DNA of 64,000 bases from Azolla caroliniana (lineage: Eukaryota > Plantae > Polypodiophyta). The translations under genes were made by a program, and so were the position numbers. The notes beneath the pieces were generated by a model, which was not told the DNA's origin, did not search any database, and saw only the letters and a program-made list of their open reading frames with translations. The stretch lies in NCBI GenBank assembly GCA_043228905.1, contig JBHGNT010000015.1, positions 16,306,001-16,370,000 on the forward strand, given 5' to 3'. Shown here one piece after another: positions 1 through 64,000 of the stretch (the first letter of the stretch is position 1; every line of letters begins with the position of its first letter).

Positions 1-127
1 ACATGGAAGTGTAAGAGTGTAACCTCTATAAGATCTCCCTCTCTCTAGCCCCATCACTCATACTAATGCAATTGTCTCATGGGCCAATTTTGGCCTTACA
101 AGGTGTTAATCTCTCTCTCTCTCTTTG

Positions 128-537
128 TAGTTAGCTTGCCCTAGTGGTAAGTTGTTACACTATTGGCAATATATCTTGGGTTCGAAACCCAATTTCTCAC
201 ATGTTTATTACTCTATATCTATCTCTCAAATTTACTCGATGCCACTGTGGAATTAACATCTCTCTCTCTCTCTCTCATCATAATTAGCTTACCCTACTTG
301 TAAGTTGTTACACTATTAGCACTATATCTTGGGTTCGAAACCCAATTTCTCACCTGTCTATTACTCTACATCTATCTCTCAATTTTACTACCATTGTAGA
401 ATTAATCTCTCTCTCTCTCTCTCTCTCTCATAAGTTGAGACACTATTAGCACTATATATTGGGTTCGAAACCCAATTTCTCACCTGTCCATTACTCTACA
501 TCTATCTCTCAATTTTACTGGATGTCACTGTGGAATA
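128..537 (+). repeat. Three tandem ~130-150 bp units with a tRNA/SINE-like head, separated by (CT)n
   Basis: Unit TAAGTTGTTACACTATT(G/A)GCA.TATATCTTGGGTTCGAAACCCAATTTCTCAC...TTACTCTA.ATCTATCTCTCAA occurs three times. B-box-like GGGTTCGAAACCC at 178-190, 331-343 and 461-473; D-loop-like TAGTGGTAAG in copy 1. Confidence 0.65.
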
Positions 538-600
538 TAAGGGTTGAACCCATGACCTCCTGGTCTCCATTGGGCAACCTTACCAACTGAGCTCTCCCTC
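527..600 (-). mobile_element. tRNA-derived SINE-like head or tRNA pseudogene
   Basis: Minus strand reads GAGCTCAGTTGGTAAG (A-box) ... GGAGGTCATGGGTTCAACCC (variable loop + B-box) at tRNA-like spacing. No acceptor or anticodon stem is evident. A partial copy lies at ~1210-1240. Confidence 0.55.
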
Positions 601-1046
601 CCTCTAGCCCCATCACTCCTACTAATGCTACAAGCCAATCAAGGGATACACAAATGGGCTTTCGACACAACATAACAAAGGGGTTACAATAGATCGGGCA
701 ATAGCAATTTGTCGTGCACGTAGGCCCCAACCCCATGGACCATGACCTTAGCACCCTTGTCATCGACAAATAAAGGTCATTTTTCTCCCGCCATCGCAGG
801 TGCTTCCCTCGCTTCGAAGACCTCTCTATTCTGGATTGACCAATGCTAGAGATATTTCGAAGACAAAAGTTACAATATATCTAATTTGAGAATCTCACAG
901 CAAGATTCCCTCGTCTCTTGTTATCTTATTTACTATTATATTGAATATTTATTTTATTTTTCTTTGTTGTTCTCAAAGACCGAGACAAAACTTAAGATGT
1001 AATCTCTAGTTTGGTCTTAGAGGCCATTTTGGCCTCTTAAGAGACG

Positions 1047-1077
<31 letters not shown>

Positions 1078-1240
1078 TTCTTTCTTTCTCTAGTTTCATC
1101 GGAAATTAACAAACTTACCCTAGTAGTGGTTAATGTTCGCGCCACACCTCTCTTTTACACCATAAAATATTTTCTTAACTTACATACATACATATTGATA
1201 TGCCATTGGTGGAATGTAAGGGGTTGAACTCATGACCTCT

Positions 1241-1340
1241 TTCTCTCTCTCTCTCTCTAGTATGTGTGTGTGTGTGTCTCTCTCTAGTATGTATGTGTGT
1301 GTGTGTCTCTCTCTCTAGTATGTGTGTGTGTGTGTGTTCT
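1241..1340. repeat. Compound microsatellite [(CT)n AGTAT (GT)n] x3
   Basis: Directly visible. Pure (TA)n runs also occur at ~1051-1077 and ~13202-13230. Confidence 0.9.
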
Positions 1341-1834
1341 CTTCCATGAACAGAGAGAGCAGGTAGAGAGGAAGAGGAAGCAGAGGAGGGAGGGAGGGAG
1401 GTCTTCTCTGTTTCTCGTGTGAAATGGCGGTTGCCAGCCATATGCCATGGCCATCATGGCCATGGCTCTGCTTCCCCCCTCCCTCCCTCCCTCCCTGCCA
1501 TGGCGCCTTCCCCAAACCTCTGCATTCCCCTAACGCCCATTTCTGCGCGTTTTGAGACCCTCTCCCACCTGCTCTGGGACCCATGGGATAGGGAGGGGAA
1601 GGAGGGCTTGTTCAAATCATCAGACATATCCCAATCCTTCCCCTTACCCCACCCCACCCCACAAATACCATCTTCCTCCTCCTCCTCCTCCTCCGGAATG
1701 CGCTGCCTCAATCGACTCTATGCGAATGTGAGCGCGTGAAATTGGTACCTTCTCTCGAGAAGAGTCTGGCATTCCTTCATTGGCGACTCGGATTTGGATG
1801 CGAAGTACAGTGTTTGAAATTGAAATTGTGGATT

Positions 1835-2323
1835 ATGATGCCGCCCCCGCGGCCTACCCTGCTTGATGTAGAAGACACTGACAAGGAGATACCATTGGGA
1901 TGGGAAGGAGCAAAATTCCCCTTATCAAAACTGGACCTTACCAAGCTTTCACTGGATTATGCAAAGCAAGTCAGGCGGTCCCCACGCCAATCAACCACCC
2001 GGCGCCTACAGAATATGACTACTGGCAATGCAAGAAGACAAAAGAAAGCCTCTACATCCAACAATCGATATGTCTCGCGTACATCCAGAAATGTGAGATT
2101 AGTGAGCCAGACAGAGAAAGGATGGAGCTGGCTCTCAGTCAAGTTCGGAGAGATACGAGACAATAAGACACTGAAGAAGCCCCGAAAAGGCGAACTTGCC
2201 CCTGAGATTATTAATGCCATTTGGGGTTCCCGAAACACAAGACTTTGCGAGCGTACCCTCGAATCTCTTAACGGCTTGCGTAGAAGGAAGGTCTCTATTG
2301 ACACAGAGCAGGAGATTAAGGAG
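1835..2323 (+). CDS. vWA/coiled-coil protein, coding exon 1 (basic N-terminus)
   Basis: ATG at 1835 lies in ORF 1736-2335. Donor GAG|GTATCT at 2323/2324 is phase 0 and matches the acceptor at 6441. The start codon and the 4.1-kb intron are inferred. Confidence 0.65.
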
Positions 2324-5300
2324 GTATCTATATGAGATTCCAAAGCCCTTCATTAAAATAACTCCTTTGGAAATTTTGTTTGTCCATCTTTGAAGCAATG
2401 AAAAGAAAGATATGTTAGTATTAGTAGCACACACTCCGAAGGGAAGCTTGGTTTTGATTGGTTTTCATTTTGTGAACATGTATTCTATTAGGGAAAATCT
2501 GCACTCTCTTGGTTTAGATTGATGTCATAATGTGGAGTTACACCAGCAATAACTAAAATTCAGCAGATGAAAATCACCCACTTATCAAAAGCTTTGTGTG
2601 AGTCCACAAAGCAACAATAGGTTAACTTTCTCCTATCTTTGCCTTCATAAATATCAAGATGTGACCATATCTGTCGAGCTCATGGTGTAGGAGTGACCCA
2701 TACAACTTGGTACACATAGTTCAAACCATCATAGTTCTGTAATTCTCAGACTCCAAAAAATCATATCTTTAAGATTGGAGGAATGATATTTCTGACAATG
2801 TGATTGGAAGATCCAGCCGTATGATTAAACATATGTGCGAAGAGTGGTGCCAATGTAGATTGTGCATGGGAAGAAAAGTTCTGCTACTAAACCATCAGGG
2901 TCTGGTGGATTCCCAGTTTGCAGCCTGTGTATCACACTGCATACTATATACTCTCTGAAGTGTGAGGTCCAGGGGTAGTCAAATTGATGGCTGGTTGGGT
3001 ATATGGTACATATGAGAAACATATGCATGGCAATTCATAGGAAATTTAAATAGAATGGATGTACAAGGATCTTGAAACATCCTCTAAGCGTCCATGCAAT
3101 AAACAATAACTTATAAATGTCCTCCTCTATTTTTCTGGTACATGCTTTTATTTATTCATCTCTCAGTGAGGCTCTGAAATAGTATATTCTGAGAGGAAGT
3201 GTGGATCAGTATTTTGTAATTATCACCATACTATCTCTGTTGCTTTCATTTATGTGTTTTGATGGCAAGAAAAGCCTTTTTGATTTCTTAAGCTGGAAAT
3301 TTCGGGATCACACTCTTTTCTCTTGTGGCATCTTTCCCTACACTCAATGCATTCATGAATGGTGATCAGTATCTACTCCTATTCTGTGGCATAACCTTGT
3401 TGCATCTTTGTGTGGCTATTTGCCTCCTTCCATCCAATCATCCTCACATGCAGTGGTGGGACTTTTGTCTTTTGCCCTCTTCTGACATGTTATCCATGAT
3501 TTTAGATGCATTAGTTTGGGAATTACTCCTTGCCGACGATCCATGATCTTGCATCCTATGCTTGTTTCTTTTTCTATATGTGCTGCTACGCCATGCTATT
3601 TGGAGGTTTCGCTGGCCGTTTTAGGGTTTTTTTATGATGTTCCTTTGTTTTGAGGAACTTCCTCAACCTTGCGAACTAATATTCTTCACAATTATGTGAA
3701 GATTTAGTGTATGCTGATACTTCACGTCTTTATTTTCATGCTTCATCTTACTCAATCTCATGTTGAAAACTTGGGCAAAATGCTCTTGGCAGAGATTGAA
3801 ATCTCTTCTGTTTTTCTTGGAAAAAGATTTTGATATGACAAATATAGTTACAAACCATTTACAATGGTTGAGGTCCCACTAGGGGGTTTCATCACACACA
3901 TGATGCCTCACGAGGATCCCATGCTTGCTCTCTCATATTTACTCACAAGTTACATCATATTTAATTACTTCTTCATAGTCGAGAGTTTGTTGCTTTATTT
4001 GGGAAAGTTTTACGTGTCCTGAAAATGTGCTACTTGACAATCACCATGGATTTTCAAGTATTCATTTGTGGAATATGGCAATAAATATAACTACTTTGTT
4101 TGTTTTGGCAATTGACATATCCATTCCAGCATAATAGAGATTCTCATGGCCAAGCACACATGTGGCCAAATCCAGTGTATATCCTTTCACTCTGTAGCTT
4201 CACCCTTAAGGTGAACAAGTTGAAGTAGTGGATTCCTATGTCTATCCAGTGTTCACATTTAAACACATGATTGGGGATGTCTCTATGACCCTATATAGCA
4301 AAGCTTCCACTGCATGAGATCACCGGAGCTGAACTCCAGAACTGAATTGCCAGCCCATGATGGTAGACACATGAACGTAATCAAATAGATTCGAACCATG
4401 TCACCTCAAATAATTACACATAATGCATTAGAAGCATCGAAGGAAATGGGAACAATAGAACAAGGAGAAGGATCATGTGACGTACGGGTGATGAAAGGCT
4501 TCAACAACAATGGCCTCTGATACACTAGACCTCTCCAAAATGATGAACAAAACAAGGTATCATGGCAATGCCTATAGAAGCTCTATACCCAAAATACTTG
4601 GAACACACCAACAAAGCCTCTTCCCTTGCTCACAAAACGATAGGGCAAATCAGAGTTTCCTCCTACTAGTGAGAGACTGAAGTAGGATGAGCACTTCACT
4701 TACTTGGAGCTGAACACCTTCGCAATTTATATGAAGAAGAAGTCGAAAGTGAGGGACATTGAATAGATGATGGAGAAGGCTGGTGAAACTTTTCCCAAAC
4801 CTTGCTTGAGCTTCAAACATAGGAAATCAACCCTTATATTATATTACCTCATGGGATGCAACTGCCGTGCGCATCACTGACTTCTTCCATAAGCCTACAC
4901 CTCTACTGATAATGTGGCAAGGCATTATCATAGAGTGAGCAGAGGGATAATGCAACAATGGAGACTGTTACTAGGATAGCGACGTGGGCCATACTAGCAC
5001 TTAGTGAATTTTGTTGTGGTCTCGCACCACTGCACCGACCAACCTTGGATACCATATCACTTCACCACTAGTCATCTATGTGTATCAGTTATGCATTTCT
5101 TGCTTGGAAATCATCTCAAGAATCATTCCACCACATGCATTAAAATCATTATCGTGGATATTTAGGAAACCCAAAGCTTTTATTTTTGTTTCAACATGTA
5201 TAACATGAATTCACCCATATTTGTATTCATCGTTCTTCTCAGAGCCTGATTTTGGCCTCTAACAGATGTTAATATATCTTTTATCTTTCTCACCACAGAC

Positions 5301-6441
5301 TACAGTAGCCTGCACTAGATTTCATGCCACTTCCCTTTGTTAGCATTAAACTCCATAGTAATCTTAGTAAAGGCTTTTGTTTTGAGACCTTGTGAAGAGC
5401 ATTTTTGTAAAGTGGGGCTCAAGACACAGAAAAACTGGGGACTATGAAATATATAGCATTATTAGCAATCTGTAATATCTTATTCTATTCTACTTGTTAG
5501 TATTTCCTTTATGGGCCTTTTATATGCCAATGTTGTTTTCAAACCTTCGTTGTGGAATATGAGTTTCTAAAGCCATTTTCAGGAGAATTGTTAATTTAGT
5601 TATTGCTCAAATTCTGGTATGTTTTAACTAAGATTAGTGCCCTGAAAGCCATCATTTCGATCTGCATCCCAAACAAAATTGCAACAGAAGACCTTCAACT
5701 ACCACAACAGATTCACCTTCTTATCCTATCATGTAGATTCTCATGATCACTTTCATGAAACTCAGTTACACTCTATTTGTTTTTTATGTTGAGTTTCATG
5801 ATAAAGCTTTCTGTATTTGACATTTTGGTTCCAAAATATTTTAACGGGCATGCTACATGATTTTTCTGTCCACTATATTTCAAACTGCACATTATCCTAA
5901 TGAATGTGTTTTATGCCATCTATCATTAGGTGCAGACAAAGATACAAGCTAGAAAAGGTGAAGACAGATCAGATGACAATCTCATGGATATTTTACTGCA
6001 TAATTGGACTTACTTTGCTCATTCACACACAACATTTGGCTCAGTAAGATATCAATGCCATTTTTTTAATTAGAAGTTTAAGGGTTCTAATCTCAATGAT
6101 ACCTACTCTTTCTTTCTTTTCTCTGTACGTATTTATGTATGTTTTGCATGTACAGACGGACAAGCCGGTTCATGCCAAATATTGTGAGAATGGCTTCGGG
6201 CATTTCCTTCTTTCTAATGGGCAACAAATCCATGGACAATTCAATGTGCAGCTGCGTGTCCTACTTAAAAAATTGAGAAAATTATTGCAGAAATTGCGAA
6301 GTCAGATTCTCCCAACATTTTATCAGGCAAGACGCTTGAAAACAACAGCAGCAGCTCACTTTGATGGATCGAAAATAATATTTTTGAGTTTTCAGCTGCT
6401 TTACTACTAGTTTTAAAAATTGAGCTGAATACTTTCTGCAG

Positions 6442-7395
6442 GAGTTGCCTTCATGGAGGTCACCTAGGCTGGAGGAAGACCCAGAACTGGAAATCCCAGC
6501 TATGCCACCAATGCCACAGTTATACCCTATCTCAGGACTCATACCTATCCCAAGTGAACAGGATGAGTGTATACCCAATGATTACCCAGCTTCTGTATTT
6601 AAATCACCTATCCCCAAGGAGCATCCACCTCTAATTTTACCAGAATCATTGAAGGTTCCACCACTCATATTACCTGCCATGCCAATGTTTATTGAGAATG
6701 AATCTAGCATTGATTATGATTCATACAAAGAAGATCCATTGCCAATTTTTACAGTTCCACCCCAAGAACCACTGCCAAAGTGGGTGGAACCTCTTCTAAC
6801 AGAGCTGCCACCAGAGCCGGAGTACCTATCATCTCCAATTATACCACCTCCTATTCGGGAGTCTATTCAACCTTTCCATCCACCTCTGCTTGAACCGAGA
6901 CCATGTGAGAGCTCCTATTATGAACTCGGGAAGGATGAGAAAGGAATTTGTGATGGTTTGTGCAGCAAGTATGGTCATAAGCACCATTTTGTACCTGGTC
7001 AACGCAGGCGGGAACCATGTTTAGCCAAGCCCCTTCCAATGCCGAGCATTCCCACCTTTCCTCTTCCTGAATTTGAATCCTTGATTCTCAGTACTGATTT
7101 TAAGGATGGGGGCTCTTTGGTTGGGCTACAAATCATACCAGAACCACCTTTTGAATTGCCTCCTGAAGAACCCATTCCACCCTTTCAACACCCAGTTCTT
7201 AAAGAAGAGCCGAAAGGTGTGCCACTTGCCCCTCTTTGCCTTCCACATTGGAAACCACCAAAGCCACCAGCTCCGCTTGGATGGATTGCTGGAAATCGTC
7301 CAGTGTTTCTTATTGATTGTAGTGCTGCAATGGCAGGAGAACGAATTGAAACTGTGCAAAATTGTCTTAAAGCATTATTCAGTCCAGGTGGCCAG
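6442..7395 (+). CDS. vWA/coiled-coil protein, exon 2 (Pro/Glu-rich region and start of vWA domain)
   Basis: Acceptor TTTCTGCAG|GAG and donor CAG|GTATAT. Encodes a Pro-rich tract, then RPVFLIDCSAAMAG (vWA first strand, DxS). Confidence 0.85.
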
Positions 7396-7899
7396 GTATA
7401 TTTTTCTTATTTTGAAGTATTTATTGTGAGGAAAAAAGAATAAGTAGACTTGCCAGCATTTTTCAATGAGATAAGGACGTGTGCAACTCCAGAATAACCA
7501 TCACCTGTCTTCCTTTTATGGGACAAGTCAAAGATAAGTTTGAATCTTTGGGATTATCAGGCCAACAAACGGCTATGGGTTAGATAACAAACATTTGTTG
7601 AAAACTTCTGGAATTCTAGAAACAATGACAGAAGTTGTAATTCTTCTATGATGTTGAGCTTACTATATTCATTCTGTAATTTACCCGTTTTCTTTCGCCA
7701 TGTAATTCTCATTTCCAAAGACAGATATGAATATAGTTCAGAGTTATTTTCTCTAAGTTCAACTCTGTTTGTGAGCATAAAGTTTAAACGTCCTGTACAT
7801 AGATCATGCTGTACAATCTAATAAATTCATATGTATTTAATGTATTGAAGATTCAGGTATACCGACTTGTATTCTAACAAGACCAGTTGACGTCTGCAG

Positions 7900-8025
7900 G
7901 GTGACATTGCAGTAACCCATTTTGACATAATCATGTACTCATTTGATGCTTGGAGTTTTGGAGACATTGAAAATTCCTATACTTACAAACAAACAGCAGG
8001 TTCAAGATATAGGAGACAGTTAGAG
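7900..8025 (+). CDS. vWA/coiled-coil protein, exon 3 (absent from the ORF track)
   Basis: Acceptor CTGCAG|GGT and donor GAG|GTGAGC; 42 open codons, phase 0/0. GDIAVTHFDIIMYSFDAWSF matches the vWA F-x-I-I-x-F/Y strand. Confidence 0.8.
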
Positions 8026-8167
8026 GTGAGCTTCCATTTTACTGGATAACTTGTTGCTTTCTATATTTATTAATTTAGTAATAACACCATTTAGGGGATT
8101 CTACATAGTAACCACAGACCTTTAGTTGTGCTCTAGAAGAAAACTTTATTGGGACATTTTATTGTAC

Positions 8168-8320
8168 ATTCTAGAAAACATCATGTTTATTGAACATTCT
8201 GGAAAACATTGTGTTTGTTCCAGATTCTGGAAAACATCATGTTTTTTGCAGTTTCTGAAAAACATCGGGTTTATTGCAGATGGAAATGATCATGTTTATT
8301 GCAGATTCTGGAACATAACA
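8168..8320. repeat. Intronic ~28-bp minisatellite (TTCTGGAAAACATCATGTTTATTGCAGA), about 5-6 degenerate copies
   Basis: Directly visible tandem units. Confidence 0.75.
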
Positions 8321-9660
8321 TGGCATATCATATCCTTTCCAATTTAGAGTTATCAGATAATTTATGTTTCTTGCAATGCTGTCAGAAAATTGATGTGCAC
8401 AAGGTCTTACACATGCATATAGAGATTAGAGGCTTGCAGAATATGTATGAGAAAAGGTCATCCAATGCTGCATTAATCAAAGTATAAGGTGCAAGATCAA
8501 GGAGGCACACATTGGATCACCTGTGCCATATGCCAATAGCAAGCATGTGAGAATGGACTTTTCACATAAATGGCATTATGTGTTTAATTTGCTTGGAGTG
8601 CACTCGCTTTTAGTGGGAGGGCTATTGATCAGGGAAAAGCAAGCTTCAATGGTTGGCTAACCAAGCTGTAAGTCACCCTGTCCTTATGTTGACAGCTTCA
8701 GGATATTCGACAGACACTTTAATCATGTTACCTCATAATGAGAGAGATCATGAGAGATAGTTTCTTCAGTATAATTTCCAACCTTACCTTGTGGTGTATC
8801 TAGAAGAGCCAATGAACCGATGAGCTGACGATCTAACCATACTCAAGTCCAGAATTGGCCTATGAGCCTAATCATGATTACAAATATGGGTGAATAAAGC
8901 TCTAAGTTTCCTAAAGATCCATAATAATTATCTTAATGCATGAAGTGGAATGATTCCGAGATGGTTTAATAGCATGAAGTGCATAACTAGTATGTATGGG
9001 ATAAGTAGTAGTAAAGGAATGTAGTATCCAGGTTGATAAGGTGGAGAGAGGCTATGACGAAGTTCACCAAGCGCATCTTGAGTGTCCTTGGGCAGAGCAG
9101 ACATGGCGAGCAATGATCCCCATGAAATGCGACTGTTATGGCCCATGTCCCATGTATCCTGATTCTTGTGCCTTCTGTTGTCAGCATTCCTCTCCTTGTT
9201 TCATGGTGGCTTCCTAGCACATTGTCAGTAGAGGTGCGGTCCTATGGAAGCAGTCAGTGATGTGTGATTGCTGTTGCATCATGTCTGCCAATATTAAGGC
9301 TGATTCCCTATATGCTTTTGAAGCTCAAGCAAGCTTGGCCAAATTACCGCTGGTCAGCCTTCTCCATTATTTGTTGAATTGTGAAGCTTGCATGTTCTTC
9401 CATGGCTCAATGGATTCATCAAGTTTTCAAATTCCCTAATCTTGTTCAATGATTTTCTCTCTATGCAATAAATTCAATTTCCTTTCTCAATCTTAATATG
9501 GTTTCATTTCAATGAATCACATCTCTCGCCATGTAAGATGAACAATGCTCTTTTGGATGGATCAAAGATTATAAATGATAAGCACGTATTGTGAGCTTAC
9601 ACAATCAAGCAATTTCCTATATTCAATTTGCCATCCCCTTGATACATTCCTTTTATGCAG

Positions 9661-9831
9661 CCAATGAGAGTTAATACCCCAGAAACAATCAATGCAGCAC
9701 TGAATTGGGTATCAAGGTGGCGACCCGCAGGAACAACAAATCTCTCGAAGGCATTAGAAGTTGCCACAAGTCGTACTTCAGCAGATTGCATCTATCTTTT
9801 CACTGAAGGGAGATCTGACAAGCCTGTACTT
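9661..9831 (+). CDS. vWA/coiled-coil protein, exon 4
   Basis: Acceptor TTTTATGCAG|CCA and donor CTT|GTAAGT. Encodes AALNWV..GTTNLSKALEVA..IYLFTEGRSD, the vWA T and (S/T)DG-position motifs. Confidence 0.85.
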
Positions 9832-10020
9832 GTAAGTTGTTACAATTTGAAAAAACATAAATACCATGTTACTTGGTTAGCCTGCAGGAATATGGAAGGT
9901 CACTATTTGATTGATCTCCCTGAAATTATTTGTTTTGTTGTGAGCATTTACTTCTGTGCTGGTATTGAAAGGATATTTGTTTCTCCCTTGAGAAATTATT
10001 TGGTTGTCATGCCCTTGTAG

Positions 10021-11892
10021 ATACTAAAGCAAGCCCAAATCCAGAGAGATTCTATTCCAATTTATGCAGTTGGCATGGACTCCAACAAAGTGAAGACTCG
10101 GTTCTTGAAACGGCTGTCAGATGTGACAGGAGGGCAATACCTACAACTGGAATCGAAGGGCAGTCCTAACAAGTCTTCAGAGGTGATAAACGACGAAGAT
10201 TTAGATGATGTGATTTGGTCCCAACAAAGGATAGAGGATCATCAAAGGGAGCATGCTGCAGCTGGCCATAAAATGAGCATGAAAGATATTTATAAGGAAG
10301 TAGAAAGTGAGTATCAAGTTGTGAGATTGAAGTACCGAGCAGAAAGTCACGAGAAGAAGATGGCTGAGCAGAATGATTCGCAGTTAGAAGAGGTCGAGAA
10401 GATTCGGAATGAAAATGCAGCTATTATGTTGAATGCTAAACAGGCATATGAAGAGCTGGTATCGAAGATAAGAGAACGGAACCGAGTGAAAGTAGAGATG
10501 GCCAAAGAAAAATGGAGAGAACAATTGGAAAAGGTGAGGGAGAAAAACAAAGAGATGGTTGAAGATCTACTGAAATGGCGAGATGCAACATCAAGGGCGA
10601 GGAAAGATGCTGAGAATGCTGTGATCAATGCGAAGGTGAAGTTTGCGAGAGACTTGAAAGAAGTAGAAGAGAGAAATACAAGAAGCATGCAATTGGCAAG
10701 GGAGCATTATGAGGCTGAAGTAGAGAGACTCGAAAGAAAGCACATGGAGAGATTAGAGGATGTACGCAGGAGGCAGAAGGAAGCTGATGAAAATATAGCA
10801 GTGATAAACAAAGCAGCTCAGGAGGAATATGAGGCGGCAGTTTCCATCATTCGAGAGTCGAATGCTGCAATTCTCTCTCAAACACGAAAGGTTTACGAAG
10901 AGGTGCTGGAGCGAGTGAAAGCTCAAAATTTGAAGATCTTCCAAGAGGCACAGATGCAATTTGAAAACCAGTGTGAGGAAAGAAGAAGAGAAAATGCAAG
11001 AAAGAAACATGCTTTGGAACAACGATTACAGGATATGAAAAGGCGAAAAGAAGAAGCTGTGGCAGCCCATAAGGCAGAGGTGACCCGAGCTATATCAGAG
11101 CATGAGCAGATGTTTAAGAGCTACAATGCCATGAATTTGGAACATGAAAAGCGAGCCCGTGATGCGTGGATGAGAGAGTGTAGAGAGATTGACAAACAAA
11201 ACATGGAAGCTGCACAAAGAGCGATGGAGGAGTTTGAAGCTGAGCAGATTAGGATACAAGAGGAGAATGTAAAGCTGGCCGAGAGACGTCTTGCATTTAA
11301 ACGGTGTGTGGCGCAAGTCGTGAAAGAGAACGAGGAGATAGTTAAGCGAAAGAAAGTGGAATGGAAGGAAGACTGTGCAAGGACGGAAAAGGAGTACGAG
11401 GTGACGGTTAGCAATGTGAAAGAAGCACATAAGGCTATGATCGAGCAGATCAGGCTAAGAAATGCAGAGAAACTCCAATCGTCGTTGCTCGAGCACAAGA
11501 CCAGAGTTGCGGCTGTGGAGGCATACAATGAGACGGTGCGGCCATACGTGGAAGCATCGAACACGATCCGGGTCGAGATTCGGCGCATCGAGGCCTTCCT
11601 GCAATGCATTGCCGACAGTGTCCTGCCGCCGAATAGACATGTGATGGAGAAAAACCCTATGAAATCACGGCTGGAGAAGGACCTTGACCTCCTAGCCGTG
11701 TCAGACGCCAATCTCAGCACCCAGCTTCTCATCGAAGCTCTGGGGCGTGCGTACGGTCAGAATTGGAGAACGGAAAAGAAAGGGGACAAGAAATTCTCGC
11801 TCAAGCTAAGCACGCCTTCTTGCTCTAGATTCTCGGGATTTCTCCCCATTCACCCGACTCGTGCTGCAGCACACTCTTGTATGGGAACATAG
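10021..11892 (+). CDS. vWA/coiled-coil protein, terminal exon 5 (end of vWA plus ~500-aa coiled coil)
   Basis: Acceptor CCTTGTAG|ATA is in frame with ORF 10075-11892. IPIYAVG..FLKRLSDVTGGQY closes the vWA fold, followed by a long E/K/R/A-rich helical region; TAG at 11890-11892. The spliced product is 1203 aa. Confidence 0.9.
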   Translation: MLKQAQIQRDSIPIYAVGMDSNKVKTRFLKRLSDVTGGQYLQLESKGSPNKSSEVINDEDLDDVIWSQQRIEDHQREHAAAGHKMSMKDIYKEVESEYQVVRLKYRAESHEKKMAEQNDSQLEEVEKIRNENAAIMLNAKQAYEELVSKIRERNRVKVEMAKEKWREQLEKVREKNKEMVEDLLKWRDATSRARKDAENAVINAKVKFARDLKEVEERNTRSMQLAREHYEAEVERLERKHMERLEDVRRRQKEADENIAVINKAAQEEYEAAVSIIRESNAAILSQTRKVYEEVLERVKAQNLKIFQEAQMQFENQCEERRRENARKKHALEQRLQDMKRRKEEAVAAHKAEVTRAISEHEQMFKSYNAMNLEHEKRARDAWMRECREIDKQNMEAAQRAMEEFEAEQIRIQEENVKLAERRLAFKRCVAQVVKENEEIVKRKKVEWKEDCARTEKEYEVTVSNVKEAHKAMIEQIRLRNAEKLQSSLLEHKTRVAAVEAYNETVRPYVEASNTIRVEIRRIEAFLQCIADSVLPPNRHVMEKNPMKSRLEKDLDLLAVSDANLSTQLLIEALGRAYGQNWRTEKKGDKKFSLKLSTPSCSRFSGFLPIHPTRAAAHSCMGT

Positions 11893-13196
11893 AGGGCCTT
11901 TCCCAACATGACCAACCTTGTAACAACAAAAGAAATGTCAGTCTTGTCATTTGGAGATCATTCAAACATATTCATCGGCTCACTTTCCTAACCCACGTTT
12001 GGCTAATGAACCAACCACCCTTAAACTATGAATAAGCAAATACCGCAAAATTACATGTGTATCTCATATAACTCGTAGAAATAGCTATGTTGCAGTTCTG
12101 CGAGAAATGCGTGGCATATCATACACTTCATTGCTGCCAGATGTGCTGAACCAAATCTTTTTGTATGACCGATAAATTATTACAAGGATAACTTTTTTGG
12201 ATATGAGAAGTGACTTTGAGAGGCCAAAAATGCATCACCACAACATGCTGTTTTACATTGTTTCCATTCAATGTGTATAGGATAAGATGCTGAATGAGAC
12301 AATATTCAGAAATGCAAAACACCTTATGTTTTGTGGATGTATTAATACATGCATAAAGGTAATTCGTAATATACGTAATATATAAACTAGTTTATAATAC
12401 ACATAAACTAGTTTATAATACACGCAATTCAAAAAAGATGTGGAAGAATAATCTAAATAGAAATCTTCAGTGGCTAATATTGAAGCTTTCATTACTTATA
12501 GGAACATGGAAGGTATGCAACACATTTGTTAAAACCAAACATGTTTGCGTTAAATTAAAAATAAAGCTAGGGTTTAAGTTGAGTTTCCATCGTAACTCGT
12601 AGCTTGAAGGGGGATTGGTCATTGATAGCTACACAACACCAATGCCCACTACATTACAACACAGATTTTATTTTATTTCGATTTTCTAAATTTGAATACT
12701 GAAATTCGATGTTTGAAGAGCTCCTTGTATTGATGGCTAAAGGTTCTGTTTAAGAAGTAATTTTGTGAACCATTGAGCAATTATTTATGCAATTTTGTAG
12801 CCTTTGGATACCTTCCCTTTGACACTCGAATAACTTTCTACCCTACCAATGGTCTATCTAGTATCATGTCATTTCAACACCTTAGAAGGTTTATCCGATA
12901 CAATAACAAGTAACTGTTCACAACCTCATCAACAAATGTAAGACCATTGAAGGGTATGTGCAATTTTTACAATTATTAATTTGGTTTACCTTCCAACTGA
13001 CCTTAAAACATTCCTCATGCCAATAATGGAGTGTTTTCTAGTTACCTTACCACCATATTGATTGTGTTCGCACCACAAATGCCACCCCAAAACTGTACTA
13101 CGATAAAGCCATCTCATTGGCGGTACAATAACAAAAACTTGTGAAAAACATATTCTTGGGATCTACCTTTTAAATTCATCGCTGATAAGATTAGAG

Positions 13197-13234
<38 letters not shown>

Positions 13235-15117
13235 GATATAAGTCAACGATAATTAATGAGATGAGATGAGAAAATAATAAATAAACAGAAATGATTAAAA
13301 GTGATAGGTTCCATAATTTGAACTTCATTATATCTAATACATACATTGCAAGTCAAAGAGAATACCAAACTGCAACACATACTTCCCAAAAAAGCTTTGG
13401 AAAACAAGGGGGGACTCTAAATCTATGTTCTTACAGAAATCTGAATTGTCACATGACTTTCCTCACCATGTGACTATGTACAATGAACATACAAAGTTTG
13501 CAATCATAGTTTATCAATGCATTTTATAATTTAAAGTTATACAAACCCAAGGGATGCCAAATACTAATAAATCCAAGATCCAACCTTGGGAGAATCCCAT
13601 AATGTAAGAAAATAGTCATGCACTCTTAAGATGCTGGATTGTCGTCATGTAGGGAATATCAAATTCATCACCAATAGATACTAATGAAAACAATTAGCCA
13701 CAATATTTTTAACTTACAAGAATACGCCTAAAGGATCATACCATCTTATGGTGAATATGTATTCAAGAGTTATTTTCAAAAGAAATTCATATTTGATGTT
13801 GAAGTACCACTCACATAAAAAACAAAATCAATCATTAGATCACACATATCTCTAACTTAGGCATCAATCAAATTGTTTTGATTCTTTTGCCTCATTGATA
13901 CCCTTGGTAGCATTGAACTTTGGGAAATCCAATTCTATGGGTTACGTATAGGTAGCATAACATATATACAAGAGAATAATGATGTGCAAGTATAATCAAA
14001 GTTGAACTCCACATGTAGTATTAAGTTAACTATCAAGATTTTCCAACATGTGAAAGATCTGTTTGTGGATGTTCTCCTTGTCCTTTCTTATTGTAAGATA
14101 TACGTGTTTCCCTTTTCATATGTTTATAATGAGAATATCAACACAATCCTACATATGATAAAAATTAATCTTACCCTTGATGAAGATGGTTGGTAAGTGC
14201 TACAAGGAAGTATGTTACGAGCATACACGTAACTACAATAAAAAAGTGGAACTATGCTTAGAGAGAGCTGGAGAGCATACAAGGTTATGGTTCATTCATC
14301 TATAAAGGCTTGCGATGTTTTTGGTTTGTCTACCGCCCTTATTTGTTGGTAGCAATGGTTTGATGTCGCCTTCTCAAAGGTGCATTCCTACACGAAGTTA
14401 TGAGCTTGTCATAGGCAAGACGATAATTTTAGAAAAATCATACAAAGGTATCGAGCAAAACCATCGGTTTTGTGCGTGCATCTATCCAAACCCCGTTTGG
14501 TAGGGAGTGTCAAATTTGTTCGATGCAACCATTCATCTTTTGGCACAACATCAAACAACAAGGAACGTGGAAAACGTGAGTGGGGGAGCATTTTTATTTG
14601 CTTGATAAATATTGGGATTGGGAGCAGGAGCAGATGTTGCAAAGCTAGAAGACCAACACGGGAGTGCTTTGGGAGGGTGTGCACCCCCCCGACCGACAAT
14701 TTGGCCTACAGTACCGAACAATAGACAGAAGCATGTGGGCACTGCTGCGCACGAAGGAGTCCAATGCGAGGATGTAGCTGTGGAGGTAGTCCGAGGGCTT
14801 CCCGAAGAAGACTCGATCCTAATGGCCCGAATGATTCAATGTTACCGAAGAATGATTTGGTTAGAGTTTCCTTGATTTTACCGGCCTAAGTGTGGGGGAG
14901 TTTCTCTCGTATCGTCGGGTCTCAAGGTGTGGTGACTGGTGGTGAGTTGTGGGGTTGGAGAGCCAAAGGCCTAATAGTAATAACTTTATAAGTATACCAT
15001 GGGTCCATCCATCATGTTATGGGGACTCCAAAGTAAGGAAAAAGAGCAGCCATTGAAATTGCATATAAAAACACTTGTTCTGTTTCTCTCTTTTGTTCTA
15101 TTGTTTGTCTTGACCTA

Positions 15118-15118
<1 letters not shown>

Positions 15119-15179
<61 letters not shown>
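15119..15179. repeat. (CA)~30 microsatellite upstream of the SERAT gene
   Basis: Directly visible. Confidence 0.95.
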
Positions 15180-15181
<2 letters not shown>

Positions 15182-15399
15182 AACAGAATAGAAAAGAAAA
15201 CAAATTGCTCTGTTCTGCCCTGTTCTCTTCTTCTTCTTCTTCTTCTCCTTTATTTTTTTCACATCAAATCCTAGGTTTTCTGTTGACCTAATTCTGGAAT
15301 TTGTGTTATTAGCAACCCCTCCTCCCCTTCCCCTTCCCCTTCCCTGTTTTTGTTTTTGTTTTTGTTTTCTTTTTGACATCATTTCAGGGGAAATTGAGA

Positions 15400-15427
15400 A
15401 TGGCTCTAGTCTCCGAGAATGGCTATG
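15400..15427 (+). CDS. SERAT: Serine O-acetyltransferase, first coding micro-exon (MALVSENGY)
   Basis: ATG at 15400 and donor G|GTAAGA at 15427/15428 (phase 1). It joins acceptor TTCAG|AC at 15540 in frame, supplying the ATG that ORF 15548-16366 lacks. Confidence 0.7.
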
Positions 15428-15539
15428 GTAAGATTCTTCTGCACAAACACATACATACACATTCTCTCTCTGTGTGTCTCTTTATGTATTAGAATGAATG
15501 AGTGAATGAATGTGCTTGGTACACATTGATATGATTCAG

Positions 15540-16366
15540 ACCAAGGCTTGACCAAAGAAGGATTGTGGGATAAGATGCTGCGAGAGGCGGAGCATGTCGC
15601 GAGCGCGGAGCCTGTCCTATCGGATCGTCTCCACTCGGCCATACTATCCCATCCATCGCTGACCCATGCCCTAGCGCGCTGGCTCGCTGCCAAGCTCGCC
15701 GATTCATCCATGACTTCTCAATCACTAGGAGAGCTTTTCTATGAGGTCCTCCAATCCAGTGATGAGGTTATGGATGCTGTTGTGAAAGACATGGAAGGTG
15801 TTCTGGAAAGGGATCCAGCTTGCCCTTCCTACTGCCATTGCTTCCTCAACTTTAAAGGCTTCCAGGCATGCCAAGCCTACAGAATTGCGCATTCTCTGTG
15901 GGAGAAGGGGCGGCGGGAGGTCGCGTGGGCCCTGCAGAGCCGCGTCTCGGAGGTGCTCGGGGTGGACATCCACCCGGCCGCGAGGATCGGGAGGCGCGTG
16001 CTTCTGGACCATGCCACGGGGATCGTGATCGGGGAGACCGCGGTGGTGGGCGACAATGTGGCCATCTTGCACGGGGTCACATTGGGGGGCACCGGGAAGC
16101 ACGGAGGCGACCGGCACCCGAAGATCGGGAATGGCGTGCTCATCGGGGCCGGGGCCACCATCATCGGTAACATACGCGTGGGCGACGGCGCCAAGATCGG
16201 CACTGGGGCGGTGGTCCTCACGGACGTGCCGGCCATGGCCACGGCCGTCGGCATCCCCGCCCGCCTCGTGGGCGGGAAAGAAAGGCCCACCTTGCTCCGC
16301 GAGCATTCCAGCCACACCATGGACCATGTCGCCTATGTTCTCGATTGGTCGGACTACGTTATCTAG
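15540..16366 (+). CDS. SERAT: Serine O-acetyltransferase (SAT/CysE family), main exon; ~284 aa spliced
   Basis: Motifs ERDPAC, NFKGFQACQAYRIAH, VDIHPAARIG, DHATGIVIGETAVVG and VTLGGTGK..GDRHPKIG hexapeptide repeats. C-terminal WSDYVI tail is typical of plant SERATs. Confidence 0.97.
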
Positions 16367-16732
16367 TGTTTTTATTTATTTATCGCGATGTAGGGTTGTT
16401 TCGCACTCGGAGACAACGCGAAGCCGGTGGTGTGGCATGTACTATTGTGAGCCTGATCATAGGATTCATCACTCCATGTATTATGATTGGAGCAAGTAAG
16501 GTAAAGTAAGTAAGCAAGCAATCAAGCATCCCTATTAATATACATACTACACTCCTAAATACAACTACTACTAGTGTTGAGGGATACTAGTAGCAAGTGG
16601 GTATATGAATTTGAGTTTTGATTTTTTAGATTTCAATAATGGGATGGAACAGCTTAACATACTTTTCTTTGACATCTCCCTTCTTTGTTTTTCTTTTTTA
16701 TTGTTATATATACGTTTGTTATGGGTGCTTGT

Positions 16733-17003
16733 TGGGTATCGGCAACCGCTCGGCTCAAGCCCAAACCTAACCGATTTAGGCTGTTCGGTTTAGGCTTGAG
16801 CTTTCTTAACCGGTTTGAGATCATTTTGGGATGGCTCAAGCCTAACCGAACCGATTTGAGCCAAACTGGTTTCCAAGACAGTTAAGGCTTTGATCGACTT
16901 GGCTAAATCGGTTTCTAAACCGGTTAGGTTCAGGTATGGAAACTCTGAAACCGGTTTAGGCTTAACCGGTTTCTTGTCCAAACCGAACCGCTGCCGATTT
17001 GTA
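16733..17003. mobile_element. Non-autonomous hAT element (MITE-like, 271 bp)
   Basis: Perfect 8-bp TSD GTGCTTGT (16725-16732 and 17004-17011). Imperfect TIRs TGGGTATCGGCAAC / GCTGCCGATTTGTA, with dense AACCG/CGGTT subterminal motifs. Confidence 0.85.
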
Positions 17004-17839
17004 GTGCTTGTTTTCACACCTCTTTTACAGAAGATCTAGCTACCTTGAAAGCCGGCACTACCCAACCCTACCTTAAAAGATCAATGGTAGATTCAAATGG
17101 ATTTTAGGAAACCAAGCACTTCATTGGCCTGCTAACTTCTTTGCATAACCAAATATGTTTCCGTCGGCCTAACATTTTTGGTTTTTCACATCATGACACA
17201 AACAAACCTGTAACTTTTTATTGTCATATTTGGGCTCACTCCAACTGAATCTGATAACCATCTTGCTATAATTGCACTCCGAGAACACACCGACTAGTTT
17301 ATGAGAAACTTGGAAAACTTTTGCGTGCATTGTAAGTTTGTTCAGATTCTATCGAGACACAGACCTACATCTGGAAGTGCCAAAAACTTTTTTTTACTAT
17401 TCATCATATTTGGGCTCACTTTGCTCTGATCTGTTCATCCTTCTTCTAATAGCACTTTAAAAACACAATTAGGTTGTCAGTGTATTGGAAAACTTTTGCA
17501 TCCATAGACAATTTGTTATTGATATCTCCAATGCCAAGGTTATGTTTGTGAAGTCTCATAATATTTACAAACCCATGCAATGTGTATAGTGATGAGCCAA
17601 TTGAAACACTAGATAACCACCTTGCATATCTTGGGCTTGAGGTTCTCACCAATCTTAAATAGAATGAATGTAGCACTTGTTGCTTAGAAGCGTGAGAGAG
17701 ATTACTATCCATTGGGAGTTTATGTAGTAAAGGAAAATTTAGATGGGTTCTCTCCTTGACACTCTAGTGACTTTTCCACATCTTAGATTGTCTTTTCCGC
17801 ATCTTTATGGAGTTGAGATAAGGGAGGTGGTATTATAAG

Positions 17840-18610
17840 TCAACTTGGCAAGAGTAGGAAATCAACCAGAAGCATTTTATGAAGATTCTTGAATTGATAC
17901 ATATATGAATGCTTATATTTTCCTAAGGAAGTTCGTATTGACAAAATCCTAGGATGATTTTTTGTTTTAGGCAATGCTTCATATCTTGAAACCCATGAAT
18001 CAGTGAGGAGAATCTTGAATTTCTTTACTTCTTTAGATTGAAGCATGCTTTCTTGAGGATCATGTATAGAAAGGGTCGTTAAGTATATTCAATACGTTCA
18101 AATAAATCCCTCATTTGACTTCTTATCACAATAAGTAAAATGGTGGCTTTTGATACATACCTTAATGAGCACTTTGTAGATATATGAAAGAATTCAAGAT
18201 ACCAAGTGAAAATATCTTGCTATTTCTTAAAATTGTGGGGTGATAAGCCATTTGCATGTGGGAAATAGAAATTCAACTTTTGTTTACTAGGAGTATTGGT
18301 TTTAAGCAAGGATGTTCACCATAGGCTAGGCCCTAGCTCATAGATTGTAATTGCTCACCAACAGACATTAAAAAAATATCTAGCTATTTATCTACCTTCT
18401 GTTTATGCATTAATAAGAATACCTTCTTCATCTCAACATTTCGACCATTCAGAATGTATCGAGTAATTATGCAGCCTCAAATAGCTACAAGGCAAAACTT
18501 GCCAAAACTTTGATAAATACTACCAAAGAGTATGCACAATAGGACAATGAATAAATCTACTAATGTGTACCATCTTCCAATAGCATGATACAAAAGAAAT
18601 ATGTGCCATA
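17840..18610 (-). pseudogene. Possible heavily decayed hAT-type transposase remnant
   Basis: Minus-strand fragments YFFCIMLLEDGT (~18570-18605; resembles hAT F-S-I-x-x-D-E-S-T-D) and KILLTDSWVSRYEAL (resembles the TRW-x-S-R motif) occur in the expected order. Many stops and frameshifts. Confidence 0.3.
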
Positions 18611-19766
18611 TCCCAATCCTCTCATGCTTAAGGTTGAACCTAATGGTTACCCCCCAATATATTACTTTCCAAATAAATACCTTTTGAATGAAAAGGTAAT
18701 TGAGAATGCCTGCTACATTATGACATTTTCCACTAGGAATCAGACTTACATACATTCCATTCCATCTTTTCTTTACATGAGAGCCAAGGTAATGAAATCA
18801 TGGATTGATGATACAATATATTCATTGTGATCAATGGCAACAATATGCCCCCCTTCAAACACCAATCCACCCAAGTTGTATTATATGTTGGCATTAGTAA
18901 AGATCCATGCAATAAAGCTATGCTTTTTGAAACTTCCCAAATAATGCCATAATTTGGGGGAACACATTATGAGCTTTTAGCATCATCAAGTTCTAACAAC
19001 CTTTGAGATTCAATATCAACCACATCAGCCAACACTATCTCCTCTAATCGAGCAACGATCTCAATTTCTCTTTTCCTTTATAGTATACCAATCTAGAAGA
19101 AACAAGTAATTCCTTTGGTAACGAATTACATTGTTGTCAACTACATGATGGTGCCCCTTCAAAATATGATAAAGATTTTTGCAAGATTATGGAACATAGG
19201 ATGCAAGGTACAAAAAACTAATAAAAACAAAATCCTCTCATGTGGCTAGGTGCTTGACATTAGCAAATGGTTTCAGAGATGGGAAGAAAACGATCTATTA
19301 GATCATTCAAATAATGCTTCGAAGTATGTGATCATTGAAGATAGATTGCTATAAACACTAAGGATGAAGTGGTAAGATTCTAAAATGTCAAAATTGAAAT
19401 ATTGGCCCATTACAAGGAAAAAATGCCAAAAACACGAGGACATTTGAAATAGGTAATATGTTGCATTCTCTTTTTTACTTCTTGGGGAGATGTTAAAAAA
19501 TGGCTTATTTCAATACAATTTCACAATGGTATGACACATGCGTACATGGTTTTTTAAAACATACCAAAATTTTCAACTAATTATTTTCATGACAAGAAAA
19601 TCAATGGTTTTATATTCCATATATGATGTTTTTTTATCCATTTTTGAGATAAGGAATGGAATTCCATTCAAGCTTAATTGTATTAACCCCGATTTTGCAG
19701 AATATGAAAATAGTACCCCATTGAACAAATTTTACAATGCTAAATTTATGTCTATTTATATAGAAC

Positions 19767-21219
19767 GTGTCTCTAAGTATTAAATGCAATAAGTCGAGAG
19801 GAGGATTGAGTTTGATTGATCCCCTCTCACAATCCAAAGCCCCACTCGCCAAATTTGTGGTGCAAGGACTCCAACCAAGGGATGATTGTTGGAAAATGCT
19901 ACTGGGTTACGTTTCACTTACTTTAAGCCACGAAAAAGGACCAATTGCCCCCCCCAAATGGGATGGATTCTAAACATGGATCTCAAACCAAGTTCTCACG
20001 TCAATTGGAGAATAGATTTAGTGCATCTATGTGGAAGGCGTCACGGTGTGACATAAGACGAGGGCTCAAGCGCAATCAACCTAATTCCAAACCTGATTGG
20101 CTCAGTCAATGCATCATATGGAACCCATATATTAGAGATGAATCTCGACAACTACTTGGATCAAGTAAGAGGTTGCCATGGGGATGTATCACAGAAGGTC
20201 CACGAAAGAGTATAGAATGTTGGAGATGGTTTATGTCAATGCCAATACAAGATCAAGCCAACATACTCCATGGGATCAGGGGTGGATGGACTATGAGATA
20301 TGAAATTATTAACGCTCTATTGCTTAAGGAAGCTGCTAATCGAAGGACGACAATAGAGAAGTGGATAGGCTATGAGGAGGAGGGCTCTATGATCCCAAGA
20401 GGTAGGGAAACACCATACAAGATCGAAGGCCATGAACTGCGAGACAATGAGACACCAACATTGAATATGGCAATTCGAGTACTCACATATACTAGTCATA
20501 AATGGATTGTAGATCCTGATCTGATCAAAGTACAATTAGAATGGCACATATGCACTCATGAAAACACATGGCTACGTAAGGTTAGTTCTAGGGATCCTTT
20601 GCAATGGATGTGGCGTGATCCTTATGCGGGTCAAGGAAGCAAAACCATCCCTTTCTTCCAATTCACGACTAGATTGGGTCGCCACATTCTAGCTGCTTAA
20701 ACTGATTGAGAGCTGGATACTACAAACGTATGAGACACATATCATGTTCCTCATACAACTATCACTACGTTTTGGCAGAAACTTTGGAAACAACAACATG
20801 ATAGGTGAATTAACACATTCCAATGGCTATTAATACATAAGTCACTACTAGTTGGAACGTGGCAATGTGGGAACCTTAGCTCTCCTAATTATGTAGCGTG
20901 CCCAAATGTAACATAATAAATCCGACACGCCTTGTGGAATTGCCTAGAGACTCATCAAATATGGCGAGGGGTTGGCCGCTTATTGCAATTATGCCAAGTG
21001 CAAGGCATAATCAAGTGGGGAAATGTATGTTGGTCATCATGGCAAACCCCAAATGATAGGTACGAACATCAGGAGGACGGGAGGGCTTTGGTGATAAAAG
21101 CACAAGAGGTTCTTTTTTCCACAATTGACAATATCCACTCAACTCCTATTAATGCCAAATCTCAAGTTTTGTTTGAATTGATCAGCCCAATAACTCTTTG
21201 GACTTTATGGAAGCAACGA
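19767..21219 (+). mobile_element. LINE (L1-like) ORF2 3' fragment, decayed
   Basis: KSRGGLSLIDP..APLAK (post-RT GGLG motif), FWQKLWK..FQWLLIH..HALWNC..IW (zf-RVT) and LWTLWKQRC. Interrupted at 21220 by an LTR. Confidence 0.8.
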
Positions 21220-21773
21220 TGTCACGAAGATTCACGCGTCACACGTGCGTGGCAAGCACCAGGCCTCTATCCACAAGTGGTGATGAGGATCGAAAGGATC
21301 GTTCAAGACAATAAACCACAACTTATCTTTGAATAGAATATATATCTTGAAACACTAACTTATAACTCATAATTCACAACTTACCTTTGATTATTATGAA
21401 CTTAAATTATCTTTGATTACAATGATTTACATGAACTTACACCTCATAATTTCACTTCTTCCCGAGAATCCCCCCCCTTCCCCCCTTTTACATAAGAAAA
21501 CAGGCCCTTTCTATAGGGTCTCACATGCAGTAAGAGCTTAAGAGCATGATGCCACTTGTCTCTCATGCTTTGCTTACATATAATGATCATTTGACAATAT
21601 TATTAGAAATATACAAAATTTATATATAAAATAGTTTATACTAGTGGTATTTACATTCTTTTATAAAAGAATGGTGTTGAGCTCAAAATTCGTCTCCTTC
21701 ATGATACTTCTAAAATGCGTAAATTATTTGGTTTGGAAGAGGTTTCCCATCGTGTGCCATTGGCAACACGACA
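21220..21773 (-). mobile_element. Probable 3' LTR of a minus-strand Gypsy-like element
   Basis: TGTCACG...ACGACA termini. The adjacent TCCACCCCC reads as a PPT (GGGGGTGGA) on the minus strand, preceded by PVFGCIP/LDAYQRMH-type terminal coding remnants. No partner LTR found. Confidence 0.5.
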
Positions 21774-22714
21774 TCCACCCCCACCAAACTGATGCATCCT
21801 CTGGTATGCATCCAAAAACCGGGTGCTTCTTCTAATTAGCCGATCCTTTTCTTCGAGATGGGAGATGGAAATGTTGGCAATACAACCTCCTCTGTTTAGT
21901 TGAACATCCCACCATCTTGATGCACACTCACAACACCAACATTATCACTACATCCCAAACCATCTTAACATTTTCTAGATTATCCTCAATATTATCAACC
22001 TTAATCTCATCCTTCCCACACATACTCACAACATCAACATTATCATTATACAAATCCCAAATCATATTTTCGTGATTATCCTTATACTCTTGTTATCATT
22101 ATTTAAATCAACATGGACATATTTTTGTAGAATATCCTCATCATTGCAAACCCATATTCCATTTTCATAATGGATGTCCTCATGAATGTCACCATTTGAT
22201 TTAGTGAAACCCTTATAAAATCTATCACGAAGAAAACCAAGGCAGCCTAAAACACACAATTCCTCTTCATCACTCTCACCCTCATCATTACCCTTGTCAT
22301 AACCATATCCACAGAAAGTACACAACTTTTTATCATCATAACCCTCACTGTTCTGATGGCACTACTATCATCAAGCCCTAAATCGTGTGTATCGTTATTA
22401 TAATCACGTTTAAATGTAAGTTTTTGTCTCTTCCTAACTTCTTCTCTTCTTCATGGCTCTCATTAAACCTATCATATTCGTCGTCACAATTTAAACCATG
22501 AGAGTCTTGATCCCAACTACTCTCACCATCACGACTTTCGTCGAGTGCTTTTTCATTAGCACAACCATGAAGAGCTCGACCTTGATTTCTCCTCTTGTGT
22601 TTATAGTAATCTTTGTCACGATCATAACCTTGTATATCTCGAGCACTCCTTGTGAGTTTGCAATGATCTTTGTCTTGATCAGAACCGTCTAGATCTCGAT
22701 CTTTCCCCTCATGC

Positions 22715-23430
22715 CCACATTCTTCATTGCATGTCTCTTCACGACCACATCCTTGAGTATCTTGGTCTTTCCCCTCGAACCCACGTTCTTCGCCATGTCT
22801 CTTCACAACCACATCCTTGAGTATTTTGGTCTTTCCCCTTCAACCCCATTTCTTCATTGCATGTCTCTTCACGACCATATCTTTCTTCGTCGCATCTCTC
22901 TCTTCTCTTGAGTTTGCAATGATCTTCATGATGACCATAGATATGTCGATCATGAATTCTCCCTTCAAGACCACGTTCTTTGTCACATGTCTCTCTTTTG
23001 TTGATTTTGCAACGATCTTCATAACGAACATAGGTGCCATGTCGATCTCGATCTATCCCTTTAAGACCATGATCTTTGTCGCATGCCTCTTCAAGACCGC
23101 AATCGTGAACATATCGATCTCTCTTGTCAAGCCCACATTCTTCTTCACAACCGCATCCTCGAATATCTCGTTCTTTTGTTTTGAACCCATGTTCTTCATC
23201 ACATGTCTCTTCACGATCACATCCTCGAATATCTTGATCTTTTGTCTTGATGCCACATTCTTTGTGGCATGTCTCTTCACGATCACGCCCTCGAATATCT
23301 TCATCTACCCTCGTGAGCCCATGTTCTTCGTTGCGTTTCTCTTCACAACCACATCCTCGAATATCTCCATCTTTCCTTATGAGCCCACATTCTTCGTTGA
23401 ATGTCTCTTCATGACAATAATCATGAACAT
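22715..23430 (-). repeat. Degenerate 66-bp tandem repeat with 22-aa coding periodicity
   Basis: Unit CCACATTCTTCATTGCATGTCTCTTCACGACCACATCCTCGAATATCTTGATCTTT... The minus frame reads repeats such as EETCHKECGIKTKDQDIRGCDR. Confidence 0.75.
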
Positions 23431-23633
23431 CTCAATCATCTTCATCTTCGTCACTGTCGAGCAAACCATGAAAATGGGGATCTTCAGCTTAAAGGTCAAT
23501 ATTTTTTCACCAAACTCACTGAAATCCATAAAATGAGTATTTCTTAGCAAAAAACGTGGTGAGAACTACATAAAATGAAGGTCTAACTATGTAAATTCTG
23601 AAAACTAGTGGAAATGAGTAACGAGAATCCGAT

Positions 23634-26600
23634 TGTTGAGAGATCAAGCTCAACTTAGTTTAGTTAGTTAGTCAACCATGTAACTTCCTAGTTACCTAGA
23701 TATAATCTAGTTAGAAGTGTTGACTATAATGCCTTAAATAGGACTTTGTACTTAAGTGGGATATTCTAGATCCTCTACTCCCAAGTACATTTAATATAAG
23801 ACTTACACTTTTGTACCTATATTATCCTCAGACATGTGCACCACTTGCACATGAGATCTATATATACCTCATTGTAGGTATTTTTGTATTTGATGATGAT
23901 AATGCTTATTTAATATAAAGTTAATCATCCTCCATCTTGTGTTGTTCATAAGTGTACTTCTCTCTCTGTTCCTCTCACACGCATACATATCACTTCATAA
24001 TTAGGTACTAATTAACCCATGTTTAATTACCTAATTATTAACATGGTATCAGAGCGTGTGGTTTAGAAAATCCACTAAACCCACTCGACTCTGTGATTGT
24101 GTGTTCGAAACGCCGACGACAAATTCCGACTATCCGCTACCTTAATGCCGCTACATAGCACGAGTACGTGATCGAAGGAGGAAAAGCAAAATGGAAGACA
24201 CTACATCAAAATGAACACACAAATGGGTAGCTCGCTCCCTAGTGAAAAGCTAGACCAGAGCAATTATTCATCTTGTCCCAAGAACGCAACATGAGAGCAA
24301 GCGGCGAGTCGAGTCATGTATTGTTTGGCAACATGTGTCCACGACCACATGGTTAGCCACATTCGAGATGCCAAGACGCCTAAAGAAACGTGGGCGAACT
24401 TAAAGAAAATGTTCGCCGCCAACACAACCGCCCGAAAGCTTCAACTCCGATACGAGTTGAACAACATTCGGCAAAAAGACAAGTCCATGTCAGACTACAC
24501 CGCCAAGATCAAGAGCATTTGTGACTCACTTGGATCCATCAAAATAAACGTCGACGAAGACGAGATGGTTCAAGTATGCTTGGGTGGCCTTGCACAACGA
24601 TTCGACTCAATGAGGACGGCAATCTTGGTGAGGGAAAATCCTCCTTCGTTCTTCGTTCTTCGACCTTCAATCAATGCTAATGGTTGAAGAGAACCACGTC
24701 CAAACCAAAACCAAGACATCGGAAGGACAATTGTTCTTCTTGAATTCGGATAGTGGCCGAGGACGAGGTCGAGGCGGTAGAAGAGGTCAATTCGAGACAT
24801 CACACGAAGGGAACTCAAACCTTCGACAACAAGATGGAAGCCATCAAGGAACCTTCGGAAGAAGGGGGAGCTTCCATGCCGAACAAGGTCGGCAAATGAC
24901 GCCCACAACTTGCAACTATTGCGTAAAAATCGGCCACCGCGAGGAGTGGCAAAAAAGAAGAAGCGAGTCGGCTTCGACAAGTCGACAACTCACGAATTAC
25001 ACCGCCAACTCCGAATACGATGACTACGACGGACTATTCGTAATGAGGCATAGAGCGAACTCTATGTCGGCCTCTGACTCCGCAAGCGCCTCCAACTCGG
25101 AAGACGTGTGGTTCGTCGATTCCGGAGCATCACATCATATGACGTCACACCAAGAGTGGTTTCGTGACTTATGAACGCCGGATCAACCACCCAGCTTCAT
25201 AGAGACAGGAGACGACACCACACATCCCATTCGGCACATCGGCAATGTCCCATTCGGGAAAGAAGGCGAGAAAACTTGCATCAAGAATGTCTTGCATGTG
25301 CCCACAATAACAAAGAATTTGGTCTCCGTTAGCCAAATCGTGGAGCAAGGCATGCAAGTCCGCTTCAACAACGAAGGATGCTTCATCGAGAAAGATGGCC
25401 GACTCCTAGGTAAGGTGCAGAGAGATGGTCGAATGTTCATCCTCGATTTGAACAAGGTGAAATTGGCAATGTACGCTAAAGGTCTCAAAACCGAGGCAAG
25501 CATAGAGTTATGGCACAAGAGAATCGGCCACATAAACCTCCAACGGCTCCGAGCTATGCAATCAAAGGGAGTTGTCATCAGACTTCTGACATTCGAGTCG
25601 ACTGAGTATGCAAAGTGTGTCAACTCGGCAAACAACATCAACACCCATTCCCGAAGGAGAGCCACGCAAGCAAAGGCCTCCTTGACATCATACACTCGGA
25701 TGTATGGGGATCGGCTCAAACGCCGACGATCGGCTTATGCCGATTCTACATCACCTTCATTGACGACTACTTGCGCTGCGCATGGATCTTTTTGATGAAG
25801 AAGAAGAGTGATTGTTCTCCCACTTCCAAAAGCTCAAGGGCCAAGTTGAAAAAGAAACCGGTTGGCACATTCGATGCCTACGATTGGATGGAGGCAAGGA
25901 GTACTTCTTCGATGAATTCACCTCCTACCTCCAAAGTGAAGGCATTCGGAGAGAATTCTCGTGCCGACACACACCCCAACAAAATGGAGTAGCCGAAAGG
26001 AAGAATCGGCAAATACTCGAGGTAGCACGTGCCATGATGCATGAGAAGCACATGCCGAATTTCTATTGGGCCGAAGCGGCATCCATGGCCGTCTATCTCA
26101 TGAATCGATGCACCATTAATGGAGTGCATGAACTAACTCCATACGAGCTCCTCGTCAGAAGGAAGCCGATCCTATCGCACCTCAAGGTGTTTCGAGAAGA
26201 AGGCATACAGTGATTCGGATGCGTCGGCTCGCTCACTAGACAATGAGTTTGGTGTACCCATCATGCGGACACTCGGAGTAAAGAAGTCGCTCACATTGGC
26301 GAGTGAAAAACTTCTACGCTCATCTAGAGCTAAGAACCGCGTCACTCGGCTCGGCTACAACGGGTACATGGCCCATAACTATGCCTTCGCGATGAAGGTA
26401 GCGGCCCCTAAGAGCTCCACCGAAGCGGCTCGTAACCCACGATGGGTGGAACTAGTCGGCCTTTGCCCACAATCTACGAGCCTTCGCCACCGGCTTGAGG
26501 GGGAGGACTGAGATTGCCAAGACGAAAAAAGCCGAAGGCCGGACGGAAGCCGCACAGAAGCCAACATCGAAAGCCGGACAACGCCGTAAGCAGAACCGGA

Positions 26601-27749
26601 TGTCGGATGCCTGGCACTTGAGCTTGAGGGGGTGTGTTGAGAGATGAAGATCAACTCAGTTTAGTTAGTTAGTCAACCACGTAACTTCCTAGTTACCTAG
26701 ATAGAATTTAGTTAGAAGTGTTGACTATAACGCATTAAATAGGACCTTGTACTTAAGTGGGATATTCTAGATCCTCCACTCCCAAGTACATTTAATATAG
26801 GACTTACACTTTTGTACCTATATTATCCTCACACATGTGCACCCTTGCACATGAGATCTATATATACCTCATTGTAGGTATTTTTGTACTTGATGATGAT
26901 AATGCTAATTTAATATTGACAGGAACTATACACTCCCCTATGAACAACGCTCGGCCACAACCGAGCTTAGAATCAAACACAGAAAAAACGGGAATGAATG
27001 CACGACACAAAATTGAGAGAAGAGTACACAGGATGTTTATGTGGAAAACCCAAACTAGGGAAAAACCACGGCAGCCCACAGGCTGCAAACTATCACTATG
27101 TTATAGTGTACAACAGTAAAGCACCGAGGCAACAACCTCGAGCTTTCTATCTTCGCCATAGGCGGCGGTTACAACAGAGGCAACAACCTCTTCCTCTCTC
27201 TCTCTCTTTGTACACAGTTACACGCTCTGATCTTGCGCAAACAAGAATAACAACACACTCATAAGTTTGCCCTAAGTCATATTTATACTAATATGACTTT
27301 CCGGCTATTTACAAATATAGCCCCGATGGACTCTCAGAAAACATATTTACGAATATGTCTCTTCATCCGGTGAGCACTCCTCACCGGGTCTGCACCATCT
27401 GGCTCTCCGTAGCCGGGTACTCCTCATCCGGTTCTCACCAGGTCTGCACCATCCGGCTCTTCGTAGCCGGGTTCTCCTCATCCGGTTCTCACTGGGTCTG
27501 CACCATCCGGCTCTCCGTAGCCGGGTTCTCCTCATCCGGTTTCGGCCGAGGCCAATAATCCCATCTGAAGGGACCTGTCTCCTAGCAAATATAGAGTTAA
27601 TCATCCCCCATCTTGTGTTGTTCATAAGTGTACCTCTCTCTCTCTTCCTCTCACACACATACACACACATATAAGTTAACCTTCCGCTTATCAACTAATC
27701 ACATAATTAGGTACTAATTAACCCATGTTTAATTACCTAATTATTAACA
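23634..27749 (+). mobile_element. Copia element A, internally deleted (gag, protease, GAG-pre-integrase, integrase core; RT and RNase H missing)
   Basis: 5' LTR 23634-24043, PBS TGGTATCAGAGC 24044-24055 (tRNA-iMet), PPT 26624-26634, 3' LTR 26635-27749 (interrupted), TSD CCGAT/CCAAT. Motifs WFVDSGASHHMT, LWHKRIGH and PQQNGVAERKNR. Confidence 0.92.
26917..27587 (-). mobile_element. Solo LTR (related to the LTR of Copia E) inserted in the 3' LTR of element A
   Basis: TG...CA ends with TSD AATAT (26912-26916 and 27588-27592). Shares promoter palindromes and the GTGGTTTTTCCC/GGGTTTTCCAC motif with the E LTR. Internal 54-bp tandem repeat x~3.5 at ~27360-27545. Confidence 0.88.
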
Positions 27750-28140
27750 CCAATGTACTACATCAGATTTCTATTGAAAATCCAAGACTTTCAATGAGAA
27801 TCCGAAGGATTTTCAATTGAAATCTAATGCACTGCATCAAGTTCTCGTTGAAAGTGATTTTCTTTTGAAAAAAAATTTAATGTTGAAAATCGAAGACTTT
27901 CAATTAGAATCTAATGGATTTTCAATTGAAATCTAATGCATTGCATCAGATTCTCATTGAAAGTGGTTTTTTTTTTTGAAAACAACAAAATCCGATGTAG
28001 TGCATTGGATTTTGGTTGAAAGTTTTTTTAATTAAATTTTGTTTAAAAAAAACATACTTTCAACAAGAATCTAATGCATTGCATCGGATTCTCATTGAAA
28101 ACAGTAAGATCCAATGTAGTGCATCGGATTTTGGTTGATT
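27750..28140. repeat. AT-rich degenerate tandem/palindromic array (AATCCGATGTAGTGCATCGGATT, TTTCAATTGAAA units)
   Basis: Repeated units are visible and continue the sequence left of 23634, so elements A and B1 inserted into it. Confidence 0.6.
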
Positions 28141-31100
28141 TTTTGTTTCTTTGTATGACTTCTTGTTGAGCGGCAAGCTCAACCGGATCTGGATCGGTAT
28201 TCGGATGATATCCGGAAGGATTAGCCGGATCGGTATGCGGATAGTATCTGGATACAACCGGCTGGATCGGGGAGACGGATCAGAGAGCCGGATTCGAGTG
28301 TGAACCGGACGCCTAGTAGTAGCTTAGACTACTAGGTAATCATTGTCTCGTAGTTAGTATCAGTTGCTTATTTGAGCATTGAAGTACATAGTACTTCTAT
28401 CACTCCTTCTTTGAGGACTTGTATAAATAGTGCTGTTTAGCACGTTGTAGACACAGAGTTTCAGAATTGTTAAAATGTATGTGCAGAAGCGTAAGACAAC
28501 AGCTTGGCTGCGTAGCAGCAGAGGGAAAGAGAGAGAGAGAGAATAATACACAGAATACAGAGAGTACTCGGGAGAGATAGACAGAGCAGAACAATAATCT
28601 AAATTCAGAAATTATATTAACACTCTGTACATGAAACGTGCTCAACGTCACTATTTATACAAGTCATGAGAGGACTGACAGAAGTACCGCGTACATCAAT
28701 GCTCACTCTAGCGTCTGGCACTGACTACGAGACTATTAACTCCCTAGTAGTCTAGCTGCTACTAGGCTTCCAGTTCCTGATGGATCCGGCTAACCGGCTC
28801 CCCAGCTCACCGACTCACTTGCTCACCGGGTCATCGATCCGGCTCATCCTTTTGGATGCCGATCCGGCTCAGGCTTATTCAGCCGATTCGGATCCGGTTG
28901 AGCTTGCCGCTCAACACTCCCCCTCAAGCTCAACTTGAGGTTGGATCGTAGTGTCAGTCTCCATGGTAGCCGGTCCTTCCACCTGGTTCCTTTTGGCTTC
29001 ACTCCGCCTCGCTCGTGCTCCTCGTTCGGTCTGGTCCCGTTTGCCGCAATCCTTCTGTTCCTGCGCACCTCGACCTCCTCGGTCGGCTTGTTTGCTCAAC
29101 AAGCCCAATTCAGCTCCCTCGCTGCTGTGACTTCGACTCTTGCCGATTCTCCGATTCCTTCGTGTTGGTGTCGACTTTCACTGCCTTCTCGTCCTCTTGG
29201 CCTTGAATTGATCCAGTTCTTCCGAATCCTTTTGTAGAACTGAATCGGCTGTCTCCGATTCGTTCCAGCTCTTGTCCGAATTGGTCGCTCTTGATTCGTC
29301 TTCATGTTCCAGGACCTTCACCACATTGGACCATGTCCGGGTCTTGACCTTCTTCTTCCGATTGGCTTTGTCCTTCTTGACTCTGCCTCCGCTACCGCTT
29401 GTTCTGACTTGTTCGGATGTGTCAACTTCCTTTGTCAACTCGGGTCCTTTCTTCTTCTTGTCTCCCCCTTTGTTGGTTCTTCCCTCACCGGCACAATCGA
29501 CAATCTCTTTGCCTTTGCCCGCTCTAGTGTCTTTGCTCGTTCTCCCCCTCAAGTGTGGCACGTCGAGATGCTGAACACCATTCATTTCGGTGAAGTGCTG
29601 CAACTTGTTCGATCTGAGTGGTTTGGTGAAGATGTTGGCAACTTGCAGATCCGTATGAACATACCGAAGTTCGACTTCACCGCTCAGGACATGCTCACGC
29701 ACGAGGTGATAGTGCACTTCTATGTGCTTTTGTGCGAGCATGGAATACAGGGTTCTTGGCGAGCTGGATGCTGCTCATATTGTCGCAGTAGATCAGGATC
29801 GGGGTTGGTACCTTGATTCGTAGGTCTTGCAGCAGTCGCCGAAGCCAAATGGCTTTATAGGTGGCGATGGTAGCGCCTCGATACTCAGCCTCAGTGCTCG
29901 ACAGAGCCACTGTTGGCTGCTTTTTGCTGCTCCACGCAACAACCGCGCTACCTAGGGAAAACATGTAACCGGAAGTTGATTGATGATCTGATGCATCAAT
30001 GGACCAGTCGGCATCCATGTAACCGACGAGCTCTTCGGTTATACCTCGCCGGTATAACAGTCCCCGGTCCTTCGTGCCGCTCACATACCGCAGTATTCGG
30101 TGCGCGCACTAAAGATGCTCGACGGTCGGCTTCTGCATGAATTGGCTCATCACACCGACCAGATAGCTGATGTCAGGTCGGGTGATGGTCAAATATATAA
30201 GGCTTCCGACAATTTGTCGGAACCGTTTCTCATCGCAGGCTGGTCCAGAGTTGGGACAGAGCTTCTGGTTCTGGTCCAAGGGTGTTGAGACAGGTCGACA
30301 TTCTGTCATGCTGAACTTGTACAACATATTCAACACATAGTGTCTTTGTGAGAACAATATGCCGTCGGGGGTTCGGATCACCTCGATCCCAAGGAAATAC
30401 TGAAGGTCCCCCAGGTCCTTCATCTCAAATGCGTCCGACAGCTGGGACTTGACTCGGCTGATTTCATCAAGTCTGGGTCCAGTGATGACTAGATCATCAA
30501 CATACAACAAGATGCAAACCGAACCGTCCGGACCTTGCCGGATGAACAACGAAGAGTCGGACTTGGAGGCCGCAAACCCCATCTTACGCAACCGGTGCGT
30601 AATCTTCGCATTCCAAGCTTGGGGGGCTTGCTTTAGGCCATAAAGTGACTTCTTTAGCCGGCATACTGCCGACTTGTTCATTTCCGACTGAAAACCGGGG
30701 GGTTGGGTCATAAAGAGCTCTTCTTCAAGATCGCCTTGAAGAAATGCATTCTTCACGTCCATTTGGTGAACATGCCACCCCCTTGCCGCAACAACCGCTA
30801 GCACCACACAAACCATCGTCATCTTCGCTACCGGAGCGAAGGTCTCGTCGTAGTCGATTCCGTGGGTCTGCGCGTATCCCTTTCTCACTAACCGGGCCTT
30901 GTACCGGTTAACCGAACCGTCGGCATTGTACTTTATCTTGTACACCCACTTACATCCGATTGGTTTACAACGTCGGGGAGGGTCAACTAGGTCCCATGTG
31001 TCGTTGGCATCAAGTGCCCACATCTCTTCCTCCATAGCAGCACGCCAATGTGCGTCCTTTGCCGCTTCTGCGTAGCTCCCCGGCTCACGCACTTCCGCCA

Positions 31101-31982
31101 GCTTGGTCATGTATGCATAGTGATGCGCCATGTACTCATTGTACCCGTACCGCGTAACAAGGTTCTTTTGGCGAGAAGACCGACGTAACTTGGTATTACC
31201 CGGTTTGGGGCCCTTCTTGGCCAGGTCGGACTTCATTCCTGAAGATCCGCCTTCATCTTTTCCGGAGTTGGTTTCGCACCAATCCGACTCAGCGTTGCCG
31301 GTTTCGTATTCCGGTATCTTCTTCTTCCCCTTCTCCTTGCGCGTGAACCGTCTCCTCGGTTCCTTGCGCGGGGAGAGCATGGTAGAGTCTCCACTACTCG
31401 CCGGTTCCTCATCCGACTGGTCATCTCGACTCAGCCACTCATTCGGTCCACTTAACCGAAATGAGATCGGACTCTCTTCTAGAGTGCCGACGTCTTTATC
31501 TTCTAACTGGACCAGTTCAGGCTCACTATGTCAAGACTGAGAGAGAAAAAGAGATAGAGAGATAATTGAAAGAGAATTATTATATTGAAGCGTAAAATGG
31601 ATTACAAAGAGTAGGCTACAAAATGGCATTGAACCAATTTAGGTTTGGGATGGGTGATAGATCCCTATTTATAAGTAATAGAGAACACTCTAGAATATTC
31701 TAGGTTATCCTATAATGTAGAGTAATCTAGAAGATCTCTAGAGTATTCTAGAAGGTTCTAGTGGTATAGAACACTCTAGAATATTCTAGGTCATTCTAGA
31801 ATGTAGAGTAATATAGAATATTCCTATGATATTAGATTTCATATTCTAGAGACTATACATATAAGAATATTAATACAATGGTTAAGGATTTGATATGTAT
31901 ACAACAAGGTCGTGGGTTCAAATCCTTTCGAGTCATAATGTGAGTGTCATGATCCTTTCAATGCATGATGTGAGTGTTATCA

Positions 31983-33620
31983 TCACACTATCCCCCTTCT
32001 TCGACGACACGTCTCACGGGTTGTAGGGTTTGTATTAGGACCAGGTTTAGAAGGATATTGGCGATGAAATGCATTGACGAGTTCTGTAGCATTGGAAAGA
32101 TTTGTGGCAGGTTCCCAAGTTCGATCATTGGGGGTATAGCCTAGCCAATCGACTAAGTAATACAGCTTGTTGCGCAGAATTTTAGAATCAAGAACGGCAT
32201 CAACTTCAAATTCAGGCCCATCCAAGAACTCGACAGGTGGGGGGGGTGTCGTAAGAAGGACCGGAATTGAACTTGTAGTATAAGGTTCCAAAAGGGATAC
32301 ATGAGACACCGGATGAAGATGCATGTGCGGAGGGAGGTCAAGACGAAATGCAACATCACTTATCTTACCAGTGATCATGTAAGGGCCAAAACGTTGGTAA
32401 TCCAATTTACTGCAAGGTTGAGTGGTGTTGATGTTGTGTTGGAGAAGCCATACATGATTCCCAATGCGGAACTTTTTTGAGGAGTCTAGACGATGACGAT
32501 CGGCAAGCCTCTTGTGTGTAAATTGAGCATCGTGAAAATTGTGGAGAATGTTAGCTTGAATTTCTTGGAGGCAACTACGAAGATCCTCGGCAACAGGGTT
32601 GGTAGGAACTTCCGGGTGCGCATTCATCGTCCACCTAGGATGACAACCCATATTTGCGTAAAATGGGGAATATCCTATAGAAGAATGGGTTGAGTTGTTG
32701 TAAGCGAATTCCACCAAGTGCAAAAAATCAACCCAATCATCTTGTTGATAGTTGATGAAACAACGAAGATATTGTTCCAATGTCTGGTTGGTACGCTCTG
32801 TTTGGCCATTTGTTTCAGGATGATAGCTCGAAGAAAGCTTAACTGAAATGTGGAGAAGTTTGAACAGGTGCTTCCAAAACTTTGAGATGAATTGTGGACC
32901 ACGATCACTAATAATATCATCAGGTAGACCATGATGCTTAAATACCTCCCGCAAAACGAGGTCAGCCGCCTCTTGACTAGTAATCGACTTTGTACATGGC
33001 AAGAAATGTGCTATTTTGGTAAATCGATCAACCACTGTGAGAATTGCATCAAAACCTTTTGAAACTGGGAGATCAGTAATGAAGTCCAAGGATATAGACT
33101 TCCAAGGAGTTTCCGGAATGGGAAGTGGCTGTAGTAAGCCATAGGGTCGGTGACGAGGATTCTTTGATCGACAACATATATCACAGCTCCGAACATACTC
33201 CTCAACAAAATGACGAAGGCGAGGCCACCAATAGTGTCGAGAAATTAATTCTAGAGTCTTGTGAACTCCAAAATGACCAGCCATTGGTGAGTCATGGCAA
33301 TGTTGCAAAACTTGTAGCCGTGGGGGACCATCAAGAACATACAATAAATTTTGTCGAAATAGAAAACCACCATGCCAATAGAACTGACAATAGTCATTAC
33401 GAGGATTTTTCGACTGTGAGCAAGAAGCACGATCCAGGACAATATGATCCAAAACATCCTTGGCGAAATCATCAGTGGCCATATGATCTCGAATGGAATC
33501 AAGAAGAGTGGAATTTTCAAGAGTTGTTATAGCGTTAACTACCATTAATCGTAATCGATTAGGACCCAAAAGGATTTGTTTTGGATGCTCAAATGCAGGT
33601 TCCCCTGGACGAAGTTCCAT
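31983..33620 (-). pseudogene. Gypsy C integrase (HHCC, DDE, GPY/F) plus chromodomain
   Basis: HDSPMAGHFG..CDICC, SLDFITDLP, SDRGPQF, YHPETNGQTER and GPY. FEVDAVLD..YYLVDWLGYTPNDRTWEP is a group-I-type chromodomain. Confidence 0.93.
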
Positions 33621-34274
33621 ATAAGAGCACCGAGAAAGAGCATCTGCTTTGCCTTACTGCATCCCAGGGCGATATATGATGCTAAAGTTGAAGTGAGTCA
33701 AAAATTGCGCCCACCGGGCTTGTCGCCGACTCAAGACTCGAACATTTTGGAAATAAGTCAGGTTCTTATGATCATTGTAGACAATGATCGGCTGAGAAGA
33801 ACCTTCTAAGAAATGTCGCCATTGTTGAAACGAATCCACGATTGCAAGAAGCTCTTTGTCATGGATGTCGTAGTTGATCTCTGCAGCTTCAAACTTTCGT
33901 GAATGAAAGGCGACAGGGTGTAGTTGTCCATCATCTCCAGTCTACGAGAGGACACTCCCTAGTGCAAAATCGGATGCATCGGCTTCGAGGATGAAGCGTT
34001 TTGTTGGGTCGACATGTGCTAAGATAGGTGCCGTTGTAAATGCTCATTTTAAGCTTTCGAATGCCTCGGCTGCATCTGAACTCCATATAAATGGTTGATC
34101 TTTATGTGTGAGCTAAGTAAGCGGAAGCACAACCTTGGAATAATCTTTAATAAATTTTCGATAAAAATTTGCAAACCCGAGAAAACATTGCACATCACGC
34201 ATTGAAAGGGGCGTTTGCCACTCTAAAATTGCTTGTACCTTCATGGGGTCCATAGCAATACCATTTGACGATAC

Positions 34275-37200
34275 TGTTGGGATTACGGTCCCTCCGGATG
34301 GGATGGTCAGATGTCCGGGAATCGGGAATGAAGACCCGAATGAGGAGTACCCGGTATCGGAACCGATTGATGAAGACCCGGTTTCGGATCCGGATGATGA
34401 AGACCCCGACTACGGAGCCGGATGACGAATGTACCCGGAGAGAGATCCGGATGCGGGGACATATTTGTGAATATGTTTGCCAAGGGCCCTCTAGGCTATA
34501 TTTGTAAATAGCCCGAAAGTCATATGTGTATAAATATGACTTAGGGCAAACAGTTTTGTAGTTGTTGCTCATTTTTCTGTTTTCCACTTAGAGGGAGCGA
34601 AGTGAGAGCAGCCGAGAGAGAGTGAGAGAGAGAGAGAAAGGAAGAGGTCGACGCCTCTGTGTAATACCGCCGCCTGTGGCGAGGACAGCGAGCTCAAGGT
34701 CGTCGCCTTGCAGCTCGCCATTGTACATTCCCTGCGTATAGTGATAGTTGGAGTCTTGCACTCCCGTGGTTTTTCCCGTCTAGGGTTTTCCACGCTAAAC
34801 CCTGTGCATTCGAGTCTCTCTCTGTGTTTTCGATTTACTGCTGCATTGACTCGTGTTTCCTCGGTTGTGGCCGAGAGGTGAAGGTTTTGAAAGCGTCAAT
34901 TTCTAACAATTTGGTATCAGAGCGACTGCAGTGCAGAAAATGGAAGGCGGCAGCAGCGGGCAGCCGGGGATGATGGTGCTGAATGCGCAGAACTACGCCG
35001 ACTGGAAGATAAAGATGGAGGATCTGCTCATTGTTCGGGACCTGTATGAACCGATCGACAGGTCGGAAATACCCAAGGGGGTACTTGAGACGGAATGGAG
35101 GCTTCTGAACCGGAAAGCCGTTGCAACCATTCGGCAATACGTCGACGTGAGCGTTCTACAACATGTGGCGAACGACACCAACGCATATGAGATGTGGCAG
35201 AAGCTGTCGGGCCTCTACGAGAGGAAGAATGCGTTGAACCGGACCTCCCTGATGAGGAAGATAGTGAACCTCAAGTACCGGGACGGCGAGAGTATGGTGG
35301 AACACGTAAGCACGTTCATGGGATTCGTGAACCAGCTTGCGGCGATCAAGTTCCCGTTGGAGGATGCAATGCAACCCATCATGCTGATGTGTACATTGCC
35401 GGAAAGCTGGGAGAACTTGGTGGTGACTCTCAGTACCTCCTGCACCGAAGATAACTTGTCCCTACAAACGGTAAAGACAAGCATTTTGAACGAAGAAGCG
35501 CGTCGGAGAGATAAAGAACCGGCCTCCGATCCGAAGATGCTGCTTACCGAATCGGATCGGGGAAGACAACGGAACCGGAGTCCGCAAAGACGGGAGAAGT
35601 CGGGGACCCGGTCGCAGTCAAGAGGAAGGCCCACATGCTTCCACTGTGGGAAGCCGGGGCACTTCCGAAAGAATTGTCGGCATTACCGAAAAGACAATGG
35701 AGCCGACGACACCGATTCGAAGAAGTCTTCGGAACGGAACGGTGCTTACCGGGGAGCCACGGACCGGAACGGTTCGGATCAGCGAGGGCAGGACCGGAAA
35801 GGAATGACGACACTCGCGGCAAGTGAAGAGGAGATCATGCTCATCACCGAAGAAGGTGAACTAAAAATTGCCGGCGATGAGACTACCTGGGTGGTCGATT
35901 CCGGAGCGTCGTTCCACCTGACCCCGGAAAGAAGATACTTCTCATCCTACACAGCCGGTGAGCATGGCTGTGTTCGGATGGGAAATGACGGTACGTGCCG
36001 GATTGCCGGCATAGGAGACGTGTGGTTGACAACCTCGACCGGATGCAAAATGTTGCTGAAGGATGTCCGACACGTTCCGGAGGTTCGATTGAACCTGATT
36101 TCGGCCGGGAGGCTAGACGATGAAGGCTACACAGGTAGCATCCGGAACTGCGTAATGAAGTTCAGCAAGGGGAGCCTGATAGTGGCTCGGGCCCGGAAAG
36201 TCAACACACTGTACCTTATGAATGCCTGGTTGTGTCCGGAGGAGTTGAACGTGGCAGCCGACACTGCCGGTGAGCTGTGGCACAAGAGACTGTGCCACAT
36301 GAGTGAGAAGGGGATGAAGAGGCTTGCAGAAGACAACCTTATTCCAGTGAAGCATGTGCACCTGGAGAAGTGCACCGATTGCCTGGCCGGTAAGCAGAAC
36401 CGAACCTCCTTCCACTCAAGGCCACCGACGAGACGTAGCGCACCATTGGAGTTGGTGCACACTGACGTGTGTCAAGTAGAAACGAAGTCACATGGCGGAG
36501 CCCAGTACTTCGTGACATTCATTGATGACCACAGCCGGAAGCTGTGGACGGCACCGTTGAAGACAAAGGACCAAGTGTTGTGCGTCTTCAAAGAACTCCA
36601 CGCGAGAGTGGAAAGGGAATCCGGCAAGAAGCTGAAAGCGATACGAGCGGATAACGGAGGGGAATACCGGGGGCAGTTCGAGGAGTACTGTCGCTCGAAG
36701 GGAATCCGGCTCGAGTTTACTGTGCCGAAGACGCCGAAACTGAACAGGCTGGCCGAGAGGATGAACCGGACCATAATGGAGAGGGTCCGGAGTATACTGG
36801 CGCATGCGAAATTACCCAAGGGGTTTTGGGCTGAGGCAATGTCGACGACGACATACGTGATAAACAGATCACCCTCAGTACCTTTGGACGGAGACACGCC
36901 GCAGAGAGTGTGAACCGGTAGGGAAGTATCCTACCGGCATCTGAAGGTGTTCGGGTGTCTCGCATATGTGCATGTGGCAAAGGACCGGAGAGGAAAGCTA
37001 GATCCAAAGACCCGGCCATGCATATTCCTCGGTTACGGCGATGACGAGTTCGGCTACCGAGTATGGGACCCGGTCAACAAAAAGATATTCCGGAGTCGTG
37101 ATATCATCTTCATGGAGGACAAGACACTCGCCGACTGGGAGTCGGAGAAGAAGATGAAGAGCTCCAAGTCGACCGGTGAGGATCAACTCTACGAGGAGCA

Positions 37201-39657
37201 GTCCCGACCGGCAAGGGACCGGTTAGCACTCGAGGATCCGGCCGAAGACGGTGAAGAAACAGAACCGGCCGAGGAAGATGAAACTGATACCGGAACCGGC
37301 CCCGATCCCGAAATGGATTCGGATGAAGAGGAAACGGAGGAGCCGGTTACCGAAGCTCCGGAACGGAGATATCCTCTAAGAGAGAGAAGGGCCCCCCGGA
37401 GATTTCCGGAACCAGAGCACGTGCTGCTAACCGACGAGGGGGAGCCGGAGAGTTTTGAAGAAGCAAAGCTTGACACCCATAGCCGCAGGTGGTTAAGTGC
37501 CATGCAGGAGGAGATGGATTCCCTGCATGAGAACCACACATATGAACTTGTGGAGTTGCCGAAAGGAAAGCGGGCACTTCGAAACAAGTGGGTGTTCAAG
37601 CTGAAACCGGGAGATGCCGGAAACCCCCCGAGATACAAAGCCAGGATCGTGGTGAAGGGGTTCCAGCAGAAGAAGGGCGTCGACTTCGACGAGATATTTG
37701 CCCCGGTAGTGAAGATGACCTCCATCCGGACGGTGCTGAGCATAGCGGCAAGCATGGACCTCGAGGTAGAACAGATGGACGTGAAGACGGCATTCCTTCA
37801 CGGTGACCTCGAAGAAGAGATCTACATGCAGCAACCGGAAGGATTCGAGAAGAAAGGGAAGGAGCACCTGGTATGCCGGTTGAAGAAGAGCCTTTACGGA
37901 CTGAAGCAGGCTCCCCGGCAATGGTACCGGAAGTTCGACTCTTTCATGACCGACGAAGGGTACCACAAAACGCAGTCCGATCACTGCGTGTTTGTGAAGA
38001 AGTTCGAAGGAGGAGACTTTCTAATACTCCTCCTGTACGTGGACGACATGTTGATCGTCGGACGGGACCAGGTCAAGATACGGATGCTGAAGAAAGCGCT
38101 TCACCGAACCTTCTCAATGAAGGACCTGGGTCCGGCGAGGCAAATATTAGGGATGCACATCATCCGGGACCGGAAGAAGAAGCAGTTGTGGCTGTCACAG
38201 GAGAAGTACGTGACAAAGGTGCTTCACCGGTTCAACATGTCGGAAGCAAGACCGGTCGGGTCAACCCTCCCGGCAAACTGCAAGTTGTCCAGCAAGCAAA
38301 GCCCCAAGACAAAGGCTGAGAAGGAGGACATGATGAAAGTACCATATGCCTCTGCCGTCGGAAGCTTGATGTACGCAATGGTGTGTACAAGACCGGACAT
38401 AGGATATGCAGTCGGAGTGGTGAGCCGGTACATGAGCAATCCCGACAAAGAGCACTGGAACGCGGCCAAGTGGATACTCCGATACCTGAAGGGCACGGCA
38501 AACATGTGCCTCTGATTCGGCTCCGGTAAGCCCGAACTCGACGGCTTTACCGATTCGGATATGTCGGCTGATGCAGATACCAGCCGGTCCACATCAGGGT
38601 ATGTGATGACGTATGCAGGGGGAGCTGTTTCGTGGCAGTCGAGGCTGCAGAAGACGGTTGCGTTGTCAACCACGGAGGCGGAGTACATGGCGGCTGTTGA
38701 AGCCGGCAAGGAAATAATATGGATGAAGGACTTCATTAGAGAGCTCGGTATCCGGCAGGAGGAGTACCGACTCTACTGCGACAGTCAGAGTGCCATCCAC
38801 CTTGCGAAGAATGCGGCCTATCACTCCCGGACGAAGCACATCCAGCGAAGATATCACTGGATCCGGGAAAGGATAGAAGACCAGGAGTTCGTGCTGACGA
38901 AGATCCACACGGACGAGAACGAGTCAGATATGCTGACCAAAGTGCTCACACCCGACAAGCTGGAAGCGTGCCGGAAGAGGGTCGGACTGGAAAGACATCC
39001 CATGCCGAAGTGAAGGGGGAGTTTGTTGGGATTACGGTCCCTCCGGATGGGATGGTCAGATGTCCGGGAATCGGGAATGAAGACCCGAATGAGGAGTACC
39101 CGGTATCGGAACCGGATGATGAAGACCCGGTTTCGGATCCGGATGATGAAGACCCCGACTACGGAGCCGGATGACGAATGTACCCGGAGAGAGATCCGGA
39201 TGCGGGGACATATTTGTGAATATGTTTGCCAAGGGCCCTCTAGGCTATATTTGTAAATAGCCCGAAAGTCATATGTGTATAAATATGACTTAGGGCAAAC
39301 AGTTTTGTAGTTGTTGCTCATTTTTCTGTTTTCCACTTAGAGGGAGCGAAGTGAGAGCAGCCGAGAGAGAGTGAGAGAGAGAGAGAAAGGAAGAGGTCGA
39401 CGCCTCTGTGTAATACCGCCGCCTGTGGCGAGGACAGCGAACTCAAGGTCGTCGCCTTGCAGCTCGCCATTGTACATTCCCTGCGTATAGTGATAGTTGG
39501 AGTCTTGCACTCCCATGGTTTTTCCCGTCTAGGGTTTTCCACGCTAAACCCTGTGCATTCGAGTCTCTCTCTGTGTTTTCGATTTACTGCTGCATTGACT
39601 CGTGTTTCCTCGGTTGTGGCCGAGAGGTGAAGGTTTTGAAAGCGTCAATTTCTAACA
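34275..39657 (+). mobile_element. Copia element E (Tnt1/Tork-like), full length and young, inserted in Gypsy C RT
   Basis: 634-bp LTRs 34275-34908 and 39024-39657 with about 4 visible differences; TSD GATAC; PBS TGGTATCAGAGC 34912-34923; PPT GAAGGGGGAG before the 3' LTR. Confidence 0.97.
34940..39013 (+). pseudogene. Copia E gag-pol polyprotein, single frame with two premature TGA stops
   Basis: ORFs 34931-36913, 36947-38515 and 38561-39013 share one frame; stops at 36911-36913 and 38513-38515. CCHC knuckle, DSGA, integrase, YVDD and RNase H motifs present. Confidence 0.93.
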
Positions 39658-39709
39658 GATACAACATACCCCAAAAATTCCACTTGATTCTGGCCAAAAC
39701 TACACTTTT

Positions 39710-41017
39710 CTAATTTTGCGTAGAGACCATATTCTCGGAGTCGACGCAGTACCTGACGAACATGTTCTCATGCTCCTCTTGGGTCTTTGAGTAGATTAAA
39801 ATATCATCTAGGTAAAATATAGTGAAGATATCAAGAAAATCTCGAAAAATATCGTTCACCATATGTTGGAAAACAGCAGGTGCATTCGTGAGACCGAATG
39901 GCATCACTGTATACTCAAAATGTCCATAGCCAGTGCGGAAAGCTGTCTTCCATTCATCCCTCGAGCGAATCCGAACTAGATTATATGCTCCGCGAAGGTC
40001 CAACTTCGTGAAATATTTTGCACCACTGAGACGTTCCAAAAGATTCGGGATTAATGGTAGAGCATATCTATTCCGGATAGTCACTTTGTTTAGCCCTCGA
40101 TAATCCACGACCAACCGAAGAGTCCCATTCTTCTTCTTAACGAAGAAGATAGGTGCACCAGCAGGGGATCTAGAATGCCGAATGAATCCGTTTGCCAGAT
40201 TCTCATCAATATATTCCCGCAAAGTCTCTAGCTCTACAGGGGAGAGATTATAAATTGGGCCCCATGGAGGTTCTTTCCTTGGTTGTAAGTCAATAGGGTA
40301 GTCGTATGGCCGATGCTCTGGCAATGTATTGGCCTTCACCTTATCAAAGACATCTGAAAAGTCCTTGTATTTCTCTGGTAGTTTAATGTCCACTTCACGT
40401 GAAGTGGATGATGGAGTTGGTATTATTGCGAAGACGAACATGGCCTCGTTCCCCCCTTCCTCCCGCAACTGTCGTAAAGAGATGGGTGATAACTCCGGGG
40501 ATCTATTATCACATGTAGGAGAGAGGGATGCGGGGTTTGTGCTTTTTTCCTGGGTCTCCTCAATTGTTCTTTTCATCCAATCAATCTTCGGGTTATGGAG
40601 TTCAAACCAAGGGAGACCTAGAACTATTGGGTGTTCCAGACTACGAATAATGTTGAAAGAGATTATGCTTGCCAAATTGCCAAGAACTATCCTAATTGGC
40701 TCGGACTCCTCGACTATATCTCCTGATGCTATGGGACGTCCATCAATGACTCCTACGGCTGCTTGGCTGGGAAGCTTATTCAAGAGGATGTTTTGTGACA
40801 AGGCAAATTCACGATCCATGAAACAAGAGTTGGCTCCAGAATCTAGAAGGGCAGAGGCTAGGACTCGATGACATGTAGATGTGGTAAGCTTGACTTGTGC
40901 TGAAAAAACTCGACTCACTTGATTTGATGAAATGGAACCACGACTAGGAACTAACTCTACATAGCTAGGATGGTCCAACCAAATGGCTCCTATTTTGGCC
41001 GGACTTACTCGTTTAAC
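39710..41017 (-). pseudogene. Gypsy C pol: aspartic protease and reverse transcriptase (continues past Copia E into RNase H at ~33620-34270)
   Basis: [35 protein letters not shown] and YLDD; frameshift near 39760. Confidence 0.93.
40973..41017 (-). promoter_or_regulatory. Predicted -1 ribosomal frameshift signal at the gag/pol junction
   Basis: G_TTA_AAC (41011-41017), a 6-nt spacer containing the gag stop, and an 11-bp stem (40994-41004 / 40973-40983). The -1 frame enters the pol ORF. Confidence 0.75.
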
Positions 41018-42124
41018 ACATCCTCTAATTGACTCAAGACATCGAATCTATTCTCATGGCATGGACTATGAGGCTTATTTATGTTATTAGAAGTAACAAT
41101 AGAACTCGATGTAGGGTTTTCATGGGCACTTGGTATACTTGACGCTTAGGTTTATGTGGACAATTTACAGCTATATGTCCTGGATCGCCACAATATAGGC
41201 AGAGGTGATGTGCTCGACGTCGTTGCTTCTTAGCATCTAATAACGGCCCACGACGTTGTGTTGACTCTATTTCCATCAGAGTTGGGCCATCCCTTGCAAT
41301 GGGTCTAGAAACTTGTGGAGGCGTTGCGACTAGGAAGCGTAAGTCAGCTCAGGTTGGCAGCGTAACATTTGTTGGCGCTCAGAACGTCGCTCAAATAGGC
41401 GATTATCACATCGCACAACTCGACTAATGGCTTCTGTAAGTGACTTCGGATCTTCAGGGAAAGTAAGAAGAAGATCTTTGACATCATTTCTCAAAACTTG
41501 ACGGAATTGATCCATTAAGGCCGCCTCATCCCAAGGGATATCGCATGCCAAGAGACGGAAATCGGCTACATAAGCTGACGCGGGACGATCTCCTTGTTGG
41601 AGCCTTCGAATCTTGTTTATCGTTGTCCTAGTGCTGTCGGTGTCTCCGAAACTAGCTTGAAACTCTTTAACAAATGCCTCGAAATCCTCCAGCAATGGTG
41701 ATTTCTTCTCGAGAAGTGGTGTGAACCATGCAAACGCCGTACCGCATAGCAAAGTTCCCACTAATCCCACACGAGCTGCATCAGTTGGATACCGATTGGG
41801 ATGTAGCTGAATAACTAGACGAACTTGATTCAAAAAGCCTCGAAATAAAGACCTCGTACCATCAAACTTGGCTGGGAGGCTGATCTTTGGCTCTCTAGGG
41901 GAGTTCTGAGCCCCCGACGCTTGCTCTCGTAATGACAATATAGTCGCCTCGAGTTGATGAACCCGCTGTGATAACTCTTCATATTGTTGAGCTTTTTCGG
42001 CGCTCACGTGTTGTAGATCTGCAAGTAGCCTTTGATTCTCATGCTCTAATGCCACAAATTTATTCGTGGGCATGTCGAGCTCAGAATGAACACGCATGTA
42101 TTCTTCTTTGCTCACGGACTCCAT
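41005..42124 (-). pseudogene. Gypsy C gag (coiled coil, capsid, CCHC knuckle), disrupted
   Basis: PKISLPAKFDG, LQQGDRPASAY..F and CLYCGDPGHIAVNC; ends [15 protein letters not shown]. Confidence 0.88.
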
Positions 42125-42198
42125 AGCTTACGAGGGGAGAGGAGAAGGAAGAAGAGAACTTGTTAGGGTTTGTGGAAGACGAAGAGATGAAAGAAAAA

Positions 42199-42210
42199 AA
42201 ATTGGTTCAA
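42199..42210 (-). promoter_or_regulatory. Self-priming type primer-binding site
   Basis: TTGAACCAATTT lies 2 nt after the 5' LTR, lacks TGG, and is the exact complement of LTR positions 42325-42336. Confidence 0.8.
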
Positions 42211-42361
42211 ACTGTCAAGACTGAGAGAGAAAAAGAGAGAGAAAAACAGATAGAGAGATAATTGAAAGAGAATTATTATATTGAAGCGTAAAATGGATTA
42301 CAAAGAGTAGGCTACAAAATGGTGTTGAACCAATTTAGGTTTGGGATGGGTGATAGATCCC

Positions 42362-42550
42362 TATTTATAAGTAATAGAGAACACTCTAGAATATTCTAGG
42401 TTATCCTAGAATGTAGAGTAATCTAGAAGATCTCTACAGTATTCTAGAAGGTTCTAGTGGTATAGAACACTCTAGAATATTCTAGGTCATTCTAGAATGT
42501 AGAGTAATATAGAATATTCCTATGATATTAGATTTCATATTCTAGAGACT
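42362..42550 (-). promoter_or_regulatory. LTR promoter: TATA box plus heat-shock-element array (duplicated at ~31666-31850)
   Basis: TATAAATA at 42362-42369 (minus strand). Upstream alternating nGAAn/nTTCn units include a perfect ATTCTAGAAGGTTCT at 42441-42455 (31745-31759 in the other LTR). Confidence 0.7.
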
Positions 42551-45498
42551 ATACATATAAGAATATTAATACAATGGTTAAGGATTTGATATGTGTACAA
42601 CAAGGTCGTGGGTTCAAATCCTTTCGAGTCATAATGTGAGTGTCATGATCCTTTGGATGCATGATGTGAGTGTTATCATGACACACTAGCCTCATCCTCT
42701 GGTATTGGGTCGGGGTCGGAAGTCGGAGTTGGTAAGGCATACGATGATGCCATCTCATCAAACTCAACATCCCGGCTAACTTGGACCTACTTCGTCCGGG
42801 GGTTATAACATTTATACCCCTTTTGCTCATGCGAGTAACCGACTAGGATGCATTTTTCCAACTTTGCATCCAACTTCCTCCGCTTCTCATCCGGCATATG
42901 CACATATGCAATGCCACAAAATATCCGAAGGTGTCGCAAATTCGGCTTGCGGCCGAAATACAACTCATGCGCGGACACCTTGTCACCGATCCGGTTTTGA
43001 ATATAGACGGTCATCTGGACCGCCTCCGCCCAGTAGAAATGGGGCATGCTCTTCTCTTCCAGCATTGCCCTTGCCGCGTTGATAAGCAAGCGGTTCTTCC
43101 TCTCAGCTACACCGTTTTGTTCCGGTGTGTATCTGCAACTGAACTCTCGCCGAATTCCTTTTTGCTGTAGATAACTATTGAATTGGCCAGAAAAATATTC
43201 TTTTTCGCCATCCAATAGCATGCACTTGATCTTTCTCTCTGATTCCCGCTGCACCATGCTTTGGAGGTTCCGGAAACAGTCTAAGACTTCTCTCTTTCGC
43301 TCAATGAGGTAGATCCATGTGTGCCGGTTGTAGTCGTCGATGAAGGAGACGAAATATCGACTCCCGCCAAGACTTACGTTCTGTACCGGTTCCCATACAT
43401 CCAAATGAATAAGGTCGAGCTTGTTACGGCTACCGTTTCGCTCGGTGGGGAATGGAAGCTGGTGTTGCTTCCCAAGTTGGCAGGCTTCACATACATGGGC
43501 CTTCCGGCCATTGAACTTCGGCAAACCAAAAACAACTTGTTTCGTTTGCAAGTCTTGAAGCTGTCGGTAATTGACGTGGCCGATCCGCTTGTGCCAGAGA
43601 TCAATATCTGATTCAATCTTCTGTCCTTTGACAAACAACGCGGTGCCGACATCATTGGTCTTGAGGATGAACATCCTCCCGTCTCTGCGCCCTTGCGTAA
43701 TGATTTGGCCCTCTTCCTCGATGAAGCACCCGAGGTGCGTAAACCGCACCTACATCCCCTGGTCGACAATCTATCCAACCGACACCAGGTTCTTCGTGAT
43801 AATCGGAATGTGTAATACGTTCATTAGCTTCCCCCTCTGTCCGACGTGGCTCAAAGGGACTTCTCCGATATGCACGATTCGGTGAGGAGTGTCGTCTCCG
43901 GTTTCGACAACTCCCGGTTGTTCTGGTTTCTCTAGGAAGGAGAACCACTCTTTATGGCTCGTCATGTGATTTGATGCACCGGAATCAACATACCATACTT
44001 CCTCCGATTTGGAAGTGGTCTTCTTCATCGAATTTGCCTCATGCTTCATCACCAAGGTTGGCCCCTTATCGGTCTTCCCGGTTCCGGATCCTTTTGATCC
44101 TTGTGCGTAATGCGAGCTTTGCCGGTTCTCCCGACTGGTTTTGCCGGATCCAGATTTGTCCGAATCGGCGCGCTTCTTCCAGCAGTCGCTTTCTCTATGG
44201 CCCTTTTTGCCATAGTACCAGCATTCCGTGGTGGATTTTTCTTGTCGGCCTCCAACGCCGCCTTGACTCCCCCTGCTTGTGGAAGTCTTGGAACTGTTGT
44301 CGGCACGTTCTCTGTGCCTTCTTTCCTGCTCTTGTCGGCCGCCTCCAGTGTGTGCCGACCCACCTCGTCCCCCACACCCACGGGGCCTATCCACCTCCGT
44401 GTACAATATCCGGTTGTCCGATTGAGTGGTCTTGGACCCACTCGCGTGGTTTTCTTCGACCATCAGCATCGATTGCAAGTCCAAGAAGGTCGGTGGTTTC
44501 TCGAGGGTGCAGATCGTTGTCCGGATTGGCCCGTACCTTTGCACTAGACCACCAAGGCAGATTTGTACCATTTCGTCTTTGTCCACTGTCACGTTAATGG
44601 ACCCAAGCACGTCGCAACTCTCCTTTATTTTGGTGGTGTAGTCCGTAACCGACATATGTCTTTGTCGGATGTTGTTCAACTCTTGCCGGAGCTGCAACTT
44701 ACGGGTTGTGGTACTTGCGGCGAAAATCTTACGCAGATTTTCCCAAGCCTCCTTTGGCGTCTTTGCATCCCTAATGTAGCCGAGCATCTAGCACACAGGA
44801 CGCGAGACAATATAATACTCAGTCGCTCCTTGCTCCCATACCGGGAAGTCCTTGTGTCCAGGCTCTAGTGCTACCTCATTCGTTCCTTCCACAAAACTCC
44901 AATACCCATGCCCCAGTAGGTACTGGTGCATTTTGTATGATCAAGATGTGTAGTTGCTCCGGTCAAGCTTCTCTATAGGAAGCGAACTCGACATACCTCT
45001 GTCCATATTTTATTTTTTCTCTGTCTACTGTTCTCTTCTCACAACTTGTAGGGTTTGTCTTGCGAAAGCGAATGTCGGCTGTAGAGGTCTTCAACCCTCG
45101 CACTCTGATACCACATTAAAACATATGTGTGGAAGTGTAAGACAACAGCTTGGTTGCGTAGCTGTAGAGAGAAAGAGAGAGAGAGAATAATACACAAAAT
45201 ACAGAGAGTACTCGGGAGAGACAGAGAGAGCAGAACAATAATCTAAATTCAGAAATTATATCAACACTCTATACATGAAACGTGCTCAACAACACTATTT
45301 TTACAAGTCCTGAGAGGACTGACAGAAGTACCACGTACTTCAATGCTCACTCGAGCGTCTGGCACTGACTACGAGACTATTAACTCCCTAGTAGTCTAGC
45401 TGCTATTAGGCTTCCGGTTCCTTATGGATTCGGCTAACCGGTTCCCCAGCTCACCAGGTCACCAATTCAGCTCATCCTTTCGGATGCCGATCCGGCTA

Positions 45499-45598
45499 NN
45501 NNNNNNNNNNNNNNNNNNNNNNNNNNNNNNNNNNNNNNNNNNNNNNNNNNNNNNNNNNNNNNNNNNNNNNNNNNNNNNNNNNNNNNNNNNNNNNNNNN
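45499..45598. other. Assembly gap (100 N)
   Basis: Run of N. Confidence 1.
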
Positions 45599-47971
45599 AC
45601 TTCCAACAGAGAAGCTCGACCGGAGCAAATATGCGTCTTGGTCATATAAAATGCACCAATACTTGTTGGGGGCATGGTTATTGGAGCTACGTGGAAGGAA
45701 CTAACGAGGTAGCACCGAAGACGACACACAATGACTTCCTGGTATGGGAGCAAGGAGCGAGCCGAGTATTCTATTGCCTCGTGTCTTGTGTGCACAATAA
45801 GATGCTCGGCTACATAAAGGATGCAAAGACGCCGAAGGAGGCCTGGGAAAATCTACGGAAGATTTTCACCGTGAGTACCACAACCCGTAAGTTGTAGCTC
45901 GGCAAGAGTTGAACAACATCCGGCAAAGAGACATGTCGGTTACGGATTACACCACCAAAATAAAGGAGATTTGTGACGCACTTGGTCCATCAACGTGACG
46001 GTGGACAAAGATGAGATGGTACAAATCTGCCTCGGTGGTCTAGCGCAAAGGTACGGGCCAATCCGAACAACGATATGCACCCGGGAGAAGCCACCATCCT
46101 TCTTCGACTTGCAATCAATTCTAATGATTAGAAAAAACCGCGTGAGTGGATCTAGGACCACACCATCGGACGGCCGGATGTTTGTACATGGAGATAGATC
46201 GGCCCCCATGGACGTGGTGGACGAGGTGGGTCGGCACGCAATGGAGGCGGCCGGCAAGAGCAGGACCGAAGGCACAAAGGTAGTGCCGACAGCAACTTCG
46301 GACCCTCCTCAAGCAGGGGAAGTCAAATGGGCACCGGAAGTCGGCAAGGAAAAGCCGACACGGAATGCTGGTATTGCGTAAAAAATGGCCATAGGGAAAG
46401 CGAGTGCTGGAAGAAGCGCGCTGATTCGGACAAATCCGGATCTGGTAAAGCCGGTCGGGAAAACTAGCAAAGCTCGCACTACGCAGAAGGATCGGAAGGA
46501 TCTAGAAGTGGGAAGATCAGTAAAGGGCCAATCTTCATGATGAAGCACAAGGCTAACTCGATGATGAGCCATGAAGAGTGGTTCTCCTTTTTGGAAAACC
46601 GGAACAATCGGGGATTGTCGAAACTGGAGACAACACCCCTTACCCGATTGTGAATGTCGGAGAAGTTCCTTTAAGCCATGTCGAATAAAAGGGGAAATTG
46701 ATGAATGTACTACACATTCCAACTATCACAAAAGAACCTAGTATCGGTTGGACAAATCATCGATAAGGGAATGCACGTGCGGTTTACACACCTCGGGTGC
46801 TTCATCGAGGAAGAAGACCGGATAATTGCGCAAGGGCGCAGAGAAGGAAGGATGTTTATCCTCAACACTAATGACATCAGCACCACCATGTTTGCGAAAG
46901 GGCAGAAGGTCGAGTCGTACATCGACCTGTGGCACAAGCAGATCGGCCACGTCAACTACCGGAGGCTTCCAGACCTGCAATCGAAAGAAGTTGTTTTCGG
47001 TTTGCCGAAATTTGAGAAGCTTGCCAACTCGGGAAGCAACATCGACTTCCATTCCCCACCGAACGAAACCGGAGCCTTAACATGTTCGACTTAATCCACT
47101 CGGATGTATGAGGACCGGCACAGAGTGTTAATCTTAGCGGGAGTCGGTATTTTGTCTCCTTCATCGACGACTATAGCCGAGACAAGTGGATCTACTTCAT
47201 GGAACGGAAGAGCGAAGTCTTTGAATGTTTCCGGAACTTGCAAAGCTTAGTTGAACAGGAAACGGAGAGGAAGATCAAGTGTCTGTGGTCGGATGGCAGA
47301 AAATAATACTTTTCCGGCTAGTTCAATGGTTATCTACAACAGAACGGAATTCGGAGAGAATTTAGTTGTAGATACACACCAGAGCAAAACGGTGTGGCCG
47401 AAAGGAAGAACCGGTTGATTGTCGACGTGGCAAGGGCAATGTTGGAGGAGAAAAGCATGCCCCAATTTTACTAGGCTGAGGCGGTTCGGACGGCCATCTA
47501 CATCCAAAACCGGATCGGAGACAAGGTGTCAGCACATGAGTTGTATTTCGGGCGGAAGCCGAATTTGAGGCACCTTCGGATATTCAGCAGCATAGTATAT
47601 GTGCATATACCGGATGAGAAGCGGTAGAAGCTAGATCTGAAGTCGGAGAAATGCATCCTAGTTGGTTATTTGCATGAGCAGAAGGGGTATAAGTGTTATA
47701 ACCCCCGAACTAAACAGGTATGAGTAAGTCGAGATGTCGAGTTTGATGAGTCGGCATCATGGTACACCCTACCGACTCCAACTCCCAATGAGGCTAGTGA
47801 ACCCGAGGAGGTCCAACAAGAAGATGAAGAGTTCGGAACTATAGAAGAGAGTCTGATCTCATTCCGACTAAGAGGGCTGAATGAGCGACTGAGTCGGGAT
47901 GACCAGTCGGATGAAGAACCGGCGAGTAGTGGAGACTCTGTCGTGCTTTGCCCACGCAAGGAACTGAGGAC

Positions 47972-50900
47972 TGTTGGAAGCAATGTCGTCTGTGCGGAAG
48001 ATCTTGAAGCACTCGATTCCTGTTTATTCCCTGTGTATGACAGAATGTAGGTCGTTGCACAGAGAGAGAGAGAGAGAGAGACACAAAAGAATTTCTTATT
48101 TCATAAAGCAACAATACAACAACCAACCCCACAAAGAGGTTACAAGGTCACTATATATAGTGACCGACTTAGGGCAACTACCCTTTATGCTAATTACATA
48201 AATGGCCAAAACGGGATGGTGTGAATACGTCCATTATACACATGTATTCGACACTCCCCCGTAATGGGCGTATACATGGGTTATCTAAGATTACAGGTAT
48301 AGACTTAGGTTCTCGGACATATCAGCTTTGTTCGAGTCGGCAGGATCCGAAGACAGAAGACCGAACTGGTCGGGTCGGAACAGTTGAAGCCGATCATTAA
48401 GGAGCTGATGTCGGTTGTCGGGAACCATCCTGCTCTGTGTCCGGCTCTAACCGGACTGGTTTGTCGTTACGCCCATCTGATGCCGAAGAGACCGAAAACG
48501 GTCTGCCGAGAGACATTTGGTCATTCCATCTGCGACATTATCGGTTGTGGATATTTTCTCTAGACCGATTTTCCCTGAAATGACGCAGTCCCGAACGAAG
48601 TGATATCGAACGTCGATATGTTTGGAGGCGTTGTGGTGAACCGGATTTTTCGACAAGGCAACAGCACCTTGACTGTCGCTGTAGACAACTGGAGCCGAGT
48701 CATGTTCGACTTGTCGAAACGTGTGCGCCAGCCGACCGAGCCACAAAGCTTCTTTTGCTGCGTCGGACGCAGCTACATATTCTGCTTCGGTCGTTGAGGT
48801 CGCTGTGCACTCCTGAAGTTTCGACTTCCACGAGATTGCTCCATTGCCGAATTTGAAGCAGTATCCGGTTGTTGATTTCCGACTGTCTATACAGCCGGCG
48901 AAGTCCGAGTCGGTGTAACCGACTACGCCTGAGGTTCGGTTCGGTCCGAAAAGAATGCCATGGTCTTTTGTGCCAGCCAGATATCTGAACACATGCTTGA
49001 CTGCGTTCCAATGCGATCGGCCAGGATTGTACATAAATCTGCTAACGACTCCTACGGCATGAGAGATGTCAGGCCGTGTCGCGACCATCAGGTACATAAG
49101 GGAGCCGACTGCCGGTGCATACGGTACCGACTTCATATCTTCCCCCTCCGAACCGGATGTCGGGCAGTCTCGCTGAGAGAGCCGAAGATTCATAGGGAGT
49201 GGGGTTGAAGCAGATTTGGCTGATTGCATGTTGAAGCGTTCCAAGACACGTCCGATATAGTCGGTCTGAGACAAAAAAAGATGTCGTTTATCGCGATGCC
49301 GACTAATCTTCATGCCAAGGATGTGTCGTGCCGGACCGAGGTCCTTCATGGCAAACTTCAACCGCAGTTGCCGAACGAGATCGGCAAGTTCGCCCGCGTG
49401 GCGTCCAGAAATTAGCATGTCGTCCACGTAAATGATGAGGAAGATGGGTGATCCATCTCGAGCTGTGTTGGTGAAGAGACAATGGTCCTCATCGCTTTTG
49501 GAGAAGCCGATTGATTGGATGAAGTCGTCGAACTTCTTGTACCATTGTCGCGGTGCCTGTTTGAGGCCGTATAGACTCTTCCTGAGTCGGCAGACTAGAT
49601 GTTCTTGGCCAGTTGCCACGAAGCCTTTTGGCTGCTCCATATAAATTTCCTCCTCGAGATCACCATGGAGGAAGGCTGTTTTGACATCTAGCTGAATCAG
49701 CTCCAAGTTGTCGGCTGCCACGACGCCGAGCAGAAGACGAAGGGTTGTCATTTTCACCACTGGTGAAAAAATCTCGTCGAAGTCGACGCCATATTCTTGT
49801 CGGAAGCCCTTCGCAACTAATCTGGCCTTGTACTTTGGGGTGGTCGAATCAGACGTCTCTTTTAGTCGATAAACCCACTTGCAAGGAAGAGCACGTCGGT
49901 TCCTAGGTAATTCGACCAGATCCCAAGTCTTGTTTGCCCGGATGGAGTGCATTTCCGACTCCATCGCCAGATGCCAGGTGGCCGAATCGACAGATGTCGA
50001 TGCTTCTTCGTAAGACGTCGGTTCGCCGGCGTCGGTGAAGAAAATTCCAGGAGAATACCTCTCCGGAGGTTGCGACAGTCTCTCGGATCGTCGAGGTATG
50101 ATTGGACTGGTCGCATCGGGTATCGAGGTCGGATGGTCCGAAACCGAATCATTCGGCTGTGCCGAGTCAGAGTTGTCCGAGTCGGTAGTATAAGGTTCAG
50201 CTACCCGTGAAGCTGACCGTGTGTTGAGAGCGGGGCCTTCTTGAAGGGTCGGCACATCGGAGAATGTTACCCTTCGGACTTCGATCGGTTTGTCGACCGA
50301 TGGATTCATAGCCGACTCGTTGAACACAACGTCCGAACTTCGAACGATTTGTCTGCGTTTGGGGTCCCAGAGTCGGTATCCCATTTCGCCGTCTGATCCA
50401 TATCCAAGGAAAATGCATTTCCTGGACCGAGGTGCAAGTTTTCGGCGATCATCTTTCGGAATAAGGGCGTACGCCTCGCATCCGAAGATCCTCAGCTTGT
50501 CGTAATTCGGCGTGCTGCCGATCCATAATTCCTGAGGAATTTGAAGTCCTAGAGGTCTACTTGGCGACATATTGATTATGTGTGCTACCGTGAGTAGAGC
50601 CTCTGCCCAGAAGCCATCCGACAGTCGGGAGTGTTGGAGCATGGAAACTATTCGTTCTTGGATTGTCCGATTCATTCGTTCTGCAATCCCGTTTTGCTCT
50701 GGACTGTGTGGTGCCGTAAATTCACGTCGGATGCCGCGTTGTCGGCAGAATTTGACGAATTCGTCGGATTTGAACTCTCCCCCATTATCGGTCCGAAGGC
50801 ATTTCAGCTTTCGGTCGGTTTGATTTTCTACCATAGCGAGCCAATCGGTGAAGATCGAGAAGACACGATCTTTGGTGCGAATTGGATAAGCCCGCACCTT

Positions 50901-53415
50901 TCGAGTCGAATCGTCAATAAAACTGACGAAGTAAGAGGCACCGCCTAGAGACTGATTCGGCATTGGGCCACAGACGTCCGAATGGACTAAATCGAGAGGT
51001 CTCGTCTCTTTTGGTGCTGATGTCGGGTGTGATGCGGCTACTTGTTTGCCATACTGGCAATGCTCGCAAAATTGATGGTCCGAGAAGGAGAGTTTGGGGA
51101 TGTATCCGGCGCTAGATAGGTGCGTGATGCCGGCCTTGCTGAGGTGTCCTAATCTTCGGTGCCATAATGATGACACAGGAATATCCACCAAAAACAGGTT
51201 ACCCTCTCTGAGCGTAACATGTAACGGATACAGTGAGTGTATCTTGGGTCCTCTAGCAAGCAGGAGGTTCCCCCTGTGGAGTGTCCACCCTCCCGAAGAA
51301 AAACCGGCACGAATGCCGTCTTCATCTAGTTGTCCGACTGAGATCAATGGCCTTGTGAGCTCGGGTACATGTCGGACATTGTGGAGTACAAGTGTAGAGC
51401 CCCCTGCAAGGTTGAGCTCTACTGTGCCGATTCCGACGATGTCACAGTGTTGTGAGTTGCCGACTCGAACTGAGTCGGAGTGACGGATCGTATATTGCCG
51501 AAATTGGGATCGATGAGGAGTCACGTGAAATGACGCGCCCGAATCCAAGAGCCATGTGCTCGATTCTTCAGTCGTGAGTAGAACTTCTGATCCGACTGGA
51601 TTTTCTATTGATAGTATATTCGGGTCGTCCGGTAGTACATCAGCTAAGAAGCTGACGTAATTGATCTCCTCATGCCGGCCACTCTTCTTGTTGTTCTTGT
51701 TCTTGAGTGCGCGGCAGTCGGCTTTGATGTGTCCGGGTTTCTTGCAATAGTTGCAGATTCGGTTATCCCGTGACTGGCTCCGTCTTCGCTGATTGTTCGG
51801 CGGTCGTGAGGAATCTCTTCCTCGTATGTTCGATCGGTCTGTCGAACCTTGTACTACGTAGGCGTCGTCTGTTGAGTCTTTGGCGAAAGACTTTCTCCGA
51901 GCTGCTTCGGTCAGGATTGCGCTCGTGACTTCGGAGTATTTAACAGCCGTGGTTGACGCGTTGCACACGGTTGTGACGAAAGTTTCCCATGATGGGGGAA
52001 GGCTGCTCATGAGTATCATTGCTCTGAGTTCATCCTCGATTGCCGTCCCCTGTGACGAGATTTGGGAGCTTATGCTTTCGTACTCATTGAGGTGTGCTTG
52101 GACCGAGTCGGATTCTTTCATCCGCAAGTTGTAGAGGCGCCGGATCAGAAACATCTTCGTTGCGGCGACCTTCTTTTCGTAAGTGTCCGACAGTGTTTTC
52201 CACAGTTCGAATGCTGTCGTACACGATTGCACCGTGAAGTATACCGATTCCGATAGGTGCATCCGAATCGTGGCGCGGACGATTCTGTCCAGCTTCTGCC
52301 ACTCAATTGGTTTGTATCCTTCTGAAGGTTCTTCATTTTCGATGGGATCGATTTGCCCCTTGACTATGAGATAGTCCTGCATTTGTTCCTTCCAGAAGTT
52401 GAAGTTCGATCCATCGAACTTGCGTAGACTCATTTCTGACGAGCCGGATGTTGATGCCATCAAATTCGGTTTCGGTTGACGAAGCTCGGTTCGGAGTTGA
52501 CTACGAACCTTGTTGGAGTGCAGCCGGTAGGCTCACCCGATATCGTTCTAGTCGAATTTGAACCCGAGTCGGTTCGGCTTCGGAACTTGCTCGAATTGAC
52601 TCCGGTAGCTTGAGGGACAGAGCCGACTGGTCTTCCCGAATGTTGCCGAGTCGGAGTGAGCCCGGTTCGCTTCGGATATATATGCCGAATACCGATTATT
52701 AAAACCGATTATCTGGACCGATTTTGCTTCGGTTGACTGCAGCGACGAGAGAGATGGATCCAACTGATCCTCTCGAATGTCGATCAGCCAGATGAAGCAC
52801 GAATTTGGGGTTGTTTGCTTAAGACCGATCTGTACCGAGTGGTTACAACGAGCAGCGAGCAGCGTTTAACGACCTTTTCGGATGCCGTTTAACCGAATGG
52901 AGCACGATCGTGTCAATGATGCACAAGGGGATTTCACCTCGAGCGGTTACGATCACTGGGAACGGAGTACAACCTGCTGGCTTACTCCAAACAAAGATGA
53001 TCTAACGCGATGAGATGCAAACCTGGTTTTTCTTCTTCTTCTCTCTTCTTCGAATGACGCAGGAAACCGAATGCAGAGACGACGGCCGACAGCGGATTGA
53101 AGGACCGACTACTGTGCAGGCTCTGATACCAGATGTTGGAAGCAATGTCGTCTGTGCGGAAGATCTTGAAGCACTCGATTCCTGTTTATTCCCTGTGTAT
53201 GACAGAATGTAGGTCGTTGCACAGAGAGAGAGAGAGAGAGAGACACAAAAGAATTTCTTATTTCATAAAGCAACAATACAACAACCAACCCCACAAAGAG
53301 GTTACAAGGTCACTATATATAGTGACCGACTTAGGGCAACTACCCTTTATGCTAATTACATAAATGGCCAAAACGGGATGGTGTGAATACGTCCATTATA
53401 CACATGTATTCGACA
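47972..53415 (-). mobile_element. Copia element D, intact, inserted in B1
   Basis: 282-bp LTRs 47972-48253 and 53134-53415 that appear identical by eye; TSD AGGAC; PBS (tRNA-iMet) 53120-53131; PPT at 48254-48260. Confidence 0.97.
48447..52460 (-). CDS. Copia D gag-pol polyprotein, uninterrupted (1337 aa from the ATG)
   Basis: CNYCKKPGHIKADC, WLLDSGASFH, LWHRRLGH, RTDNGGEF..QNGIAERMN, YVDD and GYTDSDFAG..KHIDVRYHF. Confidence 0.96.
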   Translation of the reverse strand: MASTSGSSEMSLRKFDGSNFNFWKEQMQDYLIVKGQIDPIENEEPSEGYKPIEWQKLDRIVRATIRMHLSESVYFTVQSCTTAFELWKTLSDTYEKKVAATKMFLIRRLYNLRMKESDSVQAHLNEYESISSQISSQGTAIEDELRAMILMSSLPPSWETFVTTVCNASTTAVKYSEVTSAILTEAARRKSFAKDSTDDAYVVQGSTDRSNIRGRDSSRPPNNQRRRSQSRDNRICNYCKKPGHIKADCRALKNKNNKKSGRHEEINYVSFLADVLPDDPNILSIENPVGSEVLLTTEESSTWLLDSGASFHVTPHRSQFRQYTIRHSDSVRVGNSQHCDIVGIGTVELNLAGGSTLVLHNVRHVPELTRPLISVGQLDEDGIRAGFSSGGWTLHRGNLLLARGPKIHSLYPLHVTLREGNLFLVDIPVSSLWHRRLGHLSKAGITHLSSAGYIPKLSFSDHQFCEHCQYGKQVAASHPTSAPKETRPLDLVHSDVCGPMPNQSLGGASYFVSFIDDSTRKVRAYPIRTKDRVFSIFTDWLAMVENQTDRKLKCLRTDNGGEFKSDEFVKFCRQRGIRREFTAPHSPEQNGIAERMNRTIQERIVSMLQHSRLSDGFWAEALLTVAHIINMSPSRPLGLQIPQELWIGSTPNYDKLRIFGCEAYALIPKDDRRKLAPRSRKCIFLGYGSDGEMGYRLWDPKRRQIVRSSDVVFNESAMNPSVDKPIEVRRVTFSDVPTLQEGPALNTRSASRVAEPYTTDSDNSDSAQPNDSVSDHPTSIPDATSPIIPRRSERLSQPPERYSPGIFFTDAGEPTSYEEASTSVDSATWHLAMESEMHSIRANKTWDLVELPRNRRALPCKWVYRLKETSDSTTPKYKARLVAKGFRQEYGVDFDEIFSPVVKMTTLRLLLGVVAADNLELIQLDVKTAFLHGDLEEEIYMEQPKGFVATGQEHLVCRLRKSLYGLKQAPRQWYKKFDDFIQSIGFSKSDEDHCLFTNTARDGSPIFLIIYVDDMLISGRHAGELADLVRQLRLKFAMKDLGPARHILGMKISRHRDKRHLFLSQTDYIGRVLERFNMQSAKSASTPLPMNLRLSQRDCPTSGSEGEDMKSVPYAPAVGSLMYLMVATRPDISHAVGVVSRFMYNPGRSHWNAVKHVFRYLAGTKDHGILFGPNRTSGVVGYTDSDFAGCIDSRKSTTGYCFKFGNGAISWKSKLQECTATSTTEAEYVAASDAAKEALWLGRLAHTFRQVEHDSAPVVYSDSQGAVALSKNPVHHNASKHIDVRYHFVRDCVISGKIGLEKISTTDNVADGMTKCLSADRFRSLRHQMGVTTNQSG

Positions 53416-56400
53416 AGGACATGGTTCACACGCAAAGAGAAGGGGAAGAAGAAGATGCTGAAATACGATACCGGCAGGGAAAGGTCGGAGTGGAGCAGAT
53501 CTAACCCCGGAAAGGAAGAAGATGGATCTTCAGACAGGAAGTCTGAACTGTCCAAAAAGGGCCTCAAATCGGCTAACGGAAAGTTACGCCGCTCAATCCG
53601 CCAAAAGAACCCCGTCCAAAGGTAGGGATACAATGAGTAAATGGTGCATCACTATGCGTACATGACTAAGGTGGCTGAGGTGTGTGAGCTAGAGAGCTAC
53701 GCAGAAGAACCAAAAGACGCAAACTGTCGTGCTGCTATGGAGGAAGAAATGCAGGCACTAGATGTCAATGACACATGGGACCTCGTTGACCCTCCCCGAC
53801 ATTGTAAACCGATCGGATGTAAGTGGGTGTACAAGGTAAAGTACAATGCTGACGGTTCGGTTAACCGGTACAAGGCCCGGTTAGTGGCGAAGGGATATGT
53901 GCACACTCACGGAATCGACTACGACGAGAGCTTCGCCCCGGTAGCGATGATGACAATGGTTCATGTAGTACTGGCAGTTGTTGTGGCAAGGGGGTGGCAT
54001 CTTCACCGAATGGATGTGAAGAATGCATTTCTTCAAGGTAATCTTGAAGAATGGGTCTATATGATCCAACCCCCCAGTTTCCAATCTGAGATGAACAAGT
54101 CGGCAGTGGGCCAACTCAAGAAGTCACTTTATGGTCTAAAGCAAGCCCCTCAAGGTTAGAATGCAAAGATCACGCACCAGTTGCATAAGATGGGGTTTGC
54201 AGCCTCAAAGTCCGACTCTTCATTGTTTATCCAAAACGGTCCGGACGGTCCGGTTTGCATTTTTCTTTATGTAGATGATTTAGTCATCACCGGACCTAGA
54301 CTCAATGAAATCAGCTGAGTGAAGTCCCAGCTGTTAGATGCATTTGAAATGAAGGTCCTGGCGGACCTTCATTATTTTCTTGGGATCAAGGTGATGCGGA
54401 CCCTCGACGGCATATTGCTCTCACAACGCCATTATCTGTTGAATATGTTGTACAAGTTCGGCATGACGGAATGCCGACCGATCTCTACACCCCTAGACCG
54501 GAACCTGAAGCTTTGTCTCGACTCCGGCCTGGCCTGCGATGAGAAATGGTTCCGACAAATTGTCGGAAGCCTCATATACCTGACAATCACTCGATCCGAC
54601 ATCAGTTACCCGATCGGAGTGATCAGCCAGTTCATGCAGAAGCCAACCATCGAGCACCTTCAATGCCCACACTGGATACTTCGGTATGCTAGCGGCACAA
54701 AGAATCAGGGACTGTTATACTGACACAATATAGATGGGAAGCCAGTCGGATATACCGATGCTGATTGGGTTGGTGATGCATCGTATCGCCGATCCACCTC
54801 CGATTACATGTTTTCTCTTGGTAGCGCAGTTGTTGCATGGAGCAGGAAAAACCATCTAATAGTGGCTTTGTCGAGCACTGAGGCTGAGTATCGGGGCTCT
54901 ACCATTGCCACCTGTGAAGCCATCTGGCTTCGGCAACTACTATGTGACCTCCGGATCGAGGTGTAGACCCCAATCACGATCCACTATGACAACATGAGCA
55001 GTATACAGCTCGCCAAGAACCCTGTATTCCATGCTCAGACAATGCACATAGAAGTGCATTATCACTTTGTTCGTGAGCGGGTTCTGAACGGTGAAGTTGA
55101 ACTTCATTATGTTCACACAGATGGGCAAGTTGCTGACATCTTCACCAAGCCGCTCGGATCGGACAAGTTGCAACACTTTTCGGAGATGCTCGGCATTCAA
55201 CATCTCGGTATGCCACACTTGAGGGGGAGAACAAGAAAGGGAACGGATGGCACCGGACAAGGAACCAGAGAGAAAGAAAGAACCAACAAAGGGGAAGACC
55301 AAAGGAAAAACGGGGTCGAGTCAACAAAGGGAGTTGGCACATCCGAACAAGTCGTAATGAGCGGCAGTGGCGGCAGAGTCAATAAGGACAGAGCCGACCG
55401 GAAGGAGAAGGCCAAGACCCAGACATGGTCTGATATGGTGAAGGGCCTGAAACCGGGAGATGAGTTGGAGAACACCAACTCAGACAAGAGCCGGAACGAA
55501 TCGGGAGCGATCGATTCGGACAAGAGCCGGAACGAATCGAAGGAACCCGATTCAGTTCAAGATTTGGAAAAGCCAGATCAACTAAAGGCCAACCGGATGA
55601 GAAGGCAACGGAAGTTGACACTGACACGGAGGAACCGATGGATCGACAAGCGTCGGAGTCATAACAACGAAGGAGCTGAAATGGGCCTGTTGAGCAGACA
55701 AGCCGACCAATGAGGTCGAGGTGCGTAGTACAGGACGGGTCGCGGGATGCGGAACTGAACCGGACGAGGAGCGCGAGCAAGGCGGGAGGACGTCAGAATG
55801 AGCCGAAGGAAAGGACCAGCTACTGCAGACACTGACGCCACGATGCGACCTCAAGTTGAGCTTAAGGGGGAGCGTTGAGCGGCAAGCTCAACCGGATCCG
55901 GATCAGTTGAATAAACCAAAACCGGATCGGTATCTGGATGATATCCGGAAGGATGAGCCAGATCGGTATCCGGATACAACCGGCCGGATCGGGGAGACGA
56001 ATCAGAGAGCCGGATTCGAGTGTAAACCGGAAGACTAGCAGTAGCCTAGACTACTAGGTAATCATTGTCTCGTAGTTAGTATCAGTCGCTCGTATGAGCA
56101 TTGAAGTACATAGTACTTATGTCAGTCCTTTGAGGACTTGTATAAATAGTGTTGTTTAGCACGTTGTAGACACAGAGTTTCAGAGTGTTATTTTGAATTA
56201 AGTTGATGTTCTGCTCTCTCTCTCTCTCTCTCTCCCCCACGCGTATTCTCTGTGTTAAGTTCTCCATTAAACATTTTCTCATTTTCTGTTGCTATCCGGT
56301 TGAGCCAGTTTGTCTAACGCTTCCGCACATTTACTTTCACACTTCTCTTTGACCAAAACAAGCCATCTACGACAGACTACAATCAAGATACTAAAAGAGA

Positions 56401-56477
56401 AGATCCCAAATGTGGCTCTAGACACAACATAAAGACAAACCAGAAGACAAGAATCATTACCACAATGAGGTTGGATT

Positions 56478-57151
56478 TAGGAATCAACAACGGTTCGATT
56501 TAGGCTTGACCGGTTTGGACTTATCCAAGGTTAAGCCGAAACCATTTTGAGGTTCTCAAACCTGAACCAAACCAAACAAATCCCTAAACCGGTTTGGGCT
56601 AAATCGGTTTGGCCTAAACCGGGTTTGTGAAGGGGTTTGGGAACCGGTTTGGGACAATAAAGCTTTAGAGGTGTGAAGAAACCCAAAAAACACCACTACC
56701 ACTTCCTCCTACTCTTTTTCTCCTCCTTATAACTCCCACCCCCTCGTCCTTACCACCGATGAGGCCAAATTCAACTCCAAGTCCCACCTCCACGACTCCC
56801 TCTCTATAGACTACTATGATTGGCCAACTGACTTCCACGAATCCCCTGCCACCTACCAACCGAACCACGAACCCCAAGGCTATGGTGACTTGTCACTCTC
56901 GATGATGTATATAACAGCAAGGAGGTCCTCTGATCGTCCATTATGCAAGCTCCCTCCCTCTCTCATCACTCAACAGTTTGTTGTCAATGGCTTCCAGTCA
57001 GTCTCTCTGTCAACTTTCAAGTTCTAACTTCTAACATCTAATTGTCTAATTTCTTACTTTCTAAACCCTAATAATTAAATCACATAAACAGTTTACACGG
57101 TTTGAGCCGGTTTGGCAAGGCTCCACCGAGCCGAGTTGTTGCCGATCCCTA
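56478..57151. mobile_element. Non-autonomous hAT element (674 bp), same TIR family as 16733-17003
   Basis: TIRs TAGGAATCAACAAC / GTTGCCGATCCCTA; 8-bp TSD GTTGGATT / GTTTGATT (7/8 match); AACCG/CGGTT subterminal repeats. Confidence 0.8.
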
Positions 57152-57460
57152 GTTTGATTGCAATTGAATGAAGACAATGCATTAGTTGCCACTGATGATG
57201 AGGATGAGACCTCACAAACTCCTATTAGTTCATCTGATGGGTTTGAAGATGATGGCACATACTTGGAAAACAATAGTTTTGATATAAATATTGTATGTAC
57301 ATCAAAATCTAGATTCACGAATTTCTATAAATATAGGTGGTAGTCATTTTGGACATTCATTTGTAAATTTGATATGTCCATTATGTAGGCATTAATTGGA
57401 ACACCTAAATTTCCGTACATCCTAGAAATCAATATATTTTGGGGTCATTTTTAAAAATCG

Positions 57461-60400
57461 TGTGAAAGTTAATATGCGGAAGCGTATGACAAACCGGCTC
57501 AGCCGGATACCAACAGAACGTAGAGAAGAAGGTTTAATGGAGACCTTACACACAGAATACACGGGAGAGACAGAGAGAGCAGAACATAAACTCAATTAAA
57601 AAATAGTAATCCTCCTATGTACATAGAATGTGCTCAAAGAGCACTTTTATACAAGTTCATAAAGAACTGACATAAGTACTAACATGTACTTCAATGCTCA
57701 TACGAGCTACTAACACAAACTCCCAAAAATATGCCTACGTACTAGGCTGGATCTGTAGGCCTCTAACGGCCTCTCGGTTTCAATCCGATCCGGCTCTTGA
57801 TTCTAGACATTATCTAGACACCGATCTGGTTCTCTTCCGGATACCGATCCGACTTTGGCTTATTCAGCCGATCCAGATATGGTTGAGCTTGCTCACTCAA
57901 CACTCCCCCTCAAGCTCAACTTGAGGTCGGATCGTGGTGTCAGTTTCTGTTGTAGTCGGTTCTTCCGTCCGACTCCTTCTGGCTTCCTCCCGCCTCGCTC
58001 GCCCTCCTCGTCCGGTTCGTTGTTGCCGCTTGCTCCGACTTGTTCAGGCTCAACTTCCTTTTTCTCCTTATCTCCCCCCTTTGTTCTTTCTTCCTCTACA
58101 GCTCCTTGTCTAGTGCCATTACCCGTTTCCGTTTCCGTTCTCCCCCACAAGTGTGGCACGTCGAGAGGCTGAATGCCGAGCATCTCCGAAAAGTGTTGCA
58201 ACTTGTCCAATCTGAGTGGCTTGGTGAATATGTCGGCAACCTGTCGATCCGTGTGAACATACCGAAGTTCAACTTCACCACTCAAGAACAAAGGGATAAT
58301 GCACTTCTATGTGCTTTGTCCGAGCATGGAATACAGGGTTCTTGGCGAGCTGTATGCTGCTTACGTTGTCACAATAAATCAGGATCGGGGTCGACACATC
58401 AATTTGGAGGTCTTGCAGCAGTCACCAAAGCCAGATGGCTTCACAGGTGGCAATGGTAGCGCCCCGATATTTAGCCTCAGTGCTCGACAGAGCCACTTTT
58501 GGATGCTTTTTGCTGCTCCATGCAACAGCTGCGCTACCAAGAGAGAACATATAACCGGAGGTGGATTGGCGATCCGATGCATCACCGGCCCAACAACATC
58601 TGTATATCCGACTAGCTTCCCAGCTATACCATGTCGGTATAACAATCCCTGGTCATTCATGCCGCTCACATATCGCAATAGTTGATGCGCGCATTGAAGG
58701 TGCTCCACGATCGGCTTCTACATAAACTGGCTTATCACTCCAACCGAATAACTGATGTCGGGTCGGGTGATTGTCAAGTAGAAAAGGCTTCCGACAATTA
58801 TTCGGAACCATTTCTCATTGGAGGCTGGTCCAGAGTCGGGACTTATCTTCAGGTTCCGGTCCAGGGGTGTGGAGATTGGTTGGCATTCTGTCATGCCGAA
58901 CTTGTACAACATATTCAACACATAATGGCATTCTGAGAGCACTATGCCGTCGGGGTTCCGAATCACCTCGATCCCAAGAAAATAATGAAGGTCCCCCAGT
59001 CCTTTATTTCAAATGCGTCCGACAACGGGGACTTCACACAGCCGAATTCATCGAGTCTGGGTCTAGTGATGACTAGATCATCTACATCTAGTAGGATACA
59101 TACTGGACCGTCTAGACCTTTCCGGATGAACAGTGAAGAGTAGGAATTTGAGGCCACAAACCCCATCTCGCAACTGATGCGTGATTTTCGCATTCCAAGT
59201 TCGGGGGGCTTGCTTCAGACCATAAAGTGACTTTTTGAGTCGGCACACCGCCGACCTGTTCAACCTCGATTGGAAACCGGGGGGTTTGATCATATAGACC
59301 CGTTCTTCAAGGTCACCTTGAAGGAACACATTCTTCACGTCCATTTGGTGAAGATGTCATCCCCTTGTTGCAGCAACAACCAGTACCACACGAACCATCG
59401 TCATCTTCGCTACGGAGCAAAGGTCTCGTCGTAGTCAATTCTGTGGGTCTGTGCATACCCCTTCGCCACTAACCGGGCCTTTTACCGGTTGATCAAACTG
59501 TCAGCATTGTACGTTACCTTATATACCCACTTACAACCGATCAGTTTACAATGACGGGGAGGGTCAACGAGGTCCCATGTTTCCTTAGCATCGAGTACCC
59601 GCATTTCTTCCTCCATAGCAGCACACCAATTTGCATCTTTCGCTACTTCTGCATAGCTCTCCGTCTCACGCACTTCCGCCACCTTGGTCATGTACGCATA
59701 GTGATGCGCCATGTACTTATTGTATCCATACCATTTTACAAGGATCTTTCGGCAGGTTGATCGGCGTAATTTTTCAGCAGCTGATTTGAGGCCCTTCTTG
59801 GCCGGTTCAGACTTCATTTCTGAAGTTTCGCCTTCATCCTTTCCGGAGCCAGATTTGCTTCGATCTAACCCTTCACTTCCAGTGGCGTATCCCAGCATCT
59901 TCTTCTTCCCCTTCTCTTTGCGCGTGAACCGTTTCCTCGGTTCCTTGCGTGAGGAGAACACGGTAGAGTCTCCACTACTCACTGGTTCTTCATCCGACTG
60001 GTCATTCCGATTCAGCCACTCATTTGGCCCACTTACCCGGAATGAGATCAGACTCTCATCTAGAGTATCGAAATCCTCATCTTCTACCTGAACCTCTCCA
60101 GATTCACTGGCCTGATCCTCCGGAATTGGGTTTTCGTCTGGAGTTGGAGTCGGTAGAGAGTACCATGATGTCGGCTCATCAAACTCGACATCTCGACTTA
60201 CTCGGACTTGTTTAGTCCGGGGGTTATAACACTTATACCCCTTTTGTTCATTGAAGTAGCCCACGAGTATACACTTTTCCAACTTTGGATCCAGGTTCCT
60301 CCGCTTCTCATCCGGTATATGCACATATGATATGTTACCGAATATCCGAAGGTGGCTCAAATTCAGCTTCCGCCTGAAATATAGCTCATGTGCTGACACC

Positions 60401-62927
60401 TTATCTCCGATCTGGTTTTGGAGTTAGACGGCCGTCCAGACCACCTCAGCCCAGTAGAACCTGGGCATACTTTTCTCCTCTAGCATTGCCCTTGCCACGT
60501 CGACAATCAATCAGTTCTTTCTCTCGACCACATTGTTTTGTTCCGGTGTGTATCGACGGTTGAATTCTCTCCGAATTCCTTTTTGCTGCAAATAACTATT
60601 GGATTGGCCGGAAAAGTATTCTTTTCCACCATCCGACCGCAGGCACATGATCTTTCTTTCTGTTTTCCTCTCGACTAGGCTTCGTCGATTCCGGAAACAG
60701 TCGAAGACTTCACTTTTCCTCTCAATTAGGTAGATCCATGTGTGCCGGTTGTAGTCATCAATGAAGGAGACGAAATACCGACTCCCTCCAAGACTAACGT
60801 TCTGTGTCGGTCCCCATACATCCGAATGGATTAAGTCGAGCTTGTTACGGCTCCGGTTTTGTTCGGTGGGGAATGGAAGCCATTGTTGCTTCCCGAGTCG
60901 GTAGGCTTCACATATTTGGGCCTTCCAGCCACTGAATTTTGGCAATCCGAGAACATGTTTCAATTGCAAGTCTTGAAGCCTCTGGTAGTTGACGTGGTCG
61001 ATCTGCTTGTGCTAGAGATCGATGTCCGATTCAGTTTTCTGTCCTTTGACAAACAAGGCGGTGCTGACGTCGTTGGTGTCGAGGATGAACATCCTCCCGT
61101 CTCTGCGCCCTTGCGCAATTACCTGGCCTTCTTCCTCGATGAAGCACCCGAGGTCCATAAACCGCACCTACATTCCCTGGTCGACGATTTGTCCGACCGA
61201 CACTAGGTTCTTTCTAATTGTCAGAACATGTAGTACGTTCATTAGATTTCCCTTTTGTCCAACATGGGTTAAGGGAACTTCTCCGACATGCACAATCGAG
61301 TGAGGGGTGTTGTCTCCAGTTTTGACGATTCCCGGTTGTTCCGGTTTCTCCAAAAACGAGAACCACTCTTCGTGGCTCGTCATGTCATTTTAGGCTCCGG
61401 AATCAACATACCATACTTCCTCCGCTTTGGAATTAATTTTCTTCATCGAGTTAGCCTTGTGCTTCATCACAATAGATGGCCCCTTTCCGGTTTTCCCGGT
61501 TTCGGATCCTTCTACATGGTGCGAGCTTTGCCGGTTTCCCTATCCGGCCTTGCCGGATCCGGATTTGTCCGAATCGGCGCGTTTCTTCCAACACTCGCTT
61601 GCTTTGTGGCCTTTCTTGCCACAATACCAATATTTTGTGTCAGCCTTCCCTTGCCGGTTTCTGATGCCATTTTGACTCCCCCTACTCGTGGAGGGTCTGG
61701 AACTGTTGTCGACACTATCTCGGTGCCGTCGATTCTGCTCTTGCCGGCCGCCTCCATTGCATGCCGATCGAGCTCGTCCTCCACGCCCATGGGGCCGGTC
61801 CGCCTCCGTGTACAACATCCGATTGTCCGATTGAGTGGTCCTCGACCCACTCACGTGGTTTTCTTCGACCATCAACATCGATTGCAAGTCGAAGAAGGAC
61901 GGTGGCTTCTCCCGGGTGCAAATCGCCGTCCGGACTGGCCCGTACCGTTGTGCTAGACCACCAAGGCAGATTTGTACCATTTCTTCTTCGTCCACCGTCA
62001 CATTGATGGACCTGAGCGCATCACAAATCTCCTTTATTTTGGTGGTGTACTCCGTAACCGACATATCTCTTTGTCGGATGTTGTTCAACTCTTGTCAGAG
62101 CTGCAATTTACGGGTTGTGGTACTAGCGGCGAAAATCTTCCGAAGATTTTCCCAAGCCTCCTTAGGCATTTTTGCATCCTTGATGTAGCCGAGCATCTGA
62201 TCGTGCACACAGGATGCGAGGCAGTACAACACTCCGCTCGCTCCTTGTTCCCATGTCGGGAAGTCTTTGTGTGCCAACTCCGGCGCTACATTGTTCGTTC
62301 CTTCCACATAGCTCTAGTAACCATGCCCCAATAGGTACTGGTGCATTTTATATGACCAGGATGCATAGTTGCTCCGGGCGAGCTTTTCTGTGGGAAGCGA
62401 ACTTGCCATACCTCTGTCCATCTTGGTTCTCTTTTGTTCTTCACCGGGTGTTAGGGTTTGTCTTCGAAAGCGTCTGTCGGCTACAGAGGAGTCTCAACCC
62501 TTGCGCTCTGATACCATGTGAAAGTTAATATGCGGAAGCGTATGACAAACCAGCTCAGCCAGATACCAACAGAATGTAGAGAATAAGGTTTAATGGAGAC
62601 CTTACACACAGAATACACAAGAGAGACAGAGAGAGAGCAGAACATAAACTCAATTGAAAAATAATAATCCTCCTATGTACATAGAATGTGCTTAGAGAGC
62701 ACTTTTATACAAGTCCATAAAGAACTGACAGAAGTATTGACTGGTACTTCAATGCTCATACGAGTGACGGACACTGACTCCCAAAAATATGCCTACATAC
62801 TAGGTTGGATCCGTAGGCCTCTAAAGGCCTCCCAATTTCAATCTGATCCGGCTCTTGATTCCGAACACCGATCCGGTTCTCCGTTCCAGATACCGATCCG
62901 GATCCGGTTGAGCTTGCTCGCTTAACA
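57461..62927 (-). mobile_element. Copia element F (B family), full length but heavily decayed
   Basis: Visibly diverged LTRs 57461-57902 and 62517-62927; PBS 62505-62516; PPT 57903-57913; TSD AATCG/AATCT. Fragmented gag, INT, RT and RH ORFs are homologous to B1/B2. Confidence 0.92.
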
Positions 62928-63420
62928 AATCTTTTACGCATGCAACACTCTTTTTTGTGAATCGACCTATTCTGTATCATTCTTTTACAGACGGTTCTCG
63001 AAATGAGACACATATTACCTGTTTCAAATTTCCTAATGATCAAAACGTATCCAATCGCATCTCACTAGTACCTGCATGAGCCTTGGCTCTCAAAGAACCT
63101 TAACACTTCTTCGAAGTTGTTTACACAAGTTAGTTGTTGATGTTGCATCCTCGCATTCTCACCCCAAATATGAAGATATCAAATGTATACAATGAAAACT
63201 TACTCAAGGATGAATATCACTTATCGAATACTCTACGTATACGGTAATTTGTGAGAAATATAATAACTTGTTGGTCAGGCATAATAATCTAAGAGTCATA
63301 CTTGAAGCCTTAGATTTGTAATCCCCCTTCTTAGTTAGGAGTTGCATATAAGATGATATGTTGATTTGATCCCATTTGTCAAAATTGGCCTCATCGTGAA
63401 CAATAAAATATCTACTATAT

Positions 63421-63466
<46 letters not shown>

Positions 63467-63559
63467 GAAAACACTCAACTATATTAATAAATGTGTAAAA
63501 AACACTACTTACAATGGGTGTCACAATGGAGTATGGTCACCCACTAACTACATGGGTAG

Positions 63560-64000
63560 TGGAACATGTTAAATTGCCAATAAGCAAGATGAACACTCCA
63601 CTAAGAAAATAATTTCCACTTGCTCCAATAAAGAAAATTGCCACTTTAGTACTCCCTTCAACTTTCATAGATATGCATTGACTCCATGCTTACCATCAAA
63701 GACAAATGCATTTCGCATATCCCAATTATGATGTAATCCCCAATCCCTCAAAAATAGGAAAATGGTCTCCATCTCTAATTTTGGGTTGACTTGTGTGAAT
63801 TGTACAAACACCCACTATTTTGGCATCAAATAACATCGTGACAAAACTTGCCAAATTTGAGAAATGTAACTCCAAATTTGACTAGCAATCAGACATTGTA
63901 TGAAATGATGGATACTATCTTCCAGTTGGATAGTGGAAAAGAAGCAATTACATGTTTCACACTTTAGAGTTAATCCCAAAAGCAAAACCCCAATCAAAAC
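63560..64000 (-). mobile_element. LINE ORF2 C-terminal fragment (zf-RVT), running off the window edge
   Basis: CNCF..EDSIHHFIQCLIASQIW followed by ..WDMRNAFVFDG, the L1 W-x-x-R-N-x-x-V-F motif. The left boundary is approximate. Confidence 0.7.

Follow-up and report, generated by a model that had tools for sequence, protein, structure and literature searches.

The outer edges of both long terminal repeats (LTRs) of a Ty3/Gypsy element carry short stretches resembling the A and B boxes of a tRNA gene, written antisense to the element itself. This arrangement raises the question of what such boxes are (a tRNA, a passenger sequence or a site for the RNA polymerase III (Pol III) machinery), and why an element that is predicted to prime its own reverse transcription would keep them. 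The locus lies within a 64,000-nt stretch of DNA, hereafter referred to as the window; the element copy is located in a Copia nest, and tRNA-derived SINE-like heads are also present in the window. The element is organised as follows, with the basis of each assignment in brackets:

31529..42683, minus strand: chromovirus-type Ty3/Gypsy element (order of gag, reverse transcriptase, integrase and chromodomain; target duplication)
42213..42683, minus strand: 5' LTR, 471 nt, TG...CA (sequence)
31529..31987, minus strand: 3' LTR, 459 nt (sequence)
31988-32003, minus strand: polypurine tract, preceding the 3' LTR on this strand (sequence)
41330..42127, minus strand: gag open frame (PF03732, PF19259)
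39710..41047, minus strand: pol fragment with reverse transcriptase (PF00078)
31983..33653, minus strand: frame encoding integrase, SH3 and chromodomain, with its end inside the LTR tip (PF17921, PF00665, PF24626, PF00385)
42376..42550 (approximately), no strand: heat-shock-element-like nGAAn repeat array in U3 (sequence)
42363..42369, minus strand: TATA box, predicted Pol II promoter of the element (sequence)
42325..42336, minus strand: predicted self-primer, located at the element RNA's 5' terminus (its 12 nt are the complement of 42199-42210, immediately internal to the 5' LTR)

The two LTRs of this copy are nearly identical, a 5-bp target duplication (CACTA, 31524-31528 and 42684-42688) flanks the element, and the chromodomain at the integrase end is clearly recognisable (PF00385, E 5e-14). 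The copy itself is defective, with an interrupted pol and a Copia element nested within it. The box region contains the following features:

42567..42577, plus strand (second copy 31871-31881): A-box-like stretch, reading antisense to the element and spanning tRNA positions 8-19 (register and family columns)
42603..42607, plus strand (second copy 31907-31911): tRNA variable-loop stretch, positions 44-48 (family columns)
42611..42621, plus strand (second copy 31915-31925): B box, positions 52-62 (strict consensus)
42520..42559, plus strand: AT-rich tract inward of the A box, predicted landing region of TFIIIB (AT content)
42580..42623, no strand: inverted repeat with 10-bp arms at 42580-42589 and 42614-42623, which overlaps with the B box (forms a hairpin here and in a few further families only)

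In the 5' LTR, tRNA numbering places T8 at 42567, G18-G19 at 42576-42577 and the AGGTC stretch at 42603-42607. G18 is separated from the start of the B box by 35 nt, a distance equal to that in a genuine tRNA-Asn gene of plant type, present in the locus of one relative (L021). With the element on the minus strand and the boxes on the plus strand, the boxes are antisense, and in both LTRs they occupy the outer edge of U3 between the heat-shock-like array and the LTR tip (42683). The original prediction had read A and B boxes at 42570-42625 and 31874-31925 in this orientation, at tRNA-like spacing and in this place; the letters it quoted are found at 42570-42621 and 31874-31925. Among 20,000 dinucleotide shuffles of the LTR, 0.135% produced a strict B box, 0.025% an A-box GG together with a B box and none the same pair plus the GGTC stretch, for patterns picked after the sequence had been seen.

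Relatives of the element were collected by a scan of metagenome contigs with alignment of the integrase ends, from which the best 80 of 388 confirmed stretches were kept, corresponding to 76 loci at 42-90% identity; the integrase ends of the related metagenome elements are 44-100% identical. The start of the LTR was usable in 63 of the 76 loci, and among the 13 left out, L029, L050, L052 and L053 show the box by eye, with L029, L052 and L053 also found by the box profile. The usable loci were split by eye into 51 clade loci, which together with the window give n=52, and 12 distant outgroup loci (42-47%); the tree, which came after this split, puts the 12 on a separate branch. The tree comprises 67 rows, 10 of 77 having been excluded for stops, is rooted at the midpoint only, and contains kin that share labels. 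Nearly all clade loci derive from one assembly series, and a search of IMG/VR returned distant relatives only (28-33%) or none. The box-bearing group of jumping genes is likely to come from seed-free plants. For the window, a serine acetyltransferase gene has its best named matches in ferns (62-65%), with seed plants narrowly behind (61-62%), which would be in line with a seed-free host.

Within the first 130 nt of U3, the antisense B-box core is present in 42/52 clade loci, compared to 1.7 expected from shuffles, and in 18 of 25 approximate clusters at 80% identity, whereas the combined A+B pattern occurs in 35/52 loci vs 0.07 expected. The core was found on the sense strand of a single clade locus (1/52), and the outgroup had neither the core nor the A+B pattern in this part of U3 (0/12). 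Half of the ten loci missing the exact core (L012, L057, L061, L062 and L064) still score with the box profile, whereas the other half (L028, L047, L048, L076 and L080) do not. U3 positions 131-260, used as a control region, gave seven B-core matches in 46 loci; all seven are the palindromic self-primer, leaving no second box.

On the 67-row tree, the box label needs 3 changes vs 12.5 in shuffles, and where the box-bearing rows split most deeply, the box is present in both branches. Judged from these sequences, such a distribution would fit one gain and two losses (L047 and L048), because the box also occurs in the deepest of the branches that carry it (L050, L053); L053 was detected at a profile E value of 1e-4 though outside the training set, and L050 was labelled by eye and does not score with the profile. 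L047 (contig coverage 110) and L048 lie inside the clade with an unrelated, box-less U3, and the box is therefore dispensable. Most likely, an ancestral LTR once, long ago, captured a tRNA gene or the head of a tRNA-derived SINE. No parent tRNA could be named: box identity to both tRNA genes of L021 is 22-33/55.

Several lines of evidence indicate that the boxes do not form part of a functional tRNA. ARAGORN reported no tRNA gene in the whole window, and Rfam returned neither a tRNA match at E values up to 10 nor a 5S match on 42200-42700; both called nothing on the boxes. Across the clade, cloverleaf pairing reaches 48%; shuffles give 46% and a slide of one column gives 49% (acceptor stem 35%, D stem 60%, anticodon stem 38%, T stem 68%). 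A functional tRNA is ruled out by these negative searches together with a cloverleaf no better than the slid controls.

The sequence of the boxes, in turn, is conserved to a degree unlike that of the surrounding U3. Column statistics were obtained from 21 hand-picked representatives chosen for the B box, which makes columns 53-58 circular, whereas the A box, the 44-48 stretch and the presence count are not. In the A box, T8 is kept in 18/21 representatives, purine 9 in 21/21, A14, purine 15 and T16 in 20/21 each, G18 in 21/21 and G19 in 20/21. The variable-loop stretch retains A44 in 20/21 and G46, T47 and pyrimidine 48 in all 21, and at the end of the B box pyrimidine 60 is kept in 20/21 and C61 in 17/21. 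At position 57, 7 of the 21 have A and 14 have G, position 58 is invariant and position 59 takes all four bases; 49-51, 59 and 63-65 vary freely. Of 35 anchored rows, 32 have a spacing of 34-35 nt from the GG to the B box. To judge by the alignment, the kept columns are the tRNA positions read by TFIIIC and match the promoter consensus; conservation at 44-48 and the fixed 34-35 nt spacing exceed the known needs of TFIIIC.

Mean pairwise identity among the 21 representatives is 0.67 for the A box, 0.82 for the 44-48 stretch and 0.77 for the B box (its core columns being circular), compared to 0.45 for the spacer, 0.40 upstream and 0.41 downstream. Columns identical in at least 90% make up 14/55 of the box region vs 3/73 in the next 56 nt inward, and gap openings number 7 vs 53, respectively. 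Four-fold sites of the integrase ends, counted over 171 pairs after exclusion of 2 of the 21 representatives, have a mean identity of 0.43 vs 0.30 at saturation. Across diverged families the boxes are thus far more conserved than the flanking U3, a comparison on which the original prediction had been staked beforehand.

Within the family of the window element, contigs from Logan (four DNA runs, three organisms) indicate that the family is highly repeated. Among the positions listed, the B box shows no variant at 3% or above in any of the four DNA runs; as 0/11 varying positions are expected about 3 times in 10 given ~10% variable U3 positions, this count has no power. Variable positions are about equally frequent in the box region (7/58) and in the heat-shock-element array (20/~190), so that conservation is visible only between families. 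The lack of excess conservation within the family, the SINE-like heads in the same window and the loss of the box in some families would all be compatible with a neutral relic, left by a SINE or tRNA captured long ago. Against such a relic stand the nearly invariant promoter columns, retained in elements whose four-fold sites are close to saturation and whose adjacent U3 is rich in indels, and the CpG of the B box, which is kept in 14/21 representatives. On these sequence comparisons we consider the neutral relic largely refuted and exceedingly improbable, and the boxes most likely to be under selection.

The surroundings of the boxes were evaluated with regard to what such selection may act on. 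A- and B-box consensus sequences at tRNA spacing, as in a type-2 Pol III promoter, are present in the clade, and the 40 nt inward of the box contain 83% AT vs 66% further inward, with a higher value in 16/18 representatives. The upstream CAA motif of land-plant tRNA genes, which is described as raising efficiency with no absolute need for it (PMC13578239, available portion), occurs in 2/21. A T4 run follows the B box within at most 60 nt in 14/21 representatives, compared to 6.1 in shuffles and 2.3 in downstream windows, and precedes the LTR tip in 8/21 vs 3.4 expected; some of the runs near the B box fall in the region of the polypurine tract. In 7/21, including the family of the window, no T4 run is found for 254-1026 nt after the B box, and the terminator position ranges from 0 to 1026 nt.

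This layout could mean that an antisense RNA is itself the purpose of the promoter, tuning element expression or the small-RNA load, with the 3' LTR read into the polypurine tract and the coding end of the chromodomain and the 5' LTR read into the flank. The complete promoter with its AT-rich upstream tract and the T4 enrichment are in line with such a product, as are the Pol III small RNAs that foamy viruses produce from their LTRs (PMC3993851, available portion). A hairpin combining the spacer with the T arm has z values below -2 in 5/21 representatives on the antisense and in 7/21 on the element strand, and on the element strand own-family hairpin arms outperform swapped arms (permutation p 0.004, kin not corrected for). 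In contrast, the same arm-swap test on the antisense strand is not significant (p 0.16), no fold is shared, the spacer is barely conserved (0.45) and the terminator wanders as described. RNAalifold found no consensus pairs in the box alignment, and with strong folds limited to 5-7/21 families we dropped the idea of a clade-wide hairpin. As neither fold nor terminator is fixed, a product is unlikely to be what is selected, and a selected antisense RNA appears an unlikely explanation. In RNA-labelled sequencing runs, two to three contigs each span U3 into other sequence, with neither strand nor ends readable; one of these runs is probably DNA.

Taken together, the conserved columns, their spacing and the promoter layout suggest that the boxes are most likely a type-2 Pol III promoter/TFIIIC site and neither a tRNA nor a passenger. 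Selection on the DNA sequence read by TFIIIC, i.e. a working TFIIIC/Pol III site, is what we regard as probable.

The relatives also bear on the kind of element which carries this site. Long pol frames (1053-1235 codons) together with gag frames were found in 12/12 long relatives examined, from which we conclude that these are autonomous families. In relatives with the junction on the contig, the gag and pol frames overlap at a -1 offset, in agreement with the frameshifting claimed for the element by the original prediction. Self-priming is predicted from a 12-nt match directly after the LTR in 10/46 loci of at least 500 nt, representing 6 families, and three self-primer variants each match their own binding site, the change being present on both sides; these compensatory changes favour the earlier claim that no tRNA primer is needed. 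The proposed architecture of box plus heat-shock elements stands in part: the two adjoin in the window, but a pair of heat-shock elements is absent from the available U3 of 6/21 box-bearing representatives (one with only 193 nt), which rules out an obligatory link.

Given the antisense tRNA image in U3, the element RNA might pair with the D and T loops of a packaged host tRNA, for strand transfer, dimerisation or packaging. Orientation and place would agree with the proposal made for HIV-1 (PMC9757044, available portion), and the kept stretch 44-61 with its fixed spacing is larger than minimal boxes. Pairing with a given tRNA would need positions 49-51, 59 and 63-65, which vary freely, and self-priming elements have no primer-site tRNA to bridge their ends. 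Pairing of the self-primer with the box was rejected, as the primer holds a similar GGTTCA word without covariation: in L020, L026, L030 and L038 the box has G57 and the primer A, and in the L035 group the primer is changed and the box kept. The lack of covariation also speaks against the pairing with a packaged tRNA, which we hold to be distinctly unlikely.

The distance between the B box and the U3 tip is 10-62 nt in all 35 anchored rows and is not fixed. Proximity to the cDNA end could point to a role in integration, in which TFIIIC/TFIIIB near this end would aid the integration complex or, in another version, Pol III-targeting elements would use the LTR as their landing pad; in addition, the truncated relative L021 lies ~140 nt from a tRNA-Thr gene. 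Yet the variable distance to the tip, the occurrence of ARAGORN tRNA genes in no more than 1/55 loci and the finding that neither window LTR has an insertion upstream of its box argue against this role, which we judge highly unlikely.

Pointing outwards, the boxes are unable to make genomic RNA, and this orientation, combined with the lack of a fixed fold or terminator, leads us to propose a role at the DNA level. TFIIIC recognises the A and B boxes of tRNA genes, and Pol III complexes serve as barriers in yeast (PMC13578239, available portion). For the element, we envisage that TFIIIC would bind the tRNA-derived A and B boxes at the U3 tip, facing out of the element, and would position TFIIIB over the AT-rich tract that separates the enhancer from the A box. 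Pol III may then fire outwards, generating a short or variable RNA whose sequence would be immaterial. Whether or not short Pol III transcription accompanies them, TFIIIC and TFIIIB would keep the outer edge of the LTR open and could limit the spread of silencing from the flank into the Pol II enhancer/promoter, so that each new copy would carry a nucleosome-poor, silencing-resistant edge to its insertion site. The chromodomain of chromoviruses is thought to steer the element into heterochromatin, where such an edge would therefore be useful. We give an even chance to the proposal that the outer U3 box may act as a chromatin barrier between the flank and the Pol II enhancer/promoter of the element; that a whole clade of autonomous plant chromoviruses may bring its own outward Pol III/TFIIIC barrier at both ends is a more tentative idea, with the balance of chances slightly against it. 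Weighing against the barrier are the surplus conservation at 44-48 and the fixed spacing, the rarity of CAA, the seven representatives with no nearby T4 run, the lack of excess conservation inside the window's family and the box-less, high-coverage L047.

The closest known system, as far as the available text of the source goes, is represented by the Helenus TRIMs/TRIMp3, whose LTRs contain tRNA-like sequence in which A and B boxes are conserved (Kojima 2024, PMC10886601), as do those of the clade. Helenus elements are non-coding, 311-1263 bp long and tRNA-primed, and their Pol III promoter is proposed to make their own RNA, whereas their autonomous partners are expected to use Pol II LTRs (PMC10886601). 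The clade elements, in contrast, are full-length gag-pol chromoviruses that are self-primed and have a TATA-type promoter, with boxes in antisense 10-62 nt from the outer tip which could not make genomic RNA; they are not members of Helenus. In the same partly available paper, 'not a few LTRs' in Repbase are said to hold part of a tRNA, with only TRIMs followed there (PMC10886601). The original prediction had named Cassandra as the precedent, which is correct for a Pol III promoter in an LTR, but Cassandra is 5S-derived and the tRNA-derived Helenus is nearer. In the available portions of PMC7215508 and PMC10886601, Cassandra and Ajax resemble the clade in the long conservation of an internal Pol III promoter in plant LTRs and differ in having 5S-derived boxes A and C, in being non-autonomous and in being transcribed from that promoter; the boxes of the clade have a tRNA-type register and no 5S match in Rfam.

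By description, the elements are comparable to Tcn1, which shares the chromodomain integrase, the separate gag and pol, LTRs of ~440-470 bp, self-priming and, for the window element probably, a seed-free plant host; the available parts of the two sources mention no Pol III box for it, and SM-Tcn1 is given TATA and CAAT boxes only (PMC6317226, PMC2864245). The tRNA-Lys3-like sequence in U3-R of HIV-1 is likewise a tRNA image in U3 that is tRNA-complementary in the genomic RNA, but that sequence relates to a single tRNA, which serves as primer, whereas the clade keeps promoter positions only and uses no tRNA primer (available portion of PMC9757044). Foamy viruses have A/B-box Pol III units in the LTR of an autonomous retroelement, in their case microRNA cassettes with defined hairpins, terminators and tested products, in contrast to the clade with neither a shared fold nor a fixed terminator (available portion of PMC3993851). 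The yeast tRNA-gene/TFIIIC heterochromatin barriers resemble the proposed way of working; according to the accessible text of PMC13578239 they are host loci, none carried by a mobile element, and plants are stated to be without a description of them. The open-access full-text literature contained no description of A/B boxes in LTRs of Tcn1 or of other autonomous plant elements, although supplements of PMC10886601 and PMC6317226 may list such LTRs, and the available portions of PMC3601003 and PMC10946416 contributed nothing on it. For autonomous LTR retrotransposons of plants, the arrangement seems to be without a published description.

Pol III boxes in LTRs have hitherto been described for short, non-autonomous elements that are transcribed from them. 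Full-length Pol II-type elements keeping reversed boxes over near-saturated silent sites therefore indicate that these boxes do something else. If the barrier were to hold true, plants would have their first example of a Pol III barrier, and a portable device against silencing would have seeded many TFIIIC sites through the host genome; the barrier would also show how heterochromatin-dwelling retrotransposons stay expressible and would offer a compact plant insulator. As test material, these LTRs provide a 55-nt cassette that varies naturally, sister families lacking the box and a large number of copies in each genome. Box-bearing LTRs may also inflate counts of tRNA pseudogenes or SINEs.

Two of the related chromovirus loci on metagenome contigs, L047 and L048, lie within the clade of relatives that bear the U3 box (a tRNA-type A and B box antisense to the element at the outer U3 edge), and both carry unrelated sequence in place of U3. 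In L047, U3 is very short and coverage is high. This box-less locus is a natural control.

L047 3590-3737 and L048 1505-2018: U3 replaced, no box
L056 1170-1260, L041 500-600, L032 815-911, L019 453-513 and L023 2945-2978: second LTR tips with an antisense box
L021 552-627 and 831-906: Asn-GTT and Thr-AGT tRNA genes, both intact

As listed, the antisense box also occurs on second LTR tips of the same contigs, some of these tips belonging to other families. The two tRNA genes of L021 are situated ~140 nt from a truncated relative, on a contig with a coverage of 26.

Read on the sense strand, the self-primer predicted for the 5' end of the element RNA, complementary to a binding site just inside the 5' LTR, is itself a match to the strict B-box pattern.

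42321-42336 and 31625-31640, minus strand: Pol II start with predicted self-primer, strict B-box pattern match

When related families were compared, the self-primer covaried with its own binding site and not with the U3 box; in the L023 group, a palindrome includes it. The self-primer also resembles a tRNA T loop.

Further tRNA-derived sequences are present near the start of the window, amid CT repeats.

539-590, minus strand: SINE-like head with A/B boxes
1211-1242, minus strand: SINE-like head with A/B boxes
Near 135-190, 290-345 and 430-475, plus strand: three tandem SINE-like units with A/B boxes

These heads could be kin of the sequence probably captured into the chromovirus LTR; their scores against the LTR-box profile, built from the U3 box, are weak.

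Other genes were also encountered, and no Pfam match was obtained for the two long frames at 6424-11892.

15530-16366, plus strand: intronless serine acetyltransferase gene
6424-11892, plus strand: gene exons, by eye von Willebrand A-type-looking segments and a long coiled-coil frame

The chromovirus itself is part of a Copia nest, and no strict B box is present in the LTRs of the Copia elements there.

28000-63000: several Copia elements, nested within the chromovirus and surrounding it
45499-45598: assembly gap (100 N) within the nest
42620-42683: tandem duplication of ~30 nt at the chromovirus U3 tip

This duplication recreates a second LTR-end-like motif, and in the sequencing runs many family copies end near 42646, after the first duplication unit.
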